Assembly (NCBI GenBank): GCA_951406725.2
Contig: OX597836.1
Coordinates: forward strand, 9,424,001 to 9,488,000
From: Octopus vulgaris
Taxonomy: Eukaryota
DNA: 64,000 nucleotides
Direction of reading: 5' to 3'
The position numbers and the translations under genes are program-made. Of the stretch, positions 1-64,000 are shown piece by piece (within the stretch, counting starts at the first letter, position 1; the number at the start of each line of letters is the position of its first letter). The notes under the pieces are model-generated. The model saw only the letters and a list, made by a program, of their open reading frames with translations. It was not told the DNA's origin and ran no database searches.

Positions 1-2090
1 GACGGCAGATAGAAGACATATGTGTATATGGTGGAGCTGAGTCTATGACCGACCAGGATAATTTATAGCTAACATTTTTTTGTTTGAGTTTATGTATATA
101 TGTCGCCAATGAAGTAGTGTTACTCGTTATATTCGGGTTAAATGAATGTATATGTGCTAAAGACCTTCGTTTAAAGTTAATAGGGCTCCCTATATATATA
201 CCACATTGTATGAGTTATTAGTTTTTGTAACAGTGCACTTATATATCACGTTGAACAGCTACATTTGCCTTCTAAAGGACATAATTTTTTTTTATTTTTA
301 CATGTGCAATATTTAGTTGTATATTTCTTTTCTGTGGTATAATATTTAATACTGTTATGATTATTTGTTATGGTGTGTGGTGTTATATTTGAATTTGTTG
401 GGGAACCATTTATAATAGAATCAAGTATATTTACAGTTTGTGTGTTATTGTTATTAGATTGTGGCACTGGATTACCCAAATCATATTGTATATTTTGAGA
501 TGTATGATTATTGGAATTTTGAGATTTTGTTAATGTTATAGTATTGCTATGTATTCTCGTAATGATATCTATTGAACTAGTATTATGTTGAGTATTATTT
601 GGTATTCAGGACTAGTGTCTGTTTCATTACTAGTATTATTGTTGTTATTATTATTTCTTAAACTATTTTTATGTTTATTAAGTTTTCGTCTATTAGAGCT
701 GGTGATAATTGATCCTATGTTCGGCAATGTAGAAAAAGATATTTTCATTGTTGATCTATTTAAAATATGGTGATACTTATAATTATTAGGAAAGCTATTT
801 TTGACTATGTTTAGAAATTGTTTTGCTAATCCTTTAACATTTTTTGAAAATGGGGGTGTGTACCAAATTATTTCCCTATTTTCACTGCTACTACGTAAAT
901 TATCATAGTTATATACTGATTTTGGAATTTGCAAAGTATTTCCTGAATGTTTTTTGTTATTACTATATTTGATTCTATGTCTAATATAACATTTTCTAAG
1001 TTTTTTGTCATGTTTTACAGAGGTTTCATCTTTTTGTATTGATTGAATATTATTATTATTAGAGGTAAGGTTAGCTGTATTTCTTAGTTTAGTATTATGT
1101 GTAGTTTGGTTTCGTTCCATTTGTGTTATATAAATCTTAAGTTTTGTGTCTTTTATATATTTAATATTTTGTTTAAATCCACCTGCACCTAAAGCTTGCT
1201 TATAATAGCTTGCATGATTATTGAATATTTCTTCATTATAGGCTAGATCTGAGATTCTAATAGATATACTATTTACAATGCTATTAAGTAATGATACATG
1301 ATGGTTAGAATGAATGTTTATATATTTGAGGTATTCATTAGGTTTATGGAAAGGAGAATAAGTAGAGGTATTTAGGTCCAGAGTTACGTCTAAGAAATTT
1401 ACTTTACAATAGCTTTTTTCAAAGGTAATAGATAAACCAAAGGTTTTATAAAATTTACGCAGTTCTTCCCTCATTTTCCCTATTTTTCTTTTAGATCAGC
1501 CATTATATACCAGGATAGTGTCGTCTCTATATAATCTTCCTTTGAGAGAAGGGAAACATCGTCTGATCTTTTGTAATAGATATAAGCCTACCAAGTCAGT
1601 AATTTGTGCAGAATCAGAGGATCCCATGGTGATAGCAAATAAATTATTATTTGCAGCATGGCACCATAATTTAGCATTAAATTTGATAAGTGTTTTTATA
1701 GCTAGTAGTATTATATCAATTTCAAGTGGTGTAATATCAGAGAGACTTCTAGCTAAAATTATAGCTTTATTTAATATAATCGGTAGTATAGATGCATAAT
1801 AGCTATTAATGTCAAATTGTAAGGACAAGTTGGCCTTATTTGGTAGTAAATGAGAACCAAGTTATAACTTCTCCTGTGCTAAACGAAAGGTTACAATTGA
1901 GTTTTTTCTTCACTATAGGTATAATTCTGTCAAATATATTTTGACTGATTCTGGCAACGTCCGACTTGTTTGAACAAATTAATCTTATAGTCGAATTAAT
2001 ATTGAAATCAGATTTGTGGTCCTTTACATTGAAGTGCGGTGGGTTCAGAGTGTATATTTCCATGCGGTCTTCGACATCTTTTCCGTAAAT
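1..2090 (-). mobile_element. Penelope-like retroelement (RT + GIY-YIG), frameshifted/decayed; runs off window start
   Basis: Minus ORFs 1836-2063, 1496-1828 (FDI..Y, MGSSDSAQITDLVG, LYRDD), 569-1474 (VNFLDVTL, YINIHSNH, WYTPPFS) and 246-479 (CTC..CPLEGKC); 1-245 reads IYKCTV..YI/G..FKRR..H..TSLATYIH..WS, a GIY-YIG-like segment. Confidence 0.85.
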
Positions 2091-2139
2091 TTTTAAATAG
2101 CATTCGAATGACTACACGGAAATTCACCCTGTTTCTCTC

Positions 2140-2905
2140 TGACAAGTGGATGTATTACACATCCATATATGCACACACATACACACCACCCAGATAAACC
2201 CAACACACATGGACACACAGAACCCCTGATAAATACAACACACACACACATACACATCCACACATATCCACACACATACATATGCACCCTGACACACACA
2301 TAAGGTTGCTTACATACACACACACCACAATGACAATTAAAACACAAACTCAGACAGACACAACACACACACTCACACACACTCACACACACACACATAA
2401 CATCCCCACCAACACAAAAAACACACAAACATACATGCGCACACATACACATACGCAAATACACACATATACACACACATGTGCACACACAACACCATCA
2501 CAAATACCAATCACACACATATATACACACACACACAATACCAAGACAACCATAACAACACAAACATACTAAGACAGAGATACACACACACACTCACGTA
2601 CACACACATAATATCCCCACTAACACAGAAAACACACAAGCATACACTTGCACCAACAAACGCACACATACACACATGTGAACAAACAAATACACACACT
2701 TGCGCACACACAACACCCTAACAAATATTAATCACACACAAACGTGCACACATATACACACATCACCCTACCAAATATTAAATACACACAGACACATTTA
2801 CATACACCACAATAAACCCTGGGACCAATCAAAAACAGCCCACACACAGATACACAAACACATGTATATATACACACACACAAGGACATGCACACTCACA
2901 CAATT
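2140..2905. repeat. CA-rich low-complexity/degenerate tandem repeat
   Basis: (CA)n-like composition with internal ~210-bp similarity (2393 vs 2603). Confidence 0.85.
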
Positions 2906-3019
2906 CTGACCTCTCAGACCAGTCCCAAAAACAACCACTGAACCACGAAACATATGTCGAAAGTAAGGGAATTTTATTAACATCTTCGTTCAACTCCATT
3001 TATTTATTTATTCATCTAA

Positions 3020-3800
3020 CTTTAGGTCTCACTGAGGAAATGACTAGAGACCGAGACCTCTGGAAGTATGCTGTGCACGAGAAGACCCGGCAGGACAAGT
3101 GAGACCATAACCCATGGCCTTCTACATGGGATGTAGCCAGCCCACTTATGCATACCTTCCCTCTTGGGACACAAAACTCTACTTGTGAAGACGTGTTGAG
3201 GCAAGTGAGAATCAGAATCGAAATTGCAGCTGAGTTACCAGTGCTGGTGGCATGTAAGAGAACCATCCATTCGTGGCCATTGCCAGTGCCGCCCAGACTG
3301 TCCTCGTGCCAGTGGCACGTAAAAAGCACCATCCGTTCGTGGCCGTTGACAGCCTCACCTGGCCCCCGTGCCGGTGGCACGTAAAAAGCACCATCCGTTC
3401 GTGGCCATCTGCCAGACTCGTCTGCACCACCAGCCATTCGTGGCCATTGCCAGCATCGCCCCGACTGGCCTCGTGCCGGTGGCACGTAAAAAGCACCATC
3501 CGTTTGTGGCCGTTGCCAGCCTCGCCTGGCCCCTGTGCCGGTGGCACGTAAAAAGCACCATCCGTCCGTGGCCGTATGCCAGCTCCGTCTGGCACCTGTG
3601 TGGGTGGCACGTAAAAAGCACCCACTACACTCATGGAGCAGTTGGCGTTAGGAAGGGCATCCAGCTGTAGAAACGCTGCCAGATCAGACTGGGCCTGATG
3701 CAGCCTTCTGGCTTCACAGAACCCAGTTGAACCGTCCAACCCATGCTAGCATGGAAAGCGGATGCTAAATGATGATGATAATGATGATGATGATGATGAT
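3020..3800 (+). mobile_element. RTE LINE 3' fragment (ORF end, 3' UTR, (GAT)n tail)
   Basis: Matches 7700-8276 (GLTEEMTRDRDLWKYAV..KTR), GTGCCGGTGGCACGTAAAAAGCACC sub-repeats, (GAT)n tail. Confidence 0.9.
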
Positions 3801-3835
3801 ACATATGTGTGCGTGTGTGTGTGTGCGTGTATATA

Positions 3836-3886
<51 letters not shown>

Positions 3887-3903
3887 CCATCTATCTATCT
3901 ATC
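3801..3903. repeat. (TG)n/(TA)n/(TCTA)n microsatellite
   Basis: Direct reading. Confidence 0.95.
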
Positions 3904-3904
3904 T

Positions 3905-5545
3905 TGTCAGGTTGGAAGAGAGATCAGATGAAAAATGCCTAAAAAGCGATCACCACAACAACCCTCTTCATTTCAGGCACTGAATTACATCCCTCCTCCC
4001 CAAACCTCACCCCACATTACCTTCCCAGTTTTCAGATTTGGCACTGTCAATGTTGGTACACTGAAAGGTAGGTCTAGTGAGATTGTAGAGATGAATGAAA
4101 GAAGACGGGTTGATGTATGCTGCATGCAAAGGGTAAGATGGAGAGGTGCTTCAGCTAGGGTCCTCACAGGCAAGGCACATAGGTATAAAGTCTTCTGGCA
4201 AGGTAACATGGATGGTGTAGGTGGTGTAGACATTCTCCTTGCGGAGAAATGGGTGGATAAGGTCATAGAGGTTGTCAGGGTATGCGATAGGGTGCTCAAG
4301 CTCAAGTTAGTCCTACAGAACGGCACAGCTACGATTATCTTCGCTTATGCCCCACATGCAGGGCTACCAAATGATCAGAAGGACCACTTTTATGATACCC
4401 TTCTACAGGCTACCTCAAAGACGAGTGGCAAGGACCTCATCTTTGTGGCTGGAGACTTTAATGGGCATGTTGGGCAGGAATCGGGTATCTTCACTGGGGT
4501 ACACAGTGGCCATGGTATTAGTATCCGAAATGATGAGGGAACTTGACTACTGGAATTCTGTGATGCATGTAACCTTTTAATCTGCAACACTAACTTCAGG
4601 AAGCCAGACTGCCACCTTATAACCTATCAGTCAGGGGACTCCGCTAGCCAAATAGACTTAATCCTCACCAGACTGCGGGATGCAGGGTTGCTCATAAATA
4701 CAAAGACCCTCCCGGGTGAAGAATGTACCCCTCAGCATAGGTGAGTCATTAGTGACTTTAGGCTTGAGGCCAGAAGGATACCAAGAAGCAGACCAATCCA
4801 GAAAAGAAGGATTTGGAAGCTAAGAACACTTCACATGGTCAGAGATTTAGGGACATCCTCATCCTTTGATGAGAGGGAGGAGGAGCTACAGACGTCGGAC
4901 ATAGAAGGTAGCTGGAAATCCCTATGGGACAGCTTGCTGAGTTCCACAGACCAAGTCTGTGGATGGTGCAAAGTCCCTTCCAGACCTAGAGTTACGTGGT
5001 GGTGGAATAATACAGTAGACAAAGCCATTACAGCAAAGAAACAGGCCTGGTAAGCCAAAAGGGAGGCTGGGTGGCAGGTATACATAGCCAAGGGTTAAGC
5101 AAACAAGAAGAAGTTTGCCAATGTCCAGCGACGTGAGGACCAACGAACTGAGGTATTTCGGATTGCAAGACAATGTGCGAGAGAAAATAGTGATGTCACA
5201 GGAGAGAAATGCGTCCGCATGGATGATGGTGCACTTTCTTTCAATGTTTCTGAAAAGAAAAAGGCTTGGAGAAGCCATTATGAGAGACTGCTGAATGTGG
5301 AGAATGAATGGGAGGAGGAGAGCCTGCCAAATGTTGACCCAGTAGAGGGACCAGATATCCGAATAGACAGCTCCCTAGTAGTTAAGGCAATTAAGGGTAT
5401 GAAGTATGAAACCAGGAAAAGCCCCTGGCCCATCAGGAATCACTGCTGAGATGCTTAAAACATCTGGTTGTGTGGGCTATGGCCTAGTCACCCGCATTGT
5501 AAACCAGGTAGTTCATAATGGAGTCATACCCAATGACTGGCGTAT
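3905..5545 (+). mobile_element. RTE LINE 5' part (AP endonuclease to start of RT), decayed
   Basis: ORF 3935-4546 with GTVNVGTL, RRRVDVCCMQ, YAPH, AGDFNGHVG; downstream SQIDL and PQHR; stops and frameshifts. Confidence 0.9.
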
Positions 5546-8276
5546 AGTGAAGATCCTGTAAATGGACATAGATTTAGAGAAGTTCTACTCGAAGCTTTCG
5601 ACGAAATAGAAGGGGATATAGCAGCACAAAATGTGGAAGCTAACTGGAGGTTTCTACGGGACAATCTGCTGAAAGCCACTGACCAGATCTGTGGATGGAG
5701 CAAAGTCCCATCTCATCCCAGGGTAACGTGGTGGTGGAACAGTGTTGTAGACAGGGCTATTAGAGACAAGAGACAGGCTTGGAAGGACTGGAGGAAAGGC
5801 GGTAGTAGGGAATTGTATCAGACTGTGAAAAGAGAAGCTAGGAGACAGGTATATTTAGCTAGAGGGGAAGCAGATAAGAAAAAAATTTGCCAATGTTCTG
5901 CGCCGTGAGGACCAAAGACTTGAGGTGTTTCGTTTTGCAAGACAGTGTGTGAGAGAGAATCGTGATGTGGTAGGAGAGAAATGTTTTCGCATGGATGATG
6001 GTTCACTTGCGCTGAATGAGGATGCAAAGAGAGAGGTTTGGAGATGCCACTATGAAAGGTTGCTCAACAAAGAGAATGAATGGGATAAAGAGAGTCTGCC
6101 GAATGTCGACCCAATAGAGGAACCAGCTATCCGAGTTGATAATTCCGTGGTAGCTAAGGCAATTAGAAGCATGAAGACAAGAAAAGCCCCAGGCCCATCA
6201 GGAATTACTGCTGAGATGCTCAAAATATCTGGCAGTGTTGGCTATAGCCTAGTCACCCATATAGTTAACCAGGTGATACACGAAGGAGTCATACACAATG
6301 ACTGGTGTAGTAGCATAATAGTCAACTGCTACAAAGGTAAGGGTGACGCTCTAGATACAAGTAATTACAGAGGTATCAAGCTGTTGGATCAGGTAATGAA
6401 GGTTACGGAGAGGGTCATAGCCCAACTGATTAGAGAGAGAGTCAACCTAGACGAGATGCAGTTTGGTTTCGTGCCAGGGAAAAGCACCACTGATGCCATA
6501 TTTCTGGTGAGACAGCTGCAGGAGAAATACCTAGCGAAAGATAAAACTCTGTACCTGGCTTTCGTTGACTTGGAGAAAGCCTTTGACAGGGTCCCCCGTT
6601 CCCTTATCTGGTGGTCAATGAGGAAACTAGGTATAAATGAATGGTTAGTGAGAGCTGTGCGTGCCATGTACAGGGACGCTGTTAGTAAGGTGAGGGTTGG
6701 CAACGAGTACAGCAAAGAATTCCGGGTGGAGGTTGGGGTCCACCAAGGCTCAGTCCTCAGCCCCCTCCTATTTATCATAGTCCTCCAGGCAATAACGGAG
6801 GAATTCAAGACAGGATTCCCCTGGGAGCTCCTCTATGCTGATGACCTTGCTCTAATTGCTGAATCACTATCGGAACTTGAGGAGAAGTTTCAGGTGTGGA
6901 AACAAGGATTAGAATCGAAGGGCCTTAGAGTCAATCTAGCTAAAACCAAAGTCCCAATAAGTAGGAAGGTAGACAAATTTCAAACGCCATCAGGTTGATG
7001 GCCCTGCTCGATCTGTAGAAAAGGTGTAGGTAGGAACTCTATAAGATGCACCAAGTGTAAGCTATGGACACATAAGAGGTGCAGCAATGTCAAAGGAAGG
7101 CTAACTAGGAAAATAGTTTTTGTATGTGGCAGATGCTCTGGTGCAATAAACACTGAAAGTGCGCAGAGACCATCTTCCGTCACATTCCAGGGAGAAAAAC
7201 TTGAAATAGTTGATAGTTTCCGTTACCTAGGTGACCAAGTCAGTAGCGGGAGTGGGTGTGCTGAAAGTGTAACTGCTAGAGTAAGAATAGCCTGGGCAAA
7301 GTTCAGAGAGCTCTTACCTCTGCTGGTGACAAAAGGCCTCTCGCTCAGAGTAAAAAGCAGACTGTATGACGCATGTGTGCAAACAGCCATGCTACATGGC
7401 AGTGAAACATGGGCCGTGACTGCTGAGGATATGCGTAAGCTTGCAAGAAATGAAGCCAGTATGCTCCGTTGGATGTGTAATGTCAGACAGAGTGTAAGTG
7501 CCTTGAGAGAAAAGTTGGACCTAAGAAGCTTCAGATGTGGTGTGCAAGAGAGGCGTCTACGCTGGTATGGACACGTAGTAAGAATGGATGAAGATAGTTG
7601 TGTGAAAAAGTGCCACGCCCTGGCGGTTGAGGGAACCTGTGGAAGAGGCAGACCCAGGAAAACCTGGGACGAGGTGGTGAAGAACGACCTTCGCTCCTTA
7701 GGTCTCACCGAGGAAATGACCAGAGACCGAGACCTTTGGAAGTATGCTGTGATTGAGAAGACCCGGCTGGACAAGTGAGGCCATAACTCATGGCCCCTAC
7801 CTGGAACGTAGTCAGTGCACCTATGCATACCTTCCTTCTTGGGACACATAACTCTACTTGTGAAGACCTGTTGAGGCAAGTGAAAATGGACAAAATGGAC
7901 AAATTCAAAAACAAACTCGATGAACATTAATGGAATTTGTAGTTTTGTGGTACTAGTGCTGGTGGCACATACGAAAGCCATCCGAACGTGGCCGTAGCCA
8001 GTGCCGCATTGACTGGCCTCCGTGCCGGTGGCACGTAAAAGACACCATCCGAGCGTGGCTGTTCACCAGCCTCGTCTGGCACCTGTGTCGGTGGCACATA
8101 AAATCACCCACTACACTCTCGGAGTGGTTGGCGTTAGGAAGTGCATCCAGCTGTAGAAACACTGCCAGATCTGACTGGCCTGGTGCAGCCTTCGGGCTTC
8201 CCAGACCCCAGTTGAACCGTCCAACCCATGCTAGCATGGAAAGCGGACGTTAAATGATGATGATGATGATGATGAT
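5546..8276 (+). mobile_element. Young 5'-truncated RTE LINE (RT, Cys/His finger, 3' UTR, (GAT)n tail)
   Basis: ORF 5925-6998 (NYRGIKLL, FVDLEKAFD, GVHQGSVLSP, YADD) continues in frame past one TGA to 7778; one poly-A frameshift near 5880. Confidence 0.95.
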
Positions 8277-8399
8277 ATAAGAATTAAAAAATATTCTAAT
8301 TTATAATGGAAATATTTGAATATCTTTCTAAATTTATGGCAACATCTTAAAGTAAAGTATTCATTGAAATTTAATATATTTCAGTCGGTTTTCAATCTA

Positions 8400-9195
8400 T
8401 CTCCATCATTTCAGAAGAATTTTTCTCCCTCTAAGGTTCTTGTTTTTATGCATGTTGGCCTTGTGGTTTGACGCTAGTCTTGGATCCCAACTTAATAAGA
8501 GCTTTCTATGTATGGACCACAAATCCTTATAGATATACAGCCTATGATTTAGGATAGATTTGTCATATAAGGCTTGAATTATGGGCTTGAAATATTTGAG
8601 TTTCATGTCAATGTCTATTGTGGAGAGACATTTACACCAATCCTGTTTGAGGGTCTCTTTCTCAATTGATTTCCAGTTAGCTCTATGAAAGTTCACACTG
8701 GAAAGATTTCCAGTGCTTTGTATAGGCTGTATATCTTTAAGGACTTTTGGTGCATACATAGACAGCTTTATTATGTTGGGATCCAGGTCTAGTGTCATTA
8801 TCACTTTCACATTATGGATGACGTCCATATTGTTTGTGAATGAGAGATCCAATATATTATTTGCATTGGTTGGCTGGAGCATAATTTGCTCCATGAATGA
8901 AGCATTGGTAAGGTTGAGCAGAAACCCCACCTGTGCTCGTTAGCAGTGTTCCATTCCTAAGAGCATTACGCCCTCTGGCCATCCCACATTAGGGAAGCTG
9001 AAGTCACCCAAAAGGAAGACGTTGATGTGTTGCTCCAGTATGGTGAGAAGTTCCATCTTTGCGAAGTAGTCTTCAAATTTGTCTGTGTGATTTGGAGCAT
9101 CTTGTTTGAGGGATTTCCATCAGAAATTTTCAAGGCTTGCAGAAACAATTGCAGTACCTTGATTGTCCAATTTCACGACGTCTTTGCTGTATAAA
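8400..9195 (-). mobile_element. CR1/L2-group LINE AP-endonuclease fragment (duplicate at ~41290-42085)
   Basis: ORF 8406-8930 QPT..NNILDL.FTN and NFHRANW; homologous to 39314-39781. Confidence 0.75.
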
Positions 9196-9384
9196 CCTAA
9201 AGAGAAAGGGAGATGGAGAGATAGAGAAAGACAGGGAGTCAGAGAAGGAGAGTGAGGAGAGAGGGGAGAGAGAGAAAGAGAGTGAGATGAAAAGGAGTAT
9301 GAAAGTGCAGATAAGTACTACTTATCAAGTACTACTTAAAAAGAAAGTTCATGCAATGCTTATGAATGACAGTTTTTGTAAAAG

Positions 9385-9866
9385 CTAACCGGCTTCCGTG
9401 CCAGTGGCATGTAAAAGGGCACCATTCACGCGTGATCGTTACCAGTGTTGCCTTACTGGTACTTGTGCCCGTGCTAGTAGGGTGCCAAGAGCACCATCCA
9501 AGCGTGATCGCTGCTAGAGCAGCCAACTGGCTTCCGTGCCAGTGGCACGTAAAAGGGCACCATTCGTGCATGATCGTTACCAATGTCACTTCACTGGCAC
9601 CTGTGCTGGTGGCATGTGTAAACGGATTCGAGTGAGGTCGTTGCCAGTACCGCCTGACTGGCCACCGTGCCGGTGGCATGTAAAAAGCACCCACTACACT
9701 CTCGGAGTGGTTGGCATTAGGAAGGGCATCCAGCTGTAGAAACTCTGCCAGATCAAGATGGGAGCCTGGTGCAGCCATCTGGTTCGCCAGCCCTCAGTCA
9801 AAATCGTCCAACCCATGCTAGCATGGAAAGCGGATGTTAAACGATGATGATGATGATGATGATGAT
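9385..9866 (+). mobile_element. RTE 3' UTR fragment with (GAT)n tail (duplicate at ~42270-42752)
   Basis: GTGCCAGTGGCAC sub-repeats, conserved AGGAAGGGCATCCAGCTGTAGAAAC block and tail. Confidence 0.85.
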
Positions 9867-10115
9867 ACGAACACACAGACACAAATACTATGCGCATGCA
9901 CTCAGACACTACACCTTGCTAGCACTCACACACACACTCTCTTTGTACACATTGTAAATAAAGTCTTCTTCTCTCTCAAACAGTAGAACGGTTGTCGTCC
10001 TTCATTTATTCCTTTGGCTCTGTATTTGGCTTTCATATTTTGTTAGGGGCGACCGTGCTGCATTTTAAAGGAGACATTTGTCACCAGCTCCATACGTATG
10101 GTCGTATTCCCTACA
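9867..10115 (+). mobile_element. Fragment of putative LTR-like repeat
   Basis: Reverse-complement homology to 35108-35375; ends in CA; AATAAA near 9956. Confidence 0.4.
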
Positions 10116-10539
10116 GCATATATGTATTTTCACAAATGTCAAAATGTTTGACTAGGGTCTTGTTGATTATCTATCACTAAGGTGAAAACAAATTATGGTT
10201 AACAACGTAGGGAATTATCCAACTGCAATTGATCTAGGTAGTAGAATGTCTGGATATGGTCTAATACATTGTCTATTACTAAGGTAAGACCAAATTATGG
10301 TTAACCAAAGTAGGGAATTAGCTAGCATACAAGAATGATTTGAATTAAAATGCTGGCATTAATGGGTCGTAAGTATTCTTTGTCTGACGGTAGTCTAATT
10401 TTAACAATCATTTTTCCATGTTTGCATGGGGTGAGCAAATTTACCATGGCAGATTTTCTACGACTGGGTGCCCATCCTGTCACGAACCCTTATCTGTTTC
10501 AGTTTAGTATTTCTCCATATTCAGACATATTGGCTTTAA

Positions 10540-10740
10540 ATTATGGTGAGATGGCAGGCCTTTCTGAGGGGAGGGGGAACTTGGATGCATCAACCTCAGT
10601 ACATGACTGGTACTTATTTTATTGACTCGGAAAGGATGAAGGTTTAAGTGAACGTCGGCAGAATTTGAGCTCAGAGTGTAAAGACGGACAAAATACCGCT
10701 AAGCATTTTGTCTGGCATGCTAACAGTTCTGCCAGCTCAG
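10540..10740 (-). mobile_element. SINE fragment (GAGCTGGCAGAA.. family)
   Basis: Reverse complement resembles 14365-14550 and 14575-14740. Confidence 0.65.
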
Positions 10741-10809
10741 CATCTTCCCATGGTCAGACAGATTTTCACACAACACTGGAAACGAAGAAGGATATTCATT
10801 TACAATAAT

Positions 10810-10985
10810 CATACACTGTCAAGATAAGGAGACATAAACATGCACACACCCACACTCATGCATAGTATTAATATAATAGAAGACAAGTAAGCTGTAGTTG
10901 AAGAGCCTTGCCCTAGGTGCCATGCAGTGGGACTGAACCTGAAACTTTGTGGTTGAGAGGCAAACTCCTTAGCCATACAGCCATG
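10810..10985 (-). mobile_element. tRNA-derived SINE 5' fragment
   Basis: Reverse complement has TGGCTGTATGG (A box) and GGTTCAGTCCC (B box), as in 21041-21200. Confidence 0.75.
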
Positions 10986-11118
10986 CCGGTACCTATAAGC
11001 TAATAAAAACTGAAAAACTAAAAATTGCAATAGAAGACTTTTTTTCTATTTGTTTCTGGTATTTTATTACAAAGTTGTCATATTTTCACTTACGTTTATT
11101 TCTTTTTATCATTTTTAG

Positions 11119-12306
11119 ATTCGAGTTCTTGGATTCATTGCTGTGGTCAGCAGCTTCTTTCTACTGTTTGACTGGAACCAATATTCTGTGAATAAAGAAT
11201 ATACAGGGACAACATTAAACAAACACAACCAAAAGTTTATAAATAATTCTAAGGAATTTCCAAATAATCAAGTGCATCATATAAATAACAAAACTGTAAG
11301 CAAAGAGAAACAGGAATTGGTTCAGTTAAACAACAAAACTAAATATATTATTTATTACTGTGTTAATAATATAGAGTGTGGCGGTTGGGGAGATAGGCAG
11401 CATGGAATAGTCTCTGTATATTTAATGGCACAGGCCATGGGTCGTCGTTTTGGCATCATTATTTCAAAACCTTGTAATTTTGCAAAATATTTTCAACCAA
11501 ACAAAATTAACTGGACAATTGACCCAAAAGAGTTGCATGGCCTAAAAAGTCGTCACCTACGTTTGACTCGAGATAAAGGGTACATATCTGCTTTACGATC
11601 AGTAGACTTAGAAAGACGCCACCCTCAAAATGTCCTCTATGTGACAACAAATTATATCTATTTTCACAGCTTAATAGAGAATCCTCGCTACAAAAAACAA
11701 CTTCTTTGGTCATCACAAATGCCATATGGAAATGTATTTGCTAAAATAATGAATTTAATGTTTCGATTCAATGATCATTTTCAAGAAGCGTTTGACAAAT
11801 TCTTTGAAGTCAATATCCCCAACCCAAATATGCATTTGGTGTGTGCTCAGATTCGAATTGGACGGAACCCCACAATGCCACATGATGACCGAAGGATGTC
11901 AATGTCAAGTGTTCAATCTCTCTGGAACTTCTTAAGTAAATACAAAAACACCAGCAAGTACAAAATGTTTGTGACAACAGACTCAGTAGAGGTACAGAAG
12001 ATAGCTTTAAAAAAATTTTCTCCTCAAATCGTGTACAACCCTGGGAAAATACTTCATGTGGATGAACGAAATCGAAAGGGGAAAAATAGGTGTGAAGGTA
12101 TATGGAAGGTCATTATGGACCAACATATTCTGACTAAATGTGATACGTTGATAATAAGCCGAAGTAATTTTGGTGAAAATGCTATGATGATGAGCCAAAA
12201 AGACAACAAAGTGTATTATTTTAAAGAAGGAAATATAACAAGGATCGACAAAAAAAATTTTTTCGTAACAGGTAAAATACTTGGTTGTGAGACAGGATTT
12301 TTTTGA
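11119..12306 (+). CDS. Large coding exon of a type II membrane fucosyltransferase-superfamily glycosyltransferase (GT-B; alpha-1,2/alpha-1,6/O-FucT-like), copy 1; start exon not found
   Basis: Polypyrimidine+AG acceptor at 11101-11118; frame reads IRVLGFIAVVSSFFLLF (TM), Asn-rich stem, CGGWGDRQHGI, CAQIRIG, MFVTTDS, DQHILTKCDTLIISRSNFG; AATAAA at ~12393 and ~12495. Confidence 0.8.
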   Translation: MRVLGFIAVVSSFFLLFDWNQYSVNKEYTGTTLNKHNQKFINNSKEFPNNQVHHINNKTVSKEKQELVQLNNKTKYIIYYCVNNIECGGWGDRQHGIVSVYLMAQAMGRRFGIIISKPCNFAKYFQPNKINWTIDPKELHGLKSRHLRLTRDKGYISALRSVDLERRHPQNVLYVTTNYIYFHSLIENPRYKKQLLWSSQMPYGNVFAKIMNLMFRFNDHFQEAFDKFFEVNIPNPNMHLVCAQIRIGRNPTMPHDDRRMSMSSVQSLWNFLSKYKNTSKYKMFVTTDSVEVQKIALKKFSPQIVYNPGKILHVDERNRKGKNRCEGIWKVIMDQHILTKCDTLIISRSNFGENAMMMSQKDNKVYYFKEGNITRIDKKNFFVTGKILGCETGFF

Positions 12307-12547
12307 CACCCAGAATCTGAAAGTGACATCCATGTATCATCATCATGTCAAGATCTTAAGATACTGGATGCATAGAATTTCATTGGTCTTTCAATAAAAC
12401 AGCTTATGAGGAATAAGGTATAACATACAAACATACATAGCAATTGATTTTCCTTCAAAACCAGAATGTTTTCTTGAAATTCTACTGAAGAACTAATAAA
12501 AATCTTCAAATTACTATAGGCAAATTATATCATTTACATATGCCCAC

Positions 12548-12620
12548 GGGCATATAGTGTAAGGGTTTTGAGCATGAGCTATTAACCCCAAGATTCCAAG
12601 TTCGATTCCAGGCAGTGACC
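12548..12620 (+). mobile_element. Degenerate tRNA-like SINE head
   Basis: TAGTGTAAGGG (A box-like) and AGTTCGATTCC (B box-like). Confidence 0.45.
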
Positions 12621-12629
12621 CAAGAAACA

Positions 12630-13260
12630 CAATTTCTAGTTAACTAAACACTTTAAAACTTCGTATACTGGTAGAATTATTTTCACTTGGCTTTCTTGAT
12701 AAATTTGTAATCCGTTTGTTTAACGTAGTTTAATTTTTCGAATTTTAACCAATCCTATGCTCTCTTTTGAGCTAAAATCATTTGCTGCATCTAAAACTGA
12801 GACAACATCCTGTAACCCTCCCCTCCCCCTAACCCTAAATCTTTTTTTTCTTAATTGTTAAATTAATTTGTTACGCGTGTAAAAAAAAAACTAAAGCAAT
12901 GGAAAATAATTTGGATCTTTTCCTTTTGATGGACGGAATTTTCTAGTTAACTAAACAATTTGAAACTTCGTATACTGGTAGAATGTGTCAAAAGAAAACA
13001 TTAATTTCACTTAGCTTTTTTGAGAAAATTGTATTTTGTAAGTTTTAGGTAGTTTAATTCTTCGAATTTTAACCAATCGTATTCTCTGTTTTGAGCTGAA
13101 ATCATTTTCCACGTCTAAACATACTGTTACTGTGACATAAACAGCTATTTTGTGACGTAGTTAACGTAAACAGTTAAATTCGTTTGAAAAGCTTGACATC
13201 CTAAACAGCTAAATTCGTTTGGAAAGCCTAAAATTAGTGTTTAAATTATTTTCCATTGTT
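12630..13260. repeat. Unclassified repeat with ~170-bp internal direct duplication
   Basis: TTTCTAGTTAACTAAACA..AAACTTCGTATACTGGTAGAAT block at ~12633 and ~12940. Confidence 0.6.
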
Positions 13261-14359
13261 TGCATTGCTTTATAGAATTTGAAAGTTATTCGTTTTGTAT
13301 AAAATTATTATTCATTTTGTTTGTGTTTATGTTTGTGCATGCCTTGTTATGGTTTATGTTAGGGTTACGTAAAATTCGTTTGTACATTCCCTGTTGGTCT
13401 ATTTCATATCACTTTTTTATCAACTACGTATAACTTCTTACATCATAAATTATTACTTAATCAAATTAATGTATATCTTTGTGTGTGTGTGTAGAGAGCG
13501 ATCATTGCATGCGTCTGTCTACCATAGTCGTGTGTAGCACTTTAATTTTCTCTCTCTCTTTCTCCTTTTATAAATATATATGTGCACAACAAACATGCCT
13601 ACACACGTACTGTTTACTTTGGATGAATAATAAACACATATTCAGTGTTTTTGTATAGGCTTCGGGTGTTTTCTCTATACAATGTATATATTTACTATAA
13701 ACTTGTGCACACGCTTTGATTCTTCAGTTTGACACACGCTTTGATTCAGTTATTTGGCTTGTATGCACCCACATACACACACACGTACCCATCCATACGC
13801 ATACTCGCACATAATCAGGGCCCCTCTGTATTTTCGCTCGTCGATGTGCTAGGAATAACACCCAAATCCCCTTAAAACCATATACTACTGGGTTAAAGGA
13901 AGGGTACATTGGCTAATATAATCATAGATGCTATATCTGAAAAAAAATGGGGGGAGGGGCACAAAAATACGGGTTGGTCATAGTTGGAACCCTTTGATCC
14001 TCAACCGGGTTTACCAGGATGACCTGAGTTAAATAGCAATAACAATATATTTGTAATATTGGTTATAGACACAAAGCATATATTTTGGGGTGAGTGGAGG
14101 GTATAATCATTTATAACGATCTCCAATTCTTGATCGATGTATTTTCTCAACTGTGGAAGAACAGACGGCTTGTTTTGAATTCTGGTGAGGGTTGAAACCC
14201 GAACGTATAGGACCATATCCCTAAACATTCTAACAGTCCTTTACCAAGCCCTTGTCAGCATGTAATATCATCTGATCCACATTATCTCTCTATTATTTGT
14301 CCACGTGTAAAAATATATCATCAAGGTGACATAGTTAAACTTTGACGAAAAAATATAAT

Positions 14360-14740
14360 GTAAAGCTGGCAGAATCGGTAGTGCATCGGATAAAATGCCT
14401 AACGTCATTTCTTACGAATCTTTACGTTCCGTGTTCGAATATTGCTGAGCTTTCCTTCTTTCGGGCGGCGCTTATAGAATAAGTACCAGTTGAATACAAT
14501 CGACTAGTTCTTCCCATCAGCTTCAGGCCTTGTACTTACTGGGGAAAGAAATATTATTAAGGAAGGGGGTGGGGCAAGCTGGCAAAATCGTTCGTGCGTC
14601 GGACAAAATACCTTGTGGCATTTCTTCCGACACTTCACATTACCGTCGTCGTCAACTTTACCTTTCATGATCAATTAAGTACCAGTCAATGTAATCGATT
14701 AAGCCCTCCTCCCAAATTGTTGGTCTTGTGCCAAAATTTT
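14360..14740 (+). mobile_element. Two tandem degenerate SINE fragments
   Basis: AGCTGGCAGAATCG..AAGTACCAGT motif pair repeated at 14365 and 14577. Confidence 0.6.
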
Positions 14741-15019
14741 GTGCAATTTTATTTTTTATATCGAAACTAAATATATAGTTTTAGCTCTCAAGGTGAACTC
14801 CAAGCAATTACCTATGATGAAAGGTATTCTAGGTTTGACCATCCCAAGTGTGACACCTACTCCAAAGGCACGATGAAGTGGTGGGCAGTTAAAATGTTTT
14901 AAAACGTAGATTTTTCAGAAAAATAAGATTTAATGCGAATTACATGTATTTTAGAGTGACGATGTCTTGCAAACAACTTGCACATGCAAGTGCTACCAGT
15001 TAAAAGCTCCATATACCGG

Positions 15020-16890
15020 AAGCTATCAAGTGTATGGGGTCATCAGGAGAGAATGCGCGCCGTTTCGGGGCCTACCTCATGACAGCATCAATGCGCACCG
15101 GCCCCCCTCACTGATATGAGGCCCCGCTTGCTAGATCAGCTGGTTATGAAGAACTCAATATACTTCTAGCCATCGCTCATCGTCTCTTTTTAGCCAAATC
15201 CAGTGGCTAGCCTTCTCCACTGTAGATTGGATATCAGTCATGATGGTATTGACTTTACGATGAGTTAGGCCTAGCGATAACAACAGTCGTCTCACGCTGT
15301 GTCCAATAAACTCTCTACATCCGACTTCGATAGGAAAAAGTTCAGCTTTCTACCCTGCGTCTTCACATTTCTCGAGGAGGTTTTCATAACGGTTCAATTT
15401 TCGAGCCCGAGCGGCGTCCATATTATCTTCATGAGGAACCGTTAGCTCGACTATATTTACAACTTTCTTTCTTCCACACCACATCAAAATATCTGGTTTT
15501 TTCGAAACTGGGATGGGAAAGAAAACCTGGCACCCAGGTAAATCTGCAGTTACCTCCCAATAGCCGTTCCACTTTTCATTTTTCTCAAGAAGTTTCTTGA
15601 TCTTCTTCTTGAAACGGATCCGCTGATCTGGTCGCACGAAGGTAATGAAATCTCTTGATGGTACTTTCAACGATTTTTCCTCAGTGTTGTTGAGATGAAT
15701 TTGGTTCTTTATAGCATTGAAGATAACCTTAAGGACCAAGTTGTGCCTCCATGTGTATCTGTTCAATGCTAATGAACAGTTGGAAAGAATATGTTTTAGT
15801 GTACCGACCTTTCCACATTTACAGATGTCATTCTCTAAGACGTTCCATCTTACTAGATTCGTAGGTGATGGCAAAACATCATAAGACGAACAAATGAGGA
15901 AACTCAGCCGAGATGTCGTCCACTTCCACATCTCATCCCAACTTATCTTCCTCTCAACAACATGTTCTTCACATCTCGTCATCTGACCTTGATGAACACA
16001 TCGGATCAAATGAAGCTCTCTTCTCTCTGCTTCTCTTGTTTTGACGCTGTTGCTAACAACAGATCTGCGTTCACTCCGCATCATGCTTGCAAACGGTCTG
16101 AACTGATCTGCGCCAAAACCAAGTCCTTTCCAATGGTTCTGCATTGCTCCCACCATATCTCTGTGTATAAGAGAAGACAAGATGTCGTCAGTTTCTGCTT
16201 CTGCTTTCCACTTCCTGGCTGTTTTCACCTCTGGTGGGTTACGCCTGATTTCCATATCCTTCGATTCTCTCAGCATCATGACCGTCCGTATCTTCCCCAG
16301 CTTATATATTTCGACTATTGATGCTATTGGTAGCTGCAACGAACCTCTTTTACGATAAAGAGCTGAGCTGTTCAACATACGAGGTAGACCTAGCCACTTT
16401 CTAATGAACACATTACATTTTTGTTCAATCCTTTCAACTCGTGACAAAGCTATTTCGTATATTAAAAGTGGCCACGCAAGTCGCGGGTACAAGCCGAACT
16501 GCAAGCACCAAATTTTATATTTACCTGGTAACTTCGAAACATCAATCGCTGATAACCCAGCCTCGGCCTGTTTCATAATTTCAATCCCACAACTTCTGTC
16601 TGACAATGTTCCAGTGTATACTCATCCCAAGCTCTTGACGGGCTCTTCCCCGTTGGAACGCTTTCTTCAGATATTTGAAACTTAAATTCTTTCTGCACTC
16701 CCTTAACAAATGTCAGACTACGCGACTTTTTTTGCTCTAAATCGCATCCTTGACCACCTTACAAGTTCGTATAATCTCAAGAGGGCATTCTGCATGATTT
16801 GTTTATCTGTAGCTAGAAGTGTCATGTCATCCATGAAGGCTTTCTTAGGCGATTGTACATGGGTGAAACCCCTCCAAAAATTTACCATCG
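15020..16890 (-). mobile_element. 5'-truncated non-LTR retrotransposon with restriction-like endonuclease (HERO-like), copy 1
   Basis: KAFMDD RT motif near 16830; ORF 15350-16606 with CxC..HILSNC zinc knuckle, YTWRHN, PDILMW..VELTVPHE. Confidence 0.85.
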
Positions 16891-18029
16891 AAATATCATT
16901 TTATTCTCGACAGCTATTTTGAAAGCCCGCCGTATTTTTATTATTATTCTGTCTGTTTAGGACTTTGTTATATGGGACGGTGGATTTTGAAGCATATATG
17001 ACTGCTATTTCTCGCTGGTTCGGAAGATAAACACCGAACTAGAGCACCTTTAATTAGTCATATAAAAGTAAAACCTGAAGCATTCAGCAATGGTCTGGAA
17101 GCGGTGGGGGTAATTGCTTCCTCTCTGAGAAAAGCAAAAAATTCACCAACCTCCTACGGTACCCAATAAAACTTTGAAACTTGTTTTCTCAGTTTCATTG
17201 AAGTTGTTCATGGTTAGTTAACTTTCATAAAATATTCTATTTATTTGGCTAATATCAGCAACAAGCGAAAACAAAAATTTTTTAAATTGTAGGAATGGAT
17301 CTTTGCCTTTGCATTCCTTCTGAGACAAAAGGCAAGAGCTGTGCCTTCAAAACTGGTAAGATTGACGTAGTTGATCTTGAATAAAATGTGTGGATGGCTG
17401 CAGAGGAAATAACATGGACAAGGGAATTTCAGAAGGCTGACAATCTGGTAAGAAAGAATTTAATGCTTAGTTTGCAGGTGAATTACACGCTACGTGATCT
17501 TCGAGCCTTTTGTCGCCAGATGCTGTAACATAGTTTGTATCCAATATAGTAGTACCACCACTATTGCGATTATGGCCTAAAATATGTGGTACCAGTGTGA
17601 TAAAATAAGATAATGCAGCAGCAATAACAATGTAACTATCTCTCAAGAACCAACAAATATTCCAAATGAACAAACCAACCCACACTCTCGAACTTCATTA
17701 TGAAATAACACAAACTATATACACTCTCTCGGTTCAGTCCATTCCTCACAAGAGGGTACCTTGACTCTCATCACAACACTGAGAGTGTAAGAGGTGACTT
17801 AAGGTTACTAACTTTGTTCTGCCGACAAATTTCCATTTATTTATTCTTAAGCTTCTCTTACTACTGGAAACCACCTCTGCCTGGTACTGGCATTTATGTG
17901 AACAATGTAGTCAATTGACAAGTATCAAATGCCACAATACATAAATTCCTTATTTATTAAAATTATTTTCAATTGTAGAAGTATCATAATTACTAAATGG
18001 TAATCGATTAGCATATTCAGGGCCATTTA

Positions 18030-19692
18030 GTCACCTACCAATCTGGTAGACACACTAGTCAAATTGACTACATCCTCACTAGGAAACAGGAAAGACGACT
18101 ACTTGTAAATGCCCAAACCTTCCCAGGTGAAGAATGTACCCCACAACATAGATTAGCAGTTAGCGACTTCAGGATCAGGGCTAAATGGATGCCCAGAAGA
18201 CGTCCAGAATGGAGGAGAAGGGTCTGGAAGCTTAAGGATCCTGCAAAAAGAGATTGAGAGACATTACTCAAAGCTGTGGAAACAACTGGAGGTTTCTACA
18301 GGACAACCTTTTGGGGGCTAGAGACCAGATCTGTGGATGGTGCAAAGTCTCCTCTCAACCTAAGGTAACGTGGTGGTGGAACAATGTTGTTGACAGGGCT
18401 AGTAAGGAAAAGAAACAGGCTTTGAAGGACTGGAAGACCGGTGATAGCAGGGAATTGTATCAGACTGCCGAAAAGGAAGCTAGGAGGCAGGTTTATTTGG
18501 CCCAAGGGGAAGCAGATAAGGAAAAATTTGCCAATGTTCTGCGCCATGATGACCAAAGACTTGAAGTATTTTCCTGTTGCCAGACAGCATGTGAGAGAGA
18601 ATCGCGATGTCCTAGGAGAGAAATGTGTCCTCATGGGTGACGGTTCATTTGCTTTAAGCGAAGCTGCAAAGAGACAGGTTTGGAGATGCCATTGTGAAAG
18701 TTTGCGAAATAAAGTGAATGAATGTGAGAAAGAGAGTCTGCCGAATGCCGGCCCAACAGAGGGAACAGCTATCTATCTAAATTGACAGTGCCTTGGTAGG
18801 TAAAGCAATTAAGGGTATGAAGACAGGGAAAGCCCCCAGACAATCAGGAATCATCACAGAGATGCTCAAAATATCTGGCGGTGTCGGCTATAGCCTAGTC
18901 AACCAGGTGATACATGAAGGAGTCATACCCAATGACTGGTGTAGCAGCACCATAGTCAACTGCTAACAAAGATAAAGGTGACGCATTAGATACAAATAAT
19001 TACAGAGGTATCAAGTTGTTGGATCAGGTAATGAAGGTCACGGAGAGGGTCATAGCCCAAGTAATTAAGGAGAGAGGCAGTCTAGATGAGATGCAGTTTC
19101 GGTTCGTGCCAGGGGAAAGTACCACTGATGCTATATTTCTGATAAGACAGATGCAGGAGAAATAGCTAGTCCAAGATAAAACTCTGTACCTGGCTTTCAT
19201 TGACAGGGTCCCCCGATCCCCTATCTGGTGGTCAATGAGGAGACTAGGGATGGATGAATGCTTATTGAGAGCTGTACAAGCCATGTACAGTTAGGTGACG
19301 GTTGGCAACGAGTACAGTGAAGAATATCGGGTAGGGGTAAGGGTCAACCTAAGATCAGTCCTCAGCCCCCTCTTATTCATTATAGTCCTCCAGGCAATAA
19401 CAGAGGAATTCAAGACAGGCTGCTCCTCGATGCTGATGACCTTGCACTAGTAGCAGAGTCACTGCCGGAACTGGAGCCAAAGGTTAGGGCGTGGAAGCAA
19501 AGTCTAGAATTGAATGGCCTTAGGGTTAACCTAGCCAAAACCAAAGTTTTAGTTAGTGTGCAGGCTGTCAAATCACAAACTCCTCTGTAGAAAAGGCATT
19601 GGTAGAAACTCCATAAGATGCACCCGGTGTAAGCTATGGACACATAAAAGGTGCAGCAATATCAAAGGAAGGTTAACTGGGAAAATTATTTT
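18030..19692 (+). mobile_element. Older decayed RTE LINE fragment (duplicate at ~50935-52596)
   Basis: DYILTRK, VTWWWN, NYRGIKLLDQVMKVTER, CTRCKLWTHKRC; many stops and deletions. Confidence 0.9.
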
Positions 19693-19784
19693 CCCTTTCA
19701 TTTTTATTTACTTTTTTAAACACCCTAAACTGAAAGATTACCTTAACGCCTCTCCCTAAACACAATAAAATTATCGCCTATATA

Positions 19785-19960
19785 TCTTTTACTTGTTTTA
19801 GCTTATGGACTGCAATCATATTTGGGGCATCGCCTCCCAATATTTATCGCTTAAAGGCCTGACGCTTGTCCTATCGGCCGTTTGTGTCGAACCTCTAAGT
19901 TACGGGGGTGTAAACAAACCAACTCGGTTGTCAAGCGGTGGTGGGCTGACAAACACAAAT
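19785..19960 (-). mobile_element. SINE 3' fragment
   Basis: Reverse complement resembles 30265-30465. Confidence 0.6.
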
Positions 19961-20062
19961 ACACATTTATATCACCTTCACCAACCAGTCTATCGGGCGT
20001 CCATTTCACACCGCTGTCCTCTCTTCTCTGGAACCCGCCTTCCTCAAGAACACATTGGTACT

Positions 20063-20242
20063 ACTAGCTAGTCGTGACTAGTCGATCCTACAACGACTAC
20101 CTAGCAAAGTAAATAAAACACGAAATAAATAATTTGTTTACTTTTGTTAAAGTAAATAAAACACAAAATAAATAATTTTTAAAACAAAGTAAATAACACA
20201 CAAAAACACAAAGTAAGGATCGACTAGTCATGACTAGCTAGT
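20063..20242. repeat. Foldback element: 27-bp inverted arms around AAAGTAAATAAAACAC repeats
   Basis: ACTAGCTAGTCGTGACTAGTCGATCCT ... AGGATCGACTAGTCATGACTAGCTAGT. Confidence 0.75.
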
Positions 20243-21206
20243 GCCGATGCGCGAGTACGCGAGTGCGCGCACCGGAACCACTGTTCTCAAGTAGTACGGG
20301 ACACATTTATATACATAGAATAAATACCAGACTTTAGAATATAAGCGCCGTAGTCGATTTAATCAACTGAATCATTGAAAATGGTGACTCCAGCATGGTC
20401 GTACTTGCAACAAGTAAAAGCTAAGAGGATATCAAAATGATTCCCCTTGCAATGCAAAGTCACCTCCCTTACATTATATTCCTTCTTTTCTTCTCATGGA
20501 TTCCGGCAAAATTTTTTGAGTTGCCTTGAAAATAATCAGTTACCGTAAATCCTCGAGTATAGTCCGCCCTTGAGTATAATATGCAGGGGATTTTTAGGGG
20601 GCTGTACCTCTGAAAAACCTAAACCTTGTGTATAATACGCGCCCCTTCTCTAACTTGAGTCAAGGAGGTCTATATAACGTCCTTGATTTGTAAAACTGTA
20701 TACGGTAACGTCCTTAATTATTATTGTATATGTAACATAATGCAAACGTGTAGCTTTTTTATGCATTTTGTTTGCAGAAAATAAAGAAATAACAGTAATA
20801 GCGTTTAATAAATGTTGCTTACTGTAAGTTATGGATGATTCTTTTATGACTTCATTGCTTTCAGGCTTAGCTTAAGGTATTTTCGCGCCCAACATCACAA
20901 AATGCATCTGAATAAACATTGCCGGATAGCAAATAGAGACTCAGACATTGCTTAGAAAATAATTTTCATTTTTAACCTCGTATATAGTACGCACTAGGGA
21001 TTTTGGCCTTTAAATTTTGGGGAAAAAAATGCGGATTATAGGCGCAGGAGTGGCTGTGTGGTAAGTAGCTTGTTTACCAGCCACATGGTTCCGGGTTCAG
21101 TCCCACTGCGTGGCACCTTGGGCAAGTGTCTTCTACTATAGCCTCGGGCTGACCAAAGCCTTTTCAGTGGATTTGGTAGACGGAAACTGAAAGAAGCCCG
21201 TCTTAT

Positions 21207-21450
21207 ATCATCATCATCATCATCATCATTTAACGTCCGTTTTCCGCGCTAGCACGGGTTGGACGGTTTCGACCGGGGTCTGGGGAGCTCGGGACTGCCC
21301 CAGGCTCCAGTCTAGTCTGGCAGTGTTTCTACAGCTGGATGCCCTTCCTAACGCCAACCACTCCGCGAGTGTAGTGGGTGTTTTTTACGTGCCACCTGCA
21401 CAGGTGCCAGAGGGGTCTGGCATCGGCCACGTTCGGATGGTGCTTTTTAT
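21207..21450 (-). mobile_element. RTE 3' UTR end with (GAT)n tail
   Basis: (ATC)n followed by reverse complement of the RTE 3' UTR seen at 8050-8276 and 33700-33945. Confidence 0.9.
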
Positions 21451-22237
21451 GGGGGGGGGGTGCAGAAATATAGGGGAGCACCAGTGGGAGGGATGGTTCA
21501 GAGGACAGGTACTAGGCAAGTAGAACGTAGGATACCGAGAGAGGGGTAATGCATGGTGAAATAGCGTATTGAAGAGGGGGCTTCAAATAGTAGACACCTA
21601 TAATGGTGGTGGGGGGTGCAGAAATATAGGGGAGCACCAGTGGTAGGGGGTGGTTCAGAGGACAGGTTCTAGGCAAGTAGAACGTAGGATATCGAGAGAG
21701 GGGTAATGCATGGTGAAATAGCGTATTGAAGAGGGGGGTTCAAAGAGTAGACACCTATAATGGTGGTGGGGGGTGCAGAAATATAGGGGAGCACCAGTGG
21801 GAGGGGTGGTTCAGAGGACAGGTTCTAGGCAAGTAGAACGTAGGATATCGAGAGAGGGGTAATGTATGGTGAAATAGCGTATTGAAGAGGGGGTTCAAAG
21901 AGTAGACACCTATAATGGTGGTGGGGGGATGCAGAAATATAGGGGAGCACCAGTGGGAGGGGTGGTTCAGAGGACAGGTTCTAGGCAAGTAGAACGTAGG
22001 ATATCGAGAGAGGGGTAATGCATGGTGAAATAGCGTATTGAAGAGGGGGGTTCAAAGAGTAGACACCTATAATGGTGGTGGGGGGTGCAGAAATATAGGG
22101 GAGCACCAGTGGGAGGGGTGGTTCAGAGGACAGGTTCTAGGCAAGTAGAACGTAGGATATCGAGAGAGGGGTAATGCATGGTGAAATAGCGTATTGAAGA
22201 GGGGGTTCAAAGAGTAGACACCTATAATGGTGGTGGG
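21451..22237. repeat. G-rich tandem repeat, 5 x ~156 bp
   Basis: TGCAGAAATA recurs at 21461, 21617, 21774, 21930, 22086. Confidence 0.95.
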
Positions 22238-22310
22238 AGAAACGACATCCGGTATAGTTGGAGCAAAATAGAGATATTCGGTATTGGTGGTGGGGGTGGG
22301 TAGGGCGGGC

Positions 22311-25300
22311 TCAGAATAATAATAATAATTAATAAATAGAAATACGGGATGAATTAAAGTTCAAGGATTTCTTATCTTGGGATCACTTCGTTTACGGACA
22401 GTCTTGGCAAAAGGAATTCGGAATCAAGAATGAGGCAGGATACTAGCTTAAGTATGCATAGGAGTCCAGACAGACAATGTAAAAAGAGGGGGAGAGAAGG
22501 GCGCGAAGAATCAGCAGCCAATTTCTATCAGCCCTGTAAGGGAGAATAGATCTTAAATATCTATAACGATAACTAGTGAATTATACAGAATATGCAAAAA
22601 CGAGGCGAGGCTGAAATAGTAAACAGAGTGGCGTCTTGGGGGATCAGAATAATAATAATAATTAATAAATAGAAATACGGGATGAATTAAAGTTCAAGGA
22701 TTTCTTATCTTGGGATCACTTCGTTTACGGACAGTCTTGGCAAAAGGAATTCGGAATCAAGAATGAGGCAGGATACTAGCTTAAGTATGCATAGGAGTCC
22801 AGACAGACAATGTAAAAAGAGGGGGAGAGAAGGGCGCGAAGAATCAGCAGCCAATTTCTATCAGCCCTGTAAGGGAGAATAGATCTTAAATATCTATAAC
22901 GATAACTAGTGAATTATACAGAATATGCAAAAACGAGGCGAGGCTGAAATAGTAAACAGAGTGGCGTCTTGGGGGATCAGAATAATAATAATAATTAATA
23001 AATAGAAATACGGGATGAATTAAAGTTCAAGGATTTCTTATCTTGGGATCACTTCGTTTACGGACAGTCTTGGCAAAAGGAATTCGGAATCAAGAATGAG
23101 GCAGGATACTAGCTTAAGTATGCATAGGAGTCCAGACAGACAATGTAAAAAGAGGGGGAGAGAAGGGCGCGAAGAATCAGCAGCCAATTTCTATCAGCCC
23201 TGTAAGGGAGAATAGATCTTAAATATCTATAACGATAACTAGTGAATTATACAGAATATGCAAAAACGAGGCGAGGCTGAAATAGTAAACAGAGTGGCGT
23301 CTTGGGGGATCAGAATAATAATAATAATTAATAAATAGAAATACGGGATGAATTAAAGTTCAAGGATTTCTTATCTTGGGATCACTTCGTTTACGGACAG
23401 TCTTGGCAAAAGGAATTCGGAATCAAGAATGAGGCAGGATACTAGCTTAAGTATGCATAGGAGTCCAGACAGACAATGTAAAAAGAGGGGGAGAGAAGGG
23501 CGCGAAGAATCAGCAGCCAATTTCTATCAGCCCTGTAAGGGAGAATAGATCTTAAATATCTATAACGATAACTAGTGAATTATACAGAATATGCAAAAAC
23601 GAGGCGAGGCTGAAATAGTAAACAGAGTGGCGTCTTGGGGGATCAGAATAATAATAATAATTAATAAATAGAAATACGGGATGAATTAAAGTTCAAGGAT
23701 TTCTTATCTTGGGATCACTTCGTTTACGGACAGTCTTGGCAAAAGGAATTCGGAATCAAGAATGAGGCAGGATACTAGCTTAAGTATGCATAGGAGTCCA
23801 GACAGACAATGTAAAAAGAGGGGGAGAGAAGGGCGCGAAGAATCAGCAGCCAATTTCTATCAGCCCTGTAAGGGAGAATAGATCTTAAATATCTATAACG
23901 ATAACTAGTGAATTATACAGAATATGCAAAAACGAGGCGAGGCTGAAATAGTAAACAGAGTGGCGTCTTGGGGGATCAGAATAATAATAATAATTAATAA
24001 ATAGAAATACGGGATGAATTAAAGTTCAAGGATTTCTTATCTTGGGATCACTTCGTTTACGGACAGTCTTGGCAAAAGGAATTCGGAATCAAGAATGAGG
24101 CAGGATACTAGCTTAAGTATGCATAGGAGTCCAGACAGACAATGTAAAAAGAGGGGGAGAGAAGGGCGCGAAGAATCAGCAGCCAATTTCTATCAGCCCT
24201 GTAAGGGAGAATAGATCTTAAATATCTATAACGATAACTAGTGAATTATACAGAATATGCAAAAACGAGGCGAGGCTGAAATAGTAAACAGAGTGGCGTC
24301 TTGGGGGATCAGAATAATAATAATAATTAATAAATAGAAATACGGGATGAATTAAAGTTCAAGGATTTCTTATCTTGGGATCACTTCGTTTACGGACAGT
24401 CTTGGCAAAAGGAATTCGGAATCAAGAATGAGGCAGGATACTAGCTTAAGTATGCATAGGAGTCCAGACAGACAATGTAAAAAGAGGGGGAGAGAAGGGC
24501 GCGAAGAATCAGCAGCCAATTTCTATCAGCCCTGTAAGGGAGAATAGATCTTAAATATCTATAACGATAACTAGTGAATTATACAGAATATGCAAAAACG
24601 AGGCGAGGCTGAAATAGTAAACAGAGTGGCGTCTTGGGGGATCAGAATAATAATAATAATTAATAAATAGAAATACGGGATGAATTAAAGTTCAAGGATT
24701 TCTTATCTTGGGATCACTTCGTTTACGGACAGTCTTGGCAAAAGGAATTCGGAATCAAGAATGAGGCAGGATACTAGCTTAAGTATGCATAGGAGTCCAG
24801 ACAGACAATGTAAAAAGAGGGGAGAGAAGGGCGCGAAGAATCAGCAGCCAATTTCTATCAGCCCTGTAAGGGAGAATAGATCTTAAATATCTATAACGAT
24901 AACTAGTGAATTATACAGAATATGCAAAAACGAGGCGAGGCTGAAATAGTAAACAGAGTGGCGTCTTGGGGGATCAGAATAATAATAATAATTAATAAAT
25001 AGAAATACGGGATGAATTAAAGTTCAAGGATTTCTTATCTTGGGATCACTTCGTTTACGGACAGTCTTGGCAAAAGGAATTCGGAATCAAGAATGAGGCA
25101 GGATACTAGCTTAAGTATGCATAGGAGTCCAGACAGACAATGTAAAAAGAGGGGGAGAGAAGGGCGCGAAGAATCAGCAGCCAATTTCTATCAGCCCTGT
25201 AAGGGAGAATAGATCTTAAATATCTATAACGATAACTAGTGAATTATACAGAATATGCAAAAACGAGGCGAGGCTGAAATAGTAAACAGAGTGGCGTCTT

Positions 25301-28300
25301 GGGGGATCAGAATAATAATAATAATTAATAAATAGAAATACGGGATGAATTAAAGTTCAAGGATTTCTTATCTTGGGATCACTTCGTTTACGGACAGTCT
25401 TGGCAAAAGGAATTCGGAATCAAGAATGAGGCAGGATACTAGCTTAAGTATGCATAGGAGTCCAGACAGACAATGTAAAAAGAGGGGGAGAGAAGGGCGC
25501 GAAGAATCAGCAGCCAATTTCTATCAGCCCTGTAAGGGAGAATAGATCTTAAATATCTATAACGATAACTAGTGAATTATACAGAATATGCAAAAACGAG
25601 GCGAGGCTGAAATAGTAAACAGAGTGGCGTCTTGGGGGATCAGAATAATAATAATAATTAATAAATAGAAATACGGGATGAATTAAAGTTCAAGGATTTC
25701 TTATCTTGGGATCACTTCGTTTACGGACAGTCTTGGCAAAAGGAATTCGGAATCAAGAATGAGGCAGGATACTAGCTTAAGTATGCATAGGAGTCCAGAC
25801 AGACAATGTAAAAAGAGGGGGAGAGAAGGGCGCGAAGAATCAGCAGCCAATTTCTATCAGCCCTGTAAGGGAGAATAGATCTTAAATATCTATAACGATA
25901 ACTAGTGAATTATACAGAATATGCAAAAACGAGGCGAGGCTGAAATAGTAAACAGAGTGGCGTCTTGGGGGATCAGAATAATAATAATAATTAATAAATA
26001 GAAATACGGGATGAATTAAAGTTCAAGGATTTCTTATCTTGGGATCACTTCGTTTACGGACAGTCTTGGCAAAAGGAATTCGGAATCAAGAATGAGGCAG
26101 GATACTAGCTTAAGTATGCATAGGAGTCCAGACAGACAATGTAAAAGGGGGAGAGAAGGGCGCGAAGAATCAGCAGCCAATTTCTATCAGCCCTGTAAGG
26201 GAGAATAGATCTTAAATATCTATAACGATAACTAGTGAATTATACAGAATATGCAAAAACGAGGCGAGGCTGAAATAGTAAACAGAGTGGCGTCTTGGGG
26301 GATCAGAATAATAATAATAATTAATAAATAGAAATACGGGATGAATTAAAGTTCAAGGATTTCTTATCTTGGGATCACTTCGTTTACGGACAGTCTTGGC
26401 AAAAGGAATTCGGAATCAAGAATGAGGCAGGATACTAGCTTAAGTATGCATAGGAGTCCAGACAGACAATGTAAAAAGAGGGGGAGAGAAGGGCGCGAAG
26501 AATCAGCAGCCAATTTCTATCAGCCCTGTAAGGGAGAATAGATCTTAAATATCTATAACGATAACTAGTGAATTATACAGAATATGCAAAAACGAGGCGA
26601 GGCTGAAATAGTAAACAGAGTGGCGTCTTGGGGGATCAGAATAATAATAATAATTAATAAATAGAAATACGGGATGAATTAAAGTTCAAGGATTTCTTAT
26701 CTTGGGATCACTTCGTTTACGGACAGTCTTGGCAAAAGGAATTCGGAATCAAGAATGAGGCAGGATACTAGCTTAAGTATGCATAGGAGTCCAGACAGAC
26801 AATGTAAAAAGAGGGGGAGAGAAGGGCGCGAAGAATCAGCAGCCAATTTCTATCAGCCCTGTAAGGGAGAATAGATCTTAAATATCTATAACGATAACTA
26901 GTGAATTATACAGAATATGCAAAAACGAGGCGAGGCTGAAATAGTAAACAGAGTGGCGTCTTGGGGGATCAGAATAATAATAATAATTAATAAATAGAAA
27001 TACGGGATGAATTAAAGTTCAAGGATTTCTTATCTTGGGATCACTTCGTTTACGGACAGTCTTGGCAAAAGGAATTCGGAATCAAGAATGAGGCAGGATA
27101 CTAGCTTAAGTATGCATAGGAGTCCAGACAGACAATGTAAAAAGAGGGGGAGAGAAGGGCGCGAAGAATCAGCAGCCAATTTCTATCAGCCCTGTAAGGG
27201 AGAATAGATCTTAAATATCTATAACGATAACTAGTGAATTATACAGAATATGCAAAAACGAGGCGAGGCTGAAATAGTAAACAGAGTGGCGTCTTGGGGG
27301 ATCAGAATAATAATAATAATTAATAAATAGAAATACGGGATGAATTAAAGTTCAAGGATTTCTTATCTTGGGATCACTTCGTTTACGGACAGTCTTGGCA
27401 AAAGGAATTCGGAATCAAGAATGAGGCAGGATACTAGCTTAAGTATGCATAGGAGTCCAGACAGACAATGTAAAAAGAGGGGGAGAGAAGGGCGCGAAGA
27501 ATCAGCAGCCAATTTCTATCAGCCCTGTAAGGGAGAATAGATCTTAAATATCTATAACGATAACTAGTGAATTATACAGAATATGCAAAAACGAGGCGAG
27601 GCTGAAATAGTAAACAGAGTGGCGTCTTGGGGGATCAGAATAATAATAATAATTAATAAATAGAAATACGGGATGAATTAAAGTTCAAGGATTTCTTATC
27701 TTGGGATCACTTCGTTTACGGACAGTCTTGGCAAAAGGAATTCGGAATCAAGAATGAGGCAGGATACTAGCTTAAGTATGCATAGGAGTCCAGACAGACA
27801 ATGTAAAAAGAGGGGGAGAGAAGGGCGCGAAGAATCAGCAGCCAATTTCTATCAGCCCTGTAAGGGAGAATAGATCTTAAATATCTATAACGATAACTAG
27901 TGAATTATACAGAATATGCAAAAACGAGGCGAGGCTGAAATAGTAAACAGAGTGGCGTCTTGGGGGATCAGAATAATAATAATAATTAATAAATAGAAAT
28001 ACGGGATGAATTAAAGTTCAAGGATTTCTTATCTTGGGATCACTTCGTTTACGGACAGTCTTGGCAAAAGGAATTCGGAATCAAGAATGAGGCAGGATAC
28101 TAGCTTAAGTATGCATAGGAGTCCAGACAGACAATGTAAAAAGAGGGGGAGAGAAGGGCGCGAAGAATCAGCAGCCAATTTCTATCAGCCCTGTAAGGGA
28201 GAATAGATCTTAAATATCTATAACGATAACTAGTGAATTATACAGAATATGCAAAAACGAGGCGAGGCTGAAATAGTAAACAGAGTGGCGTCTTGGGGGA

Positions 28301-30248
28301 TCAGAATAATAATAATAATTAATAAATAGAAATACGGGATGAATTAAAGTTCAAGGATTTCTTATCTTGGGATCACTTCGTTTACGGACAGTCTTGGCAA
28401 AAGGAATTCGGAATCAAGAATGAGGCAGGATACTAGCTTAAGTATGCATAGGAGTCCAGACAGACAATGTAAAAAGAGGGGGAGAGAAGGGCGCGAAGAA
28501 TCAGCAGCCAATTTCTATCAGCCCTGTAAGGGAGAATAGATCTTAAATATCTATAACGATAACTAGTGAATTATACAGAATATGCAAAAACGAGGCGAGG
28601 CTGAAATAGTAAACAGAGTGGCGTCTTGGGGGATCAGAATAATAATAATAATTAATAAATAGAAATACGGGATGAATTAAAGTTCAAGGATTTCTTATCT
28701 TGGGATCACTTCGTTTACGGACAGTCTTGGCAAAAGGAATTCGGAATCAAGAATGAGGCAGGATACTAGCTTAAGTATGCATAGGAGTCCAGACAGACAA
28801 TGTAAAAAGAGGGGGAGAGAAGGGCGCGAAGAATCAGCAGCCAATTTCTATCAGCCCTGTAAGGGAGAATAGATCTTAAATATCTATAACGATAACTAGT
28901 GAATTATACAGAATATGCAAAAACGAGGCGAGGCTGAAATAGTAAACAGAGTGGCGTCTTGGGGGATCAGAATAATAATAATAATTAATAAATAGAAATA
29001 CGGGATGAATTAAAGTTCAAGGATTTCTTATCTTGGGATCACTTCGTTTACGGACAGTCTTGGCAAAAGGAATTCGGAATCAAGAATGAGGCAGGATACT
29101 AGCTTAAGTATGCATAGGAGTCCAGACAGACAATGTAAAAAGAGGGGGAGAGAAGGGCGCGAAGAATCAGCAGCCAATTTCTATCAGCCCTGTAAGGGAG
29201 AATAGATCTTAAATATCTATAACGATAACTAGTGAATTATACAGAATATGCAAAAACGAGACGAGGCTGAAATAGTAAACAGAGTGGCGTCTTGGGGGAT
29301 CAGAATAATAATAATAATTAATAAATAGAAATACGGGATGAATTAAAGTTCAAGGATTTCTTATCTTGGGATCACTTCGTTTACGGACAGTCTTGGCAAA
29401 AGGAATTCGGAATCAAGAATGAGGCAGGATACTAGCTTAAGTATGCATAGGAGTCCAGACAGACAATGTAAAAAGAGGGGGAGAGAAGGGCGCGAAGAAT
29501 CAGCAGCCAATTTCTATCAGCCCTGTAAGGGAGAATAGATCTTAAATATCTATAACGATAACTAGTGAATTATACAGAATATGCAAAAACGAGGCGAGGC
29601 TGAAATAGTAAACAGAGTGGCGTCTTGGGGGATCAGAATAATAATAATAATTAATAAATAGAAATACGGGATGAATTAAAGTTCAAGGATTTCTTATCTT
29701 GGGATCACTTCGTTTACGGACAGTCTTGGCAAAAGGAATTCGGAATCAAGAATGAGGCAGGATACTAGCTTAAGTATGCATAGGAGTCCAGACAGACAAT
29801 GTAAAAAGAGGGGGAGAGAAGGGCGCGAAGAATCAGCAGCCAATTTCTATCAGCCCTGTAAGGGAGAATAGATCTTAAATATCTATAACGATAACTAGTG
29901 AATTATACAGAATATGCAAAAACGAGGCGAGGCTGAAATAGTAAACAGAGTGGCGTCTTGGGGGATCAGAATAATAATAATAATTAATAAATAGAAATAC
30001 GGGATGAATTAAAGTTCAAGGATTTCTTATCTTGGGATCACTTCGTTTACGGACAGTCTTGGCAAAAGGAATTCGGAATCAAGAATGAGGCAGGATACTA
30101 GCTTAAGTATGCATAGGAGTCCAGACAGACAATGTAAAAAGAGGGGGAGAGAAGGGCGCGAAGAATCAGCAGCCAATTTCTATCAGCCCTGTAAGGGAGA
30201 ATAGATCTTAAATATCTATAACGATAACTAGTGAATTATACAGAATAT
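22311..30248. repeat. Satellite array: 23 full + 1 partial copies of a 333-bp monomer
   Basis: TCAGAATAATAAT recurs at 22311, 22644, 22977 ... 29633, 29966; near-perfect identity. Confidence 0.98.
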
Positions 30249-31008
30249 ATATATATGCATGTGTGTCTGTGTTTGCCCCCCTAGCACTGCTTGACAACCG
30301 ATGCTGGTGTGTTTGCGTCCCCGTCACTTAGCGGTTCGGCAAAAGCGACCGATAGAATAAGTACTGGGCTTACAAAAGAATAAGTCCCGGGGTCGAGTTG
30401 CTCGATTAAAGGCGGTGCTCCAGCGTGGCTGCAATCAAAAGACTGAAACAAGTAAAAGAGTAAAAGAGTATTATACACGAGGATTTACGGTAGTTAATTG
30501 AAATGTAATAGAAATGAGCTTCTGGATATGAAACCGATTCAGCAATATAGTTAAAAGTTTCTCGGAAGGTCACTCTAGAATTTGTTTGCAAAATGTGTCT
30601 TTGAGTTTGACCTTTTGTTTCAGTAAACTATTTTTTTTTTCAGTCAACCTCCAGGTTTTGACCTGAGTAACAGCAACAGAGGAAAAAAAAATGAAAATAA
30701 AATAGTGTAATTGGTGTAAAACATATAGTAAATGAATGTGAAAAACAAAATGCGTGCTGGCGAACTCGGAAAATTCATATGATCAAACTCACAGGATCTG
30801 AAAAATCAAGGTTAACCCGGTCACAAAAATGAAAAAATTAAAAAATTAAAAAATAGTGCAGTCAGCGTAAAACAACATGTAGTAAAGAAATATGGAAAAT
30901 AACAATAATAATAATGCGCGCTGGTGAACGGAGGTGAAGGGAGAGGACCAGGATGATTCACACTATCCGATTTTTCCCCTCAAGAAAATGGATATTCTTT
31001 CCAACCAC

Positions 31009-31260
31009 ATGGCTGTGTAGTAAGTAGCCTGTTTACCAACCACATGGTTCCGGGTTCAGTCCCACTGCGTGGTACCTTGGGCAAGTGTCTTCTACTATAC
31101 AGCCTCGGGCTGACCAAAGCCTTGTGAGTGAATTTCGTAGATGGATTTGGTGTATGTGTGTGTGTGTGTGTTTGTCCCCCAACTGTCGCTTGACAACCGA
31201 TGTTGGTGTGTTTATGTCTCCGTAACTTAGCGATTCGGCAAAAAAACCCCCGATAGAGTC
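31009..31260 (+). mobile_element. tRNA-derived SINE, 3'-truncated (duplicate at ~54885-55136)
   Basis: Same head and body as 21041 SINE. Confidence 0.8.
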
Positions 31261-31340
31261 ATAATATCATTATTTGGCATATTGTAAAACAATGTTCTGG
31301 TCAGCAAACTCCTCAAGCCTGTTACAGCTGCTTTCTGTAC

Positions 31341-33945
31341 AGCAGAGAACTGTACCAGGTAGCCAAAAGGGAGGCTGGGTGGCAGATATACATAGCCAAG
31401 GGTGAAGCCGAAAAGAAGAAGTTTGCCAATGTCCAGCGACGTGAGGACCAACGAACTGAGGTATTTCGGATTGCAAGACAATGTGCGAGAGAAAATAGTG
31501 ATGTCACAGGAGAGAAATGCGTCCGCATGGATGATGGTGCACTTGCTTTCAATGTTTCTGAAAAGAAAAAGGCTTGGAGAAGCCATTATGAGAGACTGCT
31601 GAATGTGGAGAATGAATGGGAGGAGGAGAGCCTGCCAAATGCTGACCCAGTAGAGGGACCAGATATCCGAATAGACAGCTCCCTAGTAGTTAAGGCAATT
31701 AAGGGTATGAAGTATGAAACCAGGAAAAGCCCCTGGCCCATCAGGAATCACTGCTTAGATGCTTAAAACATATGGTTGTGTGGGCTATGGCCTAGTCACC
31801 CGCATTGTAAACCAGGTATTTCATAATGGAGTCATACCCAATGATTGGCGTAGCAGCACCATAGTCAATTGCTACAAGGGTAAAGGTGATGCTCTAGATA
31901 GAAATAACTACAGGGGTATTAAACTGTTGGATCAGGTGATGAAGGTCACAGAGAGGGTCATATGAGATGCAGTTCAGTTTTGTGCCAGGTAGATGCACCA
32001 CCGATTCCATATTCCTGGTTCGACAACTGCAGGAGAAGTACCTAGCTAAAGATAAACCCCTCTACATAGCTTTCGTGGACTTGGAGAAAGCCTTTGACAG
32101 GATCCCCCAATCCCTCATCTGGTGGGCAATGCGGAAACTGGAGATTGGCGAATGGTTAATAAGGGCTGTACAGGCCCTATACAGAGAGGCTGTCAGCAAG
32201 GTTAGGATTGGCAATGAGTATAGTGAAGAATTCCGGGTAGAAGTAGGGGTCCACCAAGGTTCAGCCCTCAGTCCCCTTTTATTCATCACAGTCCTCCAAG
32301 CAATAACAGAGGAATTCAAAACAGGTTGCCCCTGGGAGCTCCTCTATGCTGATGACCTGGCCTTCATAGCAGAATCACTACCGGAACTAGAAAAGAAATT
32401 TCGGCTGTGGAAGCAAGGTTTAGAATCAAAGAGCGTTAGAGTAAATGTAGCAAAGACCAAAGTTATAGTAAGCAGAAAGGTGAACTCATCACACACCCGC
32501 ACGGGCAGGTGGCCCTGCTCGATCTGTAGGAAAGGTGTAGGTAGAAACTTCATAAGATGTACCCAGTGTAAGCTATGGACGCATAAGAGGTTCAGCAACA
32601 TCAAAGGAAAATTAACTGATAAGATAGCTTTCATGTGGGCAGATGCACAGGGGTAATAGACACCACAGATACTCAGAAAACAGATTCCATCACACTCCAG
32701 GGGGAGAAACTAGGAGTAGTTGATAGTTTCCGATACCTAGGTGACCAAGTTAGTAGTGGAGGTGGATGCTCAGGGTGTCACCACTAGAATACGAATAGCC
32801 TGGGCAAAATTCAGAAAGCTCCTACCCCTACTGGCGACAAAGGGTCTCTTGCTCAAAGTGAAAGGTAGATTGTATGACGCATGTGTGCGAACTGCCATGC
32901 TTCACGGTAGTGAAACATGGGCTGTGACTGCAGAGGACATGCGTAGACTTGAAAGAAATAAAGCTAGCATGATCCGCTGGATGTGTAATGTCAGTGTGCA
33001 TGCACGACAAAGTGTAAGCGCCCTGAGAGAAATGCTGGACATAAGAAGCATCAGATGTGGTGTGCAAGAGCGACGCTTGCGATGGTATGGTCATGTTCTG
33101 CGGATGGATGAAGAGAGATGTGTGAAGTAGTGCCACTCCCAAACAGTTGATGGTATCAGGGGGAGAGGTAGACCCAGGAAGACATGGGATGAGGTAGTCA
33201 AGCATGACCTCCGAGCGTTGGGCCTCACAGAGGCAATGATGAAGGACCGAGATCTCTGGAGATATGCTGTGACTGCAAAGACCCGGGCTGCTTTCTGCAC
33301 CAGTTTCGCATAGCCCCTGCCCATTCAAAGTACCTTGGATTGCAGAACGACCTGCTGTGCTTACCTTGGATCGTAGAGTGACCTGCTGTGCTCGAGGAGA
33401 CCTATTGAGTCAAGTACATCAACATCGAAATAAATATCAAATGGAAATTGTAGTTACGATATCTGTCCTGGTGGCACATAAAAAGCACCATCCGAACGTG
33501 GCCAATGCCAGCGCTGCCTTGACTGGCTTCTGTGCCGGTGGCACATGACCTGCTGTGCTTGAGGAGACCTATTGAGTTAAGTACATCAAGATCGAAATAA
33601 ATATCAATGGAAATAGTAGTTGTGATACCTTTGCCGGTGGCACGTAAAAAGCACCATCCAAACGTGGCTGATGCCAGCTCCGCCTTGACTGGCTTCTGTG
33701 CCGGTGACACGTAAAAAGCACCAACTGATTGTGGACGCTGCCAGCCTCCCCTGGCACCTGTGCCAGTGGCACGTAAAAAGTACTCACTACACTCACAGAT
33801 TGGTTGGCGTTAGGAAGAGCATTGAGCTGTAGAAACACTTCCAGATCAGATTGGAGCCTGGTGCAGCCTCCTGGCTTCCCAGACTCCGGTCGAACCGTCC
33901 AACCCGTGCTAGCACGGACAACGAACATTAAACGATGATGATGAA
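31341..33945 (+). mobile_element. RTE LINE, RT to (GAT)n tail, decayed
   Basis: ORFs 31527-33130 with FVDLEKAFD, GVHQGS, YADD; 3' UTR sub-repeats and tail. Confidence 0.92.
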
Positions 33946-33973
33946 TATATATATATATATATCCACACACATA

Positions 33974-34671
33974 CAGGGTGTCCTAAAAGTCACTGATGGG
34001 TTTTAATTTTTAATAACTTCCTTAACTTTATAAACAAATGCATGAAATTTTGATACAATATAAAGGACATAAGGGAAATTAATCTGCACAAGTCAAATTT
34101 TGCAACACCACTACATCGCATATGAAACATGACATTGTTTAAATGTCAACCACTTTCAGCTTCACATGCCCATGCACTTTCCAAAACTTGCACCGTAACA
34201 CCCTCAAGAGTTTCAGACACCACTTTTCTGATTTCTCTATTGATGTTCTTCTTCAGTTGCACCAGGGTCTCCTGTTTGTTGACATAAACCCTCTCTTTCA
34301 GGTATCTATGGTTGAGACCTTTTGCACCTGACTATTCAAAGTAGACCTCACATATGGTTCCAGCGAGATGCGGCAACTGCTCATGCCACAAGAGAAACAA
34401 TGCTGTTGCTATGGCAGTGATTGGAGAGAGAATATTTTTACACAACAGCAATAACAATTGGCATTCACATGCTCCAGAATTGACTAGCCTGGATTTTTTC
34501 TTGTGGGGATATCTGAAAGAGAGGGTTTATGTCAACAAACCAGAGACTCTGGTGCAACTGAAGGCGAACATCAATAGAGAAATCAGAGAAGTGGGGTCTG
34601 AAACTCTTGAAGGTGTTATGGTGCAAGTTTTGGAAAGAGCATGGGCGGACAAAGCTGAAAATAGCTGCCAT
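33974..34671. mobile_element. Tc1/mariner-superfamily fragment with inverted duplication of the transposase 3' end
   Basis: TA|CAGGGTGTC terminus; APELTSLDFFLWGYLKERVY (SPDL.P.D-like); 34143-34306 is reverse complement of 34508-34671. Confidence 0.8.
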
Positions 34672-36325
34672 GAAAGCTATTTTCCCTGTTAACCTTCCTC
34701 TGATATTGCTGCACCTCTTATGCGTCCAAAGCTTATACTTGGTATATCTTACAGAGTTTCTGTCTATGCTTTATCTAAAAACCGAGTTGGGCCTTCTACC
34801 TGAAGGGATTTGTAATTTATCTGCCTTCCTACATAGTAAAACTTTGGTTTTTGCTAGGTTAACTCTAAAGCCCTTCAATTCTAAACTTTACTTCCACACC
34901 TGAAACTTCTCTAGTTCTGGTAGTGATTCAACTATAAGAACAAAGTAATCAACATAGAGGAGCTACCAGAGGCTGTCTTGAATTCCTCTGTTATTGTCTG
35001 GAGGACTATGATGAACAAGAGAGATTTGAGGACTGATCCTTGGTGAACCCCTACTTGTACCCTGAATTCTTCACAGTACTCATTGCCAACCCTCACCTTA
35101 TTGACAGTGTTAGAATACGACCGTACGTGAGGAATTTGGTGACATATTTCTCCTCTTGTACAGCGCATGGCCGCATCCCAACATAATATATTTTATAAGC
35201 CATATGTCATGTTTATATATAGTGCCAAAGTAAATGAATAAAGGACGCCAAAAACTGTTCTACTTTTATAAAGAGAAGATAGATTTTATTCACAGTGTAC
35301 AAAGTGATTTGTGATTTTTAGTGTAGTGTTGTGTAATGAATGCATGCTTATAATATTTGTGTCTGTGTGTTCGTGTGTGCGACAGAAGTACAGAATAGGG
35401 TGCATGCAAATACAACAAAGCATAAGAGAAGTCTCAACAATTTGTGTTAAAATGGAGTTATTTTAGAGTTATTTTACCAGTTCATGTAGTACACAATAAT
35501 GAGTTCTATAACAAGATTTGAGTCTCGGAGCGGAGATTAGTTGAATCACTTGTTGTGCATATTTTTCTCTTGATATAGATATTCTTTCAGATATATATAC
35601 TGCAACTGTTTTTCCGTGGTGAGATTTTCACACTAACAGCATGAGTTGAATCTGTATTTATCTTGTTGTGTACAAGTTGAAGTCTTCGTAGATGGAGATG
35701 ATGTTGGTGATGACGTTCTGTCTGTCGCTGGTTTACAATAGTGTCTCCATAGTATGGTTGGCTTGCCTTTCGAACTGGAACATGGTTGAGTAAGCTCTGT
35801 GTGGTCTCCGACCAAGACCTTAAAAGGTCTTAAGCCGAAAGACGTTGAATCATTAAATAATCAGCCTATTTATGGAATTATGGTGGCTGAAATGAAAGGT
35901 CCTATCCGATAGCCGTGACTGGTCAGTTTACACACTGGCGCGAAATAAGTAGAGAGACAGACCGCGCTTAGATGCTAACCAATCAGATCAGGGGACACAA
36001 CAAGGTTAAACTAGTCAAAGATGTTTGTAATCTCAAACGAGATCATTCCTAATGTTTTTCTCAAACAGTGAAGATAGCAATATTGCTACAACATTATCCC
36101 TGTACATGGATCATACAGCTCTCACCAACCACTCGTCTATTCCTAGTTTCCACATTGGCCACCAGATAAGGGATCGGCTTTGACCCTCTCTGTGACTTTC
36201 ATCACCTGATCCAACAATTTGATACTTCCGTAATTATTTCTATTTAAGGCATCGCCTGTACTTTTGTAGCAGTTGACTATGATGACGTTACACCAGTCAC
36301 TGGGTGTGGCACCTCCATGTACTGC
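34672..36325 (-). mobile_element. RTE RT fragment interrupted by a ~1-kb insertion
   Basis: KVRVGNEY..GVHQGSVL (34932-35105) and NCYK..IKLLDQVMKVTER (36143-36320); adjacent RTE sequence on either side of 35108-36093. Confidence 0.8.
35108..36093. mobile_element. Putative solo-LTR-like insertion
   Basis: TGTT...AACA ends, splits an RTE, homologous to 9867-10115; no clear TSD. Confidence 0.45.
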
Positions 36326-36620
36326 CTTTTCTATTATACAGTGGCAACACACAAACACACACAAAGCCCATACATACTAAAGCAAAAGAAGGCCAACAGT
36401 TAAAAGCAAATCCACTCAAGTGTTTCAGATTAAAAGTTACCAGTAAACTATACTTTTAAGATAACAAAAGAACCTGTCTGTTAACCTGTTTCACAGTAGT
36501 TTGGAAGGAAAGAGACGCAATACAGCGAGTTATTAAGTAAGAAACTTTCATTATGAAGAATTGCCAAGGAAATAGTTTTTACTCAGTAAGTAAATATATT
36601 GTTGATTTTTCCACATGCAA

Positions 36621-36651
<31 letters not shown>

Positions 36652-36653
<2 letters not shown>

Positions 36654-36845
36654 TCTTTTATTTGTTTCAGTCATTTGACTGCGGCCATGCTGGAACACTG
36701 CCTTTAGTCAAACAAATCGACCCCAAGATATACTTTTTTTTAAACTTAGTACTTATTTATCAGTTTCTGTTTGCTGAACTGCTACGTTATGGGGATGTAA
36801 ACAGATCCACATCAGTTGTCAAGCAATGGCGGGGGTACAAACACA
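36652..36845 (-). mobile_element. SINE 3' half
   Basis: Reverse complement CCAGCATGGCCGCAGTCAAATGACTGAAACAA tail. Confidence 0.8.
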
Positions 36846-36883
36846 CACAAACATATATATACATTATCTCTCCATATAAATAA

Positions 36884-37271
36884 CTAGCTTAAGGTGACCC
36901 GCTCTACGCGCGGGTGTGGTTGTTACTTTCTGTTGCTTTCTTTTCTAAATTTGAATCCCCTTCCAGCTCCATTTAGACTCGTTTTTACATAAAAATCCAA
37001 TTTGTGTATACATTCGCCTTCTTCATTTTATAGATAAGATTAGATGCCAATTGCGCCAATCTGGAGGGGCTTAGCGCCCCTTAAATCTTCTCACCATAGT
37101 AACCGCATCTTTCCAGATGGGGAGTTTTAACCTACTCAACTCTTTGCCTCATCACACCTTCTATGCCTGTGTCAATTTTCAGCTCGATCTGACCACTGCT
37201 GTGGCCGCCAACCTCTGACGTAGCGAAACATGCATGCAATTTTGACCCAAAGCCTCTTTTATATATATAGA
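36884..37271 (-). mobile_element. Non-autonomous Helitron-like element
   Basis: Minus strand A|TCTATATATAT start; ACCCGC-n7-GCGGGT hairpin then CTAG|T end. Confidence 0.7.
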
Positions 37272-37643
37272 TAGCAGAGAAACCCGGTCTTGCTCGGGAT
37301 TAAAATAGTTTATCAACGTTGTATTTGTTTCGGTATTATAACTTGATTTCATTCGGATCTACATGGGCCACACTTTAAAGATGAGGAATTTTGCCATAGA
37401 GGCCACACCTTTCAATTGAGCAAACTCAATTATATATATGCATTAAATATATATATGTACATATATATGCATTATACATATATGTGTGTGTGTGTGTAAG
37501 TGTGTGTGTGTGTAAGTGTGTGTGTGTGTGTGTATACGCATTATATATACAAATGAATACAAATTAGATATAAATATATATATATAAGTACAGATATATA
37601 CACTTTGTATATATACATTATGTATACATATTTATATATAGAT
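37272..37643 (-). mobile_element. Second Helitron-like element with internal microsatellites
   Basis: CCCG..CGGG hairpin at 37282-37298; TTTATATATAGAT at ~37631-37643. Confidence 0.45.
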
Positions 37644-37649
37644 ACAGAC

Positions 37650-38778
37650 AGCTACCCCAATCATCAGGCCCTTATATAATTTTATTAACATTCAATACAA
37701 TAAACTATATTTAATTTTTTAAAACCCTTAAGTATGTGTAAAATAGGTATGTGTAAATTAGTTTCACTGGACTCTACATTTACACCGTTTATTCCTTTGG
37801 AATAAAACCAATGTTGTCTTCGAAACATATGTCGAAAGTAAAAGAATTTGAATAGCATCTGCGTTCAACTCAATTTATTTACTAATACTACACAAATTAC
37901 TGCACATTAACCCGGAGATTCTACCTTTGAATAGGTCACTACATCCTTCTTACTTGCGTGAATTTTGCTACCCTGGTAACTGTTTATTGAATTTTCCATG
38001 TCATCGGTAAACAAAGGATAATTCATACATCCATTTACAGATATATATATATATATATATAGTGTGTGTGTGTGTGTGCGCGCACGCGCGTGTGTGTATG
38101 TGTGTGTGTATTGTGGAAAGTTTCTGACCTACCTCATATCACTCTTAGTGTACTGTGACACAACTATTAAGTTGACAATTTTCAGGTCGTTAGCATATCA
38201 AGTTGGGAAATACTTGTTGCCATGATTAAGAGCATTTCAGGTTTTTGAAAGCAGTGAAATGTCCCACCTGAAAATATTAATGTTTTGTGTATATACTTTC
38301 TCCCACCCTGCTTTGTTACATTATATATCCAACACACAAGGACATACAAATATATAAACAGTTGTATATAGATATAAATACCTAATTTAAACATACCTAT
38401 TTTACACATACTTAAGGGTTTAAAAAATTAAAATATAGTTTATTGTATTGAATGTTGATAAAATCATATAAGGGCCTGATGATTGGGGTGGCATCTTGAG
38501 AGGGGTTCCAGGTTTATCTCGCCAAATAAAAAGAATTTTTATTTTTATTTTAAATACCTACTGTTTTATTACTTGGCAACACGTGTTTCATGAGGTACAT
38601 CTTCGGGTTCCTAAACTGCTCCATGTTTCCCTGGAACCCCTCTCAAGATGCCACCCCAATCATCAGGCCCTTATATAGTTTTATCAACATTCAATACAAT
38701 AAACTATATTTTAATTTTTTAAACCCTTAAGTATGTGTAAAATAGGTATGTTTAAATTAGTTTCACTGGACTCTACAG
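37650..38778. repeat. ~130-bp segment in three copies (+ 37650-37778, - 38381-38512, + 38630-38777); probable Penelope terminal-repeat remnants
   Basis: CCCCAATCATCAGGCCCTTATA...TAAATTAG block; neighbouring 37821-37880 matches 2946-3005. Confidence 0.55.
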
Positions 38779-38876
38779 TACAAGCAATAATTCAGATAAA
38801 AATTCAAAGAAAGATAAAAAGTTACAGAAATAAAAGTTACATGAATAAAGTAAGGAATAAAAAAAAAATATAGGAA

Positions 38877-39050
38877 AATTTACAAAAACTATGTTAATAA
38901 TATATAGTGTTCCAAATAAAATTAAATTTAGAAACACTATGTTAATAATATATAGTGTTCCAAATAAAATTAAGTTTACAAATACTATGTTAATAATATA
39001 TAGTGTTCCAAATAAAATTAAATTTACAAAAACTATGTTAATAATATATA
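38877..39050. repeat. 48-bp AT-rich minisatellite, ~3.5 copies
   Basis: ACTATGTTAATAATATATAGTGTTCCAAATAAAATTAAATTT repeated. Confidence 0.9.
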
Positions 39051-39160
39051 AAAAATGTGAATTATATAAAACAGAATAACGTAAGCTTTTACATTTTACT
39101 TTTGACAAACTTTTTCTAAAAAAGTCGAACCTTTTAAAATTGCATTTTCAAATTTTCTTT

Positions 39161-39222
<62 letters not shown>

Positions 39223-39313
39223 TTCTCAATTGAAACCGTCCAATGAATAGATTTTTGCGAAAATCTTTATGTATTTGCAGCTTTAATAATAAAGTACATA
39301 CATACATACATAC

Positions 39314-40205
39314 ATGCAGCCTACAAGAAACTCTGAAAATCTTCCCTGCTTGAACTTCCATAAGGCAAACTGGAAACAAATTGAGAAAGAGATCCTCAAA
39401 CAAAACAGGTGTAAATGTTTCTCCCCAGCAGACATCGACATGAAACTTCAACAATTCATGTTTGTAATGCAAGCCATATGTTACAAATGTGTCCCAGAGA
39501 GAAAGGCCACTGTACACCAGAACAAAATCCCCAGGGAGAGGAAAATTCTTATAAGACGGCATACAAAAGTCTCAAATCGCCTAAACAAACAAATTGAAAG
39601 CAGTGAAATGTCCCACCTGAAAATACAACTGCTGGAGATTGAAAAAAGTCTGCTGCTCCCCCATGCAAAAGAAAGAGCAGACAAAGAAGCCTGGGCTTTA
39701 GACAATATAAAATATTACCCCAGAGCTTTCTACAAGTTTGCCAAGACTCAAGAGATTAAGACTCTATTCCTTAGAGCATAGGTGAGAAAGATATGCCATA
39801 ATATACATCTGGAAGATCCTGGAAGGACTTGTCTCAAACTTTGGCATCACTGCATAGTGCCAACGACCCCAAATTTGCCACCAAGATGTTGGACAAGATA
39901 CTGCAATAGCCTGGGCTTCAGAGGTCCACAGCTCTTCAATATCCTCCTGAAGGACCTGAGAGACCTGCATGGGGTGGATGTAGGTGTCTTCAAAATAATG
40001 CTGGACCTCTTCCTGTCAAGTGTCCCAGATGAACCAACTTTGCAGCAAGAGGTGCAGATGAGGGCAGCTGCATCAAACTCTCTCATGCACCAAATGTCAA
40101 TTCCTAAAAAGCATTCACGAAGGAAGTAAAATTATGTAGCAACACCAAATGGCCGTGCCCCAGCATGGCCACAGCTCATGAGCTGAAACTAGATAAAATA
40201 AAAAA
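39314..40205 (+). mobile_element. Internally deleted CR1/L2-group LINE (post-APE region joined to ORF2 3' end and tail)
   Basis: LNFHKANWK..FYKFAK then RYCNSLGFRGPQLFNIL..FK..LDLFLSSVPDEP; hairpin tail at 40151-40200. Confidence 0.75.
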
Positions 40206-40206
40206 A

Positions 40207-40536
40207 TATATATATATTACACACATGGGCATGCGTACACGTACGTATGCAGACGTACGTGCGTATGTATATATATGTGTGTGTGTGCACATGCGTGTTT
40301 GTGTGCATATAAGCATGTATTTATGGGCATGCACGTGTGTGCATATATATATATATATATGTGTGTATGTATGCATATATATGCTTGTGTGTGTATTTGT
40401 GTGCATGCATGAATATGTGTGTATATGTGTAAATATATAGATATATATATATATATATATGTATATATATCGATTTATATGTGTATATATATATATGTAT
40501 ATATATCGATTTATATGTGTATATATATATATTTAC

Positions 40537-40567
<31 letters not shown>
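40207..40567. repeat. Compound TA/TG/CA microsatellite
   Basis: Direct reading. Confidence 0.95.
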
Positions 40568-40570
<3 letters not shown>

Positions 40571-43500
40571 AATATTATTAAAAGGAATAATAATATCCTC
40601 AAAAATATATGTTGATACAATATTTTCAAGGTAATCCAAACTGGTGAAATTCCAGCTGAACATCTGAAAATTTTTTAGCAATTAATACACACTAACAAAA
40701 AGAAATGACAAAATCAAATTCAACTTAAGACATTCATTCATTCAACCATTAGTGATGTCACTGAATAACTAATTTGTTTTGTAGAAATAGAAATTTTAAT
40801 TTGAACGAAAATAAAATCAAAAGAAGAATAACATTAAGAATGAAAATAACAAATAAACTTATTTAAGAAAAGTCATTCAATTATTTGAGACTTCACATTG
40901 ATGATGAAATCCAAATAAGAGATACAAACCACCTTACTAATTCTACATTATGAGAATCTGAAATCTACACAGAAAAATAACCTAAAAAATTAGTATTTTT
41001 ACATACATTTATTGATGATATCACTGGATAACTAAAGAATAAAAATTACAGATAAGATTTCTATATTATACTTATTAGAAGCTTATATACTTTACTTTGT
41101 GATAATTAATCATCTGTTTACTCATTATATTAAAAACCCTTTTATAAGAATTAACCGTATTATATAAGAATTAAAAAAATATTCTAATTTATAATGGAAA
41201 TATTTGAATATCTTTCTAAATTTATGGCAACGTCTTAAAGTAAAGTATTCATTGAAATTTAATATATTTCAGTCGGTTTTCAATCTATCTCCATCATTTC
41301 ATAAGAATTTTCCTCCCTCTAAGGTTCTTGTTTTTATGCATGTTGGCCTTGTGGTTTGACGCTAGTCTTGGATCCCAACTTAATAAGAGCTTTCTATGTA
41401 TGGACCAAAAATCCTTATAGATATACAGCCTATGATTTAGGATAGATTTGTCATATAAGGCTTGAATTATGGGCTTGAAATATTTGAGTTTCATGTCAAT
41501 GTCTATTGTGGAGAGACATTTACACCAATCCTGTTTGAGGGTCTCTTTCTCAATTGATTTCCAGTTAGCTCTATGAAAGTTCACACTGGAAAGATTTCCA
41601 GTGCTTTGTATAGGCTGTATATCTTTAAGGACTTTTGGTGCATACATAGACAGCTTTATTATGTTGGGATCCAGGTCTAGTGTCATTATCACTTTCACAT
41701 TATGGATGACGTCCATATTGTTTGTGAATGAGAGATCCAATATATTATTTGCATTGGTTGGCTGGAGCATAATTTGCTCCATGAATGAAGCATTGGTAAG
41801 GTTGAGCAGAAACCCCACCTGTGCTCGTTAGCAGTGTTCCATTCCTAAGAGCATTACGCCCTCTGGCCATCCCACATTAGGGAAGCTGAAGTCACCCAAA
41901 AGGAAGACGTTGATGTGTTGCTCCAGTATGGTGAGAAGTTCCATCTTTGCGAAGTAGTCTTCAAATTTGTCTGTGTGATTTGGAGCATCTTGTTTGAGGG
42001 ATTTCCATCAGAAATTTTCAAGGCTTGCAGAAACAATTGCAGTACCTTGATTGTCCAATTTCACGACGTCTTTGCTGTATAAACCTAAAGAGAAAGAGAG
42101 ATGGAGAGATAGAGAAAGACAGGGAGTCAGAGAAGGAGAGTGAGGAGAGAGGGGAGAGAGAAAGAGAGTGAGATGAAAAGCAGTATGAAAGTGCAGATAA
42201 GTACTACTTATCAAGTACTACTTAAAAAGAAAGTTCATGCAATGCTTATGAATGACAGTTTTTGTAAAACCTAACCGGCTTCCGTGCCAGTGGCAAGTAA
42301 AAGGGCACCATTCACGCGTGATCGTTACCAGTGTTGCCTTACTGGTACTTGTGCCCGTGCTAGTAGGGTGCCAAGAGCACCATCCAAGCGTGATCGCTGC
42401 TAGAGCAGCCAACTGGCTTCCGTGCCAGTGGCACGTAAAAGGGCGCCATTCGTGCATGATCGTTACCAATGTCACTTCACTGGCACCTGTGCTGGTGGCA
42501 TGTGTAAACGGATTCGAGTGAGGTCGTTGCCAGTACCGCCTGACTGGTCACCGTGCCGGTGGCATGTAAAAAGCACCCACTACACTCTCGGAGTGGTTGG
42601 CATTAGGAAGGGCATCCAGCTGTAGAAACTCTGCCAGATCAAGATTGGAGCCTGGTGCAGCCATCTGGTTCGCCAGTCCTCAGTCAAAATCGTCCAACCC
42701 ATGCTAGCATGGAAAGCGGATGTTAAACGATGATGATGATGATGATGATGATACGAACACACAGACACAAATACTATGCGCATGCACTCAGACACTACAC
42801 CTTGCTAGCACTCACACACACACTCTCTTTGTACACATTGTAAATAAAGTCTTCTTCTCTCACAAACAGTAGAACGGTTGTCGTCCTTCATTTATTCCTT
42901 TGGCTCTGTATTTGGCTTTCATATTTTGTTAGGGGCGACCGTGCTGCATTTTAAAGGAGACATTTGTCACCAGCTCCATACGTATGGTCGTATTCCCTAC
43001 AGCATATATGTATTTTCACAAATGTCAAAATGTTTGACTAGGGTCTTGTTGATTATCTATCACTAAGGTGAAAACAAATTATGGTTAACAATGTAGGGAA
43101 TTATCCAACTGCAATTGATCTAGGTAGTAGAATGTCTGGATATGGTCTAATACATTGTCTATTACTAAGGTAAGACCAAATTATGGTTAACCAAAGTAGG
43201 GAATTAGCTAGCATACAAGAACGATTTGGATTAAAATGCTGGCATTAATGGGTCGTAAGTATTCTTATAAACAGCAGAATGTCTGATGGTAGTCTAATTT
43301 TAACAATCATTTTTCCATGTTTGCATGGGGTGAGCAAATTTACTATTTACAGATTTTCTACGACTGGATGCCCATCCTGTCACCAACCCTTATCTGTTTC
43401 AGTTTAGTATTTCTCCATATTCAGACATATTGGCTTTAAATTATGGTAGAGGGCAGGCCTTTCTGAGGGGAGGGGGAACTTGGATGCATCAACCCCAGTA

Positions 43501-44017
43501 CATGACTGGTACTTATTTTATTGACTCGGAAAGGATTATGGTTAAAGTGAACGTCGGCAGAATTTGAGCTCAGAGTGTAAAGACGGACAAAATACCGCTA
43601 AGCATTTTGTCTGGCATGCTAACAGTTCTGCCAGCTCAGCATCTTCCCATGGTCAGACAGATTTTCACACAACACTGGAAACGAAGAAGGATATTCATTT
43701 ACTATAATCATACACTGTCAAGATAAGGAGACATAAACATGCACACACCCACACTCATGCATAGTATTAATAGAATAGAAGACAAGTAAGCTGTAGTTGA
43801 AGAGCCTTGCCCTAGGTGCCATGCAGTGGGACTGAACCTGAAACTTTGTGGTTGAGAGGCAAACTCCTTAGCCATACAGCCATGCTTGTACCTATAAGCT
43901 AGTAAAAACTGAAAAACTAAAAATTGCAATAGAAGACTTCTTTTCTATTTGTTTATGGTATTTTATTACAAAGTTGTCATATTTTCACTTACGTTTATTT
44001 CTTTTCATCATTTCTAG

Positions 44018-45175
44018 ATTCGAGTTCTTGGATTCATTGCTGTGGTCAGCATCTTCTTTCTACTGTTTGCCTGGAAGCAATATTCTGTGAATAAAGAATA
44101 TACAGGGACAACATTAAACAAACACAATCAAAAGTTTATAAATAATTCTAAGGAATTTCCAAATAATCAAGTGCATCATATAAATAACAAAACTGTAAGC
44201 AAAGAGAAACAGGAATTGGTTCAGTTAAACAACAAAACTAAATATATTATTTATTACTGTGTTAATAATATACAGTGTGGCGGTTGGGGAGATAGGCAGC
44301 ATGGAATAGTCTCTGTATATTTAATGGCACAGGCCATGGGTCGTCGTTTTGGCATCATTATTTCAAAACCTTGTAATTTTGCAAAATATCTTCAACCAAA
44401 CAAAATTAACTGGACAATTGACCCAAAAGAGTTGCATGGCCTAAAAAGTCGTCACCTCCGTTTGACTGGAAATAAAAGGTACATATCTGCTTTACGATCA
44501 GTAGACTTAGAAAGACGCTACCCTCAAAATGTCCTCTATGTGACAACAAATTATATCTATTTTCACAGCTTAATAAAGAATCCTCGCTACAAAAAACAAC
44601 TTCTTTGGTCATCACAAATGCCATATGGAAATGTATTTGCTAAAATAATGAATTTAATGTTTCGATTCAATGATCATTTTCAAGAAGCGTTTGACAAATT
44701 CTTTGAAGTCAATATCCCCAACCCAAATATGCATTTGGTGTGTGCTCAGATTCGAATTGGACGGAACCCCACAATGCCACATGATGACCGAAGGATGTCA
44801 ATGTCAAGTGTTCAATCTCTCTGGAACTTCTTAAGTAAATACAAAAACACCAGCAAGTACAAAATGTTTGTGACAACAGACTCAGAAGAGGTACAGAAGA
44901 TAGCTTTAAAAAAATTTTCTCCTCAAATCGTGTACAACCCTGGGAAAATACTTCATGTGGATGAACGAAATCGAAAGGGGAAAAATAGGTGTGAAGGTAT
45001 ATGGAAGGTCATTATGGACCAACATATTCTGACTAAATGTGATACGTTGATAATAAGCCGAAGTAATTTTGGTGAAAATGCTATGATGATGAGCCAAAAA
45101 GACAACAAAGTGTATTATTTTAAAGAAGGAAATATAACAAGGATCGACAAAAAAAAATTTTTTCGTAACAGGTAA
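44018..45175 (+). CDS. Fucosyltransferase-superfamily glycosyltransferase exon, copy 2 (C-terminal homopolymer frameshift relative to copy 1)
   Basis: Acceptor TTTCTAG ending 44017; ~99% identical to 11119-12306; same motifs. Confidence 0.8.
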   Translation: MRVLGFIAVVSIFFLLFAWKQYSVNKEYTGTTLNKHNQKFINNSKEFPNNQVHHINNKTVSKEKQELVQLNNKTKYIIYYCVNNIQCGGWGDRQHGIVSVYLMAQAMGRRFGIIISKPCNFAKYLQPNKINWTIDPKELHGLKSRHLRLTGNKRYISALRSVDLERRYPQNVLYVTTNYIYFHSLIKNPRYKKQLLWSSQMPYGNVFAKIMNLMFRFNDHFQEAFDKFFEVNIPNPNMHLVCAQIRIGRNPTMPHDDRRMSMSSVQSLWNFLSKYKNTSKYKMFVTTDSEEVQKIALKKFSPQIVYNPGKILHVDERNRKGKNRCEGIWKVIMDQHILTKCDTLIISRSNFGENAMMMSQKDNKVYYFKEGNITRIDKKKFFRNR

Positions 45176-47919
45176 AATACTTGGTTGTGAGACAGGATTT
45201 TTTTGACACCCAGAATCTGAAAGTGACATCCATGTATCATCATCATGTCAAGATCTTAAGATACTGGATGCATAGAATTTCATTGGTCTTTCAATAAAAC
45301 AGATTATGAGGAATAAGGTATAACATACAAACATACATAGCAATTGATTTTCCTTCAAAACCAGAATGTTTTCTTGAAATTCTACTGAAGAACTAATAAA
45401 AATCTTCAAATTACTATAGGCAAATTATATCATTTACATATGCCCACGGGCATATAGTGTAAGGGTTTTGAGCATGAGCTATTAACCCCAAGATTCCAAG
45501 TTCGATTCCAGGCAGTGACCCAAGAAACACAATTTCTAGTTAACTAAACACTTTAAAACTTCGTATACTGGTAGAATTATTTTCACTTGGCTTTCTTGAT
45601 AAATTTGTAATCCGTTTGTTTAACGTAGTTTAATTTTTCGAATTTTAACCAATCCTATGCTCTCTTTTGAGCTAAAATCATTTGCTGCATCTAAAACTGA
45701 GACAACATCCTGTAACCCTCCCCTCCCCCTAACCCTAAATCTTTTTTTTCTTAATTGTTAAATTAATTTGTTACGCGTGTAAAAAAAAAACTAAAGCAAT
45801 GGAAAATAATTTGGATCTTTTCCTTTTGATGGACGGAATTTTCTAGTTAACTAAACAATTTGAAACTTCGTATACTGGTAGAATGTGTCAAAAGAAAACA
45901 TTAATTTCACTTAGCTTTTTTGAGAAAATTGTATTTTGTAAGTTTTAGGTAGTTTAATTCTTCGAATTTTAACCAATCGTATTCTCTGTTTTGAGCTGAA
46001 ATCATTTTCCACGTCTAAACATACTGTTACTGTGACATAAACAGCTATTTTGTGACGTAGTTAACGTAAACAGTTAAATTCGTTTGAAAAGCTTGACATC
46101 CTAAACAGCTAAATTCGTTTGGAAAGCCTAAAATTAGTGTTTAAATTATTTTCCATTGTTTGCATTGCTTTATAGAATTTGAAAGTTATTCGTTTTGTAT
46201 AAAATTATTATTCATTTTGTTTGTGTTTATGTTTGTGCATGCCTTGTTATGGTTTATGTTAGGGTTACGTAAAATTCGTTTGTACATTCCCTGTTGGTCT
46301 ATTTCATATCACTTTTTTATCAACTACGTATAACTTCTTACATCATAAATTATTACTTAATCAAATTAATGTATATCTTTGTGTGTGTGTAGAGAGAGCG
46401 ATCATTGCATGCGTCTGTCTACCATAGTCGTGTGTAGCACTTTAATTTTCTCTCTCTCTTTCTCCTTTTATAAATATATATGTGCACAACAAACATGCCT
46501 ACACACGTACTGTTTACTTTGGATGAATAATAAACACATATTCAGTGTTTTTGTATAGGCTTCGGGTGTTTTCTCTATACAATGTATATATTTACTATAA
46601 ACTTGTGCACACGCTTTGATTCTTCAGTTTGACACACGCTTTGATTCAGTTATTTGGCTTGTATGCACCCACATACACACACACGTACCCATCCATACGC
46701 ATACTCGCACATAATCAGGGCCCCTCTGTATTTTCGCTCGTCGATGTGCTAGGAATAACACCCAAATCCCCTTAAAACCATATACTACTGGGTTAAAGGA
46801 AGGGTACATTGGCTAATATAATCATAGATGCTATATCTGAAAAAAAATGGGGGGAGGGGCACAAAAATACGGGTTGGTCATAGTTGGAACCCTTTGATCC
46901 TCAACCGGGTTTACCAGGATGACCTGAGTTAAATAGCAATAACAATATATTTGTAATATTGATTATAGACACAAAGCATATATTTTGGGGTGAGTGGAGG
47001 GTATAATCATTTATAACGATCTCCAATTCTTGATCGATGTATTTTCTCAACTGTGGAAGAACAGACGGCTTGTTTTGAATTCTGGTGAGGGTTGAAACCC
47101 GAACGTATAGGACCATATCCCTAAACATTCTAACAGTCCTTTACCAAGCCCTTGTCAGCATGTAATATCATCTGATCCACATTATCTCTCTATTATTTGT
47201 CCACGTGTAAAAATATATCATCAAGGTGACATAGTTAAACTTTGACGAAAAAATATAATGTAAAGCTGGCAGAATCGGTAGTGCATCGGATAAAATGCCT
47301 AACGTCATTTCTTACGAATCTTTACGTTCCGTGTTCGAATATTGCTGAGCTTTCCTTCTTTCGGGCGGCGCTTATAGAATAAGTACCAGTTGAATACAAT
47401 CGACTAGTTCTTCCCATCAGCTTCAGGCCTTGTACTTACTGGGGAAAGAAATATTATTAAGGAAGGGGGTGGGGCAAGCTGGCAAAATCGTTCGTGCGTC
47501 GGACAAAATACCTTGTGGCATTTCTTCCGACACTTCACATTACCGTCGTCGTCAACTTTACCTTTCATGATCAATTAAGTACCAGTCAATGTAATCGATT
47601 AAGCCCTCCTCCCAAATTGTTGGTCTTGTGCCAAAATTTTGTGCAATTTTATTTTTTATATCGAAACTAAATATATAGTTTTAGCTCTCAAGGTGAACTC
47701 CAAGCAATTACCTATGATGAAAGGTATTCTAGGTTTGACCATCCCAAGTGTGACACCTACTCCAAAGGCACGATGAAGTGGTGGGCAGTTAAAATGTTTT
47801 AAAACGTAGATTTTTCAGAAAAATAAGATTTAATGCGAATTACATGTATTTTAGAGTGACGATGTCTTGCAAACAACTTGCACATGCAAGTGCTACCAGT
47901 TAAAAGCTCCATATACCGG

Positions 47920-49795
47920 AAGCTATCAAGTGTATGGGGTCGTCAGGAGAGAATGCGCGCCGTTTCGGGGCCTACCTCATGACAGCATCAATGCGCACCG
48001 GCCCCCCTCACTGATATGAGGCCCCGCTTGCTAGATCAGCTGGTTATGAAGAACTCAATATACTTCTAGCCATCGCTCATCGTCTCTTTTTAGCCAAATC
48101 CAGTGGCTAGCCTTCTCCACTGTAGATTGGATATCAGTCATGATGGTATTGACTTTACGATGAGTTAGGCCTAGCGATAACAACAGTCGTCTCACGCTGT
48201 GTCCAATAAACTCTCTACATCCGACTTCGATAGGAAAAAGTTCAGCTTTCTACCCTGCGTCTTCACATTTCTCGAGGAGGTTTTCATAACGGTTCAATTT
48301 TCGAGCCCGAGCGGCGTCCATATTATCTTCATGAGGAACCGTTAGCTCGACTATATTTACAACTTTCTTTCTTCCACACCACATCAAAATATCTGGTTTT
48401 TTCGAAACTGGGATGGGAAAGAAAACCTGGCACCCAGGTAAATCTGCAGTTACCTCCCAATAGCCGTTCCACTTTTCATTTTTCTCAAGAAGTTTCTTGA
48501 TCTTCTTCTTGAAACGGATCCGCTGATCTGGTCGCACGAAGGTAATGAAATCTCTTGATGGTACTTTCAACGATTTTTCCTCAGTGTTGTTGAGATGAAT
48601 TTGGTTCTTTATAGCATTGAAGATAACCTTAAGGACCAAGTTGTGCCTCCATGTGTATCTGTTCAATGCTAATGAACAGTTGGAAAGAATATGTTTTAGT
48701 GTACCGACCTTTCCACATTTACAGATGTCATTCTCTAAGACGTTCCATCTTACTAGATTCGTAGGTGATGGCAAAACATCATAAGACGAACAAATGAGGA
48801 AACTCAGCCGAGATGTCGTCCACTTCCACATCTCATCCCAACTTATCTTCCTCTCAACAACATGTTCTTCACATCTCGTCATCTGACCTTGATGAACACA
48901 TCGGATCAAATGAAGCTCTCTTCTCTCTGCTTCTCTTGTTTTGACGCTGTTGCTAACAACAGATCTGCGTTCACTCCGCATCATGCTTGCAAACGGTCTG
49001 AACTGATCTGCGCCAAAACCAAGTCCTTTCCAATGGTTCTGCATTGCTCCCACCATATCTCTGTGTATAAGAGAAGACAAGATGTCGTCAGTTTCTGCTT
49101 CTGCTTTCCACTTCCTGGCTGTTTTCACCTCTGGTGGGTTACGCCTGATTTCCATATCCTTCGATTCTCTCAGCATCATGACCGTCCGTATCTTCCCCAG
49201 CTTATATATTTCGACTATTGATGCTATTGGTAGCTGCAACGAACCTCTTTTACGATAAAGAGCTGAGCTGTTCAACATACGAGGTAGACCTAGCCACTTT
49301 CTAATGAACACATTACATTTTTGTTCAATCCTTTCAACTCGTGACAAAGCTATTTCGTATATTAAAAGTGGCCACGCAAGTCGCGGGTACAAGCCGAACT
49401 GCAAGCACCAAATTTTATATTTACCTGGTAACTTCGAAACATCAATCGCTGATAACCCAGCCTCGGCCTGTTTCATAATTTCAATCCCACAACTTCTGTC
49501 TGACAATGTTCCAGTGTATACTCATCCCAAGCTCTTGACGGGCTCTTCCTTGACTGTTGGAACGCTTTCTTCAGATATTTGAAACTTAAATTCTTTCTGC
49601 ACTCCCTTAACAAATGTCAGACTACGCGACTTTTTTGCTCTAAATCGCATCCTTGACCACCTTACAAGTTCGTATAATCTCAAGAGGGCATTCTGCATGA
49701 TTTGTTTATCTGTAGCTAGAAGTGTCATGTCATCCATGAAGGCTTTCTTAGGCGATTGTACATGGGTGAAACCCCTCCAAAAATTTACCATCGAA
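47920..49795 (-). mobile_element. RLE (HERO-like) non-LTR retrotransposon, copy 2
   Basis: ORF 48250-49506 identical to 15350-16606; ORF 49522-49791 carries KAFMDD. Confidence 0.85.
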
Positions 49796-52700
49796 ATATC
49801 ATTTTATTCTCGACAGCTATTTTGAAAGCCCGCCGTATTTTTATTATTATTCTGTCTGTTTAGGACTTTGTTATATGGGACGGTGGATTTTGAAGCATAT
49901 ATGACTGCTATTTCTCGCTGGTTCGGAAGATAAACACCGAACTAGAGCACCTTTAATTAGTCATATAAAAGTAAAACCTGAAGCATTCAGCAATGGTCTG
50001 GAAGCGGTGGGGGTAATTGCTTCCTCTCTGAGAAAAGCAAAAAATTCACCAACCTCCTACGGTACCCAATAAAACTTTGAAACTTGTTTTCTCAGTTTCA
50101 TTGAAGTTGTTCATGGTTAGTTAACTTTCATAAAATATTCTATTTATTTGGCTAATATCAGCAACAAGCGAAAACAAAAATTTTTTAAATTGTAGGAATG
50201 GATCTTTGCCTTTTGCATTCCTTCTGAGACAAAAGGCAAGAGCTGTGCCTTCAAAACTGGTAAGATTGACGTAGTTGATCTTGAATAAAATGTGTGGATG
50301 GCTGCAGAGGAAATAACATGGACAAGGGAATTTCAGAAGGCTGACAATCTGGTAAGAAAGAATTTAATGCTTAGTTTGCAGGTGAATTACACGCTACGTG
50401 ATCTTCGAGCCTTTTGTCGCCAGATGCTGTAACATAGTTTGTATCCAATATAGTAGTACCACCACTATTGCGATTATGGCCTAAAATATGTGGTACCAGT
50501 GTGATAAAATAAGATAATGCAGCAGCAATAACAATGTAACTATCTCTCAAGAACCAACAAATATTCCAAATGAACAAACCAACCCACACTCTCGAACTTC
50601 ATTATGAAATAACACAAACTATATACACTCTCTCGGTTCAGTCCATTCCTCACAAGAGGGTACCTTGACTCTCATCACAACACTGAGAGTGTAAGAGGTG
50701 ACTTAAGGTTACTAACTTTGTTCTGCCGACAAATTTCCATTTATTTATTCTTAAGCTTCTCTTACTACTGGAAACCACCTCTGCCTGGTACTGGCATTTA
50801 TGTGAACAATGTAGTCAATTGACAAGTATCAAATGCCACAATACATAAATTCCTTATTTATTAAAATTATTTTCAATTGTAGAAGTATCATAATTACTAA
50901 ATGATAATCGATTAGCATATTCAGGGCCATTTAGTCACCTACCAATCTGGTAGACACACTAGTCAAATTGACTACATCCTCACTAGGAAACAGGAAAGAC
51001 GACTACTTGTAAATGCCCAAACCTTCCCAGGTGAAGAATGTACCCCACAACATAGATTAGCAGTTAGCGACTTCAGGATCAGGGCTAAATGGATGCCCAG
51101 AAGACGTCCAGAATGGAGGAGAAGGGTCTGGAAGCTTAAGGATCCTGCAAAAAGAGATTGAGAGACATTACTCAAAGCTGTGGAAACAACTGGAGGTTTC
51201 TACAGGACAACCTTTTGGGGGCTAGAGACCAGATCTGTGGATGGTGCAAAGTCTCCTCTCAACCTAAGGTAACGTGGTGGTGGAACAATGTTGTTGACAG
51301 GGCTAGTAAGGAAAAGAAACAGGCTTTGAAGGACTGGAAGACCGGTGATAGCAGGGAATTGTATCAGACTGCCGAAAAGGAAGCTAGGAGGCAGGTTTAT
51401 TTGGCCCAAGGGGAAGCAGATAAGGAAAAATTTGCCAATGTTCTGCGCCATGATGACCAAAGACTTGAAGTATTTTCCTGTTGCCAGACAGCATGTGAGA
51501 GAGAATCGCGATGTCCTAGGAGAGAAATGTGTCCTCATGGGTGACGGTTCATTTGCTTTAAGCGAAGCTGCAAAGAGACAGGTTTGGAGATGCCATTGTG
51601 AAAGTTTGCGAAATAAAGTGAATGAATGTGAGAAAGAGAGTCTGCCGAATGCCGGCCCAACAGAGGGAACAGCTATCTATCTAAATTGACAGTGCCTTGG
51701 TAGGTAAAGCAATTAAGGGTATGAAGACAGGGAAAGCCCCCAGACAATCAGGAATCATCACAGAGATGCTCAAAATATCTGGCGGTGTCGGCTATAGCCT
51801 AGTCAACCAGGTGATACATGAAGGAGTCATACCCAATGACTGGTGTAGCAGCACCATAGTCAACTGCTAACAAAGATAAAGGTGACGCATTAGATACAAA
51901 TAATTACAGAGGTATCAAGTTGTTGGATCAGGTAATGAAGGTCACGGAGAGGGTCATAGCCCAAGTAATTAAGGAGAGAGGCAGTCTAGATGAGATGCAG
52001 TTTCGGTTCGTGCCAGGGGAAAGTACCACTGATGCTATATTTCTGATAAGACAGATGCAGGAGAAATAGCTAGTCCAAGATAAAACTCTGTACCTGGCTT
52101 TCATTGACAGGGTCCCCCGATCCCCTATCTGGTGGTCAATGAGGAGACTAGGGATGGATGAATGCTTATTGAGAGCTGTACAAGCCATGTACAGTTAGGT
52201 GACGGTTGGCAACGAGTACAGTGAAGAATATCGGGTAGGGGTAAGGGTCAACCTAAGATCAGTCCTCAGCCCCCTCTTATTCATTATAGTCCTCCAGGCA
52301 ATAACAGAGGAATTCAAGACAGGCTGCTCCTCGATGCTGATGACCTTGCACTAGTAGCAGAGTCACTGCCGGAACTGGAGCCAAAGGTTAGGGCGTGGAA
52401 GCAAAGTCTAGAATTGAATGGCCTTAGGGTTAACCTAGCCAAAACCAAAGTTTTAGTTAGTGTGCAGGCTGTCAAATCACAAACTCCTCTGTAGAAAAGG
52501 CATTGGTAGAAACTCCATAAGATGCACCCGGTGTAAGCTATGGACACATAAAAGGTGCAGCAATATCAAAGGAAGGTTAACTGGGAAAATTATTTTCCCT
52601 TTCATTTTTATTTACTTTTTTAAACACCCTAAACTGAAAGATTACCTTAACGCCTCTCCCTAAACACAATAAAATTATCGCCTATATATCTTTTACTTGT

Positions 52701-53444
52701 TTTAGCTTATGGACTGCAATCATATTTGGGGCATCGCCTCCCAATATTTATCGCTTAAAGGCCTGACGCTTGTCCTATCGGCCGTTTGTGTCGAACCTCT
52801 AAGTTACGGGGGTGTAAACAAACCAACTCGGTTGTCAAGCGGTGGTGGGCTGACAAACACAAATACACATTTATATCACCTTCACCAACCAGTCTATCGG
52901 GCGTCCATTTCACACCGCTGTCCTCTCTTCTCTGGAACCCGCCTTCCTCAAGAACACATTGGTACTACTAGCTAGTCGTGACTAGTCGATCCTACAACGA
53001 CTACCTAGCAAAGTAAATAAAACACGAAATAAATAATTTGTTTACTTTTGTTAAAGTAAATAAAACACAAAATAAATAATTTTTAAAACAAAGTAAATAA
53101 CACACAAAAACACAAAGTAAGGATCGACTAGTCATGACTAGCTAGTGCCGATGCGCGAGTACGCGAGTGCGCGCACCGGAACCACTGTTCTCAAGTAGTA
53201 CGGGACACATTTATATACATAGAATAAATACCAGACTTTAGAATATAAGTGCCGTAGTCGATTTAATCAATTGAATCATTGAAAATGGTGACTCCAGCAT
53301 GGTCGTACTTGCAACAAGTAAAAGCTAAGAGGATATCAAAATGATTCCCCTTGCAATGCAAAGTCACCTCCCTTACATTATATTCCTTCTTTTCTTCTCA
53401 TGGATTCCGGCAAAATTTTTTGAGTTGCCTTGAAAATAATCAGT

Positions 53445-54370
53445 TACCGTAAATCCTCGAGTATAGTCCGCCCTTGAGTATAATATGCAGGGGATTTTTA
53501 GGGGGCTGTACCTCTGAAAAACCTAAACCTTGTGTATAATACGCGCCCCTTCTCTAACTTGAGTCAAGGAGGTCTATATAACGTCCTTGATTTGTAAAAC
53601 TGTATACGGTAACGTCCTTAATTATTATTGTATATGTAACATAATGCAAACGTGTAGCTTTTTTATGCATTTTGTTTGCAGAAAATAAAGAAATAACAGT
53701 AATAAAGTTTAATAAATGTTGCTTACTGTAAGTTATGGATGATTCTTTTATGACTTCATTGCTTTCAGGCTTAGCTTAAGGTATTTTCGCGCCCAACATC
53801 ACAAAATGCATCTGAATAAACATTGCCGGACAGCAAATAGAGACTCAGACATTGCTTAGAAAATAATTTTCATTTTTAACCTCGTATATAGTACGCACTA
53901 GGGATTTTGGCCTTTAAATTTTGGGGAAAAAAATGCGGATTATAGGCGCAGGAGTGGCTGTGTGGTAAGTAGCTTGTTTACCAGCCATATGGTTCCGGGT
54001 TCAGTCCCACTGCGTGGCACCTTGGGCAAGTGTCTTCTACTATAGCCTCGGGCTGACCAAAGCCTTTTCAGTGGATTTGGTAGACGGAAACTGAAAGAAG
54101 CCCGTCTTATATATGTATATATATATATATATATGCATGTGTGTCTGTGTTTGCCCCCCTAGCACTGCTTGACAACCGATGCTGGTGTGTTTGCGTCCCC
54201 GTCACTTAGCGGTTCGGCAAAAGCGACCGATAGAATAAGTACTGGGCTTACAAAAGAATAAGTCCCGGGGTCGAGTTGCTCGATTAAAGGCGGTGCTCCA
54301 GCGTGGCTGCAATCAAAAGACTGAAACAAGTAAAAGAGTAAAAGAGTATTATACACGAGGATTTACGGTA
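53445..54370. mobile_element. TIR element containing intact SINE (53945-54346); empty site for the 9-kb insertion at ~54108-54134
   Basis: Same TIRs and SINE as 20541-30492, with only (TA)n between the SINE halves. Confidence 0.9.
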
Positions 54371-55216
54371 GTTAATTGAAATGTAATAGAAATGAGCTTC
54401 TGGATATGAAACCGATTCAGCAATATAGTTAAAAGTTTCTTGGAAGGTCACTCTAGAATTTGTTTGCAAAATGTGTCTTTGAGTTTGACCTTTTGTTTCA
54501 GTAAACTATTTTTTTTTTCAGTCAACCTCCAGGTTTTGACCTGAGTAACAGCAACAGAGGAAAAAAAAATGAAAATAAAATAGTGTAATTGGTGTAAAAC
54601 ATATAGTAAATGAATATGAAAAACAAAATGCGTGCTGGCGAACTCGGAAAATTCATATGATCAAACTCACAGGATCTGAAAAATCAAGGTTAACCCGGTC
54701 ACAAAAATGAAAAAATGAAAAAATTAAAAAATAGTGCAGTCAGCGTAAAACAACATGTAGTAAAGAAATATGGAAAATAATAATAATAATGCGCGCTGGT
54801 GAACGGAGGTGAAGGGAGAGGACCAGGATGATTCACACTATCCGATTTTTTCCCCTCAAGAAAATGGATATTCTTTCCAACCACATGGCTGTGTAGTAAG
54901 TAGCCTGTTTACCAACCACATGGTTCCGGGTTCAGTCCCACTGCGTGGTACCTTGGGCAAGTGTCTTCTACTATACAGCCTCGGGCTGACCAAAGCCTTG
55001 TGAGTGAATTTCGTAGATGGATTTGGTGTATGTGTGTGTGTGTGTGTTTGTCCCCCAACTGTCGCTTGACAACCGATGTTGGTGTGTTTATGTCTCCGTA
55101 ACTTAGCGATTCGGCAAAAAAAACCCCGATAGAGTCATAATATCATTATTTGGCATATTGTAAAACAATGTTCTGGTCAGCAAACTCCTCAAGCCTGTTA
55201 CAGCTGCTTTCTGTAC

Positions 55217-58200
55217 AGCAGAGAACTGTACCAGGTAGCCAAAAGGGAGGCTGGGTGGCAGATATACATAGCCAAGGGTGAAGCCGAAACGAAGAAGTTT
55301 GCCAATGTCCAGCGACGTGAGGACCAACGAACTGAGGTATTTCGGATTGCAAGACAATGTGCGAGAGAAAATAGTGATGTCACAGGAGAGAAATGCGTCC
55401 GCATGGATGATGGTGCACTTGCTTTCAATGTTTCTGAAAAGAAAAAGGCTTGGAGAAGCCATTATGAGAGACTGCTGAATGTGGAGAATGAATGGGAGGA
55501 GGAGAGCCTGCCAAATGTTGACCCAGTAGAGGGACCAGATATCCGAATAGACAGCTCCCTAGTAGTTAAGGCAATTAAGGGTATGAAGTATGAAACCAGG
55601 AAAAGCCCCTGGCCCATCAGGAATCACTGCTGAGATGCTTAAAACATATGGTTGTGTGGGCTATGGCCTAGTCACCCGCATTGTAAACCAGGTATTTCAT
55701 AATGGAGTCATACCCAATGATTGGCGTAGCAGCACCATAGTCAATTGCTACAAGGGTAAAGGTGATGCTCTAGATAGAAATAACTACAGGGGTATTAAAC
55801 TGTTGGATCAGGTGATGAAGGTCACAGAGAGGGTCATATGAGATGCAGTTCAGTTTTGTGCCAGGTAGATGCACCACCGATTCCATATTCCTGGTTCGAC
55901 AACTGCAGGAGAAGTACCTAGCTAAAGATAAACCCCTCTACATAGCTTTCGTGGACTTGGAGAAAGCCTTTGACAGGATCCCCCAATCCCTCATCTGGTG
56001 GGCAATGCGGAAACTGGAGATTGGCGAATGGTTAATAAGGGCTGTACAGGCCCTATACAGAGAGGCTGTCAGCAAGGTTAGGATTGGCAATGAGTATAGT
56101 GAAGAATTCCGGGTAGAAGTAGGGGTCCACCAAGGTTCAGCCCTCAGTCCCCTTTTATTCATCACAGTCCTCCAAGCAATAACAGAGGAATTCAAAACAG
56201 GTTGCCCCTGGGAGCTCCTCTATGCTGATGACCTGGCCTTCATAGCAGAATCACTACCGGAACTAGAAAAGAAATTTCGGCTGTGGAAGCAAGGTTTAGA
56301 ATCAAAGAGCGTTAGAGTAAATGTAGCAAAGACCAAAGTTATAGTAAGCAGAAAGGTGAACTCATCACACACCCGCACGGGCAGGTGGCCCTGCTCGATC
56401 TGTAGGAAAGGTGTAGGTAGAAACTTCATAAGATGTACCCAGTGTAAGCTATGGACGCATAAGAGGTTCAGCAACATCAAAGGAAAATTAACTGATAAGA
56501 TAGCTTTCATGTGGGCAGATGCACAGGGGTAATAGACACCACAGATACTCAGAAAACAGATTCCATCACACTCCAGGGGGAGAAACTAGGAGTAGTTGAT
56601 AGTTTCCGATACCTAGGTGACCAAGTTAGTAGTGGAGGTGGATGCTCAGGGTGTCACCACTAGAATACGAATAGCCTGGGCAAAATTCAGAAAGCTCCTA
56701 CCCCTACTGGCGACAAAGGGTCTCTTGCTCAAAGTGAAAGGTAGATTGTATGACGCATGTGTGCGAACTGCCATGCTTCACGGTAGTGAAACATGGGCTG
56801 TGACTGCAGAGGACATGCGTAGACTTGAAAGAAATAAAGCTAGCATGATCCGCTGGATGTGTAATGTCAGTGTGCATGCACGACAAAGTGTAAGCGCCCT
56901 GAGAGAAATGCTGGACATAAGAAGCATCAGATGTGGTGTGCAAGAGCGACGCTTGCGATGGTATGGTCATGTTCTGCGGATGGATGAAGAGAGATGTGTG
57001 AAGTAGTGCCACTCCCAAACAGTTGATGGTATCAGGGGGAGAGGTAGACCCAGGAAGACATGGGATGAGGTAGTCAAGCATGACCTCCGAGCGTTGGGCC
57101 TCACAGAGGCAATGATGAAGGACCGAGATCTCTGGAGATATGCTGTGACTGCAAAGACCCGGGCTGCTTTCTGCACCAGTTTCGCATAGCCCCTGCCCAT
57201 TCAAAGTACCTTGGATTGCAGAACGACCTGCTGTGCTTACCTTGGATCGTAGAGTGACCTGCTGTGCTCGAGGAGACCTATTGAGTCAAGTACATCAACA
57301 TCGAAATAAATATCAAATGGAAATTGTAGTTACGATATCTGTCCTGGTGGCACATAAAAAGCACCATCCGAACGTGGCCAATGCCAGCGCTGCCTTGACT
57401 GGCTTCTGTGCCGGTGGCACATGACCTGCTGTGCTTGAGGAGACCTATTGAGTTAAGTACATCAAGATCGAAATAAATATCAATGGAAATAGTAGTTGTG
57501 ATACCTTTGCCGGTGGCACGTAAAAAGCACCATCCAAACGTGGCTGATGCCAGCTCCGCCTTGACTGGCTTCTGTGCCGGTGACACGTAAAAAGCACCAA
57601 CTGATCGTGGACGCTGCCAGCCTCCCCTGGCACCTGTGCCAGTGGCACGTAAAAAGTACTCACTACACTCACAGATTGGTTGGCGTTAGGAAGAGCATTG
57701 AGCTGTAGAAACACTTCCAGATCAGATTGGAGCCTGGTGCAGCCTCCTGGCTTCCCAGACTCCGGTCGAACCGTCCAACCCGTGCTAGCACGGACAACGA
57801 ACATTAAACGATGATGATGAATATATATATATATATATCCACACACATACAGGGTGTCCTAAAAGTCACTGATGGGTTTTAATTTTTAATAACTTCCTTA
57901 ACTTTATAAACAAATGCATGAAATTTTGATACAATATAAAGGACATAAGGGAAATTAATCTGCACAAGTCAAATTTTGCAACACCACTACATCGCATATG
58001 AAACATGACATTGTTTAAATGTCAACCACTTTCAGCTTCACATGCCCATGCACTTTCCAAAACTTGCACCGTAACACCCTCAAGAGTTTCAGACACCACT
58101 TTTCTGATTTCTCTATTGATGTTCTTCTTCAGTTGCACCAGGGTCTCCTGTTTGTTGACATAAACCCTCTCTTTCAGGTATCTATGGTTGAGACCTCTTG

Positions 58201-61200
58201 CACCTGACTATTCAAAGTAGACCTCACATATGGTTCCAGCAAGATGCGGCAACTGCTCATGCCACAAGAGAAACAATGCTGTTGCTATGGCAGTGATTGG
58301 AGAGAGAATATTTTTACACAACAGCAATAACAATTGGCATTCACATGCTCCAGAATTGACTAGCCTGGATTTTTTCTTGTGGGGATATCTGAAAGAGAGG
58401 GTTTATGTCAACAAACCAGAGACTCTGGTGCAACTGAAGGAGAACATCAATAGAGAAATCAGAGAAGTGGGGTCTGAAACTCTTGAAGGTGTTATGGTGC
58501 AAGTTTTGGAAAGAGCATGGGCGGACAAAGCTGAAAATAGCTGCCATGAAAGCTATTTTCCCTGTTAACCTTCCTCTGATATTGCTGCACCTCTTATGCG
58601 TCCAAAGCTTATACTTGGTATATCTTACAGAGTTTCTGTCTATGCTTTATCTAAAAACCGAGTTGGGCCTTCTACCTGAAGGGATTTGTAATTTATCTGC
58701 CTTCCTACATAGTAAAACTTTGGTTTTTGCTAGGTTAACTCTAAAGCCCTTCAATTCTAAACTTTACTTCCACACCTGAAACTTCTCTAGTTCTGGTAGT
58801 GATTCAACTATAAGAACAAAGTTATCAACATAGAGGAGCTACCAGAGGCTGTCTTGAATTCCTCTGTTATTGTCTGGAGGACTATGATGAACAAGAGAGA
58901 TTTGAGGACTGATCCTTGGTGAACCCCTACTTGTACCCTGAATTCTTCACAGTACTCATTGCCAACCCTCACCTTATTGACAGTGTTAGAATACGACCGT
59001 ACGTGAGGAATTTGGTGACATATTTCTCCTCTTGTACAGCGCATGGCCGCATCCCAACATAATATATTTTATAAGCCATATGTCATGTTTATATATAGTG
59101 CCAAAGTAAATGAATAAAGGACGCCAAAAACTGTTCTACTTTTATAAAGAGAAGATAGATTTTATTCACAGTGTACAAAGTGATTTGTGATTTTTAGTGT
59201 AGTGTTGTGTAATGAATGCATGCTTATAATATTTGTGTCTGTGTGTTCGTGTGTGCGACAGAAGTACAGAATAGGGTGCATGCAAATACAACAAAGCATA
59301 AGAGAAGTCTCAACAATTTGTGTTAAAATGGAGTTATTTTAGAGTTATTTTACCAGTTCATGTAGTACACAATAATGAGTTCTATAACAAGATTTGAGTC
59401 TCGGAGCGGAGATTAGTTGAATCACTTGTTGTGCATATTTTTCTCTTGATATAGATATTCTTTCAGATATATATACTGCAACTGTTTTTCCGTGGTGAGA
59501 TTTTCACACTAACAGCATGAGTTGAATCTGTATTTATCTTGTTGTGTACAAGTTGAAGTCTTCGTAGATGGAGATGATGTTGGTGATGACGTTCTGTCTG
59601 TCGCTGGTTTACAATAGTGTCTCCATAGTATGGTTGGCTTGCCTTTCGAACTGGAACATGGTTGAGTAAGCTCTGTGTGGTCTCCGACCAAGACCTTAAA
59701 AGGTCTTAAGCCGAAAGACGTTGAATCATTAAATAATCAGCCTATTTATGGAATTATGGTGGCTGAAATGAAAGGTCCTATCCGATAGCCGTGACTGGTC
59801 AGTTTACACACTGGCGCGAAATAAGTAGAGAGACAGACCGCGCTTAGATGCTAACCAATCAGATCAGGGGACACAACAAGGTTAAACTAGTCAAAGATGT
59901 TTGTAATCTCAAACGAGATCATTCCTAATGTTTTTCTCAAACAGTGAAGATAGCAATATTGCTACAACATTATCCCTGTACATGGATCATACAGCTCTCA
60001 CCAACCACTCGTCTATTCCTAGTTTCCACATTGGCCACCAGATAAGGGATCGGCTTTGACCCTCTCTGTGACTTTCATCACCTGATCCAACAATTTGATA
60101 CTTCCGTAATTATTTCTATTTAAGGCATCGCCTGTACTTTTGTAGCAGTTGACTATGATGACGTTACACCAGTCACTGGGTGTGGCACCTCCATGTACCG
60201 CCTTTTCTATTATACAGTGGCAACACACAAACACACACAAAGCCCATACATACTAAAGCAAAAGAAGGCCAACAGTTAAAAGCAAATCCACTCAAGTGTT
60301 TCAGATTAAAAGTTACCAGTCAACTATACTTTTAAGATAACAAAAGAACCTGTCTGTTAACCTGTTTCACAGTAGTTTGGAAGGAAAGAGACGCAATACA
60401 GCGAGTTATTAAGTAAGAAACTTTCATTATGAAGAATTGCCAAGGAAATAGTTTTTACTCAGTAAGTAAATATATTGTTGATTTTTCCACATGCAAGACA
60501 CACACACACACACACACACACACACATTCTTTTATTTGTTTCAGTCATTTGACTGCGGCCATGCTGGAACACTGCCTTTAGTCAAACAAATCGACCCCAA
60601 GATATACTTTTTTTTAAACTTAGTACTTATTTATCAGTTTCTGTTTGCTGAACTGCTACGTTATGGGGATGTAAACAGATCCACATCAGTTGTCAAGCAA
60701 TGGCGGGGGTACAAACACACACAAACATATATATACATTATCTCTCCATATAAATAACTAGCTTAAGGTGACCCGCTCTACGCGCGGGTGTGGTTGTTAC
60801 TTTCTGTTGCTTTCTTTTCTAAATTTGAATCCCCTTCCAGCTCCATTTAGACTCGTTTTTACATAAAAATCCAATTTGTGTATACGTTCGCCTTCTTCAT
60901 TTTATAGATAAGATTAGATGCCAATTGCGCCAATCTGGAGGGGCTTAGCGCCCCCTTAAATCTTCTCACCATAGTAACCGCATCTTTCCAGATGGGGAGT
61001 TTTAACCTACTCAACTCTTTGCCTCATCACACCTTCTATGCCTGTGTCAATTTTCAGCTCGATCTGACCACTGCTGTGGCCGCCAACCTCTGACGTAGCG
61101 AAACATGCATGCAATTTTGACCCAAAGCCTCTCTTATATATATAGATAGCAGAGAAACCCGGTCTTGCTCGGGATTAAAATAGTTTATCAACGTTGTATT

Positions 61201-63157
61201 TGTTTCGGTATTATAACTTGATTTCATTCGGATCTACATGGGCCACACTTTAAAGATGAGGAATTTTGCCATAGAGGCCACACCTTTCAATTGAGCAAAC
61301 TCAATTATATATATGCATTAAATATATATATGTACATATATATGCATTATACATATATGTGTGTGTGTGTGTAAGTGTGTGTGTGTGTAAGTGTGTGTGT
61401 GTGTAAGTGTGTGTGTGTGTGTGTGTGTGTATACGCATTATATATACAATTGAATACAAATTAGATATAAATATATATATATAAGTACAGATATATACAC
61501 TTTGTATATATACATTATGTATACATATTTATATATAGATACAGACAGCTACCCCAATCATCAGGCCCTTATATAATTTTATTAACATTCAATACAATAA
61601 ACTATATTTAATTTTTTAAAACCCTTAAGTATGTGTAAAATAGGTATGTGTAAATTAGTTTCACTGGACTCTACATTTACACCGTTTATTCCTTTGGAAT
61701 AAAACCAATGTTGTCTTCGAAACATATGTCGAAAGTAAAAGAATTTGAATAGCATCTGCGTTCAACTCAATTTATTTACTAATACTACACAAATTACTGC
61801 ACATTAACCCGGAGATTCTACCTTTGAATACGTCACTACATCCTTCTTACTTGCGTGAATTTTGGTACCCTGGTAACTGTTTATTGAATTTTCCATGTCA
61901 TCGGTAAACAAAGGATAATTCATACATCCATTTACAGATATATATATATATATATATAGTGTGTGTGTGTGTGTGCACGCACGCGCATGTGTGTATGTGT
62001 GTGTGTATTGTGGAAAGTTTCTGACCTACCTCATATCACTCTTAGTGTACTGTGACACAACTATTAAGTTGACAATTTTCAGGTCGTTAGCATATCAAGT
62101 TGGGAAATACTTGTTGCCATGATTAAGAGCATTTCAGGTTTTTGAAAGCAGTGAAATGTCCCACCTGAAAATATTAATGTTTTGTGTATATACTTTCTCC
62201 CACCCTGCTTTGTTACATTATATATCCAACACACAAGGACATACAAATATATAAACAGTTGTATATAGATATAAATACCTAATTTAAACATACCTATTTT
62301 ACACATACTTAAGGGTTTAAAAAAATTAAAATATAGTTTATTGTATTGAATGTTGATAAAATCATATAAGGGCCTGATGATTGGGGTGGCATCTTGAGAG
62401 GGGTTCCAGGTTTATCTCGCCAAATAAAAAGAATTTTTATTTTTATTTTAAATACCTACTGTTTTATTACTTGGCAACACGTGTTTCATGAGGTACATCC
62501 TCGGGTTCCTAAACTGCTCCATGTTTCCCTGGAACCCCTCTCAAGATGCCACCCCAATCATCAGGCCCTTATATAGTTTTATCAACATTCAATACAATAA
62601 ACTATATTTTAATTTTTTTAAACCCTTAAGTATGTGTAAAATAGGTATGTTTAAATTAGTTTCACTGGACTCTACAGTACAAGCAATAATTCAGATAAAA
62701 ATTCAAAGAAAGATAAAAAGTTACAGAAATAAAAGTTACATGAATAAAGTAAGGAATAAAAAAAAAAAATATAGGAAAATTTACAAAAACTATGTTATTA
62801 ATATATAGTGTTCCAAATAAAATTAAATTTAGAAACACTATGTTAATAATATATAGTGTTCCAAATAAAATTAAATTTAGAAACACTATGTTAATAATAT
62901 ATAGTGTTCCAAATAAAATTAAATTTACAAATACTATGTTAATAATATATAGTGTTCCAAATAAAATTAAATTTACAAAAACTATGTTAATAATATATAG
63001 TGTTCCAAATAAAATTAAATTTACAAAAACTATGTTAATAATATATAAAAAATGTGAATTATATAAAACAGAATAACGTAAGCTTTTACATTTTACTTTT
63101 GACAAACTTTTTCTAAAAAAGTCGAACCTTTTAAAATTGCATTTTCAAATTTTCTTT

Positions 63158-63223
<66 letters not shown>

Positions 63224-64000
63224 TTCTCAATTGAAACCGTCCAATGAATAGATTTTTGCGAAAATTTTTATGTATTTGCAGCTTTAATAATAAAGTACAT
63301 ACATACATACATACATGCAGCCTACAAGAAACTCTGAAAATCTTCCCTGCTTGAACTTCCATAAGGCAAACTGGAAACAAATTGAGAAAGAGATCCTCAA
63401 ACAAAACAGGTGTAAATGTTTCTCCCCAGCAGACATCGACATGAAACTTCAACAATTCATGTTTGTAATGCAAGCCATATGTTACAAATGTGTCCCAGAG
63501 AGAAAGGCCACTGTACACCAGAACAAAATCCCCAGGGAGAGGAAAATTCTTATAAGACGGCATACAAAAGTCTCAAATCGCCTAAACAAACAAATTGAAA
63601 GCAGTGAAATGTCCCACCTGAAAATACAACTGCTGGAGATTGAAAAAAGTCTGCTGCTCCCCCATGCAAAAGAAAGAGCAGACAAAGAAGCCTGGGCTTT
63701 AGACAATATAAAATATTACCCCAGAGCTTTCTACAAGTTTGCCAAGACTCAAGAGATTAAGACTCTATTCCTTAGAGCATAGGCAAGAAAGATATGCCAT
63801 AATATACATCTGGAAGATCCTGGAAGGACTTGTCTCAAACTTTGGCATCACTGCATAGTGCCAACGACCCCAAATTTGCCACCAAGATGTTGGACAAGAT
63901 ACTGCAATAGCCTGGGCTTCAGAGGTCCACAGCTCTTCAATATCCTCCTGAAGGACCTGAGAGACCTGCATGGGGTGGATGTAGGTGTCTTCAAAATAAT
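55217..64000 (+). repeat. Partial third duplication unit (RTE 55217-57820, Tc1/mariner 57850-58547, LTR-like, Helitrons, 48-bp VNTR ~62778-63047, CR1-like 63315 onward)
   Basis: Near-identical to 31341-40000. Confidence 0.95.

Follow-up and report, generated by a model that had tools for sequence, protein, structure and literature searches.

A satellite-bearing insert in the octopus genome is best read as a non-coding, bipartite RTE derivative with a monomer head

The origin of satellites at new loci is a long-standing question. SVA elements and related VNTR composites are non-coding, composite retroelements that carry tandem arrays and are moved in trans by LINEs, and non-LTR retrozymes form dispersed tandem arrays of near-identical 230-400-bp units, each with a self-cleaving ribozyme, made by retrotransposition. 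Bipartite non-autonomous RTE LINEs, such as RTESINE1/2, WALLSI3, MAR4_MD, RTE-N2_Lch and Bov-A, are held to depend on polymerase II for their transcription and on mobilisation in trans (Kojima 2018, PMC5786205); the RTE-derived elements tabulated in that article measure a few hundred bases, and the word 'tandem' is absent from its main text. Mouse and rat L1 bear tandem 5' monomers in variable number, a unique tether and replaceable heads (Zhou and Smith 2019, PMC6454616; Boissinot and Sookdeo 2016, PMC5381506). Very long L1 arrays, of 50 monomers, are rare and were ascribed to unequal crossing-over (PMC6454616, PMC5381506), and it was stated to be unclear how L1-type elements keep their monomer arrays in the face of 5' truncation (PMC6454616). 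From octopus brain, RTE-2_OV was described as a single-frame endonuclease-reverse transcriptase element of 1109 aa with a zinc finger and UTRs of ~600 nt (Petrosino 2022, PMC9115989).

The window analysed here, 64,000 nucleotides of Octopus vulgaris DNA (assembly GCA_951406725.2, contig OX597836.1, forward-strand positions 9,424,001 to 9,488,000), holds an insert whose sequence is best read as a bipartite non-autonomous RTE derivative with a monomer head like that of mouse L1 (Table 1). An earlier note on this DNA had described arrays of 24 x 333 bp and 5 x 156 bp, which are borne out as 23.9 and 5.0 units; the spacer that it placed between them is present but measures 69 bp, not ~73 bp. Among the 23 complete 333-bp units 20 are identical, and no shared variants were found within this array. 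As the note had claimed, the insert lacks coding capacity in all six frames, the longest frame that starts with ATG having 18 aa on the strand of the element and 41 aa on its complement.

Table 1. Parts of the insert, its flanks and the empty site (positions in the window; the element reads on the minus strand)
Feature	Position	Strand	Remark
(GAT)n 3' tail	21207..21229	-	(ATC)7 read on the forward strand; the intact LINE ends in the same tail
RTE-type 3' UTR; 3' end a predicted two-tier stem-loop, likely the recognition signal	21230..21449	-	
Internal part of the element body, 156 bp, tandemly duplicated to 5.0 units	21455..22237	-	
Leader ('spacer'), starting with a C-rich motif common to the autonomous LINE	22238..22309	-	69-bp spacer at 22238-22306
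5' array, 23.9 x 333-bp units, cut off mid-unit; likely promoter monomers	22307..30248	-	
Host short repeat (SINE-like), left part	21036..21206	+	its TA run is the target
Host short repeat, right part	30249..30459	+	
Paralogous unit: empty site, a TA run of 27 nt	54108..54134	+	

The flank of the insert aligns with a paralogous unit at 99.3% identity (8272-21208 vs 41159-54112), and the alignment resumes at 30245/54123. The absence of the insert from this unit was correctly noted, and a third paralog, which lies shortly beyond the window's end (window coordinate 78090), is empty as well. As to the (TA)n ends noted for the insert, 11-17 nt of TA are left around it, against 27 nt at the empty site, and no target-site duplication is recognisable. 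The target TA run sits within an abundant short repeat, both halves of which are covered by 12 of 29 BLAST matches.

A search with the 156-mer/tail junction located it at 39 other places on 16 contigs, at 97-100% identity (among 40 matches scored). These dispersed copies with the same junction support one of the two readings first offered, that of a non-autonomous, RTE-mobilised element carrying arrays. In the genome, the exact 45-mer of the tail occurs 558 times, window-type spacers number 153 and one motif of the 333-bp unit has 673 exact matches. The 3' UTR is 99-100% identical among family copies. In other subfamilies the 156-mer is single copy, and it aligns in parts to the longer bodies of older relatives. 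The second reading, a chimera made at this very insertion, is contradicted by the siblings, which share both the order of 156-mer variants (unit by unit in six sibling copies) and a derived array/spacer junction. The window's sub-lineage has lost the first bases of the leader motif by deletion, and the derived junction gives four full-length matches including the window, hence three siblings.

It is very improbable that the locus is a one-off chimera or an assembly artefact. As the units are nearly identical, the assembly may have their exact number, 24, wrong; however, such an account meets hundreds of dispersed copies, the three siblings and the contigs of four other runs. The latter hold family parts, covering the 156-mer, the leader and the unit, and are too short to reach across this locus.

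All 20 copies compared end alike at the 3' side and 15 of them reach the array. Upstream, nothing is common to the 20 except widespread repeats, and copies break off 5' at scattered points within the arrays. Of 52 copies, 45 have a TA-rich flank at a junction, as against 6.6% of background 12-mers. Some copies have target-site duplications of non-simple sequence, for instance 16 bp at L194, and in one (L162) the 5' part is inverted. The fixed 3' end, 5' truncation, duplications and single inversion are marks of target-primed reverse transcription; with the preference for (TA)n, they agree with what LINE-type insertion would leave.

The genome also holds an intact LINE, with one long frame of 1059 aa encoding endonuclease and reverse transcriptase domains (Pfam Exo_endo_phos and RVT_1, above cut-off; a PHD-like finger, below cut-off). 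Among solved structures, which include no named RTE reference, its reverse transcriptase best matches L1 ORF2 and R2; from its architecture, we take the element to belong probably to the RTE clade. It resembles RTE-2_OV as a single-frame endonuclease-reverse transcriptase element with a zinc finger and UTRs of ~600 nt. Identity of the two was rejected, each of four RTE-2_OV primers having at least 5 mismatches in the LINE; the frames also differ in length (1109 vs 1059 aa), and the available text of PMC9115989 reports no tandem head.

Over 243 bp, the 3' UTRs of the family and of the intact LINE are 84-86% identical. They share the same predicted fold of the 3' stem-loop, in which one pair has changed on both of its sides. 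A 28-nt leader motif is near-identical and identically placed in family and LINE (motif counts 347 and 116; reversed control 0). The likeness to the LINE leader is limited to ~30 nt, beyond which 18-170 of 300 shuffles reach the score. The leader of the active LINE was rejected as the source of the 156-mer, their likeness not rising above shuffles. None of the 20 best tail loci has a coding element with the family's own tail, and none of 30 loci has one with the second variant of the leader motif. The LINE has its own 5' arrays of ~610-bp units, with 10, 18, 24, 31 and 41 units (the largest spanning 25 kb), which end at the leader motif; the 333-bp array adjoins the motif in the same position. 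The supposed satellite cargo makes better sense as a 5' monomer array belonging to the element itself; the spacer, likewise, makes better sense as a leader common with the autonomous LINE. The 333-bp array is probably not passenger DNA.

The heads appear to be exchangeable. At least five unrelated unit types stand at the leader motif, in different subfamilies, and the 333-bp unit has no similarity to the 610-bp unit of the LINE. Copies L229, L230 and L232 are double-leader intermediates, and there is a good probability that template switching at the leader would supply new heads. As a description, the proposed route for seeding satellites at new loci holds.

The family has the LINE's own ends where SVA has Alu and retroviral pieces, its main array lies 5' and its tail is (GAT)n. 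In contrast to the arrays of non-LTR retrozymes, every array of the family leads into a fixed linear body and a LINE tail. A retrozyme whose array consists of copies of one circular monomer was rejected on the interleaved alleles of long arrays. Rfam and a pattern search for hammerhead and HDV-like ribozymes on 11 unit types revealed none; Rfam gave only TA/CA microsatellite matches to microRNA models, below cut-offs, and the family element has neither a tRNA-derived head nor an Rfam match. With bipartite RTEs, the insert shares an RTE 3' UTR without a frame and a microsatellite tail (PMC5786205), and its 5' part may likewise come from an RTE-type LINE. It differs from those described there by an exchangeable tandem head of up to 8 kb, by the internal 156-bp array and by so short a likeness to the LINE leader. 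With mouse and rat L1, the family shares tandem 5' units in variable number, the unique tether and head replacement (PMC6454616, PMC5381506). It belongs to another LINE clade, its non-coding parasites use arrays too, and its units are G-poor rather than CpG islands. It has no sharp truncation site such as that of the type A monomers of mouse L1, and long arrays, of 10-41 units, are no rarity (4 of 17 LINE copies). The phrase 'undescribed system' was too strong, since bipartite RTEs and mouse L1 monomers are precedents for both parts.

The 5' repeat units likely serve as promoter. The LINE's unit contains one TATA-like box, and at two loci another LINE is inserted ~30 nt behind it. A YY1-like CGCCAT motif, chosen after viewing the units, occurs in 4 of 6 unit types (p=0.0007); the 333-bp unit is without it and has no canonical TATA box by inspection. 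With modest probability above even, RNA polymerase II would start within units, so that truncated copies would keep their promoter as in mouse L1. Alternatively, the units could be neutral, satellite-like DNA that hitch-hikes while host promoters do the transcribing. Wholly different units between subfamilies, 7-15% G, a wealth of simple repeats and 5' ends without a start-site peak would agree with this: the ends do not pile up at one place in the unit (Rayleigh p=0.10, n=38 of 40) and show a mild excess in its AT-rich part (5-bin p=0.04). Chance hitch-hiking does not, however, predict arrays at the same motif in many subfamilies and in the autonomous LINE, and the TATA-like box with a LINE inserted behind it also makes neutral units unlikely.

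With moderate confidence, we regard the insert as one copy, truncated at its 5' end, of a retroelement family that is young and non-coding; the family likely stems from an RTE whose frame it has not kept, is likely copied in trans into (TA)n and likely has a promoter array at its head. The family would have arisen from an RTE LINE by loss of the reading frame, and an RTE protein acting in trans would copy its RNA into (TA)n sites. This protein would very probably bind the 3' stem-loop and prime on TA runs through the (GAT)n tail. On a slight balance of probability, most copies would land with 1-5 units; in a minority, blocks of units would later be amplified at the DNA level until the array reached 10-40, and this growth would compensate for the units lost at each round. 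The 24 units of the window are taken to be such an array, grown after insertion.

Among LINE copies, 13 of 17 have at most 1.15 units and 4 of 17 have 10-41, a distribution that rejects a single exponential (p=1.5e-6). In the non-coding family, a fit with two components is better by 2 log units over 26 loci, which does not establish a long-array class statistically. Each of two unit variants tested is confined to its own array (17 and 25 matches), and private variants are interleaved with the other allele in long arrays. In L257 a block of three units is repeated, which also speaks for growth. Such variants, private and interleaved in two long arrays, lead us to reject a one-unit rolling circle and to favour growth after insertion. 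No offspring with the private variants of these two arrays was found, and the one cluster of duplicated insertions examined for differing array length (C13) has no units.

Long arrays could instead be written at insertion, the reverse transcriptase jumping back in register on a template of few units or circling a multi-unit RNA or DNA. Consistent with this, none of the copies found has a defined 5' end and every long array stops mid-unit; in a 40-unit array, a local order of four units recurs four times with no long-range period, and the repeat of a three-unit block in L257 fits too. Four long-array LINE copies have no private substitutions in 3 kb of frame, compared with 0-12 in short ones (p=0.02), so their arrays formed fast. 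We nevertheless consider writing at insertion unlikely: variants private to arrays would require that parent templates be missing from the assembly, interleaved alleles cannot arise from a one-unit circle, the searches for hammerhead and HDV-like ribozymes were negative, and the 156-mer array is inherited linearly. Equally doubtful is the wider proposal that these RTE-type elements have no fixed 5' end, that the enzyme rebuilds the promoter array at each insertion, one event writing an 8-25-kb satellite, and that any sequence docked at the 28-nt leader is the next satellite.

Growth after insertion would also be dispensable if every copy went back to a long linear RNA from a master with a long array, short arrays being products of truncation or later contraction. 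Long-array LINE copies do lie at hubs of frame haplotypes, and array length in 38 consecutive window-type copies is approximately exponential (mean 0.94 kb, maximum 3.3 kb). But this account is improbable: RNAs of up to 29 kb would be required, the origin of the long arrays would still have to be explained, copies with identical frames have different majority units, and tail divergence does not track array length (non-coding family, rho -0.16, p=0.35, n=37).

The monomer-array design here extends to another LINE clade, whose non-coding parasites have it too. Very young copies number in the hundreds, one body bears several types of head, and intermediates of head swapping are present. Arrays ranging from less than 1 to 41 units and marked by private variants make it possible to test growth after insertion against growth in the course of reverse transcription. 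In consensus sequences that have been collapsed, 5' heads of this kind would go unseen. In public runs, five of which were guessed to be RNA and not counted as expression evidence, at least 0.40 of the words of 22082-22640 were present in 19 of the 24 listed, under four organism labels.

The search for the 156-mer/tail junction of the cassette, the minus-strand insert at 21207-30248, returned 586 candidates, and the 40 scored, spread over 16 contigs, all match it from end to end at 97-100%. The earlier note had hesitated between a one-off template-switch chimera and a non-autonomous RTE-mobilised element carrying tandem arrays. The dispersed copies with their common 3' end bear out the latter, and instead of a chimera peculiar to the cassette we find a dispersed family with the same junction. 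Exact motifs of the tail, the window-type spacer and one 333-bp unit occur 558, 153 and 673 times in the genome, respectively. In 20 copies retrieved together with their 9 kb of upstream sequence, the 3' end is always the same, the number of 156-mers varies from 1 to 8 and a large array is reached in 15; no non-array sequence upstream of the array is shared among them. Along the 156-mer array, variants follow nearly the same order in six siblings as in the window, and this part therefore stems from a linear template.

An array is reached in 38 of 40 consecutive copies with the window-type spacer. Its length averages 0.94 kb, with a median of 0.67 and a maximum of 3.3 kb, and the 5' ends of these 38 copies are scattered across the unit (Rayleigh p=0.10). 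Both ends could be mapped in 52 of the 60 copies taken for a target-site survey; in 45 of the 52, one junction borders on TA-rich sequence, a feature of 6.6% of background 12-mers. Several copies show target duplications holding non-repeat letters, such as 16 bp at locus L194, and the 5' part of L162 is inverted. TA targeting, duplications, 5' truncation and 5' inversion are established marks of target-primed reverse transcription. In RTE elements, the 3' microsatellite is reported to be linked to the insertion site (PMC6007223). The copies form a real, young and non-coding family, likely of RTE derivation; its 5' arrays are exchangeable, and it likely seeds small satellites. A truncated family copy also lies in each unit of a five-unit, 7.8-kb tandem duplication (G000:C13:65.41-65.45 Mb, L267-L271).

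In the cassette itself, the anatomy described earlier proved right, the 333-bp array being followed by a 69-bp spacer, 5.0 units of 156 bp, some 220 bp from a LINE 3' UTR and the tail. Of the 23 complete 333-bp units, 20 do not differ at all; a substitution sets one of the others apart, and short deletions the other two. The flanks are part of a tandemly duplicated unit, whose paralog in the window indeed lacks the cassette, as does a second one beyond the window. The empty units differ from each other by 40 mismatches in 12.95 kb and from the filled unit by 63 and 75, and dispersed copies match the cassette tail at 99-100%, which suggests that the cassette was gained after duplication of the host unit. 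The target is a TA run within a short abundant repeat, where 10-16 target bases are gone and no target-site duplication is visible.

Features in and around the window, in window coordinates
Feature	Coordinates	Strand
333-bp array of the cassette, 23.9 units	30248-22307	minus
(GAT)7 tail of the cassette	end at 21207	minus
Empty site, paralogous unit	54108	
Empty site, second paralog (beyond the window)	78090	
Tandem repeats of LINE 3' UTR type	3262-3622; 33379-33710	
395-aa frame, two copies	11119-12306; 44018-45206	
395-aa frame, further copies (L221-L226)	68017; 92794	
423-aa remnant, two copies	15350-16621; 48250-49521	minus
Broken frames	246-1861	minus
48-bp repeat, 3.6 copies	38876-39050	
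48-bp repeat, 5.6 copies	62777-63047	

A protein search revealed many young copies of an autonomous LINE, with endonuclease and reverse transcriptase domains in a 1059-aa open frame. Its 3' UTR is 84-86% like the cassette tail, and both have the same predicted terminal stem-loop; in this single comparison, both partners of one pair and one partner of another are changed. The frame is preceded by a short leader of unique sequence, and this in turn by a tandem array of ~610-bp units. The leader and the cassette spacer open with the same 28-nt C-rich motif, two variants of which occur 347 and 116 times (reversed control, 0); past ~30 nt, the likeness between LINE and family leaders is no better than shuffles. 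Among the loci checked, neither the family's own tail nor its leader was seen on a coding element.

Among the matches listed for 30 + 30 fetched loci, arrays stop exactly at the leader motif, and among the matches listed their periods are 235-241, 290-310, 342-381, 489-545 and ~600 bp, those of the window's group being 333-419. BLAST separates the unit types into five or more groups, which resemble one another in nothing but simple repeats. Judging from these sequences, the 5' array of the cassette appears to be the head of the element itself. In L229, L230 and L232, a stub of one array separates two leaders and another array stands before them; these copies may be read as intermediates of head exchange.

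Other parts of these elements are repetitive too. LINE 3' UTRs (L081-L088) have their own tandem repeats of 62-63, 98 and 166 bp, and the cassette tail begins within one such unit. In one subfamily (L231, L233-L237, L239, L244-L247, L251, L252; L080), the leader motif has itself grown into short, irregular tandem repeats over hundreds of bases, differing from copy to copy.

Of 24 LINE copies fetched, 7 are without a leader. The remaining 17 have at most 1.15 array units in 13 cases and 10, 24, 31 and 41 in the others (up to 24.8 kb), lengths for which a single exponential is rejected; all four long arrays stop mid-unit. LINE copies with identical frames carry differing majority units. Two substitutions at ~40% frequency are interleaved in the 41-unit array, their local order recurring with no period. 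The one searched is private to the array (17 matches), and so is the variant that most units of the 31-unit array carry (25 matches). The non-coding copy L257 (G000:C2:58.74 Mb) repeats a three-unit block (389/415/413 bp) about 3.5 times; this block and the interleaved variants rule out single-unit rolling circle. The private variants are most simply accounted for by amplification of blocks of units in DNA after insertion, as proposed for a 50-monomer mouse array in PMC6454616. Arrays rebuilt by reverse transcription are possible, provided that their parents are absent from this assembly. No private frame substitutions occur in the long-array LINE copies (p=0.02), which fits very young insertions or source elements alike. 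In the non-coding family, arrays of 10, 13 and 19 units at three of 26 loci, and 24 in the window, suggest a separate long-array class, not significant over these 26 loci; the window's own array holds no informative variants. The young L257 looks like a higher-order satellite in the making.

From their head position, as in rodent L1, the array units may also be promoters. Mouse and rat L1 monomers carry the promoter, according to PMC6454616 and PMC5381506. In favour, a single TATA-like box lies at position 245 of the ~610-bp LINE unit, and two loci hold a second LINE at the same place in that unit, position 275-290, each with a 16-bp duplication (L213-L214, G000:C6:114.83-114.85 Mb; L216-L217, G000:C9:77.64 Mb). 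The open frame of that second LINE reaches 1131 aa, and it stands twice in tandem at C6. Also in favour, four of six unit types contain CGCCAT, a sequence picked post hoc that forms the core of a YY1 motif given in PMC6454616. However, the 333-mer lacks CGCCAT and, by inspection, a canonical TATA box, and the 5' ends of copies show no start-site peak.

The body of the family fits the bipartite non-autonomous RTEs described in PMC5786205. Its head works like a rodent L1 monomer array, yet is not one. Membership of the non-LTR retrozymes failed. In the literature we found no RTE or RTE-derived element described with a head of tandem monomers, though Repbase and the repeat library of PMC13282606 could already contain consensus pieces; 'satellite' and 'non-autonomous' are unused in PMC13282606, as far as part of that paper and a term search go.

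The window also holds an intronless frame of 395 aa, tandemly duplicated and weakly matching a fucosyltransferase (FUT8_N_cat, E=0.019, below the cut-off); its copies are 98-99% alike, the second stopping earlier, at 385 aa. The 423-aa remnant has no Pfam match, and its motifs are presumably those of restriction-like-endonuclease LINEs. The broken frames we take, by their motifs, to resemble a Penelope-type element. The 48-bp repeat differs in copy number between the paralogous units.
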